Source: Dimorphilus gyrociliatus
Taxonomy: Eukaryota; Animalia; Annelida
Direction: 5' to 3'
Assembly (NCBI GenBank): GCA_904063045.1
Contig: CAJFCJ010000007.1
Span: 2,983,404-3,047,403 of the forward strand
Length of the DNA stretch: 64,000 nt
The first letter of the stretch is position 1, and each line of letters begins with the position of its first letter. Below the pieces are notes generated by a model, which did no database searches, was not told where the DNA came from, and saw only the letters and a list, made by a program, of their open reading frames with translations. The position numbers and the translations under genes were made by a program. Shown here in pieces: positions 1-64,000 of the stretch.

Positions 1-3000
1 AGCTATATCCTATTGGTAATTATATATTTTATACTAATGTTAATTATTAATAAGCTTTCTTCAACTTGACATTCTGACTCTCAGCTACAACAATCAAACT
101 ACATCAGCGTTTTAAATGCTGCTCTTATAAATCGAGATATCTCCTTCTCAAAGCGATTACAGTTGTCAACAAGTATTACGTTTGTCGTTATTATTTTACT
201 TTTTAATTTCTGTTCAATATTTTATTAAAGGTTTATTTGAACTATCTATTGACTTAACGGCTGGAGCAGACGCGTACAAACAAACTATTGCAAATGAAAA
301 AATATTCCAATCAAACCCAGTTCCATCAAATAACAGTTTTCATTGTTATATTTTAAATTATACGAGAGAAGGATTTGATACAAAGGGACAAACTTTGTCG
401 AACTCTAATGAAACTGTTGAAGATAATTATTTACTAAGATTGAAAGCTATCATTGAGAGTATTCAAGAAGTGACCAATAGCTTAACAGATAATATATTTC
501 AAAAATTTGACTCTTATCATTCGAAATTTGCAGTGAACTACAACAAAGTCTTTATACAGTTTGAAAAAGACAATTACTTAGCTATACAAGGAAAGTCATA
601 CTTATCGGAGAATGGTTTTGTCAAACTAAATATGATAAAAAATCTAAGCACAGGTGATATGTGCTTGCGAAGCAAAATAATAATGACTAGAGTTAATCCC
701 TATATGTGGGATAACTCCGCGTCGAATGTTACATCAACAGTAACTGAGTTTGAAATTCGACCTTGCGATTCAATATCAAAACAACCAACTAGAAAGAAGA
801 GAAGTATACAACAAGATACTCAAACTAACTTCTCACTTAGTCTGAATATGAAGAATACAAACAACGGTATTCAATATATAAACACTACAAAGAACACAGC
901 TCTGCATATTCTCAATGCAACAAGGAATATCCTCCTATTGACCTTCCATTTGAGAAGTGAAGATACCATGTCAGTCCTTATTGGTTACAATTTCAGACCT
1001 AGTAATGATAGGAAGAATGCATCGTTCATCTTACCAAATGTAAACAAAACATGCTCATCCAACCTGGATAGTGAAGACTGTGACGAATTGAGAAGGACCA
1101 TTATGCTTAGACCAAAAGAAAATGCAACAGTGATGGTTGTTGTTTCGTGTTCAAACTGTTCAAGTCAACTTCTCAACTATAGTATTCAAATAACATATCC
1201 ATTATGCAAAATGTGGACAGATGGCAGATGGCAAGAGAGAGATTCTTGTAAAATTGATCAAGAGACAACAGTATCAAAAACAAGATTTACGAGTAATCTA
1301 TTTGGGAGTTTGGGAGCTGGATTAGATATGGCCCCAAATCTTATAGACTTTGATACAGTGTTTGACGACTTTGCGAGCAAATTAGCTGATAATGCAGCTG
1401 TATTTGGAACAATATGCGCATTGTTAGCTCTTTTCATTCCCTTGGCTTTATTGGTAAGAAGAATGGATAAGAGAGATAGATTACTCTGGATGTCTGTACC
1501 ATTAATGGATAATAGGAAAGAAGATAACTATGAATATGAAATTCATGTCTACACCGGAAATGAAAAAGATGCAGGAACCAGTACAAAGGTGTCTCTAATA
1601 TGCTATGGAGCTGATTCAAGAACTAGAGAAAGAATTTTGGAATCTAGTGTTTCACATACATTTGAAAAAGGATCCGTTAAATCATTCATTATGACTACCA
1701 ACAAATCTCTTGGATACTTAGTTTGCTTGAAAGTATCCCTTGACAGACAAAAATTCTCTTATACTCCTTTTAATGATTGGTTTCTATCCAGAATAGTAAT
1801 TATTGATAAGGCTGCAAATACATGGTACAACTTTGATTGTGAACAGTGGCTATCTGATCAAGATGAAAACAGTGAAACTGAGAAGGTTCTTGTAGCAACG
1901 AGAAGTGGCATAAAACCTCAATTAAATCAACTACTTAAACGTAACTTCTTCCGACGTCTTACTGATGATCATTTGTGGGTATCTGTAGGGGCAAGAAGAA
2001 CCAAATCTCAATTTACAAGACTCCAAAGATTAACAGTTTGCTTCGTTGCTCTGTTCTTGTCAATGATTGCCAGCTGCATGTTTTACAGAGGTTCTGGAGA
2101 ATCTAAAGCTCAGTCTGGATTAACATTTGGTCCAGTGACTTTCACAGTCTACGAATTATATGTTGGATTGGCAAGTAGCGTTGTTGTATTTCCTGGATTG
2201 GTTCTGATTACATTATTATTCAATTCGAAAAAATGGCGGAAATACACTGTTCCTTTGGGATGGATTTTTGCTTTTCTAGCAGCATTTACAGCGGCATTCT
2301 TCACAGTTCTGTACTCGATTCAATGGGGAAAAGAAAAATCATTACAATGGTTAATGTCATTCTTTCTCTCATTTATACAAAGTATCATTTTGGTTCAACC
2401 AATCAAAGTAATAGTCGTTGTATTCTTGTTAACGTTCTTGTTTAAAAAGGATGCTGATCTAACTGAATACGAAGATAATATAGGTGATATGAAAAAGTTA
2501 GAAGAGGAGAATTTATCTCACATTCCAGCAGGTAGATTCTTTTATGTATAATGAAATAGATATTTCTAAATATATTCATTCTTAGAATTAGAAATTCAAG
2601 AACGTTTCAAAGATTCAGCTAGAGAAACAAGAGAAAGGAAAATTGAAAGAATTTTCGAGGAGAGGATGCAAAATATCGTAAAAAATATTTTCCTCCACAC
2701 TGTTTTTATGATATTTGTGTTGTTTATAGCTTATAATAACCAATCTCCAGATTTTTATCAGCAAAATAGGGCGCTTTACAATTTAATACCTCTAGTAAAA
2801 AAAGTTAAATCTCATGACAGTTTGTGGTTTTGGCTAGAGAATACAGCTATTCCCAGTTTATATCCTACAGCATATTATAATAAAGAAAACAGAAGCAAAT
2901 ATGATTTGAAATTTACAAAGGAATTGAATCATATGCGATTTTCATCAGTTAGACTATTACAAAAGCGAACAAATAAAGTAAAATGCAGAGCTGTTGAGAA

Positions 3001-4425
3001 ATTCCGAAGAGCGCTTGGTTTGCATAATTGCTATGGTAGTTTGTCTGATAATTCTATTTCCAACGAAAACTTTTCAAAGCATTGGTTACAATATAATGAA
3101 AATAATTCTCATCCTGCATTTTCATTTTCTGAAAAAGATGGGGGATATTCAATATATTTGGGAAAAACATACAATGAAGCTGTAAATGTTATTCGTGATC
3201 TTAAACGTTATGGTTGGACTGATAGGCAGACTCGCCTTATATCACTTGATATTTTAATTCTTAATCACCAAACTATTTCCCACGTTTCATGGAAATTTCG
3301 AACAAAGTCTATAGGTGGTGTCTTATCGAATATTCGAAGTGAATCTTTGAAATTATACAGATATACTGGATTTGTGGGATTGATTATCCTTACATTTGAA
3401 ATTTTATCAGTTGTGGCATGGCTTTTATGGACAATTCATTGCCTCTACCGTTTCGTAATGAGTTCAGAAATACCTGGATTTTTATTGTTTCTTTCTTTGT
3501 CTAGTTTCGCTTTTTCAATAGGAATATATGTATGGAGGACAGCTATAGGAGTAAAATTGGTTGAAAAATTGATGAAAGCAAGATCTGAATATACCGATTT
3601 TTCGGTATTCTTCAACGCTCATTACTATTTCATTATATTTACTGGGTTTTGTGGATTTTTCGGAGAATTACATATTTTAACAATGTTAAAACTATCCAGA
3701 ACGATATCAATCCTTGTCTGCACTCTTAAAAAGTCAAAAGGAGATTTATTAGGAATTGGATTTTGCTTATCCATAGTTTTCGTAGGTTACGCAAGTTGGG
3801 GATACCTTATGTTTGGTTATAATACAAAATCTTATCAGAGTTTTCAATACACTTGCTATTCTCTACTTGAAACTGTATTTGGTCATTTAGATTTCCAAGG
3901 CTTGTCTGAAACTTCTGGAAGCTTTGGAAAGTTTTATATAATATCCTACGGGTGTTTGATGTTATATTTCATCTTGAACATCTTTATAACAACATTAAGC
4001 GAATTTCTAACAAGCGTTCGAAGCAATCCTTCAGTTCTGCCTCCTGATCATAAAATTGTGAAATATTTGACAAAGGTATTCAGAGAGATATTTACTGGAA
4101 AGGCTAAACACCTGAAAACAATAAATAATGCAAGAAAACTAAAGTATGACGCGTATAGTGAGTTTATTATTTATTTGTCGCAACTATCAAGCAACTAAAT
4201 TAATTATCATATTTTTACGTAGTGCTCGTCGATCAAATTGAACTCTTGGAAAATGTTGTCCAACGCTGGCAATCAAAAGAAATCGACAACTTTGACATGT
4301 TAATGGAACATGTTGATAAAAATTTAGGAGTTATCTCTCTAAATTCTAATTTAAATATTAACGTAGACGATGAAAAATTAACCTCTGAACTTATCAAAAT
4401 ACTCGAAAATATTTCAAATGAATGA
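1..4425 (+). CDS. PKD1-like: Polycystin-1-like (PKD1/REJ family) receptor, 5'-truncated by the window edge: GAIN/GPS, TM1, PLAT, TM2-5, 6-TM polycystin channel module, C-terminal coiled coil
   Basis: ORFs 182-2551, 2666-4198 and 4222-4425 are joined by GT-AG introns 173-230, 2532-2585 and 4158-4222. Motifs seen: APNLIDF after the GPS, PLAT (YEIHVYTG...WFLSRIVI...FDCEQWLS), DDHLWVSV, FTRLQRLTVCF, VQPIKV, TOP loop and pore LLETVFGHLDF. Confidence 0.93.
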
Positions 4426-5443
4426 TCATAACTTAAAAGAATCATTGCAAAGTTTTGTCATATATTTCTGTCAATTATTTTAATAGAAATGCACTTAGTC
4501 CTTGATTATTGAACTTTTGTCATAATAATAAACTTTTTATAATTATAAAGTTTTTAGCTTTTGATAAACTACCATTTAATTGTTTACAAAAGGTGAAACT
4601 CTACTTTGAAATTAACAAGATTCAATCGATAGAGCTTTACCACTATTATGAATCACACTCCGTTTCATCATTAAATCTTTTGTAGCTGATATGTGAATAG
4701 ATTAAAAGAAATTAAAAAATATCATTGACCTTTACATACTAAATTCTTTTTCAACCTTTAATTAATATTTCACAAGACTTCTACTGTTATAAGACTTTAA
4801 AGCAACTTTCTCTTTAATTTTCCTAAGGTTTATTATAAAATAATCATAAAAAAGAAAAATGGAATTAATAAATAATAGTTCTATAGTAAAATATGCATGC
4901 AATACATGAATATGCTAACAATCTTTATGCTAATGTTGATTTTATCTTTACCCTAATATTTTTTGAATTATTGTCACTTTTCTTTCACTTTTAATCAAGT
5001 GCACCTGGAAAAGAAACACTTTGCAAACACATTATGCTTTATGCATTCTTTGGTTTTATCATTTTTTTTATCAATCTTTTTTTATCTTTAAAGTAACCAT
5101 GCAAGTAAAATCTCTTCATTAAAAATGTATATGTACTTTTTAACTTGTCATCCTACTAGTTCATGGTATTAGGCTGTAATCCTAATCTGTTATTTTCATT
5201 TTAATGTCAACTATTGTTTTTACCTACATAATTTATACTTGTAAGTGCTCTTTTTTCTACACAGTCATTCTTGTGCACCTGCCATTATACTTACAAATAC
5301 GATCAAAGCATAGTGACCAATGACAAACAACCTTTCCAGACATTGGCCTAGAGCTCTAGGAAAAAAACTGAAAAAGTAGATTGCCAGTGTAAATTTCTAT
5401 TAACTAGTGAAATGAAAACGTACTGAATAGGTTTATCTTTAAA

Positions 5444-8400
5444 ATGATAAAGATTGTACTCTTTCTAATTTTACTTGAACTCTCACTTGGCAATGGTAAG
5501 TAAAGTTCTCTTTATTCTTTTTCCAATAACCTCTATTAACTGTAACAAAATAGCTAAACATTGCAAGGATGGCTGGATCAGACATCTTGATAAATGCTAT
5601 TCCATTATCAAAAACATTCCGCAAGGTCCCACGACGTTAAGCAGTATATGTGAAGAACAAAATGCAACTTTAGTTAGTGTTAATTCTACGAGATTACAAT
5701 CTTGGGTTGAACAATTGATCTGGAAATCAGGAAGTACTAACACTTTTCTAGGACTGTTTAGAACCAACACATCCTTATCTTGGAGACAAGACTTTACTTG
5801 GTTTGATGGAAAAGATGTAGATTTTCATTTCTTCCATCCAAAGCTTCAGCCTTTTAAAACTGAAAAGGAGAATTTTACAGTAATTAATAGCAATGGATTT
5901 TGGTATGATTCTGTTAGAGACAAAAACTACAACCTTCTCTGCGCGTATATCGAGGGTAACACAGACAAATAGTGGAAACTTTAGATGCATTTGTATTAAT
6001 ATATATTTATGTTACTTTTAGCTGATGAAACGGAATGTAATCCAGTTTGGTATATGACTTATAGAAAGGCTAGTGCTCAAACGATCCTAAAACAACTTGT
6101 CATGGACAGAATACCTTGCCAGGAGGTTATTACGAATTTAATGTTAATGTATTAATAATTCAAATTTAAAATATTTTCTTGAAATACATCTCTAGGAATG
6201 CTTCCAAAAGATATATGGTGATTGCAAAGCAATAACTTGGAACTATCGTTCTAAGACGTGTAAACATTACTCTGAAAAAATGTATGCTGATAATGCAAAT
6301 AAGTTTTCTTACAACGCTTATGTTAATCATTATCAATATGAATGCGAAGGGAAAGTTGCTGTGTCAACTTGCACAGCAGAATTTAATATTGAAGATTTAT
6401 CAGACGCAAACTTTCAATCTTCGTCCTCATATACCAACGTAAAGCCTCATGACGTCAAATTGAATAATTATATCAAACCAAATAATTATGGAGCGTTTAG
6501 ATTTGGTACTGTTGATAAGTTTCAGTGGTTACAAATACGATTTGAAAGTTTTATTAATATGAGTGGATACTCTCTTCTTGGCGGAAATTTATTGGATAGA
6601 CATTACATTATCAATCACTATTTACTATACAGTTTAAATTGTGAATCATTTGAATATTATCACAGTGATTCAGTCCAGCAAATGGTGAGAATATTTTCAA
6701 AATAACTCCATCTTTAATTTATTAAAATGTATTATATTTCAATATTAGCCCATGCCGGGAAATAAACCATGGTCTTCTATAAAAGTTATACTGTTAGAGA
6801 ATCCAATTGCTGCTAAGTGCATTCGAATTAATCCTAGCGATTGGACAGTTTCACCATCATTCAGAATCTCCATTCGAGGATGTATTATTCCAGATGTGAA
6901 TATTCTTGGTAGATTAGCTTTATCAAAAATTTAAAGAATTCTTTACTTTTTTCACATTTATTCCAGAAACTTATGGCCATAAGTTGGGGATGGGATCTGG
7001 TCATATTGAGGATACGCAACTAACTACTAGTAACTATGCAACTGCATCCGTCATCCATTATCCACCCTTCTTAGCTAGATTCTATGGCAGAAAAGCGGAC
7101 TTTTCATTTCAAAAGCCTTGCTGGGAAACTAGCTTACGAGATAGCTGGTTTCAAGTTAATTTCGTACAGGATATTCAGCTGCAGTCACTCACTGTAAGTC
7201 AATCTCCATTTTGCTCTGGATATATAGCGAAATTTACGATTGCATTGGGATTGTATCCTGAGGACTTGGATACAAAATTGAAGGATATCGACGGGAACAT
7301 AATATATTTTGAAGGGACACCAATTGCTTTACAACCTATTATTTACATCTTGAAATCACAAATTAGAGCACGTTATGTGAGAATTTATGGTTTTTCTTTT
7401 GTTAGCTCTGGTGGTTCTGTATTTGAGTTTTATGGTAAACTGGATGGTTAGTTTGAAAATTTTTTCTATTTTCCTCTTCTGTTAATTCTGATTATATTTT
7501 GTAGTAACTTGTCCAAAGCTCAATGCTGATATAACAGTAACGCCCTCTTGTCCTCTACCTAAGAATACTGTACTATTCTTTGATAAGGAAACAAATTCAT
7601 CTTATACAAGAACAGAATCAGCAATGCTAATCAATTTGTCATTTTTGTATCATTTAACATCCTTTCAATTTACTTGGAAAAAACTTCCTACCCCAAACTG
7701 GCAATTAGAGTGGTCAAGAGAAAATGAAATATGGAAACCACTTGATCAATATACAACAACAATGCCAGATGATCTAACTATGAATATAACTTTTAAGAAT
7801 CGTCATACAGCTAGTAAACTACTCTTAACATTTTGGCATACTAACTCAAATTTCAACTTTCCTTGTGCCGATATTTCTATAGATGGTTGTGAGGCGGAAA
7901 TTTGCCCGCCGAATACAATGAATTACCTTGACTCTTGTTATGTTTTTATACCAGGGTTTATAACAGGTTTAGATACAATGTATCACGTTTGCGATAATAC
8001 TGAATGGACAGATAAAGCTCACTTGATAACCATCTCTTCTTATGAAGAAAATGCTATTCTAAGCAATTTAGCTTACAGGTTTGAATCTACTACCTATTCA
8101 CATATAATTATATACACTCTGTTTCTTTTTAACAGTTACAGCCAGCCTTATTTTATTGGATATGCTCTAAATGAAACAATACCTGAAAAGCCTTTTTTTG
8201 AATTAATTCTTCCGAATTATCAATGGGAGTGGGTAGATAAAGAAATGAATAACTTTTCAAATTGGCTGCGAGATTATACAGGCGGACAGCCAGAAGATAA
8301 AACTAAGAGCTGCGTCAGACATTCAGGAAGAGATGTTCATGCTTGGGAGGCAGTAGATTGTTCTGTTCCAGCCTATTACGCTTGTGAAATAAAAAATAAT

Positions 8401-11400
8401 AGTTAATTTTAATTTTTAGGCTTATTAAATTGTTGTTTAATGTTAAAAATATCAATTTAGGGAAAGAAATGAGCAAAAAATTGAGATGGTTACCTTACAT
8501 CAATAGAGTATTGAACACTAACTTTAAGAAAACTACGATTACTGCATTCAGCGCCGATGGTTGTGCCTATTATTGCGAAATGGAACAAAGATACGAATGC
8601 AAGGGTTTTTCATTCAAGAAACCTACCTGTTATTTATATGCAGGTACTTCTCTTGAAGGTATATCGAAAGGTTTAGGTTGGATATCTTGGGAAAAGTACA
8701 TAGATAGAGATAAATGTGAGGATGGCTTATTATATGGACCAAATAGCATAAAAGACATAGAAATAACATCGAATGTTTTATCGCAAGCCTCTAACAATCT
8801 CAGCAGACTATTTATGAACTTTCGACAATTTAATACTTACAAAGATCCTATTAATGAAGGTTATTTTAAAGCTGCTTCTTCAAACCCATATATACTTGTA
8901 AGTCTCTGAAATAACATTATGTTCACTTTCGGTTTATATTTATATTTTGCAGATAAACTTTAAGAAGCTGGTAAAAATAAACCGACTTGCTATTGAAGGA
9001 GCCGGAAGTACATTGGCCAATTGGGTGGTTGATTTTCAAATGGAAGTAAGTAATGATAGTGAAATATGGCAAGTTGTAATGAATTCAAAGGGAGAATCAA
9101 GGGTATGTTATTAATTTCATAGCCAAAGTTGTTGTTTGCAATTGTTTTTCATGTTTGAAGTTATTTTTGGGCAACATAAACCAGAATCTGCCTGTTCAGA
9201 ATAGTTTCTATCCAACACTTGTAACAAAAGTTGTTCATCTTCAATCAATAAGCTATCACATCGCTCCTACATTAAGATTAGAATTTTTTGGCTGTTCTTA
9301 TTCTTTAAAAGACGATCAAGCCAAAGGCCCTCTTGCTAAAGCGCTTGGTTTAGCCAACTTCTATATCTTGGATTCTCAATTATCAGCCGGTTATTTTTTT
9401 TATGCTGATGGAACAATAAACGAAATTCGACCTGGTTGTAATCCAATATTTGGTGGTAACAAAGGATTCTTTATTTCAAAATATAAGCATCTAAACAATT
9501 TTTGGCAAGTTGATTTAGGATACCAGCATTTAGTAACTTATGTTGTTCTTCAAGGGGCATGTCAATCAAATTTCCACATTTTAGCGTTTAGTATTCAATA
9601 TGCAAATGACTTTGACTCTTGGAAAGATGACGAACAAGATGATGGTACAAAACGAATTTATAAATCTCAAAGAGACAATAAAAGATGGCGTGCTGAATTT
9701 GCAAAGAATATACAAGCTCGAATTTTCAGGTTTTGGAGGGAGGGCAGTTTCGTCGTAGAAGGGGCTGTTACAATGGAAATTTATGGTTACCCTATAGAAA
9801 ATGAATTTTATATCCTAAACAAAACGGAATCTTTTCCAAAGAATATAACGGCTTCATCAGAAAATAATTCTACATCAATAGCATCTTTAGCATTTGGAGA
9901 TCCAAGCACATTTTGGTGCATATTAAATAATGATTCGAGTCCATGGTGGTTTATTGATTTTGATCAAATCTACTATGTAAATCGACTAGCCATTTACTAT
10001 AGAGATAATATAACTAATGAAGCTTGTGATGACATAATTATATTAGGTTCACAATATAATGAAACCAATCTGAATGATTTATCTGAGGTTTGTTTAGCTT
10101 TATTTCTTTATTCACAAAATTTTAACCCTCAATAATTTTTAAGGGATCATATTGCTTTTTTTCTGAAACCGGAACATCTATGTACTTTGCACCGGCATTA
10201 AGAATCCGTTTTCTAAAGTTTTTAATCAATAATACTGCTGATTGCATAAGATTTGAAATATATGGTAAGGTAGCTCCTGTCTGTCCCCCTGGATCAGCGA
10301 GACATCTTGACAAATGCTATCTTTCATCGAATTCAAAAGATACACGAGATAAAGCCGAATCATTCTGTAAATCTGGTTTGAATTGGAAAAGTGAAGGATA
10401 TATAGTTAGACCAAAGAGTTTTCTGGAACAAACATTTGCAACTTTGTTAATTTATGAAAAGTAGTTTAATTAAATACAATTTAGGAGTATACTGTATATT
10501 ATAATTTCTGTATTTTATAAATATTTCCAATACAGATTCGGTTTAAGCAATTATTTTATTGGATTAAAGAACCTTGGACCAAACTATTTTCAATGGGATA
10601 ATGGCGAAAATCTGACAACTACTCTTATTAGACTGCCTGACTTTAATCCAGAGACTTTTAGTCCAACTAAAACATGTACTGTTGGAACGAGAGAGTATGC
10701 TACAGTTGCATGTTCAACGCCTGCTTTAGTAGTGTGTGAAACGGAAGCAAACGGTAATTAAATTTCTTTGAGTTATATCTAAATAATGACGCTTATTTCA
10801 TATCAAAGAGCCTGATAATAGAGGGGATAGAGATGTTGATGATTGTAGACCTTCATGGAGCAAGCAAACGCAGAGACTGGTACTTAGTGATCCACCTATT
10901 ATTCTGAATGCTGTAACTCTCGAACAATGTATGGATTATTGTCTTAATCATAAAGATATATGTAAATCATTCAATTATCAAAATTTGTAAGTTTCCTAAT
11001 CTCGTAGGCTAACAGATATTTTAGAACCCTTAGTTTTCAATACTTTTTAGGTTGTATTCTTCGACTGCATGCGAGATAAATAATAAAACAGCAACTGATG
11101 TAAACTATTCTGGAGTACAAGCAACTAATTCATATACGTACTACGAATATATTTGTTTTGATTTTACTACCACTCGTCTTTTACCTGAATACTCAGAAAG
11201 AGAGGAAGAATTTGGCATAAAATCAAAAATTTTCAACAGCTTTGATTCAGTCCGAATTATTTATAATCTCTATGGAGTAGCAGCTAATTCTTACAACATT
11301 CTAATTGGCAAAAATACTCACTTTTCTTATCTTCAAATTGATTTTCCAAAAACAGTAAAATTATTGGCATTTTCTACCCATGGTTCATGGTCCACTGCTT

Positions 11401-14400
11401 TTTATACTAAAAGTGGAGGTTTCTACTATAAAGTAAATAATTATGATCATTGGATCCCTCATAGAAATAGCAACGGAGTTTGGATAGTAAGCTTTATAAG
11501 TTTTAAATTCCTATAAATACTATTATTAACATATTTTAGGATTATCGGTTAATTCAATCTAGGGATTTTGTATTGCATATGGCATTCAAACCAACTATTT
11601 TGTGCGAAAGCTTAAGATTTGCCGCTGGACAGTATAAAACTGTACCAACTTATGCCCTTCAAGTATATGGGGAATATATAGACAAAGCTCCAGATACTTG
11701 TGACCATCCCCTAGGTCTTGAAAATCCTTCAATGATAACAGATATGCAAATAACTGCTGCAAGTTATACTGCTTTAAGTTATCCGACGTATTCTCAATGC
11801 GTTCGTTACAATTATCAAGGAGGGTGTTGGCTTCATTCTACTCCTACATATATTCAATTTGACCTCATCAATTTATATAAAATTTCTGGTTTTGTGTTTC
11901 AAATATGTGATTCTACTTCTCGTACATACATAACAAGATGCCAATATCATTACAGTTTAAAAAGGAGTGAAGATTGGAAAATTTATAGTGAAAATGGAGA
12001 AAATGAGGTAATATATCTTCGGAGAGTAAATTACAAGAATGTATTTTACTATAGCTTTTCTTTAGTTAAGAGTTTCAGGAGCTAACCCACTTGATAAATC
12101 AATGAATTACAAGATTAATTTAAAACATATAACTTATGCTAAATTTGTAAGAATCTATCCAACGGCAAAAGTAGGACACTATGGATTTCGTTTGGAAATA
12201 ATTGGTTGTATTGTCCGTAAGTATTCTGTGTTTTAATTTTGTCAGTTAAGTATACTCTATATAATATATAATTTATATAATATATGTATATCAATAGAGG
12301 AAGGTCTACTTGAACAAAATTCTAGAAGTTCTATTAAATTAATAAATGAAATTGATGCTATGAACGAAATTTTCTCTTGGGAACCTATTAATGAAATGAC
12401 AAATTTAACTTGTATTGGTGATACCAGCATTGATTTTATTAACATATTAAAGATGGATTTTACTATTGCATACAAAATCACTGGTTTTCGAATTGTATCC
12501 AATTTAACGCATCGCCTTAACATTTCATTTGAGCACGGTATCAAAAATATAAACATGACGACTTATGAAGAAGGAATAGACTATATTACTAATAATGTAT
12601 ACTTTAGCATATTATCTTACTTTTTATGAATATTTTTGTCTTCTGCAGACTATCCATGATATTTTCCTATCTTTTCCCATTGTTGCAAGATATTTGTTCA
12701 TAACTGTTAGAAATATATCCAGCGCATGCTTAAAATTAACAATGAATGCAGCTTCACAAGGATGTAAGAGATCTTTACAATAAGTTTCTTGCTCAAATTT
12801 TTTTACCTGTTTCTTCAATTGTTAAGATTGTCCTCCATCATATTACCTTTTTGGAAAAAAATGCTTTACTGCATCTTCAACATTGGGTAGTCTGACTTAT
12901 GCTACAGAAAAGTGTACAAATTGGAATGGATACTCAGGCTTAACAACTATGAAAAGAAATAACCACCAATTTGTGAACTTTATGTCTGCAGTGGCTTACA
13001 AGTAAATATGTTTTATTGCAAGATAAAATTTTAATAGCTTTGCTCAAAGATCTAGGTCATTTTTTATTGGCATTCGTAAGATCAACAATCAATGGATGTG
13101 GGATGACGGAGATCCAGCTAGCAATAACTTGGAGAAAACCAAGATTACAGGAAGTAAAGTGTGTTTACTGATGTTCAACACTGGATGGATTATTCCAACC
13201 AACTGTATTAGCAAATACAGCTTCTCTTGTGAGACTGAAGCTCTTGGTTCGTAAACAAAAATGTGCATGAATTCGTAACCATAAGTGTATTATTCTTTTC
13301 TGAAGGTTTTGAAGATGAATTGTATGATAAACAATGGCTGGCTTATTTTTCGATTGATCTGGAGACAAACCTCACGAGTATTACTTTTGATACAATTCTT
13401 CTAACTCAATACGAATGCATGAAAGCATGCGAAGAAGAAACTAGATTTAGATGCCTAGCTTTTAGGGTTTTTGATAATCTTCAAAAGTGTACTCTCTACT
13501 CAGCCAATAGATTTAGTTCTCAAACTGTCCTCAAAGAAAATGTAGCACGAAGCATATATTTTGAATTGTTTCATTCAGGTATTTGCCAAACATTTAAAAT
13601 CTTGCAAAAAAAACTTATTAATATACTCTGTACAGGAAAGTGTTCGGAATCACTTCTGTCCAGTGGATCATATGGTACAACTTGGAATGTCTCGTCAGAA
13701 TTTTCTACAGACAGGGCAACATACCTCAATTTTCAACATAAAAGTACAAGTCAACTAAGTTGGAGACCTGCTAGCAGCGATGTCTTGCCTTGGTTTCTTG
13801 TCTTTTTTGATATGACACTTTCATTATCACATTTTATCTTGGGCGGAAATGCAAACCCTAATTTTGCCTATTATGTAACTGATTTTACTCTCAAATCTTC
13901 TTTTGATTTAATCACCTGGAAGAATATTACAGCAATTGATGGTACAAATACTTTTAAGGGTCTTGTGAAATATGATTTTACTAAAACATACATATTTTCC
14001 GAATCAAACTATGCGAGATATTTGCTTTTGAACATTCAAAAGTTTGAGACCAGTGCAAATGCAAGATTTGAAGTATATGGTTGTATTGATATCATTGTAG
14101 ATTGCCAGAGTATCAAATCTATAACATGCCAAAACAATTGGAATATTATTGGTCTAAAATTATCTAGTAGAGATAAATGGTTTAAAAGCTGGTATGATTA
14201 TACAAATGGTTTCTCAACAAGTGTGGAACTATGGGCTGGAAACTATCATATATCAAAACTGACTAACTACAGGTCATACGTTGTTAGATTTGATATGTGG
14301 TCAAAAGATGGAGAGCATATCTATGCAGAATTTTCTCAAATCATAGTTCGACCAGAGATGGAATCATTTACCTTAGAGTTAAAAAAATTCTTGAGGGGCA

Positions 14401-17400
14401 CAGCAACCCATGGAAACCTAATTAAGAAAAATATGATTTTCAATACTTTTGACAAAGACAATTCACGTTGTTCATCTCCAATCAAAAGCGGTTGGTGGCA
14501 TAGAGAGAATGAATGTTCATCATCTATTCTTACAGGACCTGAGTCTGTATGGCAAGTATTGAAAACGACATTTAATTCACAATATATCTTTAAAGTCGAA
14601 AAGTTTGTTATGAAAATGAAGTCATTATCTACCTGTAAAATCATAATTTTTTTATTATTTATACATAGAATTAAGATCTATGATTTATTAACAGATAATG
14701 TTGCTGTTCTAAAGAAGGCTTTTCAGAAAACCACCTATGGAGAGTATGAAGCTAAGCTTGCAGTTGATAGTATTAGAATATCAGATCCTAGTAAAAGATA
14801 TTGTGCAGTTGGAACTCCTACAGATTACCCTTGGTGGTACGTCGAATTGGGAAAGACGTTCACAATTGGTTCAGTTACGATAGTTACCAGCGGTAAATTT
14901 GCTACATTGTCCAAAATACCTTATTCATATACGTTTAATTCTAAAGTATTCTATGTCTTTTAATAGATGTCCATTCATTGTCAAAGTTCAAAATAGGCGT
15001 AGCTGAGGAATCGTTGAATGGCAATTTTAGTATTTCTAAATTTACTCTATGTAGATATTACACAGGAGTTATTTCTCGCAGTTCAACCAGAACCATAGAA
15101 TGCACCAATCCCTACCTGAAGGGAACTACATTAGCTATTTGGATGGTGGGAACTGATAAAACTTTAAGCCTGTGCGAAATTGAAGTATTACCAAAAAAAT
15201 TAGCAATATCTATAGGTAAATATGGTGATATTTGTGAATGGGATGGCGATTGTGTAGAGACGCTATCAACATGCATTCCTACTAGAGAACCTGATAGTTT
15301 TGATCCAGTGACATATACTTGTGGATGCCAAACGTTCACAGTAGTAGTTGATAAAAAATGTATACCTAGTACGTAAAACAAGAAAGTTATAATTATGACC
15401 ACAAGTGTAAATTAATTCATCTTTTCAGAGACTGATGTTGCAGTTACGAAAATAGCACTCTACAATTCAAAACAAGTCATTGTTCGAGATGAACCAATGG
15501 TTGAACCTTTTAAAATATATCTTAAAAGTGTTACGGGCAGATATATTGATAAAAAGAGCCTTCCAATGACTAATTTTAACTTGACGTATCTTATTCTTAC
15601 AAATTCAACAAACAACCATACATGGAAAATAAATTTGCCTGTTACATCTGTGCCAGGCTTGAATAAATATATTAAAACTCGAGGAATAACTACAATACAA
15701 GTTTCTGTAAATTATACATTACCAACTATAGACTGCAGTGAAGTTAAATATATTTGCACTGAAGTAGTGCCATCAAATTATGGCACATACATAGATTTAG
15801 AACAAGAAAACAATGCTTATTGTACAACAATGGAGCAAATGCTCATCTGTCAGCCTGGTTTGTAAAAGTTCCATTTTGTAAAATATGTTGAAAATGATTC
15901 TTATAAATATTTTCAATTATTAGATATTGACGTAGCTATAAGTGACATTCTGTGGAACTCTTCAGAGCCAATTTACAGAGATATTGAACAAAATAACTCC
16001 ATTATAATTTCTTTTCATAATTTGCCAACAAACAGTCACAGCGTTATTAAACTTGAAGGCGATAGGGTCAACTTTCAAATTGAATATCTTGTAACAAAAC
16101 ACAAACAAACGTTCAATAGTTCCTCTACTGGATGGAAGGAGTTTCAACTTGACTTACAAACTAAACAGCAAGGTCTTGCAGTTGGAAATACTCTAAATAT
16201 TTCGTCATCTTTCATTAGTAAACTTTCCAGAGAAGACTGCGAGGACAACATATATATTTGTATACGATTTATTCCATCTAATTCATCTAGTTTTAAAGGA
16301 AATAATACTGATAACGATATATTATGTCTTGATCTCAATCCACTAAAAAATTGTACTCCAGGTATTTCCTATACATGACTATAATATTTATTTTGCTGTA
16401 GAATTGAAAACTGTCGAATTTATTATAGAATAATTATTTCATTTTATGCACACAGCTATACAAATAAAACCGCAGATAGCGACTCCTCCGCAAACTATTA
16501 TCAGAGGCTATAATCAATCCTTTCGAACAACTTTTAATTGGACAAACATTGATAAACGATTCGAAGTTTCTACACTTCCAGCTAACAGAAACAATTTCCA
16601 AATAACACTATTTTTTTCTGATGTTGATAGAGAAAAAGAGGAGATAGGAAATTTTGAATTAGCAATAAAATCAATATCCGAAACAGCTAGTCTAAAATAT
16701 AAAGAAAGTTTGAATTTTGAATTTCTAGGCGTCTTGCTAATTCAAAGAGATCAATGCGAAAATGTTAAATACCTGTGTGGTATGGTAGTGCCTGCACAAG
16801 ATTCATCATATTCTCTCTATAATAGTTCCATTCCATATTCTTGTTCCGACCTAAGGGATATTATCAATTGTATTGGTCTAAAAATAGAAAATTTAACATT
16901 TACTCTAGAATATAATAGCCTTATGGAAGGGACATACAGTAACTTTTCAATATTCTGGGATAAGGGAACAGATGTGAATTTTAATGTTAGTTATGGTGAT
17001 GGAATAATAAAAACATGGAATTGGTTTATTGAAGGTCATATTCAATCATTTTTATCTATTGATAAATATTTTCTAACTTATCTGTATGAAAGATATGGTT
17101 TATACAACGTCAGCGTTACAGCATGGAATGACGTTGGACAAGAAACGCTCTGGCTGTTAAAAAATGTTGAGCCTATATTAAAGAATCATATTTTTATTAA
17201 AAATAGTTATGTACCTAACGAACCGCCTTTAGAAGTGTCTGTAGTTGTCGATTTTATCAATGAAAAAAACAACAAAACCAGAGATATTTATCTAACTTGT
17301 ATCATTGAAACTGGTCACAACTCTTCAGTTTCTACGACTGGAATTTTGAATTATTCACTACCTTTCTCAATTTATTACAACTATATCAAAGATTTATATC

Positions 17401-20400
17401 AAGCAGAAGCAATTGTTACTTGTAATAACTCAGTTTCCAATGTATCAACAACCAGTTTTTTCATGCTCCAGCAAAATATCTCGAATCTGACTATAGCCTA
17501 TGAAGCTGCAATTTGGCCAACATTCAAAAATTTATCACTAACTTTAACTCTTCAAAATGGAAGTGATGTTGAATATGATATATTTTTTGGTGACGGTACA
17601 AATGTTTCAGTAAAAACTCCAAGACTATTCGCTTATGAAGAACCATTAGTTGTAAATCATATGTATGAAATAGACGGTATCTATAGAACCGTTGCAATAG
17701 GCCGGAATAAATTCTTTAATACAACTAGTATCAGCGAAACTTCTGTTATAATTCAACATAAAATTATGAATGCATCATCTTCCCTTGTTTATGTTGAGCC
17801 AAGAAACGTTACACTTATTCTCCAACAGCTTTCTCCTCGTTTCCTTCCTACAAATGTTACTTGTAAAACAACTTTTGGTAACGATACTGAGGTCAATAGT
17901 ACTTTAGTCAATCTTCTTGATGGACTTTATGTGAACAACATCTACAGTAGAAGATATAATCAGAAGAGATTTAAGGATATAGTAGTTGATAGTAATTGTT
18001 CAAATTTAGTATCAAGCGCTTTCTTTTCCCTAAATTTAACTTTAAGGGAAGAGATAACTGGATTAAATGTTTCTTCCAATACCAATTTTACAGGTGTTAA
18101 TGAGACAATAGAATTCGTGGCATCAACTACAACTGGAGATAATGTTAATACATATCTAGATTACGGAGATAATTTATTAGACATTAAAGAGCATGAAAAC
18201 ATTTATAAACCGACTATGTTCAATCATTCTTATCGTTTAACAGGCAACTATACAGTTACATTAACCATTAATAATACTGTTAATGAATTAATATCAACTC
18301 TACCATGGCCAATGGTAATTCAATATCCTGTGAATGATGTTATTATAATTGGACCAAATGTAACTACACTTGATGTTCAACCATCTGAATTTACTATAAA
18401 AGTCAATTCACAAAATCAACCACCAAGTAGTCTATTTTGTTCGATAAATATTTTCGGAGATGATAACAATTCCACAGAGAATTATCAATATGAACCAGAT
18501 CTATCTATTACAAAATCAATTAAATTAATCTATGATTATACTAGAAAAGACGCTGGTCGAATATTAATGACCCAAATTATTTGCAGAAACTTGATCAGTT
18601 CTGCGGCTACCTCTCATAATATTAGCGTATATGAAAAGCTGAGCGTAATCGATATGGTTTATAATACATCTGTTATAAAATTAGAAAATTTAACATTAAA
18701 CGTTCTTGCTGAGAATGGTTCATCTGTAACTTATACTGTTTCCTTTGGAAATTTCTCTACTATGGTTAAGGCACACCCTAAAGTTTATGCTAGCGCTGAA
18801 CCCTTTATTATTCAGTTTCCTTTTCCTGAAATTGGTATTTTTACTATTAAAGTTAAAGCAGAGAATTTTGTGAGTAAATTGGAAACTTTTGGGGAGATAA
18901 TAGTACAAAATAGAATAGATAACATTGGATTAATAGGTAATAAATCCGTTCTATGGATTCCTGGCATAATTCAATATGAGCTTGTTTCAATGAACAATCA
19001 AGGACTTCTAACTGATGTCAACTGCTCATTTTCATTCAGTAACGGAATGACTAGAGAAGAATTTATACCTATATGGAAACCATTACAATCTCTCTATTAT
19101 TATCATACATTTCCAAAATCAGCAATTGGAATTCTAAATACTACAGTTATTTGTAATAATCTAGTTTCTTCAATGACTGTTAATACTTCAACAGAAATTA
19201 TTTTGGATGCTGTCATTCTTGATTCTATGAGGAGTAATGGTACAGTCTTTTTTAAGAATGTATCAACAATTATTACGGAAGTTAAGAGAATGGGAACAAA
19301 TTCTTGCTTTATATTCGATTTAGGTGACGATTCTGCAACAAAAATGTCTTTTGGAGTGAACGATGTTTGTCAGGAATACTCCGATTTCAGATCAATTCCC
19401 TTTACGCAAATCTCATACGATCAACAGTATATAATTGTTGAACACACTTATGATAAATTTGCTGAATTTAATGTAACTGTTAGAGCATTTAATTCTATAA
19501 CTGAAGAAAACCGATGGGTTATAGCAAAAGTTATTGATTGGCTTTGTTTTATTCCAAATGCAACAATCCCAGAGATATTTATGGATATAAGTAATCCTCA
19601 AGAAGTACCTAAAGGATTAAACACTGAAATACCTGTTAATATCACTCAAGATTGTATGAAAACAACCGTCGTAGTGTATGATTGGAAAACCTATATCTTA
19701 CCGTCGGAATCTCTTGTCTACTCATTTTCCAATAAGTCGTTTACTTTCCCGCCAAGGACTTTAGATTTTGGATTGTATCGTATTGATTATACCATACACA
19801 TGCTTAATCTTGAACATCTAAGGAGCAGCTATAAAATTTATATTCAGATAGTTCCAAGCCCTCTTCAAGTATTTTTTGTTCAAGGGAAAGAAACTATAGC
19901 AAAATACGATACCATTCTAACTCTAGATGCAATTTCCTTAACATTTGATCCAGATAATAATCCTAACGAAAAATTAAAAGGACTATCATTTTCAATGTAT
20001 TGCCGACAAGCGCATGAAACGTTACCAAATTCAGATAAATATACGGATGAAACTCTAAATAATATACCTACCTTAGAAGAATTTCACAAAAAGGGTGGAT
20101 GTTTCGGTAAAGGACCTGGTAGAGTTAAAGAAGATTCTATGGGAGTTAGAAAATTCAACACTTACTACATGCTACCAAATAGAACCTATATTGTAACTGT
20201 TAAAGTAGTATCCGAATACGCTAATCGAGAGAAGATTGTTGAACATAAAATTAAACTTTTACCACCAAGTCCTCCCGTTTTAAAGCTCACATGCTTGAAA
20301 AATTGTGGTGAAAAAATAGCTCTCTCATCAGATTTCATAATGAAAGTTGAATGTCTATCAAAATGCTCTGGCTTATATTGGACAAAACGTTATCTCTGGA

Positions 20401-23400
20401 AACTATACGAAAGACATGATGATGGAAACTTCAAAGAAGTTGACGATCTACGTTCTAAGACCACTGATGAATTGAACATAGATTCAATTAACATTGGTAA
20501 AGGGAAAATGACTCACGGAAAAATGCATAGCTTAATTGTTGAAGGAGTTTTAGAAGGTGTAGGAGAAACTGGAAGAGAAAATTATACTTTCATAGTTAAT
20601 AAACCACCCTACGGTGGTAAATGTGACTGTATGCCTAGAAGTGGTTTTGCTGGTGAAACACGTTTTGCCATAAGTTGTTTAAACTGGAAAGAATTTGATA
20701 GAACGTCCGATACAATGAATTTAAAATATCAATATCGAGCTAAACCAAAAGGAGCAAGTTTGAAATTCCTTCTTCATTTCTCTATCAAACAAGAAATTGT
20801 TTACTTAATGTTGCCTGTTGGCGATGAAGTTAACCAAACTACCGTGATCATTATATCAGTAATAGATTCTGTTGGTGATATTTATGATTTTCTTTTTGAC
20901 GTCCACGTTGAACCACCACCAATTCCAGTGGATAGAATACTCGCAATGTCCAATGATCTTGTAGATGGCAAACAACTACAAGATGACTTGAAAAATGGAT
21001 CATTCAGCCAAGTAGCTTCAGTTGTTTATTCTGTTACATCAATTTTAAATGCCAAACTCAATGATACAAAAAGCGTTTCTTTACCAAAGGAGAAAAAGCT
21101 TGAAAATGCTTGCAATCAGACAAAAGAAAAACTAAAGGTACAAACTTTAAACTATTATTACATCTAAATAGACTTTTGAAAATAACCAATCTTTGATTTA
21201 AGATCCGACAGAAATTGATGAAAGTTGCATTAAAAATTCCATATGAATCCACTGATGAACTTCAGCAGAATAATGGTCTAGTAAGCACGCTAATGTTAAA
21301 GTCAGATGAAGTATCTTTAAAATCTCAGGTTTGAACAAGATTGAAACCTTTCATATACTCCTTATATCATCGCTTTGATTTCTATACTTTTAACAGGAAG
21401 ATGCTAGTGATCAATTATTAAAATTAAATACCGCATTGAACAACAATAGAGAGCAATCCAAAGAACTTATTAATGAAATCTCTATAAGTAATATCAGTTT
21501 TTTTTGTAATTGTGTTGTCATTTAAAACACTAATTTGACATTATTTCTTAAATTATATAGGCCTTGTTGGAACATGTATCAGAATGACATTGGCAGCTAA
21601 TTCCGTGAATAAACAGGTTCAGCAAGCTATTCAATCATCAAAGAAGTCTAATGGAACAGCTACCTGTATAACTATAGATGATAATGGCAACATTACGGAC
21701 AGCAGTGACAACACTGAAACATCGTCTAACAGTTCGACAGCTATTAGTGGTACACAGAGTAAATTGAAGACTGTTATGGAGAAGACAATAAACGTTATAC
21801 ATAACGTTTCCGACGAATTGTTAAATGATAAACCCGTTGGGGAATCGCCAACGAAAGTAGAGTTCGACGAAATGAGTATTGAAATTGAACGTGCGGAAGG
21901 CAGAAAGATGAAGAATGCTAGCTATTCTTCATCGTTAGGAACATTAGAAATGAACTCAGTTAATATTGATAACGATACATGCTTCACTAGAACTCTGATT
22001 ATGTCAGAGATCAATCCGTATATGTGGGATAAAACATCATCCGACGTTACATCAAGCGTTACAGAATTTGTTATCCGTCCTTGTAATGTAACAATAAAGG
22101 ATGGAACGAGAAAAAAGCGAAGTATCAAAGATAACATTGAAGCAAATTTTTCATTAACTTTAAAATTGACAAACAAAGCAGACCAGGAAGGCCAATTAAT
22201 TAATACGACAAAAAAATCTGTTATTCATACTTTCAATATAACTCAGGATATACATCCAATACAATTATCTTTCGATTTAAAAGATAGCCCACAATTATCA
22301 GTATTAATAGGATTTGAAACTCGTCCAACTGATAGCATAAATAATGGCTCCTTTACAATTCCAAATACTAATAAGACATGTACAACTGCAATGGATGAAG
22401 ACTATTGCAGTGAATATCAGAGGACAATTATGTTTAAATCTCAAAAAAATCAAACTGTATTTCTAGTAGTTTCGAATGGAGACTGCTCGAATTGTTCAAC
22501 AGAACTTTTAAGCTATAAACTAATGATATTCAATACTTCTTGTAAAACTTGGGATGGGTCTGCTTGGAAGCTTGATAAAAGTTGCAAAGTTGAAGAAGGA
22601 AGCACTGCAACAAAAGCGAAATTTACAAGTAACTTATTCGGAAGCTTAGCTGCTGGATTAGATGTTGCTCCAAATTTAATAGATTTTGATACTGTTTTTG
22701 ATGATTTCGCTAGTAAATTAGCGGATAATGCCGCAGTTTTTGGAACGGTTTTGGCTATCCTTGTATTATTTATTCCATTTGCCGCTTTAGCTAGGAGAAT
22801 GGATAAAAAGGATGCAAAGTTGTGGGTACCAATGCCATTATTGGATGATTTCGAAGATGATAAGTTCGATTATGAAATTCATATAATGACTGGCAATAAA
22901 ACAGGAGCAGAAACAAATTCTCAAGTTCATTTTACGATTTATGGAACTGAATGTGATACAGGACGGAGGAAGCTAGAATCGTCAACAGTAAGAACTTTCC
23001 CTAAAGCTAGTACAAGATCATTTACTATGAAAACTTGCCATGACCTTGGAATGTTGGTTTGTATAAAAATATGGATAGAAGAGATGCCCTTCATTTCGAA
23101 AAAATATGATCCTTGGTTTTTATCAAGAATTGTTGTTATTGATAAGAACTCTAAAAAGTGGTACAGTTTTGAATGCGATCAATGGCTGTCGGATGAACAT
23201 GATGATTTCGAAACGGAAAGAATTCTAATAGCAACTCACGGGGAAAATAAACAAGGAATGAGTGATTTGTTTAAGAAGAATATTAGTAGAAGACTAACTG
23301 ATGACCATTTATGGGTATCGGTTGGAGCCAGAAGGACAAAGTCTAATTTTACAAGACTTCAAAGATTGGTTGTTTGTCTGGATGCTCTATTTTTGGCGAT

Positions 23401-25812
23401 GATTGCCAGTTGTATGTTCTATAGAGGTCAAGATTCTTCGAAAGCTCAAGCAAGTGGACTTAAATTTGGTCCATTCACGTTTACTATAAATGAACTTTAT
23501 GTTGGATTTGTCAGTTGTCTTATTGCATTTCCTGGTTTGATTATGATTACTCTCTTATTCAATGCAAAGAAGTATCGCAAAGTAACTGTCCCTTTTGGGT
23601 GGATTCTCTCGATTCTAGCCGCATTAGTATCAGCATTCTTTACAATCCTCTATTCAATTCAATGGGGAAAAGAAAAATCGTTACAATGGCTCTTATCTTT
23701 CTTCTTATCATTCCTTCAAAGTGTTGTATTAGTTCAACCCATCAAAGTGTTTCTGGTAGTTTTTTTTATAACATTCCTATTTAAAAAAGATGCTAGCTAC
23801 GAAGATTACGAAAATGATATCGGAGAAATGAACAAACTACAGGCGGAAAACTTGAATCATCTTCCTCCAGGTAAGACGAACATTAATTGAAAACATGCGT
23901 TTGCATTAATAATTATTCTCGTATAGAATTGAATATTCAAGAAAGATTGAGATCTTCAGCAAAACAAACAAGTGAAATGAAACGTAAGCAAATGCTAGAG
24001 GATAAAATGAACAACATGATCAAGAACATCATCTTACACGTAATATTCCTGATTTTAGTTATATTCATATGCTATAGCAATCAAGATCCAATGTTCTATT
24101 ATCAAAATAAGTCTATTTATAAAAGTCTACTAGATCCTAAAATTGTTAAGAGTCATGATAATCTATGGAAATGGTTAGAAACATCGGTAGTTCCTAATAT
24201 GTATCCAACAGCATATTATAACTCCAAAAGTAGAACTAAATACGATCTGAAATTTACAAAGGAATTAAATCATATGAGATTCTCCTCTGTTCGATTACGT
24301 CAGCAACGAATTGTTAGTCGAACTTGTAAGATTGATAGTAGATTAAAAGTACTGCTTAAAAATTTTGAGTGTGTAGATAGTATAAAAGAAGAGTATAATT
24401 ATTCACTTGGTTGGACGGCATATAATTCTTCAAATTCACACTCAGCATTCGCATTTTCAAACGAGAACGATGGTTATTCAATATCATTAGGTTTAAATGC
24501 CGAAGAAGCTCTACAAATAATTAAGAAGCTGAAAAAATACGGATGGACAGATCGATTTACACGTTTGATTACTCTAGATGTAACAATTATGAACCATGAA
24601 ACTGTTTCCCAAGCTATGTGGAAATTTGAAAGAAAGCGAACAGGAGGAATATGGGGCTCAGTTCGATGCGATTCTCTCAGATTATATAGATATACAGGTG
24701 CTCTGGGATTGACAACTTTAATCATTGAAATTCTATCCTGCGTATTTTTCATAATTCTACTAATTAGAACGATATATCGCTTCCTAAAATTTAATCAGTT
24801 ACCTGGAATGCTATTAGCCTTATCTTTAGTATGCTTTTTAATTGCAATAGCACTTTATGTCTGGAGAACGATAATTGGCGTGAAAGCTGTTGAAACTGTT
24901 ATGAATTCTAGAGAAAAATACACCGACTTATCAACCTTCTTCAATGCGCATGAATATTTTATGATATTCATTGGATTTAGCGCATATTTTGGCCAACTTC
25001 ACGTTTTAAGTCTATTAAAAGTTTCAAGAACTATATCAATTCTTATAATGACATTATATAAGTCCAGATACGAATTATCGGCAATCGGCTTTTGTTGCGT
25101 AATCTTATTCTTGGCATACGCAATATCTGGATATATCTTGTTAGGACCAAACACATATAAATATAGTACATTTAAGATTACTTGTTACGCTCTGGTTGAA
25201 ACCGTATTTGGACATTTATCGTTTAAAGAGCTGTCAACCTCGGCAGGAGTTGTTGGAAAATTATTTATCGTATCCTATGGACTATTAATGTTATATTTAA
25301 TATTGAACGTGTTTATTACGACGCTTAATGAATTTTTAGCGGCTGTTAAAGGTGATCCAAAAGTTTTACCGCCAGATCATAAGGTATTCGAATATATGAC
25401 AACTATAGTTAAAGACGTATTTAAGAAGAATAAATCAGACAACCCATCAAAGATATCTAAACCGGCCAAACAAACTAACTTTAAAGGTAATAAATTATAT
25501 AAAAACTCATCTATCATTGTAAAATTACATATACACATAAAGAGATGTTGGATATAAATTTAAATAACGCACTTTGTCTTTTTGACAGCCTTGGCAGATA
25601 GAGTTGAAGATCTCCAAACGATTGTATTCTGTTTAAATCATCATGCGCAATTAGACATTATGGTAAAAATTTTTGAACAGTGTAAAAATAATGAAGATAT
25701 ATTAGGAGATGAAAAATTGTTTCCATGTGAATTTGATGAGGAAGCATTAGAAGAGGAATTATTAAAAATATTGGACGATGTCTCTACAGCAGTGACTAAA
25801 CAGACTGATTAG
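5444..25812 (+). CDS. PKD1-like: Giant polycystin-1-like receptor, about 6,106 aa, 33 exons: signal peptide, [CTL-PAN-FA58C x3] x3, CTL-PAN-FA58C, fibrinogen-related domain, F-type lectin, Cys-rich EB/EGF-like module, 3 unknown repeats, about 9 PKD repeats, REJ, GAIN/GPS, PLAT, 11 TM, coiled coil
   Basis: ATG at 5444 encodes signal peptide MIKIVLFLILLELSLGN. All 32 GT-AG introns I traced (52-102 nt, 2,048 nt total) join in matching phase. The spliced length is 18,321 nt = 6,107 codons including the TAG at 25810-25812. Confidence 0.88.
5554..14085 (+). repeat. Internal tandem repeat of a CTL-PAN-(FA58C)n supra-module; units start at about 5554, 7900, 10280 and 12827
   Basis: Four CTL starts (CKDGWIRHLDKCY, CPPNTMNYLDSCY, CPPGSARHLDKCY, CPPSYYLFGKKCF). 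Each is followed by a PAN domain (C..eC...C.[AGS]f.[FYW]) and discoidin domains (LGM.SG.I.D.Q.T.S; ARYVRIY; LRLEFFGC). Confidence 0.8.
14100..14634 (+). other. Fibrinogen-related (FReD) domain within the giant polycystin
   Basis: WFKSWYDYTNGF...ELWAGNYHISKLT...VRFDM...AEF...F.TFDKDN..C....SGWW...C. Confidence 0.8.
14695..15195 (+). other. F-type (fucolectin-like) domain within the giant polycystin
   Basis: NVAVLKKAFQKTTY...AKLAVD...YCA...PWWYVELG...VTI...LSLCEIEV. Confidence 0.75.
15429..16880 (+). repeat. Three tandem copies of an unrecognised domain of about 140 aa
   Basis: Shared NF.[LI].[YL] and C..[VN].Y[IL]C...[VI]P......[YF].......[YC].......C. Copies 1 and 2 are single phase-1/phase-1 exons (15429-15857, 15924-16361). 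Confidence 0.7.
16880..21137 (+). other. PKD-like beta-sandwich repeats (about 9) followed by a REJ module
   Basis: G.DV.[FY]...[YF]GDG motifs with V.A.N.V ends. REJ hallmarks: LTLDAISLTFDPD, FSMYCRQ, GGCFGKGPG, PPYGGKCDCMPRSGFAGETRFAISCLNW. Confidence 0.85.
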
Positions 25813-26045
25813 TAATTAAAATCTCTATAAAATACTTTTGTTAATGTTATAGTTGTCTTTTTTATGTTAAATCTCTTATGTTGCATTTAATTTGACAGTA
25901 TATCGTTCAAAATAATCTTTTAATGTATGTTTACTTCTAATAGTTTTAAGGCAATATATTGAAAGCTAAATAAATAAAAGCGTCAATTCGATATTACGTC
26001 ACTGGAATTTATATTTGTTTCTTTTTTCTACCACGGACTTCACAT

Positions 26046-28419
26046 CTATTTATGATTGTCTTCTAAATGTTTGAACACGTTTGAAGTCATATCTCGACGA
26101 GGTTCTTGCGGTGGTTTAACATTAGCTAATAGTTTCCGAGCATAATCGTTGTTGTGCAAGCCAGCGTCTCTTAGTTGTTGCTCTATCTTAAATCTTGGAT
26201 CGTTAGTTATTTGCTTGGACGTGAAGGAATTTAATTCGAATAGCGGTTGTTTTATACAAGCCTCTTCATTAGATTGTAAATGCTCTTTCCAAGCCTTTGT
26301 CTCCCCACGCAGCCTCTCTCCGTCGGCCTTGACCGTCGGTCGAACCTGTTATGTCGTTAGAAAATACACTAGAGGCAAAGAATTACAAATCATACCTTTT
26401 GACGTAATATTTCCAAGATCTTTTCTTTTTCTTCAATATCAGCTTGTCTTTCTTTTTCTTTTTCTTCTTTAATATTCTGCTTCTCCTTGAAAACATCTTC
26501 CCTAAATTTAACACGTTCTCTATCATATTCTGCCTGCTCTGATAAATGCTTTCTTAGTTCTTCTAATTTTCTCGCCTCTTCTTCCTTTCTTTCTTTCATT
26601 AAGATATCTTTTTCTTCTTTATAATATATTATCTATGGTCAAAAGTTGTTTGTAGTTTTTTATTAGATATATTCAATTGCGAAAATTTTATCAATTACTT
26701 TCTGCTTATCAGCTTGACGTTTTAATGATTCTCTCTCTTCCTCTATTTTCATTTTCTCTTCGATTTCTTTCTGTTTGTTCATTGCGTGCTGTTGTTCTAA
26801 TTTTAGTAACTCCATTTTCTCTTCTCTCCAATTCCTTACTTTCTCTGATAACTCTTCACAAACAGCTCTTTGATTTTCTTTATAAGCATCTTTCATTGTT
26901 TCTAGCTCATACACGACGCATGCCTCCGCAAATGTTACCTGTACATCGATAATTTATATATACATACTATTTCTGCAAGTGCTATTTCGATTATCTACTA
27001 ACTTTGGCTTTATTTAACAACTCTTTTCTATCTCTACTCCAATCATTAGTTAACGCCTTCTTCCTCTCCAAGTAGTACTTGTAAGCTATCCACCAAGATT
27101 CATGATTAACCTGTATGTAGAACAGGTGATTAGAATATGAAAACTTTGCAATTGTTTATGTTACAAGGTCCGTTCGAGATTTCTTGGGAAACTGCCTCTT
27201 CAGCCTATCCATATATAAAGTTCTTCTATTCGGTAGGTCGCTGGTGTATTGATCAATTACATGAACAAAGTTCATATGTTCGTCTGTATTCCAACCTCCA
27301 GTATCTCCTTGACTATATGTGACAATAGTCAATATGCTTATTTATAGTTGGGTTTATTTTAATACTGACCTAATATAGAGATTTAGTCTATCATGTAACT
27401 CTGACAATTTCTCATTGTATTTTTCGTCAATGATTATGAATTCTTTTAAAACTTCAGCTTTTAAAGTTAAGTTGGGGCACTCCAGATCAAAAGCTGCTTG
27501 CGGTATACCTTCGAAAGCAGCCATTGATAAATAAGACTTTTGATTAGATGGATCTAGTAATGAGAATACATTAGCCAAAACTTTTATTATCACAATAAAC
27601 AATAGAATGTTACTCGAAAGGCTTGCTAATTCGGCTTGCAATTTATTATAGTTATTTTCTAGCCTAAGTAAGACTTCTTGCTGTTGCTTTCTAACATTTT
27701 CAATAGTTTCAGTTACATCACGATGTGCTCTTTTATACTCCTTATCCTTTCTGACGTTACGATTCTCATGCAACCAAAATTTAACATCTTCCCTATTAAG
27801 ATATATCCAAGACTATTTAATTAAGAAAGCATGCATATATTAAGTTTATTATACAACCTTAACTCCCATATTCTATCTGAAGTTTCGCTTTTAAACTTTA
27901 AGAAATCACCGTCAATTTTAAATGATTCACTTTCAATTTGAGAGAAAAAAAAGCTATTTTCTTCGCAATTATTTACAAAAACGTCTAAAGAACGTTCAAT
28001 TTCTCGCCTATTAGAACTTAATCTTGCTATTTCTGCTTGCCAGACTCTTTTATGCTGCTTCATTTGGTTATTTTCCCTATTCTGTTAAAAATAAATATAG
28101 ACAAGTTTTTGTTTTTTGCAGAAAATTAATATCTATATATATTTATATAGTAAATTACTTCAATACTGTTGTTTTGCAGTTGTTTAATCTTCTCATATTG
28201 TTTAAGACCAGCTAATTTTTTCTCAGCTGCAAGAGTTTTCAGCTTTTCATAATCTACTTGCTTATATTTATCACTGAAAAGGCCAGATTTTGCTCGACAA
28301 GCCAGAGCTATAACAAGTCATATACTTTCAATATATGTTTATACTTTATTTATAATATATATACCAGATCTATCTCTTGTACGAGATGTTTGAAAATTTG
28401 TCAAGTTCGAAGGATTCAT
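26046..28419 (-). CDS. CCDC148: Coiled-coil domain-containing protein 148 (multi-exon)
   Basis: Spliced minus-strand exons give KYKQVDYEKLKTLAAEKKLA, KQHKRVWQAE, GGWNTDEH...RRTLYMDRLKRQFPKKSRTDL, RERVKFRED and PLFELNSF...DPRFKIEQQLRDAGLH..YA...PPQEPRRDM.SNVF. All match CCDC148 as I recall it. ATG at 28419, stop at 26046. Confidence 0.9.
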
Positions 28420-29136
28420 TCACCTTTTATCGCTCGACAATTTTAGAGTTTGAAAATTAGTAACGTTATACTTTCTGTTACAGTTTCTTAGAGTTAGTAA
28501 TTATATCAATACAATTACATATCCGACACTTGATAATCTAATTATCAAAGTATTAAGGTTTTAAATGAAGTAGAAAAAATAGAATTTTTCTTTGTTTTCG
28601 ACGTTCGTAAAGAATTTGACAATAAACACAAAACCAAAATGTTAAACTGGTATATAAATCAAATCCGATTTAAATATTTAGAACAAAATCAGTACATTTA
28701 AGAAAATTAGATAGAAAAAGAATACATTATCTCTAATATTAGTATTTAATTTTCTCATTGTTTGTTTTTGTAAACAGACTCTCATATTAATACTTTGAAA
28801 CGAAAAAGATATTATATAATTACTTAATATCACGTAAAAGAAGATAATAAGCTTTAAAATGTGTTCGCAAATAGTTTCTAATTTATTCATACAGTATATT
28901 ACTTCTAAACGAATAATAGTGATACATTGAGTTTTGTAGTTATAGGTTCAAAACAACAATATTTAAAAAATAAACATAGTTTAGACATTCGGCGGATGGT
29001 TACAACAGGAATATTAATTTAGTATATTTATTACGTAATAAAGACAACTGGTATATTTTCAAAACTATGGAAGATACGATTTGTGAGTGACAAGCTACAG
29101 AAAATTTTGTCTGGACAACTACTGGATTCCTGGATT

Positions 29137-30292
29137 CTATGAAACTGCAGTACTCATTGTTGAAGTATCTTCCACTCTTTGACCTCTAAATGTTTTCCCG
29201 CTTAGTAAAGATATTATTCCACTTCGAAATTTTTTTTGATAACAGGCATAAACAATCGGATTTGAAAAAGTCGATATTACAATTAAAGCTTGTTTAAGCG
29301 TTTGAAGGGTTGAACCAATTTCCGAACTATCATCAGTTCCAGTAACTTCTTCCATAGTGAAAAATACAAAGAATGGCAACCAAAGTATTGCAAAAAGTGC
29401 GGTAGCCGTAAAGATCATTTTTGCTACCCTCACTCTAGCTTTAAATACTGCTCCTTTAACTTCAGATCCTGGACCATCTCTTCCTTCTGACTTTGAAAAA
29501 TTCCAAAGAAATCTAATAATTAAACCATAATTACATGATATAATAACCAAAGGTAAAACGTAACCAACAAATACAAGTATGCTGGCGTAGATAGTTTCAA
29601 AATTTTCCTATAAAGAATTTACTCTTATTTATCATTCAAATATACAATTGAATATGCATAAAAACAAAGACCTCTATTCCGTGAGAACCGCAAGATATTT
29701 CAGTTTTATTCTCTTCTTCTTCAAATTTTAAATATGTACTATATTCGTAGATCTGAGGTCCAGCGCTTATAACTGACAGAGCCCATACAATACTGATTAT
29801 AATGACTTTATGATGTATTTCTCTCAGGTGAACATTCTTTATTATTGCCAAAACTCTCTCAAAACTAAGAATTTAAATAGATAAATGAAATAGAACGTAT
29901 GTTGTTAATTACCTCATTGCAGTCATTGTAAAAATGGACGACGAAATACTAAGCATAGGAGTAAACATCATTATCTTACAAACGGCATCGGCTATGATAG
30001 AAAAAGGAATTAAAAATACAACTAAAAAATACAATTTAATTGTTTACAAACTTCCGACAAAATCATCTGAGCTAGACAGAGCTTGAGCTAATTTAGTTGG
30101 GACACCAATTGCAGATAATAATAAATCTGCAATCGCTAAGTTACCCATTAAAATTTCGGTTGTACCATGAAATCTTCTATCAAAGATGACTAAAACAATA
30201 ATAAACAGGCTGACAATACTTGCAATAACGCATAGTATTAATAGAACAACTACTCCAGTTTTATTTTCCAATCCTTCGTTAGTGGAAGTCAT
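29137..30292 (-). CDS. Rhodopsin-family (class A) neuropeptide-type GPCR, galanin/allatostatin/RFamide-receptor-like, ligand unknown
   Basis: Five exons. NLAIADLL (TM2), VCK, FERV (DRY position), VWALS, YVLPL (TM5), FAILWLPF (TM6), NPIVY (TM7) and helix 8 KKFR. Confidence 0.9.
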
Positions 30293-31499
30293 GACGCTAA
30301 TATTATAGGTAAAAGAGGTCTCTACTTAAATAAGATGTGATATACTATGCTAATGTATACTGCATATCTGGGGGCTTAAGGAAAAGCGCTATATATAAGT
30401 ATAAATGTATGTATGTATATATATACTGTATATACTAATATATATATAAATCAGTGTATAGCAAAAAAGTACCGTAGAATAATAAACTAATATTAACATA
30501 TAAAGAGGAAAACCTTTCTTTATACGCCCCATTCATTTGTATGAAACCTCAATAGTCACGTGTTAGGTAGATTGGTTGACCCGTATAAACTGAAGCAATT
30601 TAGTACTACTCTATTCTTAAATAAATTTAACTTGTCTTCAAAAGAAAACATATATTAGATAACTTAGTATCAGCGTTAGGGTTTATATATTATTCAGTAA
30701 CATTTCGTTCATATGTTTATCGCTTAAGCTAATTACTACTACGAATTAGTTATTAAATACGATTTCCTCTCCCAAAGAAAGAAACTATAGCAATATTATA
30801 GGCTTAACGTTAGAAATTTATACAGTGTAATTTAAGAATCTAGCATTTAAGTATATACAATCAATATCAAAAATTTCAGCTTCTAATCAACAAAATTATC
30901 TGGTTTTAGACAAAAAGAGTACAAGAGATGAACATTCTGATAATAGTTTACAGTTTGATAGAAATTCTGTAATACATATAGATATATGCCTACTTTATTA
31001 AAAATATACACTCAAATATTGTATAAACGATGCTTAGTTTGTTTTTTTCTCCCTATAATTAAGTAGGATGTACTAGAATTACAAACCACAGATGACGCTA
31101 TAAATGGTCAATGAACAATACTGTTATCGAAAGAATCTTATCTCTCTCTCTAGTCCTTAAACAATATGGTAAAAAAAATAGGGATAGAGAAGAGCAAGAT
31201 AGACATATTGAAAAAAACAGTAATGCAGAAACATCTATATATATATACATATATATATATACTTTTATTCACAATATATAATACATACTTGAAGATTAAA
31301 GGTAGAGAGATAGAAATTAGAAATCAAAGCGTTTGCTACTAAAAAAGTTAGTCAACAACTAATTATAGAATAATTCAAATAATAAGAAATTAAAAAGGAT
31401 AAAGTAATAAAAAGAGATTAAAGTAAATAAAAACAACAACAAATTAAAACAATAAAATTAAAAGAATAGAGCGAGAAACGGAGAAATAACCAACTAAGC

Positions 31500-31685
31500 G
31501 GCGTTTCAATCCGGTGCCAAATAGTCGACGCAAACGCAAACATGGTCATTACGTAATAAGTCAACAAAATCCTTCTTGTTTGCGTATAAATTTTGGACAT
31601 AGGCCTAGGAAAGAGTAAAGGTCGACCTCGGCACTCTGACAAACAATTCATGGCGATATTGTAGAAAGCACAATCGTCTTAAACG
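31500..31685 (+). other. Candidate non-coding 5' exon of HNF4 containing a 4-codon uORF (MAIL*)
   Basis: Strong donor AACG|GTGAGT at 31686 in a GC-richer island. There is no in-frame ATG. The 5' boundary is approximate. Confidence 0.4.
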
Positions 31686-32253
31686 GTGAGTAGTTTTAAG
31701 TAGTTAGTATATATTTATATGATTTGAAATGATGGTATATGGTATATATAAAGAAATATATACCATTTACAGGTAGAATAGAATAGAATGATCATGAATA
31801 ATAATAGTAAATAATTGATTTAGTGGTAAAGATTTAAATATAGTGCATGTGTTTACACATACAGTATATATATATATATATATAAATTTATATATAGATA
31901 TATAGATATGTAGATATATATGTGGTACGTTAAAAAGATGTAAGCGTAGACACGTATTAACAGATAAAAAGATGGCTAAATAGATAATTATAGGTATACG
32001 TGGTGGATTAACAACTGTTCATGCGCTTTATTGCTTCAAAACAACAGAAAATATCTCAATTTGTAAAAGGGATTTGCTGCTATATGTTTTGTTAATCGCT
32101 TTATGTTTAATAACTAATTGTTTGTTATTTAGAAAAGAGATATTTTAGAATTAGTACATGTTCAATTTTTCTCTAACCGCACGTTATCTCGTCGTCTTTT
32201 GATAAGAACGAAACAATTATCTAATCCGTATCGAAAGTCGCTCTTTCGCAACG

Positions 32254-35200
32254 ATGGACGCGATCAAGCTAGAAGGAGTGGACGACTACTACGAGGTCTG
32301 GAAGGACGACATGCACGGTTCGTAGCAAAAAAAAATCTACTGTCCAAAAGTGTAACAGCCGGAGTAAAAACAATTACAATGCAGTATGGAATTACAGACG
32401 GTCGCATAATAAAACGCAGGGTGTGTTGTTTGTTCTCTATACGTGTCCTCTTTGCACTAGTCTCCTTCTCATCCGTTCGTTCATCCTCTTCTCCTTCTTT
32501 CTGATAATTCTTCTTTTCATATTTGTTCTAACTTGGATAATTCAAGAGAAGATATCCGGAATTAATTTCATAGAGTGTAACTATTCCAAAAATTCTTAGT
32601 TTATCTATATAAAACTTTTTAAAAGTTAGACCGTTGACAAAAATCGAACTAAATAAGTATATTGATTAATTATTAAGAGAGTAAGATAAAAATCTGAACG
32701 ATTGAGGTAAATAACTTACGAGAGAGAGAGAGAGAGAAAGAGATACTGAGTAAATAATTGGAAAAGATGAGAAAAAGAGAGATTAAGAAGGAGAGAAAGA
32801 AAAATACAGAGACATAGACAGACAGACAGACAGAGAGAGAGAGAGAAGGAAAGATTACAGGCCTATATAATCCTTGTAGTATACATTTATATATCTCACA
32901 ATATACTTATAACATGTACGTAGAACAAATACGGGCCGAGTGCTGATTGGATGTCGCTCTTTTCGGTAGTGTAGAGATTTCATTGTCTCTTTTCCCAAAA
33001 CCGCCTGAGAAACGGATCAGGATGCAGCAAGTGGACGAACGCCCTTATTACGAATGGATGAAGATCCCAATGCCTGCAGGTAGACGAATGAGGAAATTTG
33101 TATACAATACTTATATAGAGACCTTTGCCGGTGCATAGTTCATGCATATATTTTAGATATTGAACTTTGCTTCTATTATTTCCATTATCTAATAACATAA
33201 TCTTCTAAATACTGTTTATGAAAATTTAAGAACTAAAATTTTGGGAAGAAAAAGAGAGCACATTTTCTCATGTATATATTTACGCTTAGAATATCTTTAC
33301 TTGTCTTTAAAGCAAATAATTACTGTCTTATCGTTTATCTCTTATCGTCAACTGCATACATATATATAGGATGCGAGCCCGGACGGGATGAGAATGCGAG
33401 ATGTATTAGATTTCTTTCTCCTGCGCGTTACGTAATCGCCAACAATGAAGAATACATTGGTTCTTTGACGAGCTTTTTAATAGGAAACGTTTTTAGACGT
33501 ATGTGTTACTCTGTGTGATGTTGTCAAATGATGCATCCACTTATCCCGCTAGAATTGTATATGTTCGTACTAAAATGTATTCAATGTAGTAAAGGTATAT
33601 AGATAGAGATGTTAACCTATATCGGTTGTTAAAATTCATGCGAAAATGAAGTTAATATCGCGCAGGTAGCTAGGCTTAGCATCATATAAGAAAGGAGGCT
33701 CTGATAAAGCTCTCTTTTTTTATCTGAAAATGATCGTCGATAAACGAAGATAATCCCAATTCGAATGTTCCACGGCAGACAGATAAGATGATTTTGAGAT
33801 AGTTGAAATGCGAAGATAACGATTTTTCATAAAAAGCTTCAATAAGTCGTTTATCATTTTTTTCGTCGCTTGGAAAAGATCGAGTTATTTTACTTATAAA
33901 AGTTAGATCGATTGACAATTATCCCTACTTTTTCATAAAATCTTTTCATTTCTATTCTTACCTATCTCATTCTCTTTAACTCGATAATTATTAAATATTC
34001 GTTTACCCTACTAAATTTTCTACTTTTACTGTTTCTTATTCCTCCTCTTCTCTCATTCTCTATCAATATATTTATCTCTCTCTCTCTCCTCTCTTTGGAG
34101 ACATTTAAAACATTATCGAAAATATTATTTCAATCCCACCCTCTTATCATTATCGTAACCATTCTTATTATTTTCTAATTTTATATCTTTCAATTGTATC
34201 GTTGTTGTTGTTGTTTTTTAATGTTTTTGCACAAATATTTGTTTCAATTTGTCAATTGTAAATTAAATTTTGTCGAAGAAATAAGCGAAAATATCTATAA
34301 TGAAGTTTTTCGATATTATGAAATCAGTTGAGGAAGATTTGGATTTTAAAGAAGGTTGTCTTGTAAACTTAATCGTTTTAAGTTTTTTTTTTTATATTAA
34401 ATCTCATAGTTATTAATTTATATTTACTTTGTTTTTTTTAGTATTCTATTACCTTATTGCATGAAAAATTTCTCTAATCTATTTCTGCCATTGATTAGCA
34501 TCTTATTTCAATATATTTTTGTAATTGCAGATGGAATATCAGAAGTAACAATGGCGAATGAAAATGCACAGCTAAATCGTTTATCACCCATCTCTCAAAT
34601 TGGTTAGTTATTATTTTCTTCTATTTAAATATGCTTTTATGTAAATGTACATGTTAAAATTCATGTATGTATATACTGTATATATATATATACATATATA
34701 TACTTAGGCCATTTTTTTATTAGTAATGAAACAAGGACTATTCGAAACAGACACTCCAATTAATTCGGATGTTAGTTTCGCTCAAATGACGACCGTTCAC
34801 GAACCAACTCCACCAACCTCTTCAACTCCTCTTTTAGCAGGTATAATTTTATTTAAAAAAAAGACAAAAAGACGCTTATTCGATAAGAAAGAAACAGGGA
34901 TAGATGTACTCAATCCTTTTTTCCTTCTTTACCAAATTCTATATGTGCTTCTGTTCTTCGAATGGATATATTTCTTTTTTTTTCTATTGCACAAGCTATT
35001 AAAGTTTATAGGGCTACAATAAGAATGAAAACCTTATACATTCGTTGATCGTTTCAATTGTCTAAAAGAATAGTGCAGAAATAAACTGACCTACTTTTCG
35101 ATCTTTCTTATCGCTATTATATTCGTCAACTAGAAAAAAATTTTTTTTCCTGTCGCAAGAACAGACTTACTTTCTCATTCAAACTGTTTTAACCGTCTAG

Positions 35201-37133
35201 TATATCTAGTACGTATAGACCTAATTTATTGTAAATCTAAAACTAATGAATTATGTTTTATGTTCAAATTAATAAAAACACCTATCCAAAATGTAAACTA
35301 CTCTCTTTCGTAATAATCGATGAGCTGGACTGGTCTTTTTTTTTTACTAGTTATTATCAGGTATTCAGTTAGGGCCGAATGTCCTCGGGAAGGACTTTGA
35401 TAAGACTAAAGTTCAAGTACCGATAAATAAAAATGATTGAAACAATCAGTAATCATTGTATTCGCTTACAGATGACATGCATATGACGACACACGTGCCT
35501 GTTTCGACGCCGTCGACGGCCGCTCACTACTGTTCTATATGCGGTGATAGGGCTACAGGAAAGCACTAGTAAGTACTTAACCCTTGTCATTTCCTATGGA
35601 TTTATACTAGATGGCGCTCTTTTACAGTGGAGCCGCGAGTTGTGACGGCTGTAAGGGTTTTTTTCGAAGATCCGTAAGAAAGAATCACGTATATACTTGC
35701 CGTTTTCAAAGAAGTTGTATTGTGGATAAGGACAAAAGGAATCAATGTCGTTATTGCCGTTTGAAGAAATGCTTCCGGGCCGGTATGAAAAAAGAAGCCG
35801 TACAAAATGAAAGAGATAGGATAAGTGTTAGAAGACCGAGCTATGATGATCAGAATCATAACTCAGCCCTATCCGTACAAAATTTAACAAATGCGGAATT
35901 ACTGTCGAGGCAGGTTAGCCCGGTAATAAGAAATTATTTGTTGATTGATAGCTTATTTGTTTCCTCCGATGCATTTTTTGCGCTTTAATTTTTGCTTATA
36001 TTTTAATTATAAGATAATCAGATATAAGTAGAATGTAGATATATATATATATATACAAAAAACGCTTATTTACATTTGTAATTGTATGGCTCCTATAAAC
36101 ACTTTGTTGATCGTTCTTTTTCATATCTTAGAATTTTTCGTTTCTCCCATTACAGCAATTATCCGCTCATGTCAGCAATCCGCAGGATATCCGAAATAAG
36201 AAGGTAGCCACAATAAACGACGTTTGTGATTCAATGAAACAACAATTGCTCATACTGGTCGAGTGGGCTAAATACATTCCGTCATTCTGCGAGCTACCTT
36301 TGGATGATCAAGTCGCTTTGCTCAGAGCTCACGCCGGGGAACATTTACTATTAGGAGTGGCAAGACGATCTCTACTTCTGAATGATGTACTTTTACTTGG
36401 AAACGATTTAATTATACCGAGAACAGCCCAACAAGAGATTGAGATTTCTCAAGTTGCTACAAGGGTAATCGATGAGATAGTTAAGCCGATGAGGGAAGTA
36501 CAAATGGACGATACGGAATTTTCATGCTTGAAAGCTATTGTTTTCTTTGATCCTGACGCTAAAGGTCTTACCGATACGCAAAAGGTCAAAAACATACGCT
36601 GGCAAATTCACGTAAATTTGGATGATTATATTAACGATAGACAATACCAGTCTAGAGGAAGATTTGGGCAAATTTTACTACTTTTGCCCTCTTTGCAGTC
36701 AGTTACTGCTCAAATGATAAGCTTGATTCAATCTGCTAAGCTTTTTGGGCTTGCTAAAATTGACAATCTTCTGCAAGAAATGCTTCTCGGTGAGACTGGA
36801 GATTTGGAAAGTTCTCTGACTCCACCCACTATAAGACATCAAGGAATGATGCAATTGGCAACCCCAGACCTGATTCAAATGCATGGAAGAGGTGTTCAGG
36901 TAAATAAAAAACAGCTGAGACATAAAAACATGTCGGCAAACCTTCGAACTTAGTATTTTTTTAAAAGAAAAAAAAAGTCCTTAAATAAGATTTTGTTATT
37001 TTTCATTCGAACTTAATAGGGACCAGCTGTAACTGTGATGTCATCGGATGGTCTAACAGAGCTTCAACCAAGAAATCCATCACCACCAGTCGAAAATCGA
37101 TTAAATGGTCATGGTACACCTTCACCATCATAG
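32254..37133 (+). CDS. HNF4: Hepatocyte nuclear factor 4 (NR2A); first exon uncertain (see findings)
   Basis: [42 protein letters not shown]...[46 protein letters not shown]...[14 protein letters not shown]...LLQEMLLG. Exons at 34531-34602, 34724-34840, 35472-35568, 35627-35913, 36155-36899 and 37021-37133. Confidence 0.97.
35391..35448. promoter_or_regulatory. Candidate intronic HNF4/GATA enhancer
   Basis: CAAAGTCCT (minus) overlaps TGATAA, followed by the DR1-like AGACTA-A-AGTTCA and the inverted repeat TGATTG-AAA-CAATCA. Confidence 0.35.
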
Positions 37134-37459
37134 ACAGATAAAAACTAAACAAACAACAAACATCTTGCTGCAACAATCTCTGCAACAATCAATGCAAAAA
37201 AAAACAAACTTTATAATTATGTAGTTCTAATCATTCTTTTAAAACTTTTACGTTATTTTATTAAGAAAAACAAAACAAAACAAAACAATTCTAGCTGATT
37301 ATATACGGTTTTTTTTTCTTTGTGATAATTACTAAAAGTTATGTTTTTAATGATTTCTTTGTTTTTTATCAGTTTTATTATTTTCTGGTGTTTTGTTTCG
37401 TATATTTTACACAAACATTAATCACTGTTGCTTTGTTATTTTTCCCTTTTCTTTTAACG

Positions 37460-37462
<3 letters not shown>

Positions 37463-37497
<35 letters not shown>
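37463..37497. repeat. (TA)n microsatellite downstream of the HNF4 stop
   Basis: Direct reading, about 17 TA units. Confidence 0.95.
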
Positions 37498-37500
<3 letters not shown>

Positions 37501-38637
37501 TTATAGATCTCGGCTCATTATATATTATTTTATGCATAAAAAACAAACAAACAAGTGCTATAAGAAAGAATATTTGCACTTGAAACAGTTGTTTTTTTTT
37601 CTTTTAAAAGAATATAGATTTTTATTCCCTTATTTTCTAAAAAATTCTTTTCTTTTATAATTAATATTAGGGAAAAAACAATTCTGTTCAATGTAAACAC
37701 ATCTTCCAGCTATTTATAATAGCTGTTAATAGCTGTTTAGACGTAGTTTGAAACTTTTGCTAAATAATGTTCGTAAGGGAGACAGTTCCTTACACAATTT
37801 ACTCGGTAAAAATAGATATTGAAGGCTGAACCAGTTTTTGACGAGTCGTGTTTGTTTTCTATTGATAGATCAAATTTCCTAAACAATTCTATTTTATTGT
37901 GTTGAAGGTTATTTTAAGAAATCAAAAATCAGAATTGTATCGAAAATCGTTACTTATACGTTATTTATACATTCATCAAGATATCTTAGATTTGTTGATA
38001 TTTTCGCGCAATTCTTTTTATCCGGGAACTCTATACTATACTAAAGTTGAGTCTGTTTATTTTCACAACGACTTAGATTGATTATAAACAGTTCACATAT
38101 AGATATACCTATATTTTTTTTATAATCACTCATAACAAGCAGAAGGATTAATAATAAACTAAAAAAATCAAGGCGCATATGATAAGAAGTTACAATTGCT
38201 CAAAAAAGTTTTTAATGATATTTAAACAACGATAGTTAACTATGAAGTAGTCTTAAAACGAGTAGAAAAGATAAAAGCATAAAAAATATTTCGAGTTAAG
38301 ATATTCAATAGAAACAAAATAACGATAACTGCATATATATAAAAAAAAAGAACTAATTACACAATCCCCAATTAAATCTTAAAAAGAGATTAATAAAGCT
38401 TTTAAATCTAAAGAAAATTAATTAATAAGTAAATATGATAACTTTTAATTGAATTTTGATATTTGAAGTGTATTTAATAATATAATTAATAACTAGTGCG
38501 GTTCACAATACTTTCAATTCTTTCTCTTTATCTATATTAGTAACTAATTTGACTGTTTATAGTACAAAGATTATGTAAGAATATTAAAAAAGTTTGTCTT
38601 TTTTATAATATTATTATTTGTATTCATTTCATTTCCC

Positions 38638-41468
38638 TTAAGAGAGAACGTATAGTAGGAATAGGGATATGAGACCAAACACTGAAGTTTGTCTTAAAGC
38701 ACTTCCTCCCGAAGGTGGTCGTTGTGTTGTTTGGTCCCAGTTAGGAGTTGTAGATAATTTTTTCGTCCTTGCTTCGAGCCATTTTACAGCTTCGGTCTTG
38801 CCTTTACTTTTCAAATATTCACCGGTCTTCTTTTTGCATTCTTCGTTGTAATTATTTAACCATACTCTCTATTATAGGATTAAAAGCGTATTACAATTAA
38901 TAAATCTCTACTAGATGTCATCAGCTCACCTCATCCTTAGTTAGGTCATCGTAATTGATTAGCTTTGGTTCAAAAGGAACTAAAGTAGCAGCTTCGAATG
39001 TCAAGTAGGTCCTTCCCAGGTAAGTTTCCTATGATATATATGACTTTTAAAATGTTATCAAGGTTAAAAAGAGTATTTTCAAAAGATAAGGCGGATAAGA
39101 GATAAGTCAATCCCACTATCAACAATACTTACAGCTCCTTTCCATTTCGTAACACCAACTATAGATTCTAGTCTCACTCCGTACTTGCCACTCTTGTAAA
39201 ATCCAGGTTCATCAGAAAAGAGCATGTTTGGCACAATATCTCTGGCAGATTGATAATTTAAGTTGGAAGGTCCTAATAATGGATTAGTTATTTCAATAAA
39301 ACTTAGGTCATGCATAGTTTCTGAAATTGATTAGAAATATACCTTCATGAACAGTTAAGAAATAGCTTATTCCATGACCAGTTCCGTGGCCATAACCCCA
39401 GCCTGTCTTCCAAGTAGGTGCTCTTGCGGCCATATCAACTAAATTTGCTATCGGATTTGTAAAATATTTATCTAATTTTGTTTGATAAGAGTTTTGTTAC
39501 TAACTTTTAATTCCCTCTGGCCATACCAAACTTGCCAAACCTATAACACTCTTCAAAACTGTTGTATAAGCGAGTTTCTCATCTGCAGTTGGAGTACCGA
39601 AGTGGAAAGTTCTGGTAACATCGGTGGTACCATCAAGATATTGACCACCGGAGTCCAACAAATAAAGTTCATTTCTTGTAATTCGTCTATCTGTTAATTT
39701 CGTAGGTCTATAATGGTTTATTGCAGCATTGGGTCCAATGGATGAGATAGTTCCGAAACTTATTCCTCTATTCACAGGATCTCTCCTACAAAATGTGACA
39801 AAAAACAGCTGTAAGTTCACTTATTTCTTTGTCCAAATCTACAAAGCTTTTATTTATCTACCTCCTGATACTATCTAGATAGTTAGCTGCCGTTAATTCG
39901 GTCCAATTATCAGCTTTTTTATTAACTATTTGATCTTCAAAAAATGCCATAAATTCAACTAAATGAGCTGAATCTCTAACTTGACACTCAAAGTATCGTC
40001 TATATTCAACGTCATTTTTCACAGCTTTCATCATTTGAATGGCTGAATTTCTTTTGACAGGTGTCTGTTTTAAGTAGAAAATTATACATATTTATTGAAA
40101 TAAAACTATCCATATTATATTACTGTTGCGGCGTCATGAACTCTCAAGTTCACATTACTAGGAAGAATATGACGATCAGGTGTATTTGGAAGATCCGTGA
40201 AAAAGGTTGCATACTCCTTCACCTTTATTTAATAATACTTAATTATAATAACAACATAAAAAGGCTATAATTTATCGATTTCAACAATTATAACTACCTT
40301 TATGCAATCTTGTTGATTAGGTGGGCATTGTCCTTGATTGTCACACTTTAAGTGCTCTTTTAAATTATTTTTACCCAATTTAGCTGCAAAATTTTTCAAA
40401 TACAAAGTTGGATTTCTGAAAATACCAAAAAAATAATTACTAACACATTGTTTCTCATATTTATACTTATACTTTGCGGGATCTTTTGGTATAAGTGCAA
40501 AAGAATAGAACAAAGGGCTTGTCAATAATCCATTTAGATCATCTCCCCGAATATTAAATGACCCTGTTTAAAATAAAATATTAAGTTCGAAGAAGAGATG
40601 AAAAAAGAGATTTTTTCTCACATGCAATCTCTGGTAAATCAGTTATTATTCTTACATCTCCTGCATTAATGCTGTTTCTTATTCTGCTTATTTTATCAGT
40701 ATGATTTTGTCCAGTATACTCGTAAGTATGAATAAAAATATCATTGTCTGGAAGTGGAGGTCTTTGTGTCCAATTTCTTGCAACAAGATCGTCTGTAACT
40801 TTACGGACGTCTCTATCTTGCAAGTTGTCAGTGTAAGCCTGGAAACTGCTATGTGTGGTCGATGCATCTAGTAAACCAACGGAATCTGCAATATTTGTTT
40901 CAGATAGTATCCATGAGTATGGAGTTGGATATCCTGGAACTCCGCTTTTTAAAAGAATCCAATTGCAATCCATTTCATCATCAGCTTGTTCAAAATATCT
41001 ACTATCGGTACTAAGAACGGCCTTGTCGTCAGTAACAATAGCAAAACCGCTCGAACCACTAAAGCCACTAATTCTCTTAACTCTCATATTATGAGCTCCA
41101 GAATTAAGATTTTCATCGGAATTTGTTATGATATAAACACTTAGACCTTCTTTTTTCATTTCATCCCTAAGTACTTTCAAAACAACAGTTGTATTTACAC
41201 GATTTGGAGGTCTGTTATTATCCTTTTAAAGAAAAAAAGTGATCAGATATCTGTCATATTCACCGTAAAAATTATGAAACACTTACTTCTGGACATTTTG
41301 TACGATTATTTGGAGTTAAATTAGAAAGCGGAGAAATGGTAGCATTAGCCGCTATATTAAAGAAAATAAATATATATATATATATATTAAAAGGTCATTA
41401 TTTAAAAATTAGTAAAATATACCAAGAAATACGGAAAAGGCGACAAAGAGAACAATTTTGCTCTTCAT
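38638..41468 (-). CDS. XPNPEP2: Xaa-Pro aminopeptidase (M24B), secreted/GPI-anchored XPNPEP2 type
   Basis: Signal peptide [15 protein letters not shown]. Motifs: [14 protein letters not shown]...[43 protein letters not shown] and GVRLE. Hydrophobic GPI-type tail [21 protein letters not shown]. Confidence 0.9.
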
Positions 41469-43581
41469 CGTTCAAGGAGAAGTATCCCTATGAGACGTGA
41501 ACAAGATGTAAAAACGAATAGGTAGGGGAGTACTTGATTGGCTCTCGAAAATTACATTTTCGTTGTTTAACTTATCAGTAATAATCTGTTAAAATATTGC
41601 TAATCTCATATATCTTAACAGACAATCAGTTAAAGCATAATCTCCTCCAATTGGTAACCTTTGGGATTATATATATATTAATATATTAGTATTATAGTGT
41701 GTGTGTATATATGATATACAGTCGATAAAACCTTTCCCAAACTCGCATCTCCTCTTTAACAAACAATTAGGTGCAACTACCAAACTTTTATTCAAATTTA
41801 TTCAAAGATAAGAGAAATTCTAGTATAGTTTTATATTTAATTAAACAAGACCATTATGATACTTTAGAGTGTATTTATCAAAGTGTTTATTGACTTTATA
41901 TAATTAAAATATTGAATAAATTAAATATTATAAAAGAATATATCATTATATATTTTATATAGATTATATGTACAGTATATAATTTATTACTACTTATATT
42001 CACATAACAGCCATAACACTAAATATGTTACTTTGATTAAATGATAATAATAAAATATAACGTAACGTTGTATACGTGATAAGAAAATACTCTCTCCTTA
42101 TATCATTTTCCTGCCTTTTATCTCATGTAGAATGTCTTTTCATCTTTATTTTTTAATCTTGTTTCTTTTTTAATTAGCCTAAACTAGTCATCCTCATATT
42201 ATTCATCCATACATTTGTAGACTCTTTGAAGATTGTAATAACTTTTCAATTCTCAGAGAGCCTAAACTCTTCATATCTTATAAAGTTAACATTCTTTTCT
42301 AAAACGGACACCTCATTTGTTTATACATCTTTGCTAAATATTAAAAAATCTTTTGGCCTATATTAGTTTTTATAGCCTTATATAAGCATTGTATAATATA
42401 TATTAGTGTCACTGTGACAACTAAGATATATAAATAATTTGCATATTGATGTCAATCATGTATAAATAGAATACATTTAAAAATAAATACTATATTGCTT
42501 AATCAAGTACAAGATATATTTAAACACAACTATTCTTTAATGTAGTATTGAAACGATTTTCCCAGTTATAGGCCAAGATAATTAAAATTCTTCTTGCGCT
42601 CTAACTATTACTTAAATTCTAATTTATCTAATCTAATAGTAGCGTAATAACAAAGTTTTTGAATAAAAGGATGAGTAACGAATTCCTCTTTCTTCAAAAG
42701 GTTGTTGACCATTATATCCATCTATGCGTCTTAACTTATCCAACTAGAAACCAATTAGTTTATTGATGCTCTCTCATATAGATTTAATATTAATGATTTT
42801 GTTAAATATTTTCTTAATATTCCATTAAGCTGTTTTATAAACAATTTACTTTTAGACTACCTGAAGCAGTTAAATCAATTAATTTAATCTCTGTTCCTAA
42901 CTGTAAACAAATCTTATTTTAATTTGTTCTTACTAAACTTAGGTCATATTTTATTACATGACTATTACAATATTGAAAAAATAGAAAGGGAGAAACGAAA
43001 GAAAAAACAAACAAAAATAAATTAATTCTTTAACAAACACTACAAACAGTACAAACATTAAATAACCTATTTTTTTTAAAAAAATGCAATAAATACTACA
43101 TTTGCATAATAATATATGCAATTAAGTTTTTATTATCTTCATCTATGATTCATTCTACGTTCAATAGCAAATTACACATTCATTTCTTATCCTAAATATT
43201 TGAAATATTTTTACATCTATTCACTTTTCACAATTTTCGTAATTTAATATTTAAAAAAATATCATCTTTATTAAATATTTCAAATAGTTTAACATATAGT
43301 TTAGAATCTATTCGTTCTTTATCTCTCTATCAATCTCTCTATCTATCTATCTATCTTTATATTTCTTCTCCCTTTTATTAAAAATCTTTAGATTTTTTAT
43401 AACATAAGTACAACGAAATTGGGCAGAGAGGGAAAGTGATTTATGATATTTTTTTTCTTTATTCCTTTCTCCTTCGTCTATTCTAGAGAAAAAACAATTT
43501 TAAAGTAATAAAAACTAAGGGAAAGTGAAGTAGAAATGAGCGGAAATTTCTTCCTGTTTTCAAACTAGAATTCTTTTAAAA

Positions 43582-43591
43582 CGCCATCTTG
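43582..43591. promoter_or_regulatory. YY1 consensus site upstream of the orphan membrane protein
   Basis: CGCCATCTTG (= CAAGATGGCG), about 180 nt upstream of the ATG. Confidence 0.35.
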
Positions 43592-43768
43592 CGATAAAAT
43601 CATTTTTAGATATGTAATATATATATTTTAAACTAGTTAATTAGTTTTTTTTAAATAATAAATGCAGTTTTTTATATATATTTATATATAAATATGTATA
43701 TTTATACATATATATCTATGTATGTATATATACAAATATTATCTTCTTAATTAACTAAGAAAGGATAG

Positions 43769-45422
43769 ATGAGTAAAAGAATGACAAACACGATGATAGA
43801 TAATAAATTAATTGTATTACTGATAATAGCTATTTGCGAATGTGAAAAGGTTGTACGTATTTGTAATAATGAAAATATTGAAAAATATAAACTTAACGAA
43901 TATCTTGATCATTTGGAATTAATTAATTGTTATTATCACAACATTAAATTAAAGCCTATTTATGGAAAAATTAACTATTTGACATTAAATCAAACATTTA
44001 ATTTCCCAGATTATTATTTTAATAATACTATTTATAGAGTAAATCATTATTTCTGTCCGAATGATAGTAATCGTACCGTTATTTTATATAATCAAGAAGA
44101 AAAAGATAGAAAGGTTGTAATTCAAACCCTATCTTTTGATCTATTAAAGGGATGTTCAACATTTAATACTGTTCATGTTATTCTTCAATCAATACCGTTT
44201 ATCGTTAAAGATACAATCGATTGCGGTAAAAATATCGTATTAAAATATTCCTTGAAAAATTCCAAAAGACTTCCAAGGTCGAGAGAACTAAACAGCTGCC
44301 CTCAAGAATTAATTGAACAGGTTAGCAAGAAACCTCTACGTGTTTCACTGGTCTCGAAGAATCGTTATGTTCAGCGTAAAGTGAATAATTTTAAAGACAC
44401 TGTTAGTAAATAATTAACAATAAACCTATTCTATTAATAGTCAATTCTTCTCTAAGAATATACATATCTTTTAATAAATATGTAGGAGGAGGAAACTAGT
44501 CCTATACGACCTGCTATCAACGAATCTCTATTATTAACAGCTTTAGTAATAAATACTTTGGTTTTGATATCATTATGCCTTGGTTTTACTTGTTGCGCAA
44601 CAATCCACGTCCTATCGAATAGGAATTATGAGAAAAGGGAGGAAGAGTTAGTGAATGAAAGTACAAATGCGACTACCGCTCAAATTGATTTCTTAGTCAA
44701 GGCCCTTTCTCAACAGCAAAAGCACTTGTTAGGTAAATTGTTTAAACCCTCAAATTCTCCAAAATTACGTAAAATTGTCAACTCTTACGTAAATTATAGT
44801 CAAGCGTCTACTACCTTCATTTCTATTTATTTTATTCTTATGAACCAATTACAAACTACTCATCTAGTATAATATTGTTTGTTTAGCTAACATCATTAGT
44901 ACAGTTAAAGTTTATTCTGGTCCTTTCGTCTTTTGCATGTTTGTAGTATTATGAAATCTCATTTTTTAGATAAGAGAATTCTAGACGCTTTATTAAAGCT
45001 ATTAAAGCTTAATATATGTATATATATCAACTATAGGTAAACGGCAAAGCGAATTTGAAGTTGGACCAAGACGAAGTAATAAGCCTAAGCCTAAATTAAC
45101 CAACTCTAACAAAAGAGACGACACTTTCTGTTCATTTAAAGATGACGTTATCTTTTATCAGAAATCAGAGAAAAAGGAAAATGACAGGCAAGACTCTCAA
45201 AACCAAGGTCTAGACTATTACGACGAAGTAGTACAAAAGATTCATTACCCAGTCGATTCGGATATAAAAGCGAACCAACATTTTATCGAAAGGGATTCAA
45301 ACTCTAAAAGAGATTCGATAGTGAACAAGAAAAATCTCCGTGAACAACAAAAGAAGTGGCCAAGAACTAAAGGTTTAGACGCAATTTGGAGGCAGATGAA
45401 GAGGACTTCATTTCTAAAATAG
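43769..45422 (+). CDS. Orphan single-pass (type I) membrane protein
   Basis: Exon 1 ORF has a signal-like LIVLLIIAIC. Exon 2 (from about 44486) carries the TM LLLTALVINTLVLISLCLGFTCC. Donor 44733 joins in phase 1 to acceptor 45036, giving a 128-codon cytoplasmic exon that ends at TAG 45420-45422. Confidence 0.65.
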
Positions 45423-45803
45423 ATTAAATGTTTCTCTATTACTTTTATTATTATTGTTTCCTACTCTTTATCCTCTTCGTCTTCCGTCTAAAATCAAGAA
45501 CTTTATTTTTCAACAATAACAGCAACAAAAAAAAAACACTTAAAAGCTTTTTGTAAGCTTCTTTTTCTTTTTTAAATAATAACAAAGAATAACATAAAAT
45601 ACAAAAATTAATCTGGTAATTTAAAGAGTTACTATAATTATCAATTTAACTCGGATTAACGATTATTGATTTATTCTTTTTAACAATTAATCCAACTTTA
45701 TTACTAAAAACGCCATCTATACAGCTAAAAGTGCAAAAAAGTGCTACGAAAAGTTTTAAACCCCAGTCCAAACACGTTTAAAGTTAATCAATACAGCCGA
45801 AAA

Positions 45804-46411
45804 ATGGTTGACTCACTACCAACAGTTAGAGATACTGAAGAATTAATTACGATTGAGCAAATATTAGACAAGAGAAGAAAAGCTCTGGGAGAGAAGGAAC
45901 TTTGGAGTGTATTAAATGAATGTCTTACTGCTGTAGACGACGCTTTAGCGGCTAATTCAAAGGAATTTATAAAATTTTCAATATCTCCCGACACCGTTGG
46001 AATTAATACGAAAAATGGTAAAATACAATTTGTCAAAAGTTCTAAGGAAATTGACGATCTTTATACCGCACCCGAAGTTCCTCTCAACGCTTCTAGTCAA
46101 GTATTTTCTATTGGTATTGTTCTACTTTATTGCGCTTCATACGGAATCAAAGCAAGCGATGAATTACCGGAAGTCGCTGTTGACTTTTTAGGCATAATCG
46201 AATCAATGACAAGAAACGATTACGCTTCTCGTATGAAGTTAACAGAGGCTCTAAAAATAGTAGAAGAGAGATGTTTAATTCCATCAAATTTAGTTTGTAA
46301 GAAAATGGTTTCAGAATGGAAAACTTTCGAGGTAATATTACTTTTTATTCATGAATATTAATGAGCGTTTTTTTTATGTGTCGATCCTTATCAGTGTATG
46401 ATATCTTTTAA

Positions 46412-46451
<40 letters not shown>

Positions 46452-49400
46452 ACGCACGAACACACACACACATATATATACACATACTTACACCTACACA
46501 GTGTATATTTCTTATAGAATTTTTATTAAACTAATTATTGACCTAGTTTAAAGTTTATCAAATTCTTTCGACTACTTTTTTTTCTACATCACAGAATTTA
46601 TCATGTTATTCTTAGAGATTATCTTTCTTTTCAAAAAAGAAAACTGAAAAATGACACATAATTAATTTTTATAGTAAATATTTTTCCTTCTTTTTATCTT
46701 CTCATTGAAGTATTCCGTATATATAGTATTACAGTTAAAAAGAAATAAAAGTACGTAATATAGGCCTAGAATTAATCCTTGAATCATTTTACTATAAACA
46801 ATAAATTCGTATTAGTATAGCCGATGTTATTTTTTTTGTTTATATATTTTTTGTTCTGTTCTAGAGTTCAAACTTTTAACGATCACACGATTGTTGTATG
46901 GGCATTTTTTATTACTTTTTTACTTTATTATAGGATGAAAGCGATTGCTTTTTGGAACGGGAGGTGTCGCTTATGTATACCACTGATGACGACCAACAGA
47001 TGGCGTTTAAATGGAAGATACAAAGGAAATTTCAATGCAAACCAGTCGAAGAACGATCAGACAGTGATAAGGACGATATTGTAAACGTGCCTTATCCTGA
47101 TATGGATAAGAGCGTTAGTTTGCAAGTCGTTTTAGAAAAAATAGGCTGTGGTTTAGAAGAGAGAGAACTTTGGGCAGTTTGTCATCAAGTTTGTAAATGC
47201 CTCGAAGAGGTTGAACAAATACGTAAGTATTTTTAACAATTGTTTTTATTATCATAAATACCTATCATATTTTTCATATAAAACATGACCTAGTTTCTCT
47301 TATTTTTCAATAGCTACCTACCTGAGCACAGAAACAGTTTTATTAAACGAAGAGGGCCGAGCGTCTTTTTTATTAAAAGAAAAACAAAATGTTGATCCTA
47401 TTTTCCTCGCTCCTGAGGTGACATCCCAAACTAAAGATCCTATAAAGACATGCCTCTTTTCCTTAGGGATTTTACTCTTTCAATGTGCCGACTTTAGGTT
47501 GCCCGCCAGCCGAAGTCCGGGTTTAAGCCCAAAAATTGAGGCCCTAATCGATGCCCTAGCCGACGACGAAGTATTAAATAGACCAGATTTAAAAATAGTT
47601 CTCGAAGAATGCGAAAAATCTTGCGCAGAAGAAGGACTTAATCCCAGTGATTTATGCTCCAATCTGGCTAAAGACGCACAAGTATTAGTTGAATGCCAAA
47701 GAGGAAAGGTAGAAGAGGATAAAAATCCAATATGGAGAAAAATCATGGACGAAATACAATCAGGAGTTGAATTGAAGCCAAAAGAGGAGAGAAAAATTCA
47801 ACTAAAAGAGATAAAAGAAGTTCACACGGCTAGAGATCTGCTTTTACAAGGTACTTGTGAATTTAATTTTTATAGACTATCATATAAAAAGTTAGTAATT
47901 ATTTACTCAATGCTGTTAAAATACTAAAAGTGTGTTGTTTATCCTTAACAAGTAACTTTTTTATGTCCGACTCCCCCTCAAACTTAAACCTACCCCCGCG
48001 TCTTTCCCGTTCGTCTAACCTCCTAAAAAGAGGAAAATAATTAAAAGGGGAAATGTTATAAGACTTATTTTCCAGTGTTTACTTAGTCCATATAATTTTA
48101 GGGAATTTAAACTAATTAAACTAATTGTTAGCCTTTGGAATCCATTTGTCAAACTTAACAAAACCTTTGTGAAAATTGTCACTCGTCAAGGTGGGTAATT
48201 AGCCGCCGGAGAAGGAAAGGTCGCAGATTCCAAATAAACTCAATTATTTATAAATTCTATACAAAATTTCTAATTCATTTCATCTTTAGTTATTCAATTT
48301 CCCTATACTAAACGGAATGTTTTGTAATTATACGACTATAACAACTGAAAACCGTATGAAATTATTACAAGAATGTTATCACGAGCTGGACACGAGTAAC
48401 ATCAGGTGATTTGTAAACATCCATTATGTTAGCCTATCTTGAACCAGTTTCTTTTGTCATAAAATTCTCATAGTAGGAGGGGGGTATTGTCCTTTTTTTT
48501 TACTATTTCTAGTATAACCGGAAACGGAAATTTATAAAAAAGTTCTTTCTTGATAAGATCAATTGTTTAAACCGTTGTTAGGTCTTTTCAAACTAATGCT
48601 TAAATTATACCCTTAATTGCATATTGTAGACAACTCATTCCTTTCATTGTTCATTTTACAATCGATTTTTATTAGGTATAAGAAGAGGTAAGAAACTCAG
48701 ACGGTGCTCTAAGCCGAAAATTGCCGACTTTAGAGATTGGTTAACAAAGGAAGATATGGAAAGGTTAAAGAAATTTAACAACATCTCAAAAGAATCTGAC
48801 AAAAAAATAAAAGAAGTTAGAGCAATAAAAGAATCAATCAAAACTCCATCAGTGCCCGCCTTTTTCCCGTTCGAGGGGTTGTCTCCAAAATGGGCCCTTA
48901 TCCCTATTGAACATTTGGAACCTCGCCCTAATAAAAAGTTGCATAGAACGAAATCTGACCTAACAATAAGAAAACGACCCGGAACACCCCCCCCAGATCT
49001 CAGGCAGACTGTTAGACAGGTATAATTTTAGTATTATTTGCAACAATCTCAAGGGTTAATTCGAGGTTCTTTGGGTAAGGTTTTTTTTTAAGCGTTTGAT
49101 ACTTCTCTCAAAAATAAGGTCCAATTCCCAGTGTAAACCTCAAATCCTTTTACTTTTGTCGTAAGTTCATTGTTATAAGTACTCCCATTGTCAATTGGAA
49201 AAACCCTTTACTTTGAGGTCGCTTATTTAAAAATAAGCCTATCCCCACCTCTGTCTACTTCTCTCACGTTATAATATTTTTACTACTGATCGTACTATTA
49301 TTATTACTATTGGGACTAGTTTAATATGATTATTATTAAATAGTACTTATATTTATTACTATTGTTTGTACTATTAACTCTGATTGATATTTATATTTTG

Positions 49401-52400
49401 CGATATTTTATTTAGGTTAAAGCCAAAAGTGCCTTTAAGAAGGTTCATTCGCCACCTCCTTTGCCACTTTCGCCAGTTAATACTGACTCTGGTATCAGTG
49501 GGACATCTTATCTCTTGGATAAACTTTTGGGCGGAGAAAGTGCCAAGAGGCAGAAGAAAGTTACTGGAGTTGTTCGAATTTTAAGGGAAGAGTTTAGTTG
49601 GGATACTTTCATTGATAGTACAATAGAAGAGGCGAATATGGCTGAAGATATCGTTAATCTGGCGGGATTGTCTAGAAAAACGTTTGGTTCGGCTGTAGAA
49701 GAAAAATGGTCTGACTTTGCATGGTCCGACCAATTGTTAAACTCCCTTTACCGTTTCGTTTCGGAAGACGACGATGAGTCAAAAATGTCAATAAAATCAG
49801 TTGAATACTCGGGTCGAAGCACTCCCCGAAATCAGGGTTAGTAAACACGTATTTCCGCTTCTCGTTTAACTTAAAAGAAAATAAGTTATTGTTCAAAGTT
49901 TACCAAAGTTAAACATTAATAATAAACTAAGTACAGTGTTTGTAGAGCGATAATATAAGAATAACAAAATTCACACCAAAAGTGATATTTTCTTTCAACT
50001 TCAAAGAATGGAAAAGAGTGACAATAGGATAGATCTTTTTTGAAAATAGTATATAAAATATAGCATCAAATTTCATAACCTATATATTTAAATATCAGAT
50101 TTTGAAACTATATCTTATACGTTTACAAAGAGAACGTTAAACTATTTCTTGAAATGTTCAAAAATGCTTTTATTACCTTCTTCAACGATTGTAAAACTAG
50201 GCGTTTATATATCTACTCTTTACAGCTATTTACAATAACATTTCGTGTCGTATTTCCAACAGGACTTCAAGGTCATTCAACACCCTATGGCGAAATTTTT
50301 CCGCATAGAAATTCACTAATTAATCGTAGTCTATCAATTCATAATGAGAATTTTAATAGACCTTTCATTTGTAATATTCAATTGGATGATGATCATTCCT
50401 CATCGAAAACTAGTCGTGTTCAATCACCTAAACTAAAAAAGTCGAATAATTTATCACATAGTCTGTTAAATATACAAGACCTAAAAAGTGGTCAAGGACA
50501 AATGATAACTGTTTTTGACGATACCGAAAAGGTTGAGCGAGTACGAAGTGAAACCATGCAGCCGAATAGAAATGTTGTTGATCGAAATAGAATGTTGCAA
50601 GGTCGAGATTTAACTTTTCGTAGAACGGAAATCAATAGAGCTCAATCGTTATACGACGTTAGAGAACCAAAGAAAATCATCTGTGGTCCGGTTGCTAGAT
50701 ACACAACCGAGTCTGGTGATGATATGTCCGAGAGCGAAAAGAAACTTTACATAAGGCGAGCCTCCTCTGAAATTCAGACTACAAAATCCTACTCGAACAT
50801 AGAAACTGGCAGATGTTCTCTCTATCCGAAACGTTTTCCTCCTAGGGAAATAATATATTTTAGTAAAGACAATTCTAATTTCGTTATTGAAAATAAAAGG
50901 ACAATATCCGATTTGGATCAACAGATATTCATAAGAGAAAGAGAGAGGAGAACCGCGGCTAGGCATGCTCGCAAGCTAATTGATATTGGTGGCCGAGGTC
51001 AATTAACTACAAGAATACTAGACCAACTAAGATCTCTAACCGAAGATGTTCAACATCTTAAAAAAGAAAAGCAACGAATACTAGCCGCTCAATTTGACGA
51101 CCAAGCGTTAGATAGCTGCTATTTATACGCTTTGGCTCATTTACAGAGTGACAGCGAATTCCGCTTGATTAATTGCCATAATGCTTTCATTCAGAACGGC
51201 CCTGATGATGAATTCTTTGCTGGTGATCCCGAAGGTTTCCTGGCTCAATTATATGGAAAGGGTGTATTTTCTAACGATTTTGTTCGAGTATTTTTCATAA
51301 CCTATCGCTATATAATGTCAAGAGAGGTTTTAGCCGATTTCTTATTATCCAAACTGAAATGTTTTGAAGACGCTGAACTGACGGATGAAGTTGATATGCT
51401 AAAAACCAGAACAGCTTTTCTTATTGCCGTATGGACGGGTTTGTTTAGGGAGTGTGATTTTGGCGTTGATGACTATGGAGAAAGATTTAATGCGCGTCTA
51501 TTGGGTACAATTGACAATAATTCCAACTACGATTGGCTAGAAGTTAGAGAGAATAAAGAGAGAAATCTGGAATCGGATTCTGAGGATGAATTCGATATGC
51601 TTTGTACGGCTCATCAAAATTTCAAGGTCAAGATCAAAAAACCCTTACCAGAAGGTGATTGGTCTCTATCTGAAATTGATCCTGACCGTTTGGCTGAACA
51701 GCTAACTCTATTGGAGAAAGAACTTTTCGATGTTTTACATCCAATAAATGTCCTTAATTCAAAAGGTCAAGGAATTGATATAACTCTTTTCACTAAAGTT
51801 CTCATTGATAGAGCTAGCAACGTGAGAAGATCGTTGAAAAATCGTCGTACGGAATCTGAAGAATCCTTATTCGTTGGAACTTACGCTTTTGACGATCGCT
51901 TGGCTGATGTGGTACAAAGAAGTTGCGATATCACACATTGGGCAGTCGCAGAAATTTTAAGATCAAATTCCAGAAGAAAGAATCTTATTCAAGTAATACT
52001 TACGGCAGAAAAATGCTGGAATTTATGCAACTATTCAACATGTTCATCACTTATCGATGCATTGGACATGGTTCTCATCAGAACTTTAGATTGTTGGAAA
52101 AGTTTACCAAGTAACATTGACAAAATAGTCAAGAAATTAAATAATTATAAACTACTAATGCAAACGAATCCAGTTCCAAAAACGGATAAACCGTATCTAC
52201 CTCCAATAGCCTATTTACTAATACATATTCAAAAGGCTGAATCGGGTAATTTCAAACTGGCGAATGGAATGTTCAAATACTCAAAGTTAAGGACAATTGC
52301 TGATTTAGCTGACCTAGTTAGAAGAAGAGGTTCATATCATACAAAATTAAATAGCGATCTAAACTTACAAAGAATACTACGAAGAAGAATAACTCAACTA

Positions 52401-52508
52401 TCAAGAGCAGATTTACAAGCATTAGCAGCCGTGGCCCATAAGACACCAGCTAATAGTGGAAAATTGAATTTCTTTTCTCAATTTGCAAAGAAATTTCTTA
52501 ATAATTAA
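45804..52508 (+). CDS. KNDC1: Very-KIND / KNDC1: KIND1, KIND2, WH2-like pair, REM (RasGEF_N), CDC25 RasGEF
   Basis: KIND starts ITIEQILDKRRKALGEKELWSVL and VSLQVVLEKIGCGLEERELWAVC, with IFLAPEV. REM region FFITYRYIM. RasGEF LAEQLTLLEKELF..LHPINVLNSKGQG...NYSTC. Exons 45804-46331, 46934-47222, 47313-47850, 48676-49020, 49416-49837 and 50264-52508. Confidence 0.9.
46412..46480. repeat. (CA)n microsatellite in KNDC1 intron 1
   Basis: Direct reading. Confidence 0.95.
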
Positions 52509-52861
52509 AACAATAATAAAAAATAAGAAAAATTGAATGATATTTTTTTACTATTTGTTTGTTTATTTGTTTTTATTTTGTCTAATTAAGTATTTCCATT
52601 AAAAAGTTGTATTTTTTCTTAATTAAGTTGTTTTTCTCTTTAAATATTTGTTAATGATGATAATAATGACAATAATAATAATATTTTATGAAAAAAATGA
52701 TTCGATTCTTTTTGTCTATCAATTTTCTCATTCATTATAATTTCTCTTAAGGAACACAACTAAAAGTTCTTTGTACGCATTAATATATCCTTCTTTTTTT
52801 TCTCATACGCCAATTATGGGGGCAGTTAGTAAAATCTAACACAAATTATCTTCAATAGTCT

Positions 52862-55300
52862 TTAATAAACCAATATTGGTCTGTTTTTAGGTTCGGTTGT
52901 TGATTTTAAGATATAACCTATTGCTTTATCTTCGTTTTTATCCTGAGTTTTAAGCCGTTTTACGTCGAATTCTGCAAAGTCTTTATAACTCCAATCGCCA
53001 ACGGTATTATCCCACTATTTGTAATGTATCTTAATTAGATTTGCATAAAATATATAATGATTTTATTTTAGCTTACCGATGATGTTATTATTCGATTAAG
53101 CGATGGATGCCAAAAAGCATCCCGAACGACGTCTTTGTGACCACGTAGGTAACGTAGAATCTCTCCAGTTAGTACGTCATATACTAATAATCAAAATAGA
53201 AACTTGAAATAAAGCAAATGTAAAGCTAATTGTAATGAATATACTGCATAGAGATCCATCCGCGGAACCAGTATAGATATATCTCTGTCCAGTTGAATAA
53301 CTTGGCGAAAAACGGCATCTCATTAAAGTATTTAGCACTTGATGTCCTCTATAAGTCATAACGCACTTGTCTCCCTTTAGTGCTGTTAATCCTCTCTTCA
53401 CTTTATAAAAAGAAGCAAACTATATAGTTTATAATTAGTAATATTAAATAAATAAATATTTTACATGGTCGAGGAACAGCTTGCCACCTGTAATCCCAAT
53501 TATTCTGATTTAGGCACGCTGCTGTTTCCTATTGAATGAGAATTAATTAATTAATCTAGATTATATATAATATATACTGAAAAACTTACTTCTATCGAAG
53601 AACTTGGAGAAAATTTTCGAATGTCCCAAAGTTTAATTGTTTGATCTTTAGAATTAGAAATTAGATAGCGCGCATCACCCTATGCAAATACATACAATAT
53701 GATTATACGGGTATAGAGGATTGGATATAGTTTAACAATTAATGAAAACATGCTTTGGTTAAAATGTAATTCTTGGAAAGAAATCTCCAAGATCCTCTTA
53801 CCTTTGAATCAATATAAGTAATTCCATCGTGATGACCTGCGAAAAGGCCAACAGGAGCTGGATTACTTTCTTTCAAGGTTCGTCTGTCCCAGACTTTAAC
53901 TAGGCCATCGTCGCCTCCTGTGTATAATATATGACAGCTTTCATCGGCAAACATTACCGCATTTACATCATCGCTATGAGATTGAAGCTTAAAACGAACA
54001 AGTAAAGAAGAGTTATCATTTCAGAAAAGACAGATAACTTTCCATACTTACAGCTAAATATCTCTTCTGGGCTTCAATATCATAAGCGTAGACATAACCC
54101 GAATTACACCTAAATTCCAGGAACAACAGTCAATAAACACCTTATAGCCTATTCAAAAAATATGTACAAACCCGCATAGGATTTGAGAATTAGACTTTGA
54201 AAATTTCAAAGAAAATATGCAAAAGTGACTATAATAATTTTCAGAATTGACTGGCATGGCTACATGACTACCATTATCTAAATCAACCATATGAATATAG
54301 GCTGACCAACTGGAATATATAACCCTTGATCCGTCACCCGCAAAATCAACATCAACAATGCTCCAACCAACATCCTTAGCCGTTATAGTATCATAATAAT
54401 CAAAGTTCCCTCGCCTAACTTTGTAAAGCCGAATCTTTCGATCCTGACTGGCAGTTAAAAGAGTTTCGCCATCTGCTGAACAAATTCCACAAAATACTTT
54501 CGATCCAACATCCGAAATAATATCCATATAGCACGGTAATCGCAAATGTCGCATATGAGTCATATGATTTCGGTTTAAGTTTAGTCTACCTAGTTGGACC
54601 TAACAATAGGGGATATATTTGAAAAACTACTTTAAAATTATTATACCCTTTGTTACCTGGTGAATCAAATGAGGAATTTGTGACCAATTTTTCCGATCAG
54701 ACGGTGATATGACTGCTCTTATTGTTCTCCCAAAATCGGATTCCTTATATTAAAGATAGGAAATACAACTTAATCATAATTAACCTCTATACGAATTATT
54801 TTAATACTTTACCTGAGTCGTGTGAAGGCTACTTTGTCGCTCTGTAACAAAAAGGAAAAGACATTAAATAGATTTCTAATCTGCTTAGCTATCTCCTATA
54901 TTAATCTGTTATTCTCACAACTCACTCTTCTGTTTGAAAGGCACATCAGGATGCTGGTATCTTTTATCTTTCTTTAGGATTCGATCATATTTCGTTAACA
55001 ATTCTTTTGTCGAATGTTCAAGGCAGCGTAATTCGTAGTATCGACTAGTATAATTGGTAAAGAATTGAAAAAATATGATATAAGTTTGCACTAAGATTTC
55101 TTACAGGTCGGGGATTTTTTCTGTTTTATGTTTAGATAGTGATTTTGCATCGTTTAATTCTATGTCCTCTTCTGCAGACGAATCGCTTGATGAATCTGAC
55201 TGTAATATTACATTTCTAAGTATTTTTCGTAAAATTATAATTGTATACATACGCATGTCTTCATTGAAGTGAGAAACTCTTGAAATGTTGGTCTTAGCAT
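52862..55300 (-). CDS. DCAF11: DDB1- and CUL4-associated factor 11 (WDR23), WD40 protein
   Basis: SQDRKIRLY...DVGWSIVD...YSSWS, HSDDVNAVMFADESCHILYTGGDDGLVKVWDRR, GHHDGITYIDSK, SKDQTIKLWDIR, YRGHQVLNTLMRCRFSP.YSTGQRYIYTGS and VRDAFWHP. The start exon is inferred (ATG at 55300). Confidence 0.93.
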
Positions 55301-55506
55301 CCTTTTTTGATTAGAGAATCGATTAAGTAGATCTATTATTTTAGTCTCCTGAAAGATTAGCTTAGATGATCATTATTTGTCATTAAACTATTAAATTCTT
55401 TCGCAATTTACAGCTGTTTATTTACTAGTGGAAAAACGTTCAGCAGGGTTTAGAACGGTTAGCACAACAGATCGGTCACGTACTGTATGGCTGATTTCAG
55501 ATCGTT

Positions 55507-55544
55507 GATTGGTTAATGTATATTGTCAATTCATTGGCGGGAAA
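55507..55544. promoter_or_regulatory. CCAAT box plus E2F site in the DCAF11 upstream region
   Basis: GATTGG at 55507-55512 and TTGGCGGGAAA at 55534-55544. Confidence 0.4.
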
Positions 55545-56013
55545 TACAAATCTAGTAAATATGATTGCAAGTCTCAACTTTACAAGAAAAACCAAGATTT
55601 TTTTACTGCAAAATATATTTATTAAATTCAGTATGAATTATTAATTAATTTTAATTGATTTGATTAAATCACAACATAAATCTGTTTAAGCTCGTTGCCA
55701 GTACCAACTGAAAAGTTTATTTTATGGGTCAAAACAAAGTTATTATCATATAAATTGTGTCAAACACGTATGAGTTATATTTTTAAGTATTACTGATAAT
55801 AAGTAATCATCTTAACTTTAACATCATAAGAAATACATAAACAAAAAATGGATTATAAAATTAGCCACCTCTCGTTCCGTTTTAAGTAATACCCTGTCTA
55901 AAAAACACAAATAGCAGAGTGAGTCATTCATTTAAATTTACAGAACAAAAAATATTGTTTATGTGAACTTTAGATGTCTATAGGCAAATTGTCAGAAAAA
56001 GGAGACAATATCT

Positions 56014-56868
56014 TTAAGATTTCTTTACAGGTGGTTTCAAAATATTTCTTGCTCGTAATGATTTTACAATAAAGGGTGCACAAGTAAGTGTGATACCAAT
56101 TCTTACAGGCGCAAACAGCTTATGAATAGAATAAGCGACAACGAATGTACTAGCTCCGGCTAGTACCCCAGACTCCAGTAGCTTTTCCTTAAAGCCTAGT
56201 GCTTGGAGAGCGCTTTCGACTGGAACACCTAAAGAAACTAAACTGTAAAAACCCCCCAATGAAACTAATGCGATGCCAATATGGAATACTACCACTGTTG
56301 AACCATAATCTCGTACAGCCATCTTCAATTTTTGGCCGGAGGATAGTGCTTCCTTTTGTTCCGGTGGCGAAGGGGATGATGGTGGTGAAGCCGAAGTTGA
56401 AAAATTCTTAGATGGATGTGTACTCTGAATCTTATTGTACATGAATTTCTCTCGTTGATGAGATCCTCCACCTGGCATATTTAGATGTGTCGGATTGCCT
56501 TTTTGAGAACTACAAAATGGTTCCGGTACGTTACTTTGCATAGTTGAATACAAGTTAACATTTGATTGCGATCGATAAGCCGAAGTATAACTACTGTCAT
56601 CTGATTCGTTGTTTTTTTGCTCTTGAATTCCTTGCTGAGCCTGATGATCAACTGATTGTCCACTTAGTTCTCTTGTTTTTGAGCTAAGAAATTCCATCTC
56701 TCCATGCTCTTGTCCTTGGAACCCTTCAACAACAAAAGGTTTCGAAATGGGCAACCCTTCGTCATTTGAAGACTTCCAAGATTTAGGTACGAATATTAAC
56801 TTCGATGTGCATCTTTCAGCAAGAAGTTTGTTGCCCGAGCGGGCCAAAATATAGCGAACGGAGAGCAT
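56014..56868 (-). CDS. FAM210B: FAM210B-like (DUF1279) mitochondrial protein, single exon
   Basis: QKLKMAVRDYGSTVVVFHIGIALVSLGGFY...ASTFVVAYSIHKLFAPVRIGITLTCAPFIVKSLR. Basic presequence-like start MLSVRYILARS. Confidence 0.9.
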   Translation of the reverse strand: MLSVRYILARSGNKLLAERCTSKLIFVPKSWKSSNDEGLPISKPFVVEGFQGQEHGEMEFLSSKTRELSGQSVDHQAQQGIQEQKNNESDDSSYTSAYRSQSNVNLYSTMQSNVPEPFCSSQKGNPTHLNMPGGGSHQREKFMYNKIQSTHPSKNFSTSASPPSSPSPPEQKEALSSGQKLKMAVRDYGSTVVVFHIGIALVSLGGFYSLVSLGVPVESALQALGFKEKLLESGVLAGASTFVVAYSIHKLFAPVRIGITLTCAPFIVKSLRARNILKPPVKKS

Positions 56869-57259
56869 ATCGAACCAAAACACCGCCAACTGGTACAAAA
56901 ATCGAAAATTGTTATGCGCAGGCGCGGTACTGTAAAACTGTCTCGTGGTGAGCACTCGCCAGAAGATGTCGTTACTTTCGATACGGGATTTGTCGGCGAA
57001 AAATTGCTCAAATGAGCTGCTTTTGTGTATTCAATATGATAAATCTAAACTCGTATGAGCCTTGCAAAAACAAGCTCGACAAACCCCAGTCAAATACATA
57101 ATATTTGAATGTTTTTTTTAAATTCAACAAACAAGTGTAGGCCTAAGTCTAAAAGAGTATAGGTCATGCACGTTTTGACATTGCCAATTGTTTACGGCAA
57201 CATAAACACGTTACTTTATTTAGGAGCAACTAACAAATTCACTATTATAAAACTAATAG

Positions 57260-59289
57260 CTAGATTTCCTTGTCGGCTAACCACTGCTTTACATTCTTTA
57301 TCTGTTCTTCAACTGACTTTAGACTAGTACCACCGTAGCTTGTATATTGCTCTACAGATTGCTCATAGTTCCAAACCTTTAATACGGTTTCGTCGAAATT
57401 TTGGCTGTAAAAATATAATAAATGAGATAATATATAATATATCCATTATACGAGTCTAAGTATTTACTTAATTCCTTGAAAGTCAGACAACGTCAATTCA
57501 CTCAACAAAACTTTCTTCTTCTCAGCTAACGCAACACATTTGCCAGCCATTTCATGAGCTTCTCTGAACGGAACGCCTTTGCGAACTAAAAAATATGCTA
57601 AATCGGTTGCAAGCATATCAGCACTCAGTGCTTTAGTACAAGAATCTTCATTCACCTAAGGATATTGAAATAATATATGCATACAGATGTATATACTGTA
57701 TATATTCATAGTATATGTACCGTTAGTGTGTGTAAAACTGCTCCACTTATTTTAATAACCGATTGCATAATACCAAAAGCTTCAAAAATACTTTGCTTGT
57801 CCTCTTGTAAATCTTTATTGTAAGTCATTGGTAAGCCTTTAACTATGCAGCTCATACTTGTTAACTGAAATTGCAATATTGCATTTAAAGTTATTTAAAT
57901 TTTTCGTCTTATTAAAACTTACTAAACCATAAACACGACCAGCTTTTCCTCGAATCAATTCTAACGAATCAGCATTCTTCTTTTGAGGCATAAGACTGCT
58001 ACCAGTACTAAAAACAAAATAACAATAAGCAATTGAACTAAATAGTTAGAAGTAAGTAAATCATTACCTATAGGTATCTGATAATGTTACAAAAGAAAAT
58101 TCCTTTGAGGAGTATATAATTAAATCCTCGGCCCATCGACTTAGATGCAGAGAGGTCATACTCGCCCATTGTAAAAATTCAACTAATCAAACAAGAAGTT
58201 GTTAAAAGAGGATATTGAATAACAGAGTTTTTTAATGATTTGGGAAGACTTACGAATAGCATCTCTACTACCAACTGTATCCAAACTGTTATCGCTAACA
58301 GTTTCAAATCCTAATTCCTTCGCCAAGAATGCTCTGTCAACACCGAAAGGATTACCAGCAAGAGCTCCGCTAAAATTTTTATGAAATTAAACAAGAGTGA
58401 TCCTTTGTAAGGTAAATTTTACTTACCAGCCCAGAGGGAGAACATTTACTCTTTTCCTTACTTCAAATAGTCTTTCTAAATCTCTTTTCAATTGAAAAAC
58501 GTAACTGTGAAAGGAAGATTGTGCGTTGACAAATTGCTAACAATTTGAAAAGATTAATTTATCAAACCATAGAATCCAATGACTCCATCGAATCGGCTGG
58601 GCTCTTTGTAGATGTGTATAGCCGGGGAATATAATATTTTTATCTTTCTCTGCTCTTTTAAGAAAAAATTTAATACATGTTGTAAGCTCTTGAGATAAAG
58701 TATCGATTGCATCTCGAAGCCATAGACATGTATCTGTCATTGTTTGATCATTTCTACTTCTTCCAGTATGGAGTTTTCCTGCTACGGCACCAATTAACTC
58801 TTTTAGCCTTCTTTCATTGGCGGTATGAATATCTTCATCTCCACTTTTAATTTCAAAAGTATTATTGCTCCATTCTTCTCCTACCTTTTATAAAATATCA
58901 TGAGTAGAACTGTGATATTTTTAAAGGTTTTATTTTACCTTATCTAACCCGTTTACCAAGAGTTCACATTCATTTTCAGTGATCAAGCCGGTTTTTGCAA
59001 GTGATTTTGCGTAGGCTTTACTTCCCTATTTTATCAATTCTTATCAGAGAGTAAAAAACGGTTAAGATAAATTTACTTTCAAATCAACTTTCCATAAGGT
59101 CTTATCGTAATGAATAGAGTCGTTTAGAGCTCTCATAATTTCATCAGGTTCGCCGTCAAACCTACCTCCCCAAAGTCGGTGTTCTTCGTTCTGTTGAAAT
59201 TGATAAGAATAGTAAAGAAATTAAAAGATATCAAAGAATAAGCAAAAAGGTATCTTCTCTAGATTAGAAATACCAACTTTTCCATTCAT
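57260..59289 (-). CDS. ASL: Argininosuccinate lyase (multi-exon)
   Basis: [100 protein letters not shown] and YGGTS. Confidence 0.97.
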
Positions 59290-59726
59290 TTCCTGTAGTT
59301 AAGAGTGCAATTCAACTTCTCAACTACTTTTACCATGAACACGTGCAATATTTCGTCATATCCGGTTAGTTACTGCGCCACCTTTTGTTAGATTATGTTA
59401 GACGCCTCTCTTTTTTATAATAGTTATACCGACACAATTGGCCTTAAGACTGTAGTTCTTGGAAACGATTTATCACCAAGATTATATATTATATTTAAAT
59501 ACTGTATAGTGTAGAAAATTGGAATTTGACGTCATTTTGCATATACGAAATTATTTATGTAACAGATATATAATTCAAATGCTGAGTAAAATTTAATAAA
59601 AACAGGTTTTTTGATAGAATTTATTTCCTATGACTAAACATGAAGGGTTGTGGTAAAAATTTAAAATTAATTATGAGTCCAAAAAAAAGGATGAGTTTTT
59701 AAAACAAATAATTAATTCGGTCCTTC

Positions 59727-60353
59727 TTAGATCTGCAAAAGTAATGGCTTTAGTTTGAGTGTCATTTCATATTTTTAGATAATTTACCTGATCGATTTCA
59801 TCGACTTCGTCCTCAGAGGAGTAATTGTCAAATTGTACTAGTTCTTCCTCCTGTTCTCCTTCCTCAATTCTGACATTTTCAGGTATTTCTCCGTAGTTAC
59901 GTAAATTCCTAGCTTCATCAGCTGTATACTTCATAATTACGTCGGCTTTTGTATCTTGATAGTCCCGTAAACCAACCAAAATAATGTCTGATTGATTTAT
60001 CCATACCTAAAATCATTATGCAATATTATGAAAATCCCATGCTTTTGCAGCTAACATACTTTTTTCCGTAATTTTCCTCGAATGTGGCAAAGTCGCTTTA
60101 TTCCATCAAAACAAAATGCCTCAAGTCTGCCGTTTCCCAACATTTTAGTTACTTGCGCGTATTCCTGACCATCTTCCTTGAAAATCAGTTCTCGCTTTTC
60201 ATTCTCATTTTCATTCTTTCCCCTCCTCCGATTTTTACCTCCCTTTCCTAAAAAAATACATTTATTATTACTAAAACGAATGGGTTGTTAAGATAAAAAT
60301 ATCTCCTTTGTAAATACTATAATTTCAGGATAATAACCTTTATTTTTTGGCAT
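59727..60353 (-). CDS. EIF1A: Eukaryotic translation initiation factor 1A
   Basis: MPKNK|[44 protein letters not shown]...[11 protein letters not shown]|[18 protein letters not shown]...IDQ|I*. Confidence 0.98.
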
Positions 60354-60459
60354 GCTTGTTAGATCTCGAATACGATATGGAGATATTAATTTTTAATCGA
60401 TTTTGTTATGAAACTAAAGAGATCGAATCGATTACAAAATCGCTTTCTTATTCGATTGA

Positions 60460-60488
60460 CCAATGAACGGAAGTAAAATCGCCATTTT
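60460..60488. promoter_or_regulatory. NF-Y / ETS / YY1 cluster in the eIF1A-PPCDC head-to-head promoter
   Basis: CCAAT at 60460-60464, CGGAAGT at 60468-60474, CGCCATTTT at 60480-60488. Confidence 0.55.
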
Positions 60489-60986
60489 ATATCATTCCTC
60501 ACCCACTCTCTTCTACATGCTGTGCATGAAAACAGACCTCAAAAATTACAAAATTTATAGGTTATGAAGAGTAAAATTTTATTTTGAAATAATAGGAAAA
60601 ATGGATAATTTTTACGAAACTATTTGTTTAGGGTTTCCTGTTGGAGCTCTACAATATGACTCAATAATTTTTTTACGCATCAAGGTTCTTAACAAGCGAC
60701 ACAATATTGCAGTATTAATTTAGGCAATATAGGACATAATTCAATTTATTAATTCACTTTTTAGAAAATATCGTTCTGAAATAAATCGTATTTTATTTTG
60801 TAGAAAATTCAAAAGTTTTCGAAAATACATTTCTGAAATTGATTTAAAAAGAGCTTTAAATAACATTTAAGTAATAGATTACAATGTGTAATATAAGTAT
60901 ATAATACAAAGATTTATTTGAATACTTAAGCGGTATCCCTAATTAGTTGTTTCTAATTATTATAGATAATCCAAAATAGCAAACAG

Positions 60987-61797
60987 ATGGAAAGTGACCC
61001 TTCGCAAAAGCATATTCTAGTTGCTTTTACGGGTAGTGTAGCAACTATTAAAGCTGAGGAACTTGTTGAAAAATTACTGGAGATTGGAAATGTAAATTAT
61101 AAATTAACTAAGCTATTCTATAAGTTTAATACGTTTTTCAGACAGAAGTACAAGTAATCTGTACAGAACGTTCAAAACATTTTGTAAATACTGACCGTAT
61201 ACGTGTACCTGTATTCGATGATAACTTGGAATGGACAGTAAGCAATTAAGTGCTTTTGCACAACAAATTATAATTGCTCATTTATTTTATAGACTTGGAA
61301 AAACCGAGGAGATCCGGTTCTTCATATAGAACTTAGAAAGTGGGCAGATTTATTACTTATAGCTCCTATCGATGCCAATACACTTGCTAAAATTAGTAAT
61401 GGATTATCTGATAATCTAGTGGTAAGTAAAAAGCTATTTATTACATTGTTCTATTGCATTATTTATATAAATGATTTTATCTTGAAAAAAAAACAAGACC
61501 TGCGTCGCCAGAGCTTGGGATTTTACAAAACCATTTCTCTTTGCACCAGCAATGAATACTGCAATGTGGAAACATCCTATAACATCAGTTCACGTTAATA
61601 CTTTAAAATCGTGGGGATTTCAAGAAATTCCTGTAACATGTAAAAAGCTTATGTGCGGCGATACAGGTAAAAAAGAATTCACTAAAACACAATACAATTA
61701 GGTTTAAACAAGAATATTAAATTTTATTACAGGAGCAGGAGCAATGGCATCTATTGATGATATTGTCAAAATTGTTCGCGAACGTTTATTTAATTAG
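60987..61797 (+). CDS. PPCDC: Phosphopantothenoylcysteine decarboxylase (HFCD flavoprotein), 5 exons
   Basis: HILVAFTGSVATIK, PVLHIELRKWADLLLIAPIDANTLAKISNGLSDNL, ARAWD...FAPAMNTAMWKHP and KKLMCGDTGAGAMA. Confidence 0.96.
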
Positions 61798-62166
61798 AAT
61801 GTTGCGTTTGTTTCGTTGTTTTACTATCAGAAAAAAAATATATCTTGTTTTTTTAAAAAAAAAATAGAAGGGGAGAAATATATTTGATTATTCACTAACA
61901 AAACACCAGATACGTCTATAGTATTATAATTATATTTGTTTAAAAGACAATTGTTTAGATAATTATAGCAAAAAAGAAAAATAAGACACTCGAAAGAAGA
62001 AAACAAGAAATTTAGCCTATTTGAAATAAACATTAACAGTTCCAAAATTAGAGCTTTTGTAGTTTTATATATTTAGGGTGATATGTATTAAAGAGTTATA
62101 TTGATATTTTCCTTAGTTATCGGCCTAGTTTTGAAATTTAACAATGTTGATTTTATTATTAACATC

Positions 62167-63452
62167 ATGAAAATAACAATTTCTTCATTTTATGGCTTAA
62201 AGCGATATGTTAAGTGCATTCTAGTTCTAACAATATCGGTATTCTGTGTTATTATATCCTATTGGTACGGAGGTGGAGATTGCTCAGCATCTTCGAAATT
62301 GATAGATGAACTGGTAAATTGACTGAATACTCTTGCAACATGAAGTATAAAAATTAAAAATATCCTTTCCAGTGTCTACAATATAACGAAAAGCATGTAA
62401 TAGGTGAACTCTGTGCTAACATCTGTGAACCGGATTTCATTCCAAACTCATGTATAAGTTCGTACAATGGTCAGTAATTTTTTAAATTTACAATATAAAC
62501 TGATATATAATCATTTTTCCCAACAGATAAGACTATCATCTTCGGTCAAATTGATGGAAATGATATAGTTATCAAGAAAAAACCTCTACAATTCGAAATA
62601 GATCTAAATGTTGCAAATAGTAAAGATTTTAATAAAATAATAAGCGAATCAACTCTAATAAATCATAACATCAATCTTAGTGAAAACGTAGATATTTCTG
62701 AAGCTTTGATAAGCAACTGTAAATCACAAAATAATGAAAAGAGCTGCAAGAAGATAGCATGGACGTTACACTATCAAACAGAGTATAGCCTAATGAAATT
62801 GTTACCTAATCAATTTTTTCCAATTATTTATAATAATTGCGGAAGTTTTTATTGTGTTGAAAAGACTTTTCTACCTTTCTATATAAATACTAGTTTGAAA
62901 TCAATGGTAAAGCTATTCTTGTATCATAAGTTGTCGAGGACTGAGCATGTTGAACGTTTAAAAATAGCTTATCAATTTCTAGAAATGGTCTCTTACTTTA
63001 AAAGTAATTTTACGGAAGAATTGCATATTTGTGATATAAAATTTGATAATTTTGGATTAGTTTACAAAAATAATAGAGATATTCAGTTAAAAGTAATTGA
63101 TTTGGATTCGGCCTTCTTGTCAACAAAACTATACGATACATTTGAAATGATTAATTGCTCGGATAATGGTCAGTGTAAGTTATTCGACTGTTTAGGTTAT
63201 TGTGACAAACAGGCTGGAAATTGTAAAAGGATAAGAAGAAATGATAATTTACAAGTTATATGTCTCAAAATTTTTCTTTCTCACTTTACTAACCTATTTT
63301 CGGGTTTATTAAGTATTAACAAAAAGGATATGGAAGATCTGATAAAAATTATAAACGTTTGTTCTAAATCAATGACCGCTTTCAACAAACTACATCAGTT
63401 AAAAAATTCCATTACAAATGTACTGCATAAATTGGAACATGAAACCAGTTAG
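62167..63452 (+). CDS. DIPK1: Divergent protein kinase domain 1 (FAM69/DIPK1), type II membrane secretory-pathway kinase-like
   Basis: N-terminal TM followed by CLQYNEKHVIGELCANIC, LHICDIKFDNFG, LKVIDLD, C..N.QC.LFDCLGYCD and NDNLQVIC. Three exons. Confidence 0.88.
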
Positions 63453-64000
63453 CGAATCCCAAGAGAAATAAACTTTCGTTTTTGTTTGTTTCTTATCTTT
63501 CCTTCCAAAAAAATTTTTTTAATTATGTTTCTTTTTTTCTAAGTAAATGAGAAACGAAAAAAAAATGATAATTTACGACTTTAGTTTCCGATATTTTGTA
63601 ACAGATTAACTAGATAGTTTTAAACTTAAATTTTTATTTTGTTAGAGTACCAACGACGTTTATTAGACGTCTGAATTACGAACAATGTACAATACAATAT
63701 TCTGTAAAATAAACATTAATGGCACGGAATAAAAATCAAATTAATTTATCTCTTTAACAGATGCATTCTAGTCCAATTTTTAGTACAAAATTGTTCTTTA
63801 ATTTTAAAGATTCGTAAAAAAAAATAGAGAAAAATCGGTGAAAAATATTTGGAAACTGTAAAATAAATGCTAGCATTGCGACTCATCATCGCAATTAGAG
63901 GAAGTTATCTTTTCACGATTATTGGAAACTCCTCTAAGATACTGTAGACTATATTTTTTCAAAAGTTCTTTGCACCTTCCAGTATCATTTTGGTATGATT

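What the first reader, a model, noticed from the sequence alone, without database searches (positions are those of the whole stretch)
5444..25812. A single ~6,100-aa polycystin-1 receptor carrying an invertebrate pattern-recognition arsenal
Seen: what the ORF track shows as about 30 fragments splices into one frame from the signal peptide at 5444 to the coiled-coil tail at 25812 (32 introns, 18,321 nt, no frame break). Its ectodomain has 4 C-type lectin, 4 PAN/apple and about 10 discoidin (FA58C) domains, plus FReD, F-type lectin, EB-like, 3 unknown domains, about 9 PKD repeats and REJ. Established: human polycystin-1 is about 4,300 aa with one CTL, and PKD1-family proteins partner PKD2 channels in cilia and sperm. 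Inference: this is a multi-lectin sensor wired directly to a TRP-type channel, for microbial-glycan, egg-coat or matrix sensing. I know of no described polycystin with this architecture.
Basis: partly seen in the sequence, partly recalled or inferred. Interest (0 to 1): 0.88.

Follow-up and report, generated by a model that had tools for sequence, protein, structure and literature searches.

The report
Giant lectin-studded polycystin-1-like receptor gene
This is one real, expressed 35-exon gene of the tiny marine worm Dimorphilus gyrociliatus that encodes a 6,065-residue polycystin-1-family membrane protein with about 20 lectin-type domains on its outer half; the layout is unusual, is public only as an unnamed prediction, and has no tested ligand.

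Summary
Window 5444-25812 (+) is a single gene, identical to the public model DgyrCDS6354 of the annelid Dimorphilus gyrociliatus (6,065 aa, 35 exons). A spliced transcript contig crosses the lectin/PKD junction with an open frame.

The domain order is: signal peptide, 4 x (C-type lectin-like, PAN, 2-3 discoidin), fibrinogen-related domain, a tenth discoidin, three 143-aa Ig-like modules, PKD repeats, REJ, a GAIN-like region, then 11 TM with PLAT and a polycystin-2-like channel half.

- There are 34 introns, not 32.
- No F-type lectin or EB module was detected.
- The four C-type lectin-like domains lack the canonical sugar-binding motifs.
- The GPS cleavage triad is absent.

It is a member of the PKD1/REJ family in a spiralian clade, not an orthologue of vertebrate PKD1. 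At least four more giant paralogues exist in this genome, and the tail of one lies in window 248-4425. A flatworm protein shares the fibrinogen-to-channel core, so the lectin array looks like a lineage-specific addition.

The pattern-recognition reading is untested. No paper found describes the layout. This scan already followed up two paralogues elsewhere in this genome (s1-080216, s1-080292) and reached the same conclusion.

The parts
5444..25812 (+). Whole coding region of DgyrCDS6354: 35 exons, 34 introns, 6,065 codons plus stop
   Evidence: Exact mapping of P0151 onto the window. An independent splice-site model gave 33 introns and 97.8% identity to P0151.
5444..5491 (+). Signal peptide (residues 1-16); the only hydrophobic segment before TM1
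   Evidence: Hydropathy scan; in-frame stop upstream of the ATG.
5559..7812 (+). Supra-module 1: CTL1 (5559-5954), PAN1 (6051-6360), discoidin 1 (6433-6880), discoidin 2 (7074-7436), and a weak discoidin-like remnant (7609-7812)
   Evidence: Pfam; family HMMs; coordinates.
7843..10266 (+). Supra-module 2: CTL2 (7843-8397), PAN2 (8496-8714), discoidins 3-5 (8802-9292, 9404-9787, 9866-10266)
10279..12747 (+). Supra-module 3: CTL3 (10279-10749), PAN3 (10862-11168), discoidins 6-8 (11241-11671, 11780-12206, 12381-12747)
12763..14081 (+). Supra-module 4: CTL4 (12763-13242), PAN4 (13344-13643), discoidin 9 (13695-14081)
   Evidence: The introns here are RNA-confirmed.
14112..14714 (+). Fibrinogen-related domain, most similar to ficolin-1. 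The Ca-site motif is kept (FNTFDKDN against FSTKDQDND); the far P-domain did not align.
   Evidence: Pfam E=1.6e-17; PDB ficolin-1 E=1.2e-14 with alignment.
14751..15184 (+). Discoidin 10 (scores as F5_F8_type_C and as the NedA-like galactose-binding model).
   Evidence: F-type lectin motif absent.
15185..15358 (+).
   Evidence: Sequence; no Pfam hit at E<1.
15359..16871 (+). Three tandem 143-aa modules, each nearly one exon, with Cys at fixed positions; predicted to be Ig-like beta-sandwiches
   Evidence: Family HMM E about 1e-46 to 1e-51; alignment A1; AlphaFold2 pLDDT 89.5. The fold matches CARDB/DUF11-like and integrin-alpha Ig-like domains, best TM-score 0.72.
15369..15428 (+).
   Evidence: Spliced transcript contig.
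16362..16455 (+).
   Evidence: Spliced transcript contig; frame stays open across it.
16824..19643 (+). PKD / Ig-like repeat region: 5 repeats found with a family HMM, 2 above Pfam's cut-off, room for about 9-10
19635..21023 (+). REJ domain
   Evidence: Pfam PF02010, 161 bits, E=4.7e-47, nearly the full profile.
22541..22699 (+). GPS-like end of a GAIN-like region. The C..W..W..C pattern is kept, but CxCxHL(T/S) is replaced by KFTSNLFGS, so there is no cleavage triad.
   Evidence: Alignment with paralogues and deuterostome PKD1-like proteins; motif scan.
22733..22789 (+). TM1
   Evidence: Hydropathy.
22871..23227 (+). PLAT/LH2 domain in the first cytoplasmic loop
   Evidence: Pfam PF01477, E=5.3e-18.
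23366..23779 (+). TM2-TM5
   Evidence: Hydropathy; matches polycystin-1 chain 6a70_B, E=1.4e-32.
24016..25338 (+). Channel-like half: TM6, polycystin (TOP) domain 24145-24684, and PKD_channel 24694-25338 with TM7-TM11. The pore filter LGD of polycystin-2 reads FGH here.
   Evidence: Pfam; polycystin-2 alignment, E=3e-31.
25339..25812 (+). Cytoplasmic tail with a short acidic helix-like end; coiled coil not established. ATTAAA lies 3 nt after the stop.
   Evidence: Tail identity among paralogues is only 26-29%.
248..4425 (+). 3' end (GAIN-like region, PLAT, TM, channel half) of the next paralogue upstream, in tandem and on the same strand
   Evidence: tblastn: 50.5% identity to P0151 residues 4727-5989; it falls inside the Dimorphilus clade on the tree.

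Best explanation
Shown. Window 5444-25812 is one expressed gene of Dimorphilus gyrociliatus (DgyrCDS6354). It encodes a 6,065-aa type-I, 11-TM protein of the PKD1/REJ family.
- Its C-terminal third is the family's constant core: REJ, a GAIN-like region, TM1, PLAT, TM2-5, and a six-TM half homologous to polycystin-2.
- Its N-terminal 2,740 residues are four ancient copies of a C-type-lectin-like / PAN / discoidin unit, followed by a ficolin-like fibrinogen domain and a tenth discoidin.
- A stalk of three Ig-like modules and PKD repeats holds this array away from the membrane.
- The gene belongs to a family duplicated within this lineage, partly in tandem. In that family the outer array diverges fastest (30-36% identity between paralogues) and the membrane core slowest (50-60%).

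Inferred.
- The array binds an extracellular glycoconjugate, matrix or surface ligand.
- Because the GPS cleavage triad is missing, the signal cannot pass by shedding an N-terminal fragment. It must pass through an uncleaved ectodomain to the channel-like half.
- That half most likely assembles with polycystin-2-type subunits, as in the solved PC1-PC2 1:3 complex, to admit cations.
- My best guess for the setting is a surface or ciliated sensory cell that samples the environment or matrix, rather than a classical immune receptor.
For: Single gene:
- Exact map of the public model onto the window.
- Spliced transcript contig with 12 confirmed introns and an open frame across the lectin/PKD junction.
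- No hydrophobic segment between the signal peptide and TM1.
- Collinear full-length paralogues P0001, P0002 and P0152.

Family core:
- Pfam REJ, PKD, PLAT, Polycystin_dom and PKD_channel.
- PDB matches to polycystin-1 (E=1.4e-32) and polycystin-2 (E=3e-31).

Array: Pfam and family HMMs give 4 CTL, 4 PAN, 10 discoidin and 1 FReD here, and nearly the same counts in every giant paralogue.

Stalk modules: AlphaFold2 pLDDT 89.5, Ig-like sandwich.

No cleavage triad.

Identity gradient along the protein.

Lineage-specific clade, sister to a Macrostomum protein that shares the FReD / 3-module / PKD core.
Against: - Nothing here shows binding, a partner, a cell type or ion flux.
- The four C-type lectin-like domains lack EPN/QPD and WND, so classical Ca-dependent sugar binding by them is unlikely.
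- The acidic filter residue of polycystin-2 (LGD) is His here (FGH), so the protein's own contribution to a pore is uncertain.
- I saw RNA support directly only for 12064-17999. The 5' third rests on the public model and on collinearity with the paralogues.
- I did not search for a PKD2 gene in this genome.
Confidence: 0.75

Rival explanations
1. One reading: a microbial pattern-recognition receptor that senses microbial glycans with its lectin array and directly opens a TRP-type channel.
For: - Ficolin-like FReD with a conserved Ca-site motif.
- Discoidin and PAN domains are used in invertebrate immune lectins (general knowledge).
- The family is expanded locally and its ectodomain diverges fastest.
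- The genome paper says expanded families in this species are mostly immunity-related local copies (PMC7854359, Extended Data legend).
Against: - The CTLDs lack the sugar-binding motifs.
- No F-type lectin was found.
- No PKD1-family member is known to act in immunity (my knowledge).
- There are no expression or induction data.
Confidence: 0.15
2. A gamete- or mate-recognition receptor like the sea urchin REJ proteins. The array would bind egg-coat or cocoon glycoconjugates and trigger Ca entry in sperm.
For: - Sea urchin REJ1-3 carry C-type lectin domains that are under positive selection and trigger the acrosome reaction (PMC1934368).
- On the tree the Dimorphilus clade lies nearer REJ-like/PKD1L-type proteins than vertebrate PKD1.
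- Fast ectodomain divergence among paralogues.
Against: The transcript is well assembled (word depth about 55) in a whole-animal library. Dwarf males of this species are minute, so a sperm-only transcript should be rare there. This is a weak inference, because the sample's make-up is unknown to me.
Confidence: 0.2
3. A mechanical tether. The 5,000-residue chain of beta-sandwich domains would anchor a ciliary mechanosensory channel to cuticle, mucus or matrix, and the lectin-type domains would serve as adhesive feet rather than as a specific sensor.
For: - PKD repeats and REJ unfold and refold under force (PMC1934368 discussion).
- In the annelid Platynereis, PKD1-1 with PKD2-1 is required for a hydrodynamic startle response in ciliated neurons (PMC6294549).
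- The three extra Ig-like modules lengthen the stalk.
Against: - A pure tether would not need four different domain families kept in the same order in every paralogue.
- A pure tether gives no obvious reason for five or more diverging copies.
Confidence: 0.25
4. An annotation or assembly artefact: two neighbouring genes (a secreted multi-lectin protein and a PKD1-like receptor) fused by gene prediction.
For: - A short paralogue without the array exists (P0004, 2,634 aa).
- A contig spanning two genes is not by itself proof of a single transcript.
Against: - Three consecutive confirmed splice joints link the two halves in frame, with no stop over 1,740 codons.
- There is no signal peptide or TM segment at the start of the PKD part.
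- The same collinear layout appears in at least three other gene models on other scaffolds.
Confidence: 0.03

Closest known systems
Human polycystin-1 (PKD1, about 4,300 aa; structure 6A70 with polycystin-2)
   Same: PKD repeats, REJ, a membrane-proximal GAIN-type region, 11 TM, PLAT after TM1, a TOP domain and a channel-like last six TM. It also carries one C-type lectin-like domain in the ectodomain.
   Different: - No LRR, WSC or LDL-A domains here.
- About 19 extra lectin-type domains and three extra Ig-like modules.
- The GPS HL^T triad is absent.
- The tree places this protein far from vertebrate PKD1.
- The channel half scores better against polycystin-2 than against PKD1L3.
Sea urchin REJ proteins (SpREJ1-10) and vertebrate PKD1L2 / PKDREJ
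   Same: PKD1-family members that combine REJ, GPS, PLAT and TM with one or two lectin modules (C-type, SUEL) and that exist as lineage-specific multigene families (PMC1934368). PKD1L2-type proteins were among the best non-spiralian hits to the short Dimorphilus paralogue P0004.
   Different: They carry 0-2 lectin domains, not about 20. They have no PAN, discoidin or fibrinogen domains. suREJ3 and PKD1 are cleaved at the GPS, and that motif is missing here.
Macrostomum lignano BOX15_Mlig000329g1 (P0153, 3,556 aa, unnamed prediction)
   Same: Same order: fibrinogen-related domain, three 143-aa modules, PKD repeats, REJ, uncleavable GPS-like motif, PLAT and channel half. It is the sister group on the tree.
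   Different: It lacks the 4 x (CTL-PAN-discoidin) array, which therefore looks like an addition on the annelid side.
Paralogues in the same genome: DgyrCDS14438 (6,071 aa), DgyrCDS14890 (5,744 aa), DgyrCDS14777 (5,543 aa), and the tandem neighbour in window 248-4425
   Same: Collinear, with the same domain families in the same order, including 10 discoidin domains and 1 FReD each.
   Different: Only 30-36% identical in the array against 50-60% in the membrane core. The counts of detectable CTL and PAN domains vary (3-4 and 1-4).
Platynereis PKD1-1 (annelid mechanosensory polycystin)
   Same: An annelid PKD1-family member outside the polycystin-1 and PKD1L1 groups that works with a PKD2 in ciliated sensory neurons (PMC6294549).

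Membership tests
PKD1 / REJ family (polycystin-1-like proteins) | REJ domain | tested here: met
   PF02010, 161 bits against a cut-off of 25, covering profile positions 3-449 of 452.
PKD1 / REJ family (polycystin-1-like proteins) | PLAT/LH2 domain directly after the first TM segment | tested here: met
   PF01477, E=5.3e-18, at residues about 5,160-5,280, just after TM1 at 5,112-5,130.
PKD1 / REJ family (polycystin-1-like proteins) | Eleven TM segments, the last six homologous to TRPP channels, with a polycystin (TOP) domain | tested here: met
   Ten strong hydropathy peaks, plus an S4-like segment covered by the S1-S6 alignment to polycystin-2. PF20519 and PF08016 both score above their cut-offs.
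PKD1 / REJ family (polycystin-1-like proteins) | GPS motif with the autoproteolytic HL(T/S) triad upstream of TM1 | tested here: not met
   The region aligns with the GPS of deuterostome relatives, which keep CxCxHLTSF. This protein, all Dimorphilus paralogues, and the Macrostomum and Lingula relatives read KF(T/K)SNLFGS instead. Pfam GPS was not hit. The sea urchin paper shows the family tolerates a member without a GPS (SpREJ10).
PKD1 / REJ family (polycystin-1-like proteins) | C-terminal coiled coil | not tested
   No coiled-coil predictor was run. The tail is short, acidic and poorly conserved (26-29% identity). Not all family members have a coiled coil.
Polycystin-1 proper (orthologue of vertebrate PKD1) | Groups with PKD1 on a tree, and has LRR-WSC-CTL-LDL-A followed by a long PKD repeat array | tested here: not met
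   The quick ML tree places it in a spiralian clade (support 99-100), away from the fish PKD1 sequences. No LRR, WSC or LDL-A hits.
Ca-dependent carbohydrate-recognition C-type lectin domains | C-type lectin fold signature | tested here: met
   Four Lectin_C hits above Pfam's cut-off.
Ca-dependent carbohydrate-recognition C-type lectin domains | EPN or QPD tripeptide plus a WND motif at the primary Ca/sugar site | tested here: not met
   None of the four domains has either motif at the expected place. The equivalent positions read QPF/QPE/NPE and WYD/WEA/EYA/WII.
F-type lectin | H-x(about 24)-R-x-D-x(4)-R/K fucose-binding motif | tested here: not met
   No match in residues 1-3,300. The candidate domain scores as F5_F8_type_C and as the NedA-like model.
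Fibrinogen-related (ficolin-like) lectin domain | FReD fold with Ca site and acetyl-group pocket in the P domain | tested here: inconclusive
   PF00147, E=1.6e-17. The alignment to ficolin-1 keeps the Ca-site motif but stops before the pocket-forming end of the P domain.

The most novel reading that the evidence does not exclude
The giant paralogues, three of them head to tail at this locus, form a 'variable sensor, constant channel' system. Fast-diverging lectin-type arrays would each recognise a different non-self, conspecific or environmental surface. Without GPS cleavage, each would directly gate the same polycystin-type cation channel. That would make them ionotropic recognition receptors, a kind not described in animals.
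Probability: 0.15. Interest if true: 0.8.

Novelty: new variant of a known kind. Interest (0 to 1): 0.5.

Why it matters
Polycystin-1 ligands remain unknown despite the protein's role in human kidney disease. A natural family in which the same membrane core carries about 20 recognisable binding domains, in several diverging copies and in a small culturable animal with a 74-Mb genome, would help test how a polycystin ectodomain talks to its channel half. It would also test whether GPS cleavage is needed for that. In addition, the comparison suggests how the ectodomain was built: a fibrinogen / Ig-like / PKD core shared with a flatworm, plus a four-fold CTL-PAN-discoidin array added later. As it stands, this is a well-supported annotation of an unusual family member, not a demonstrated new mechanism.

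Tried and rejected
- The search for homologous proteins on the lectin array (residues 20-2750) returned only the protein itself and two unrelated multi-discoidin proteins. It missed even the known paralogues. This is a blank caused by the word filter and says nothing about distribution.
- The same tool on the short paralogue gave only 12 hits.
- My first splice-site dynamic programme over-called introns until I added intron-length and count penalties. Its final model still differed from the public one at seven places, so I adopted the public model for coordinates.
- Self-BLAST of the whole protein gave no internal repeats until I cut it into windows.
- Contig look-up for the 764-aa Logan relative P0003 gave no DNA and no organism.
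- The two-gene reading was considered and rejected (see rivals).
- Orthology with vertebrate PKD1 was rejected on the tree.
A search of earlier notes by words found none.

Full report
**Source and gene structure**

The plus strand between 5.4 and 25.8 kb holds about 27 long stop-free pieces. Pfam assigns them as follows:
- Lectin_C, PAN_1, F5_F8_type_C and Fibrinogen_C to the pieces from 5.4 to 15 kb.
- PKD, REJ, PLAT, Polycystin_dom and PKD_channel to the pieces from 16.4 to 25.5 kb.

An exhaustive HMMER search with the PLAT exon found predicted proteins of 6,071 and 5,543 aa from the annelid Dimorphilus gyrociliatus. A follow-up search found DgyrCDS6354 (P0151, 6,065 aa, on a 4.6-Mb scaffold).

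P0151 maps onto window 5444-25812 residue for residue, with 35 exons, 34 GT..AG introns of 52-102 nt and a CDS of 18,198 nt. The window is therefore the D. gyrociliatus reference genome, and the gene is already present in NCBI and UniProt as an unnamed prediction.

Such introns cannot be seen by eye.

**RNA evidence**

Run X1 (2017) holds one 17,611-nt contig that lies on 12064-17999 in eight or more pieces joined by 11 GT..AG joints. The DNA run X2 covers the same stretch unspliced. A 12th intron (12008-12065) follows from the contig's loose end.

Joining the exons gives one frame with no stop in 1,740 codons. That frame runs from discoidin 8 through the fibrinogen domain and the three unnamed modules into the PKD repeats.

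Eleven of the 12 introns match the public model. At 13002 the transcript uses an acceptor 6 nt upstream of the annotated one.

By its length, the contig should extend from about codon 970 to beyond the stop. I saw only the 6 kb that I was allowed to lay.

The two-gene alternative is also contradicted in two other ways:
- No hydrophobic segment lies between the signal peptide and TM1 at residue 5,112.
- Three other full-length gene models on other scaffolds are collinear with this one.

**Anatomy**

Pfam on overlapping windows of P0151, plus HMMs built from the protein's own repeats and run on four paralogues, give the following order:
- Signal peptide.
- Four units of C-type-lectin-like, PAN and 2-3 discoidin domains (unit 1 has a weak third discoidin; unit 4 has one).
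- A fibrinogen-related domain.
- A tenth discoidin.
- A 58-residue Cys-rich linker.
- Three 143-residue modules.
- A 940-residue PKD/Ig region with five detectable PKD domains.
- REJ.
- A GAIN-like region.
- TM1, PLAT, TM2-5, TM6, the polycystin TOP domain, TM7-11, and a 90-residue tail.

Copies of the CTL-PAN-discoidin unit within the protein are only 20-26% identical to each other. The paralogues are collinear at 30-36% identity. The four-fold duplication of the unit is therefore older than the gene duplications.

The three unnamed modules fold with high confidence (pLDDT 89.5) into an Ig-like sandwich. Its nearest matches are CARDB/DUF11-type domains and the Ig-like domains of integrin alpha chains. 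I read them as stalk elements, not lectins.

- None of the four C-type lectin-like domains has the EPN/QPD tripeptide or the WND motif of Ca-dependent sugar-binding CRDs.
- No F-type lectin motif and no EB module were found.
- The fibrinogen domain is ficolin-like and keeps a Ca-site motif, but the alignment ends before the ligand pocket.
- Upstream of TM1, the deuterostome relatives keep CxCxHLTSF. This protein, every Dimorphilus paralogue, and the Macrostomum and Lingula relatives read KFTSNLFGS, without the cysteines and without the HL(T/S) cleavage triad. The following stalk (PNxIDF) stays conserved. GPS autoproteolysis, which is needed for mature human PC1, is therefore unlikely here.
- In the pore region, the polycystin-2 filter LGD aligns with FGH.

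**Family and distribution**

A quick ML tree of the TM1-to-TM11 region (27 sequences, 983 columns) shows:
- All Dimorphilus proteins form one clade (support 100).
- The Macrostomum lignano protein is sister to that clade (99).
- Lingula plus Saccostrea come next (99).
- Fish PKD1 is far away.

The clade of giants includes the tandem neighbour whose 3' end occupies window 248-4425. It also includes a 2,634-aa member without the array. That member is either a secondary loss or an incomplete gene model.

The Macrostomum protein has the fibrinogen domain, the three modules and the PKD repeats in the same order, but no CTL-PAN-discoidin array.

Elsewhere, PKD1-like proteins carry one to three such domains. 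Examples are a crinoid (3 discoidin), amphioxus (discoidin plus FReD), hemichordates (1-2 CTL) and a tunicate (2 CTL plus discoidin).

Adding lectin-type modules to a PKD1 ectodomain is therefore common. An array of about 19 in a 6,000-residue protein was seen only in Dimorphilus.

**Literature**

- The sea urchin REJ paper lists 0-2 C-type lectin domains and one SUEL domain per protein (PMC1934368).
- The D. gyrociliatus genome paper mentions neither PKD nor lectins in its main text (PMC7854359).
- Other searches found no description of this layout.

**Earlier work in this scan**

Two paralogues on other pieces of this genome were already followed up, with the same conclusion (s1-080216, s1-080292). 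Notes on this locus report the four-fold unit, the three modules, the loss of GPS residues in a neighbour, and a tandem pair upstream. I re-tested the first three on this gene. Of the tandem pair I saw only the tail that lies inside the window.

**Mechanism**

Shown:
- The domain order.
- The uncleavable GPS-like site.
- The polycystin-2-like channel half.
- The identity gradient between paralogues: array 30-36%, PKD/REJ/GAIN 42-47%, membrane core 50-60%.

Inferred:
- The array binds an extracellular ligand.
- The signal passes through an intact ectodomain to a heteromeric polycystin-type channel.

Which ligand and which cell type remain open. I rank an environmental, matrix or mechanical sensor in surface sensory cells first, then gamete recognition, then immune recognition.

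Noticed in passing
window 248-4425 (+): The 3' end of another giant paralogue (GAIN-like region, PLAT, TM, channel half; 50.5% identical to residues 4727-5989 of this gene). It ends about 1 kb upstream of this gene's ATG.
   Followed up: partly
window 13002-13055: The transcript contig uses acceptor 13049, while the public model uses 13055. This is a 6-nt, in-frame difference of two residues, possibly tandem alternative acceptors.
   Followed up: partly
beyond window 25812: By its record coordinates, the 17.6-kb transcript contig should run about 2.3 kb past the stop codon. That could be a long 3' UTR, retained introns, or a merge with a neighbouring gene's transcript in an unstranded assembly. 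I did not look at it.
   Followed up: no
P0004 (DgyrCDS13672, 2,634 aa; another scaffold): A short family member without the lectin array nests inside the clade of giants on the tree. It is either a secondary loss of the array or a truncated gene model.
   Followed up: partly
P0153 and P0136 (Macrostomum lignano): The 143-aa Ig-like module and the uncleavable GPS-like motif are shared with flatworm proteins (and the motif also with a Lingula relative), so both predate the annelid lineage.
   Followed up: partly
window 42001-44000: GC drops to 0.23, against about 0.31 elsewhere in the window.
   Followed up: no

What the first reader, a model, noticed from the sequence alone, without database searches (positions are those of the whole stretch)
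47721..48710. v-KIND RasGEF contains a Spire-like KIND-WH2-WH2 cassette (actin-binder/GEF hybrid)
Seen: right after KIND2 the spliced protein reads IWRKIMDEIQSGVELKPK-EERKIQLKEIKEVH-TARDLLLQG|IRRGKKLRRC. The second motif is split by intron 47851-48675, so it is invisible in the ORF track. Both fit WH2 (amphipathic helix + G..L[KR][KR/P]). From memory, Spire has KIND followed by FWVQVMRDLRNGVKLKKV-14 aa-TPYEMLMDDIR, the same order and linker length. A PPPLP motif follows at about 49451. Vertebrate KNDC1 is usually described as KIND-KIND-RasGEF without WH2. Inference: this protein may bind or nucleate actin and recruit formin while activating Ras, and may preserve a shared Spire/v-KIND ancestor.
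Basis: partly seen in the sequence, partly recalled or inferred. Interest (0 to 1): 0.72.

Follow-up and report, generated by a model that had tools for sequence, protein, structure and literature searches.

The report
Spire-like actin-binding motifs in KNDC1
An invertebrate version of the Ras activator KNDC1 (very-KIND) carries, right after its second KIND domain, two short conserved motifs that closely resemble the first two actin-binding WH2 motifs of the actin nucleator Spire; this hints at an unrecognised link between this Ras activator and actin, but actin binding itself is untested.

Summary
The gene at 45804-52508 (+) is a KNDC1/very-KIND orthologue with KIND x2, RasGEF_N and RasGEF. 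An intron-free 4408-nt contig from a public run uses the GT..AG junction 47850|48676, so the mRNA encodes motif 1 (IWRKIMDEIQSGVELKPK), a 14-residue spacer, then motif 2 (TARDLLLQ-G-IRRGKKLRRC).

**For a WH2 reading:**
- The exon-3 tail aligns without gaps over 38 residues to Spire1 WH2-A, its spacer and the start of WH2-B (z 6.4; 0 of 3000 shuffles).
- Its only PDB hit is the N-WASP WH2 tandem (E 0.07, weak).
- Against a close relative the element shows pN/pS of about 0.07.
- A homologous element sits after KIND2 in KNDC1 of the annelid Owenia and of amphioxus. It was not found in the vertebrate, mollusc, echinoderm, hemichordate or coral orthologues examined.

**Limits:**
- Pfam WH2 hits none of these, but it also misses genuine Spire1 WH2-A and WH2-B.
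- No paper in the searched library links KNDC1 to WH2.
- Actin binding, nucleation and formin recruitment are untested. A mammalian very-KIND KIND domain is reported not to bind Fmn2.
- Motif 2 also fits an IQ (calmodulin) core.
- The spliced motif 2 has no reference, so it was not sent to any search tool.

Verdict: a real, constrained element, probably WH2-like; a new variant of a known protein family, of moderate interest.

The parts
45804..46331 (+). Exon 1: start codon and KIND1 domain
   Evidence: ATG at 45804 in ORF 45741-46361. Pfam KIND weak hit. BLASTP to KIND1 of named KNDC1 orthologues, E down to 1e-17. The upstream part of the X2 contig reads ...KMVSEWKTF, which is the end of this exon.
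46934..47222 (+). Exon 2: acidic linker and N-terminal part of KIND2
   Evidence: Piece of the spliced X2 contig, placed at 46932-47222 because the aligner cannot resolve the AG. Translation; Pfam KIND positions 1-37.
47314..47850 (+). Exon 3: rest of KIND2 (to about 47690), motif 1, spacer, first half of motif 2
   Evidence: Contig joints 47222->47314 and 47850->48676. Translation. KIND2 alignment to orthologues ends near ..LCSNLAKDA.
47730..47783 (+). Motif 1, WH2-like: IWRKIMDEIQSGVELKPK
   Evidence: Spire1 WH2-A similarity. (N-WASP WH2 tandem is the only PDB hit, E 0.07). (low-confidence model: helix at 138-149, then a non-helical GVELKP). Conserved in the relative with one Q->E change.
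47784..47825 (+). 14-residue spacer EERKIQLKEIKEVH
   Evidence: Same length as the Spire1 spacer QQRQYNPLPIEYQL between LKKV and TPYEM, and the same length in Owenia and Branchiostoma KNDC1.
47826..47850 (+). Motif 2, first half: TARDLLLQ plus the first base of a Gly codon
   Evidence: identical in the relative.
47851..48675 (+). Phase-1 GT..AG intron splitting motif 2; contains conserved non-coding blocks
   Evidence: Skipped in the X2 contig. About 85% identical to the relative's intron.
48676..48707 (+). Motif 2, second half: (G)IRRGKKLRRC
   Evidence: The relative reads IRKGKKLRRC behind the same acceptor.
48676..49019 (+). Exon 4: motif 2 end, charged helical stretch, degenerate 'PAF..SP...IPI' motif, Pro-rich end
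   Evidence: Contig piece 48674-49017, cut +2; translation.
49416..49836 (+). Exon 5: SAFKKV, PPPLP (49452-49466) and the conserved KNDC1 middle domain
   Evidence: BLASTP to the middle region of orthologues, E down to 2e-20. PPPLP is kept in the relative.
50263..52508 (+). Exon 6: RasGEF_N (about 51219-51389), RasGEF (about 51690-52292), stop codon at 52506-52508
   Evidence: Pfam RasGEF 3.8e-16 and RasGEF_N 3.6e-05. Junction 49836|50263 is seen in both X1 (RNA) and X2 contigs. The representatives search found KNDC1 orthologues.

Best explanation
About 14 residues after KIND2, its spliced mRNA encodes a 54-residue bipartite element made of two WH2-type motifs 14 residues apart. Each motif is a short amphipathic helix (..IMDEI.., ..LLLQGI..) followed by G-x-x-L-basic-basic/Pro. 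I propose that each motif binds one actin monomer in the cleft between subdomains 1 and 3, as WH2 motifs of Spire and N-WASP do. This would tether or regulate the Ras exchange factor at actin-rich sites. With only two motifs, monomer binding or localisation is more likely than nucleation. Shown here: the gene identity, the splice, the sequence fit, the significant similarity to Spire1 WH2-A/B, purifying selection, and homology to an element in Owenia and amphioxus KNDC1. Inferred: actin binding and any downstream coupling to Ras.
For: - Gene identity.
- Splice used.
- Motif 1 against Spire1 WH2-A scores 37, against a background maximum of 26 in 81,974 positions; shuffle P 0.0012.
- A 38-residue ungapped alignment covers motif 1, the spacer and the start of motif 2 against Spire1 WH2-A..B: score 51, z 6.4, 0 of 3000 shuffles. 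The Spire1 sequence and its WH2 boundaries are those printed in PMC4574297.
- Pro at the third place of LKPK also occurs in Spire1 WH2-C (LNPV) and WH2-D (LRPV).
- Motif 2 has the same register as the N-WASP WH2 shown: LL-x-x-I-x-x-G-x-x-L-basic-basic.
- The only PDB hit of the 45-residue tail is the N-WASP tandem WH2 chain 3m3n_W, E 0.07.
- The nearest named clusters by language-model features are WH2 (WHAMM-like) and thymosin, for both the window tail and the amphioxus element; scores of about 0.8 make this a lead only.
- Constraint: 14 synonymous against 4 non-synonymous changes in 54 codons versus the relative, pN/pS 0.07, compared with 0.12 in KIND2.
- The element is conserved after KIND2 in Owenia (..LLDEIQNPPRKLRKT..) and Branchiostoma (..LLEQIQKPPHGLRQV..). 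Owenia vs Branchiostoma z 15; window vs Owenia z 4.0, P 0.003. A loose WH2 pattern matches these two proteins only at that place, where about 0.1 matches per protein are expected by chance.
Against: - The Pfam WH2 model gives no hit on motif 1, on the Owenia or amphioxus elements, or on any of 30 orthologue segments. The weight of this is low, because the same model misses the genuine Spire1 WH2-A and WH2-B peptides.
- Profiles of the element (A1, A6) and the Owenia and amphioxus segments alone do not hit any WH2 chain in the PDB.
- The Owenia and amphioxus elements are not significantly similar to Spire1 (P 0.08 and 0.12).
- The fourth residue of each LKKV-type motif is atypical: K in motif 1 and C in motif 2.
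- Motif 2 equally fits the IQ core [ILV]QxxxRGxxxR.
- The structure model has low confidence (mean pLDDT 54).
- There is no binding data of any kind.
Confidence: 0.5

Rival explanations
1. The element is a conserved docking peptide for a ligand other than actin. The most concrete option is that motif 2 is an IQ-type calmodulin-binding site, as in the neuronal Ras exchange factor RasGRF1, with motif 1 as a flanking helix. It could also bind a cytoskeletal partner such as the MAP2-type proteins bound by mammalian KIND2.
For: Read across the junction, motif 2 is L-Q-G-I-R-R-G-K-K-L-R, which fits the IQ core [FILV]Qxxx[RK]Gxxx[RK] at all 11 places. The relative keeps the fit with R->K. Strong constraint is compatible with any ligand. 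WH2 profiles do not recognise the element. That RasGRF1 carries an IQ motif and that mammalian very-KIND binds MAP2 through KIND2 are from established knowledge, not tested here.
Against: The IQ fit is absent from the homologous Owenia and Branchiostoma sequences (..LMQNLHRVTQT....LLKTLRIIRRP..). The last hydrophobic place of the full IQ consensus is not met. Motif 1 has no IQ fit. The collinear similarity to Spire1 WH2-A, spacer and WH2-B is not explained by an IQ reading.
Confidence: 0.22
2. The two helices are an intramolecular or structural extension of KIND2, for example an autoinhibitory latch on the GEF or a short coiled coil, and the WH2 likeness is convergent.
For: The element begins only about 14 residues after KIND2. 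The model predicts helices at 138-149 and 156-177 continuing from the KIND2 helices. The spacer and motif 2 are rich in heptad-like charged residues.
Against: In Owenia and Branchiostoma the same element lies about 30 and 70 residues after KIND2, behind variable linkers, which does not suit a fixed structural extension. Most orthologues lack it altogether. The model confidence for this part is below 60.
Confidence: 0.15
3. The resemblance is due to chance: a lysine- and glutamate-rich linker that happens to match a short, loose pattern and has no specific function.
For: WH2 patterns are short and degenerate. Curated profiles are silent. The comparison with Spire was chosen after the resemblance was seen, so the P values are optimistic.
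Against: pN/pS is 0.07 at near-saturated silent sites. The element is conserved across phyla at the same place. Shuffle tests that keep composition give z 6.4. Two strict matches fall within 50 residues, while none is found in 39 orthologues of over 900 residues.
Confidence: 0.08

Closest known systems
Vertebrate KNDC1 / very-KIND (brain-specific RasGEF with two KIND domains)
   Same: Same architecture: KIND1, KIND2, conserved middle domain, RasGEF_N and RasGEF. It is a best-match orthologue of proteins named KNDC1 or very-KIND.
   Different: Vertebrate proteins show no WH2-like pair after KIND2 and no Pfam WH2. Instead they carry a nearly invariant LPxAFTSxATHFxPI motif, which is degenerate here. 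The window protein is shorter, about 1454 residues.
Spire (KIND, four WH2 motifs, Spir-box, FYVE-type zinc finger), specifically WH2-A and WH2-B
   Same: A KIND domain followed by two WH2-type motifs with a 14-residue spacer. There is a 38-residue ungapped similarity to Spire1. The best PDB match of KIND2 is the Spire1 KIND domain, but it is not significant (E 0.2).
   Different: There are only two motifs, no Spir-box or FYVE domain, and the C-terminus is a RasGEF. A very-KIND KIND domain does not bind Fmn2 (PMC2064741). This protein is not a member of the Spire family.
N-WASP/WASP-type tandem WH2 (V region)
   Same: Two adjacent WH2-type motifs with the register LLxxIxxGxxL-basic-basic. N-WASP is the only PDB hit of the window tail.
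   Different: No central or acidic (CA) region follows, so Arp2/3 activation is not expected. The hit is weak (E 0.07).
IQ motif of RasGRF1-type exchange factors
   Same: Motif 2 fits the IQ core and sits in a Ras exchange factor.
   Different: The fit is not conserved in the Owenia or amphioxus element. No profile test was possible, because the motif is split by the intron.

Membership tests
KNDC1 / very-KIND | Two N-terminal KIND domains | tested here: met
   Pfam KIND hits are sub-threshold on the single exons. BLASTP of exons 1 and 3 matches KIND1 and KIND2 of named orthologues, E down to 1e-17 and 9e-19.
KNDC1 / very-KIND | C-terminal RasGEF_N plus RasGEF catalytic domain | tested here: met
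   Pfam RasGEF 59.9 bits (cut-off 23.1). RasGEF_N 24.3 bits, just under its 28.3 cut-off.
KNDC1 / very-KIND | Best matches are proteins named KNDC1 or very-KIND, including the family-specific middle domain | tested here: met
   (exon 5 hits, E to 2e-20).
WH2 domain | Amphipathic helix of about three turns with hydrophobic residues at i, i+1 and i+4 | tested here: met
   Motif 1 has I-M-x-x-I and motif 2 has L-L-x-x-I. The model gives a helix at 138-149 and at 156-177, at low confidence.
WH2 domain | LKKV-type motif (L, basic, basic or Pro, V/T) a few residues after the helix | tested here: inconclusive
   Motif 1 has LKPK and motif 2 has LRRC. The L and the first basic residue are met. Pro at place 3 occurs in Spire1 WH2-C and WH2-D. 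Place 4 (K, C) is atypical. Owenia has LRKT and Branchiostoma has LRQV.
WH2 domain | Recognised by a curated WH2 profile | tested here: inconclusive
   Pfam PF02205 gives no hit on motif 1. The same model also misses the genuine Spire1 WH2-A and WH2-B peptides. Motif 2 could not be scanned because the joined peptide has no reference.
WH2 domain | Binds monomeric actin | not testable with these tools
   No multimer prediction or binding assay was available.
Spire family | KIND followed by four WH2 motifs, a Spir-box and a FYVE-type zinc finger | tested here: not met
   Only two WH2-like motifs are present. Pfam finds RasGEF_N and RasGEF but no FYVE domain on any exon.
IQ calmodulin-binding motif | [FILV]Qxxx[RK]Gxxx[RK]xx[FILVWY] | tested here: inconclusive
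   The first 11 places are met by LQGIRRGKKLR when read across the junction; the last hydrophobic place is not met. No profile scan was possible.

The most novel reading that the evidence does not exclude
KNDC1 ancestrally carried a Spire-type KIND-WH2-WH2 cassette. On this reading Spire and KNDC1 descend from one KIND-plus-WH2 actin-binding ancestor. Some living invertebrates (this lineage, Owenia, amphioxus) would still have a Ras exchange factor that binds actin monomers directly, and vertebrates would have lost this link.
Probability: 0.3. Interest if true: 0.7.

Novelty: new variant of a known kind. Interest (0 to 1): 0.5.

Why it matters
KNDC1/very-KIND is known as a neuronal RasGEF that acts on dendrite growth through microtubule-associated MAP2. 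A direct actin-binding module has not been described for it in the papers I could search. If the two motifs bind actin, some animals have a Ras activator wired straight to the actin monomer pool. The KIND-WH2 arrangement, so far a hallmark of Spire, would then predate the split of the two families. That would give a concrete hypothesis for how the KIND module spread, and a short, testable peptide for the bench. If they do not bind actin, the element is still a constrained KNDC1 motif conserved across phyla and without an assigned partner.

Tried and rejected
- **Pfam on each exon and on short pieces:** no WH2 and no IQ hit. This was judged uninformative after the control with genuine Spire1 WH2 peptides also failed.
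- **Profile of the element from four sequences (A1) and of motif 1 alone (A6) against the PDB:** no WH2 chain was hit.
- **Owenia and amphioxus segments alone against the PDB:** no WH2 hit.
- **Attempts to obtain the species' own spliced protein as a referenced record:** the word search with the RasGEF exon and with an alignment of the right length returned only a relative's exon ORF and vertebrate KNDC1. The spliced protein therefore never had a reference.
- **Scoring the two halves of Spire1 WH2-B separately against the exons:** the pieces are too short, so no signal.
- **Shared intron position:** in Owenia the intron lies right after motif 1 (..LRK|T), not inside motif 2. Intron placement therefore gives no support. 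The amphioxus locus was not on record.
- **Structure model of exon 3:** confidence is too low for a fold search.
- **Rfam and folding of the conserved intron blocks:** nothing found.
- **Rejected readings:** membership of the Spire family, since there is no Spir-box or FYVE domain and the C-terminus is a RasGEF; and formin recruitment as a supported inference.
Full report
**Observation**

The + strand between 45804 and 52508 holds one gene. Pfam finds weak KIND matches in the ORFs at 45741-46361, 46952-47236 and 47418-47849. It finds RasGEF_N plus RasGEF in the long ORF 50154-52508.

The exon-3 translation ends ...EDKNPIWRKIMDEIQSGVELKPKEERKIQLKEIKEVHTARDLLLQ. Base 47850 plus 48676-48677 form a Gly codon, and the next exon reads IRRGKKLRRCSKPK.... 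The intron 47851-48675 has GT..AG ends.

**Is the junction used?**

Two public runs hold the stretch. Laid on 46900-52510, run X2 gives a single 4408-nt contig that skips four introns:
- 47222->47314
- 47848->48674 (GT..AG with the cut two places further right, which is 47850|48676)
- 49017->49414
- 49835->50262

An RNA run labelled coral metatranscriptome, X1, independently shows the last junction. From these data and the GT..AG reading of the first intron, the model has six exons and about 1454 residues:
- 45804-46331
- 46934-47222
- 47314-47850
- 48676-49019
- 49416-49836
- 50263-52508

X2 is not labelled as RNA, but an intron-free contig across five exons is what an mRNA gives.

**What the gene is**

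A search of 1.84 billion representative proteins with the RasGEF exon found 81 proteins, the best at about 30% identity. Their names, where given, are KNDC1, 'kinase non-catalytic C-lobe domain-containing protein 1' or 'protein very KIND'. They come from crinoids, a snail, a starfish, the annelid Owenia, a sea urchin, amphioxus, bivalves, a hemichordate, hagfish, vertebrates and stony corals.

Exons 1, 3 and 5 also match KIND1, KIND2 and the middle domain of these proteins. This is the KNDC1/very-KIND orthologue. I did not test that.

**Are the motifs WH2-like?**

Both motifs have the canonical register: hydrophobic pair, two residues, I, two residues, G, two residues, L, basic, then basic or Pro.

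A strict pattern of this form matches nowhere in 39 orthologues longer than 900 residues. By direct reading it matches both motifs in this protein, which lie within 50 residues of each other.

The positive evidence:
- The only PDB hit of the 45-residue exon-3 tail is the N-WASP tandem-WH2 chain 3m3n_W (E 0.07, weak).
- Against Spire1 WH2-A, motif 1 scores 37 ungapped. The next unrelated position in the protein scores 11, the best of 81,974 background positions scores 26, and shuffle P is 0.0012.
- A local alignment of the exon-3 tail to Spire1 WH2-A, spacer and WH2-B is ungapped over 38 residues. It runs from motif 1 through the 14-residue spacer into the helix of motif 2: score 51, z 6.4, reached by none of 3000 shuffles.
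- Pro at the third place of LKPK is also found in Spire1 WH2-C (LNPV) and WH2-D (LRPV).
- Language-model features put both the window tail and the amphioxus element nearest to WH2 and thymosin clusters. The scores of about 0.8 count only as a lead, and peptide length or composition may contribute.

The negative evidence:
- The Pfam WH2 model does not hit motif 1. However, it also fails on the genuine Spire1 WH2-A and WH2-B peptides, so this negative carries little weight.
- Profiles of the element do not reach WH2 chains in the PDB.

**Constraint and age**

A close relative was found in Logan contigs from three runs (L002-L004); L002 was read in detail. It has the same exon ends and reads IWRKIMDEIESGVELKPK ... 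TARDLLLQ | G | IRKGKKLRRC.

Silent sites are strongly diverged (pS 0.44-0.73). The 54 codons of the element carry 14 synonymous against 4 non-synonymous changes, pN/pS 0.07. This is at least as constrained as KIND2, at 0.12.

Beyond this lineage, the annelid Owenia (..FFDQLLDEIQNPPRKLRKT, 14 residues, NPELMQNL..) and Branchiostoma (..GWDQLLEQIQKPPHGLRQV, 14 residues, NPYLLKTL..) carry a clearly homologous element after KIND2:
- Owenia vs Branchiostoma: z 15.
- Window vs Owenia: z 4.0, P 0.003.
- Window vs Branchiostoma: not significant.

A looser WH2 pattern matches these two proteins only at that place, where about 0.1 matches per protein are expected by chance. The same pattern gives one other hit among the proteins scanned: a single match in the frog (Mixophyes) KNDC1 at another position, likely chance. 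It finds nothing in mammal, crocodile, fish, hagfish, mollusc, echinoderm, hemichordate or coral orthologues.

The element is therefore old, at least bilaterian if the window is from a protostome, and has been lost or blurred in most lineages. The Owenia and amphioxus versions are not themselves significantly Spire-like (P about 0.1). Intron positions differ between the window and Owenia.

**Novelty check**

- None of 30 orthologue inter-domain segments has a Pfam WH2 hit.
- None of the 92 KNDC1 proteins returned with precomputed Pfam lists carries PF02205.
- Full-text searches for KNDC1, very-KIND or v-KIND together with WH2 found nothing relevant.

**Mechanism and rivals**

My best reading (0.5) is that the two motifs are WH2-type actin-monomer binders that tether or regulate the exchange factor at actin-rich sites. 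Nucleation is less likely with only two motifs; this rests on established knowledge of tandem-WH2 nucleators, not on a test here.

A very-KIND KIND domain neither colocalised with nor pulled down Fmn2-FH2 (PMC2064741).

The rivals are:
- **Another ligand.** Motif 2 read across the junction fits the IQ core [ILV]QxxxRGxxxR, though the orthologous elements do not.
- **An intramolecular helix pair.** The variable distance to KIND2 in other species argues against this.
- **Chance.** The constraint and the cross-phylum conservation argue against this.

The exon-3 model is of low confidence (pLDDT 54). It shows helix 138-149, a break at GVELKP, then helix 156-177. This is compatible with a WH2 but proves nothing.

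**Limits**

Motif 2 was read by eye across the junction, and its halves were handled separately.

Noticed in passing
window 47851-48675 (blocks at about 48120-48235 and 48355-48500); L002:3717-4553: The intron that splits motif 2 is about 85% identical to the relative's intron, with long near-identical blocks, while silent coding sites beside it differ at pS 0.44-0.73. The blocks are single-copy in the window, have no Rfam match and show no unusual RNA fold. Run X2 has a separate 169-nt contig on 48368-48536. These are unexplained conserved non-coding elements.
   Followed up: partly
Alignment A2 (orthologue segments); window exon 4, about 48850-48910: KNDC1 orthologues from molluscs to mammals share a nearly invariant LPxAFTSxATHFxPI motif between KIND2 and the middle domain. 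The window protein has only a degenerate version (..VPAFFPFEGLSPKWALIPI..). I know of no partner for it.
   Followed up: no
P0002:548-570 and P0104:653-675 (crinoid KNDC1-like proteins): The crinoid proteins carry ..KAKIAMEAIKKGPQIPKKVPPP.., which looks like a different WH2-like helix plus basic motif followed by prolines. This may be a diverged counterpart of the element.
   Followed up: no
window 49428-49466 (start of exon 5): SAFKKV followed by SPPPLP is conserved in the relative. It resembles the repeated SAFKPV/SAFRSI motifs of bivalve and snail orthologues and ..SALKPASFRPV.. just before the amphioxus element.
   Followed up: no
window 46398-46517 (intron 1): A (CA)n / (TG)n microsatellite lies in the first intron.
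   Followed up: no
whole gene: The best matches of the RasGEF exon in a library of 1.84 billion representatives are only about 30% identical. The only close relatives are unnamed Logan contigs (78-86% identical). RNA contigs 99% identical occur in a run labelled coral metatranscriptome, which suggests the animal lives with corals or in aquaria.
   Followed up: partly
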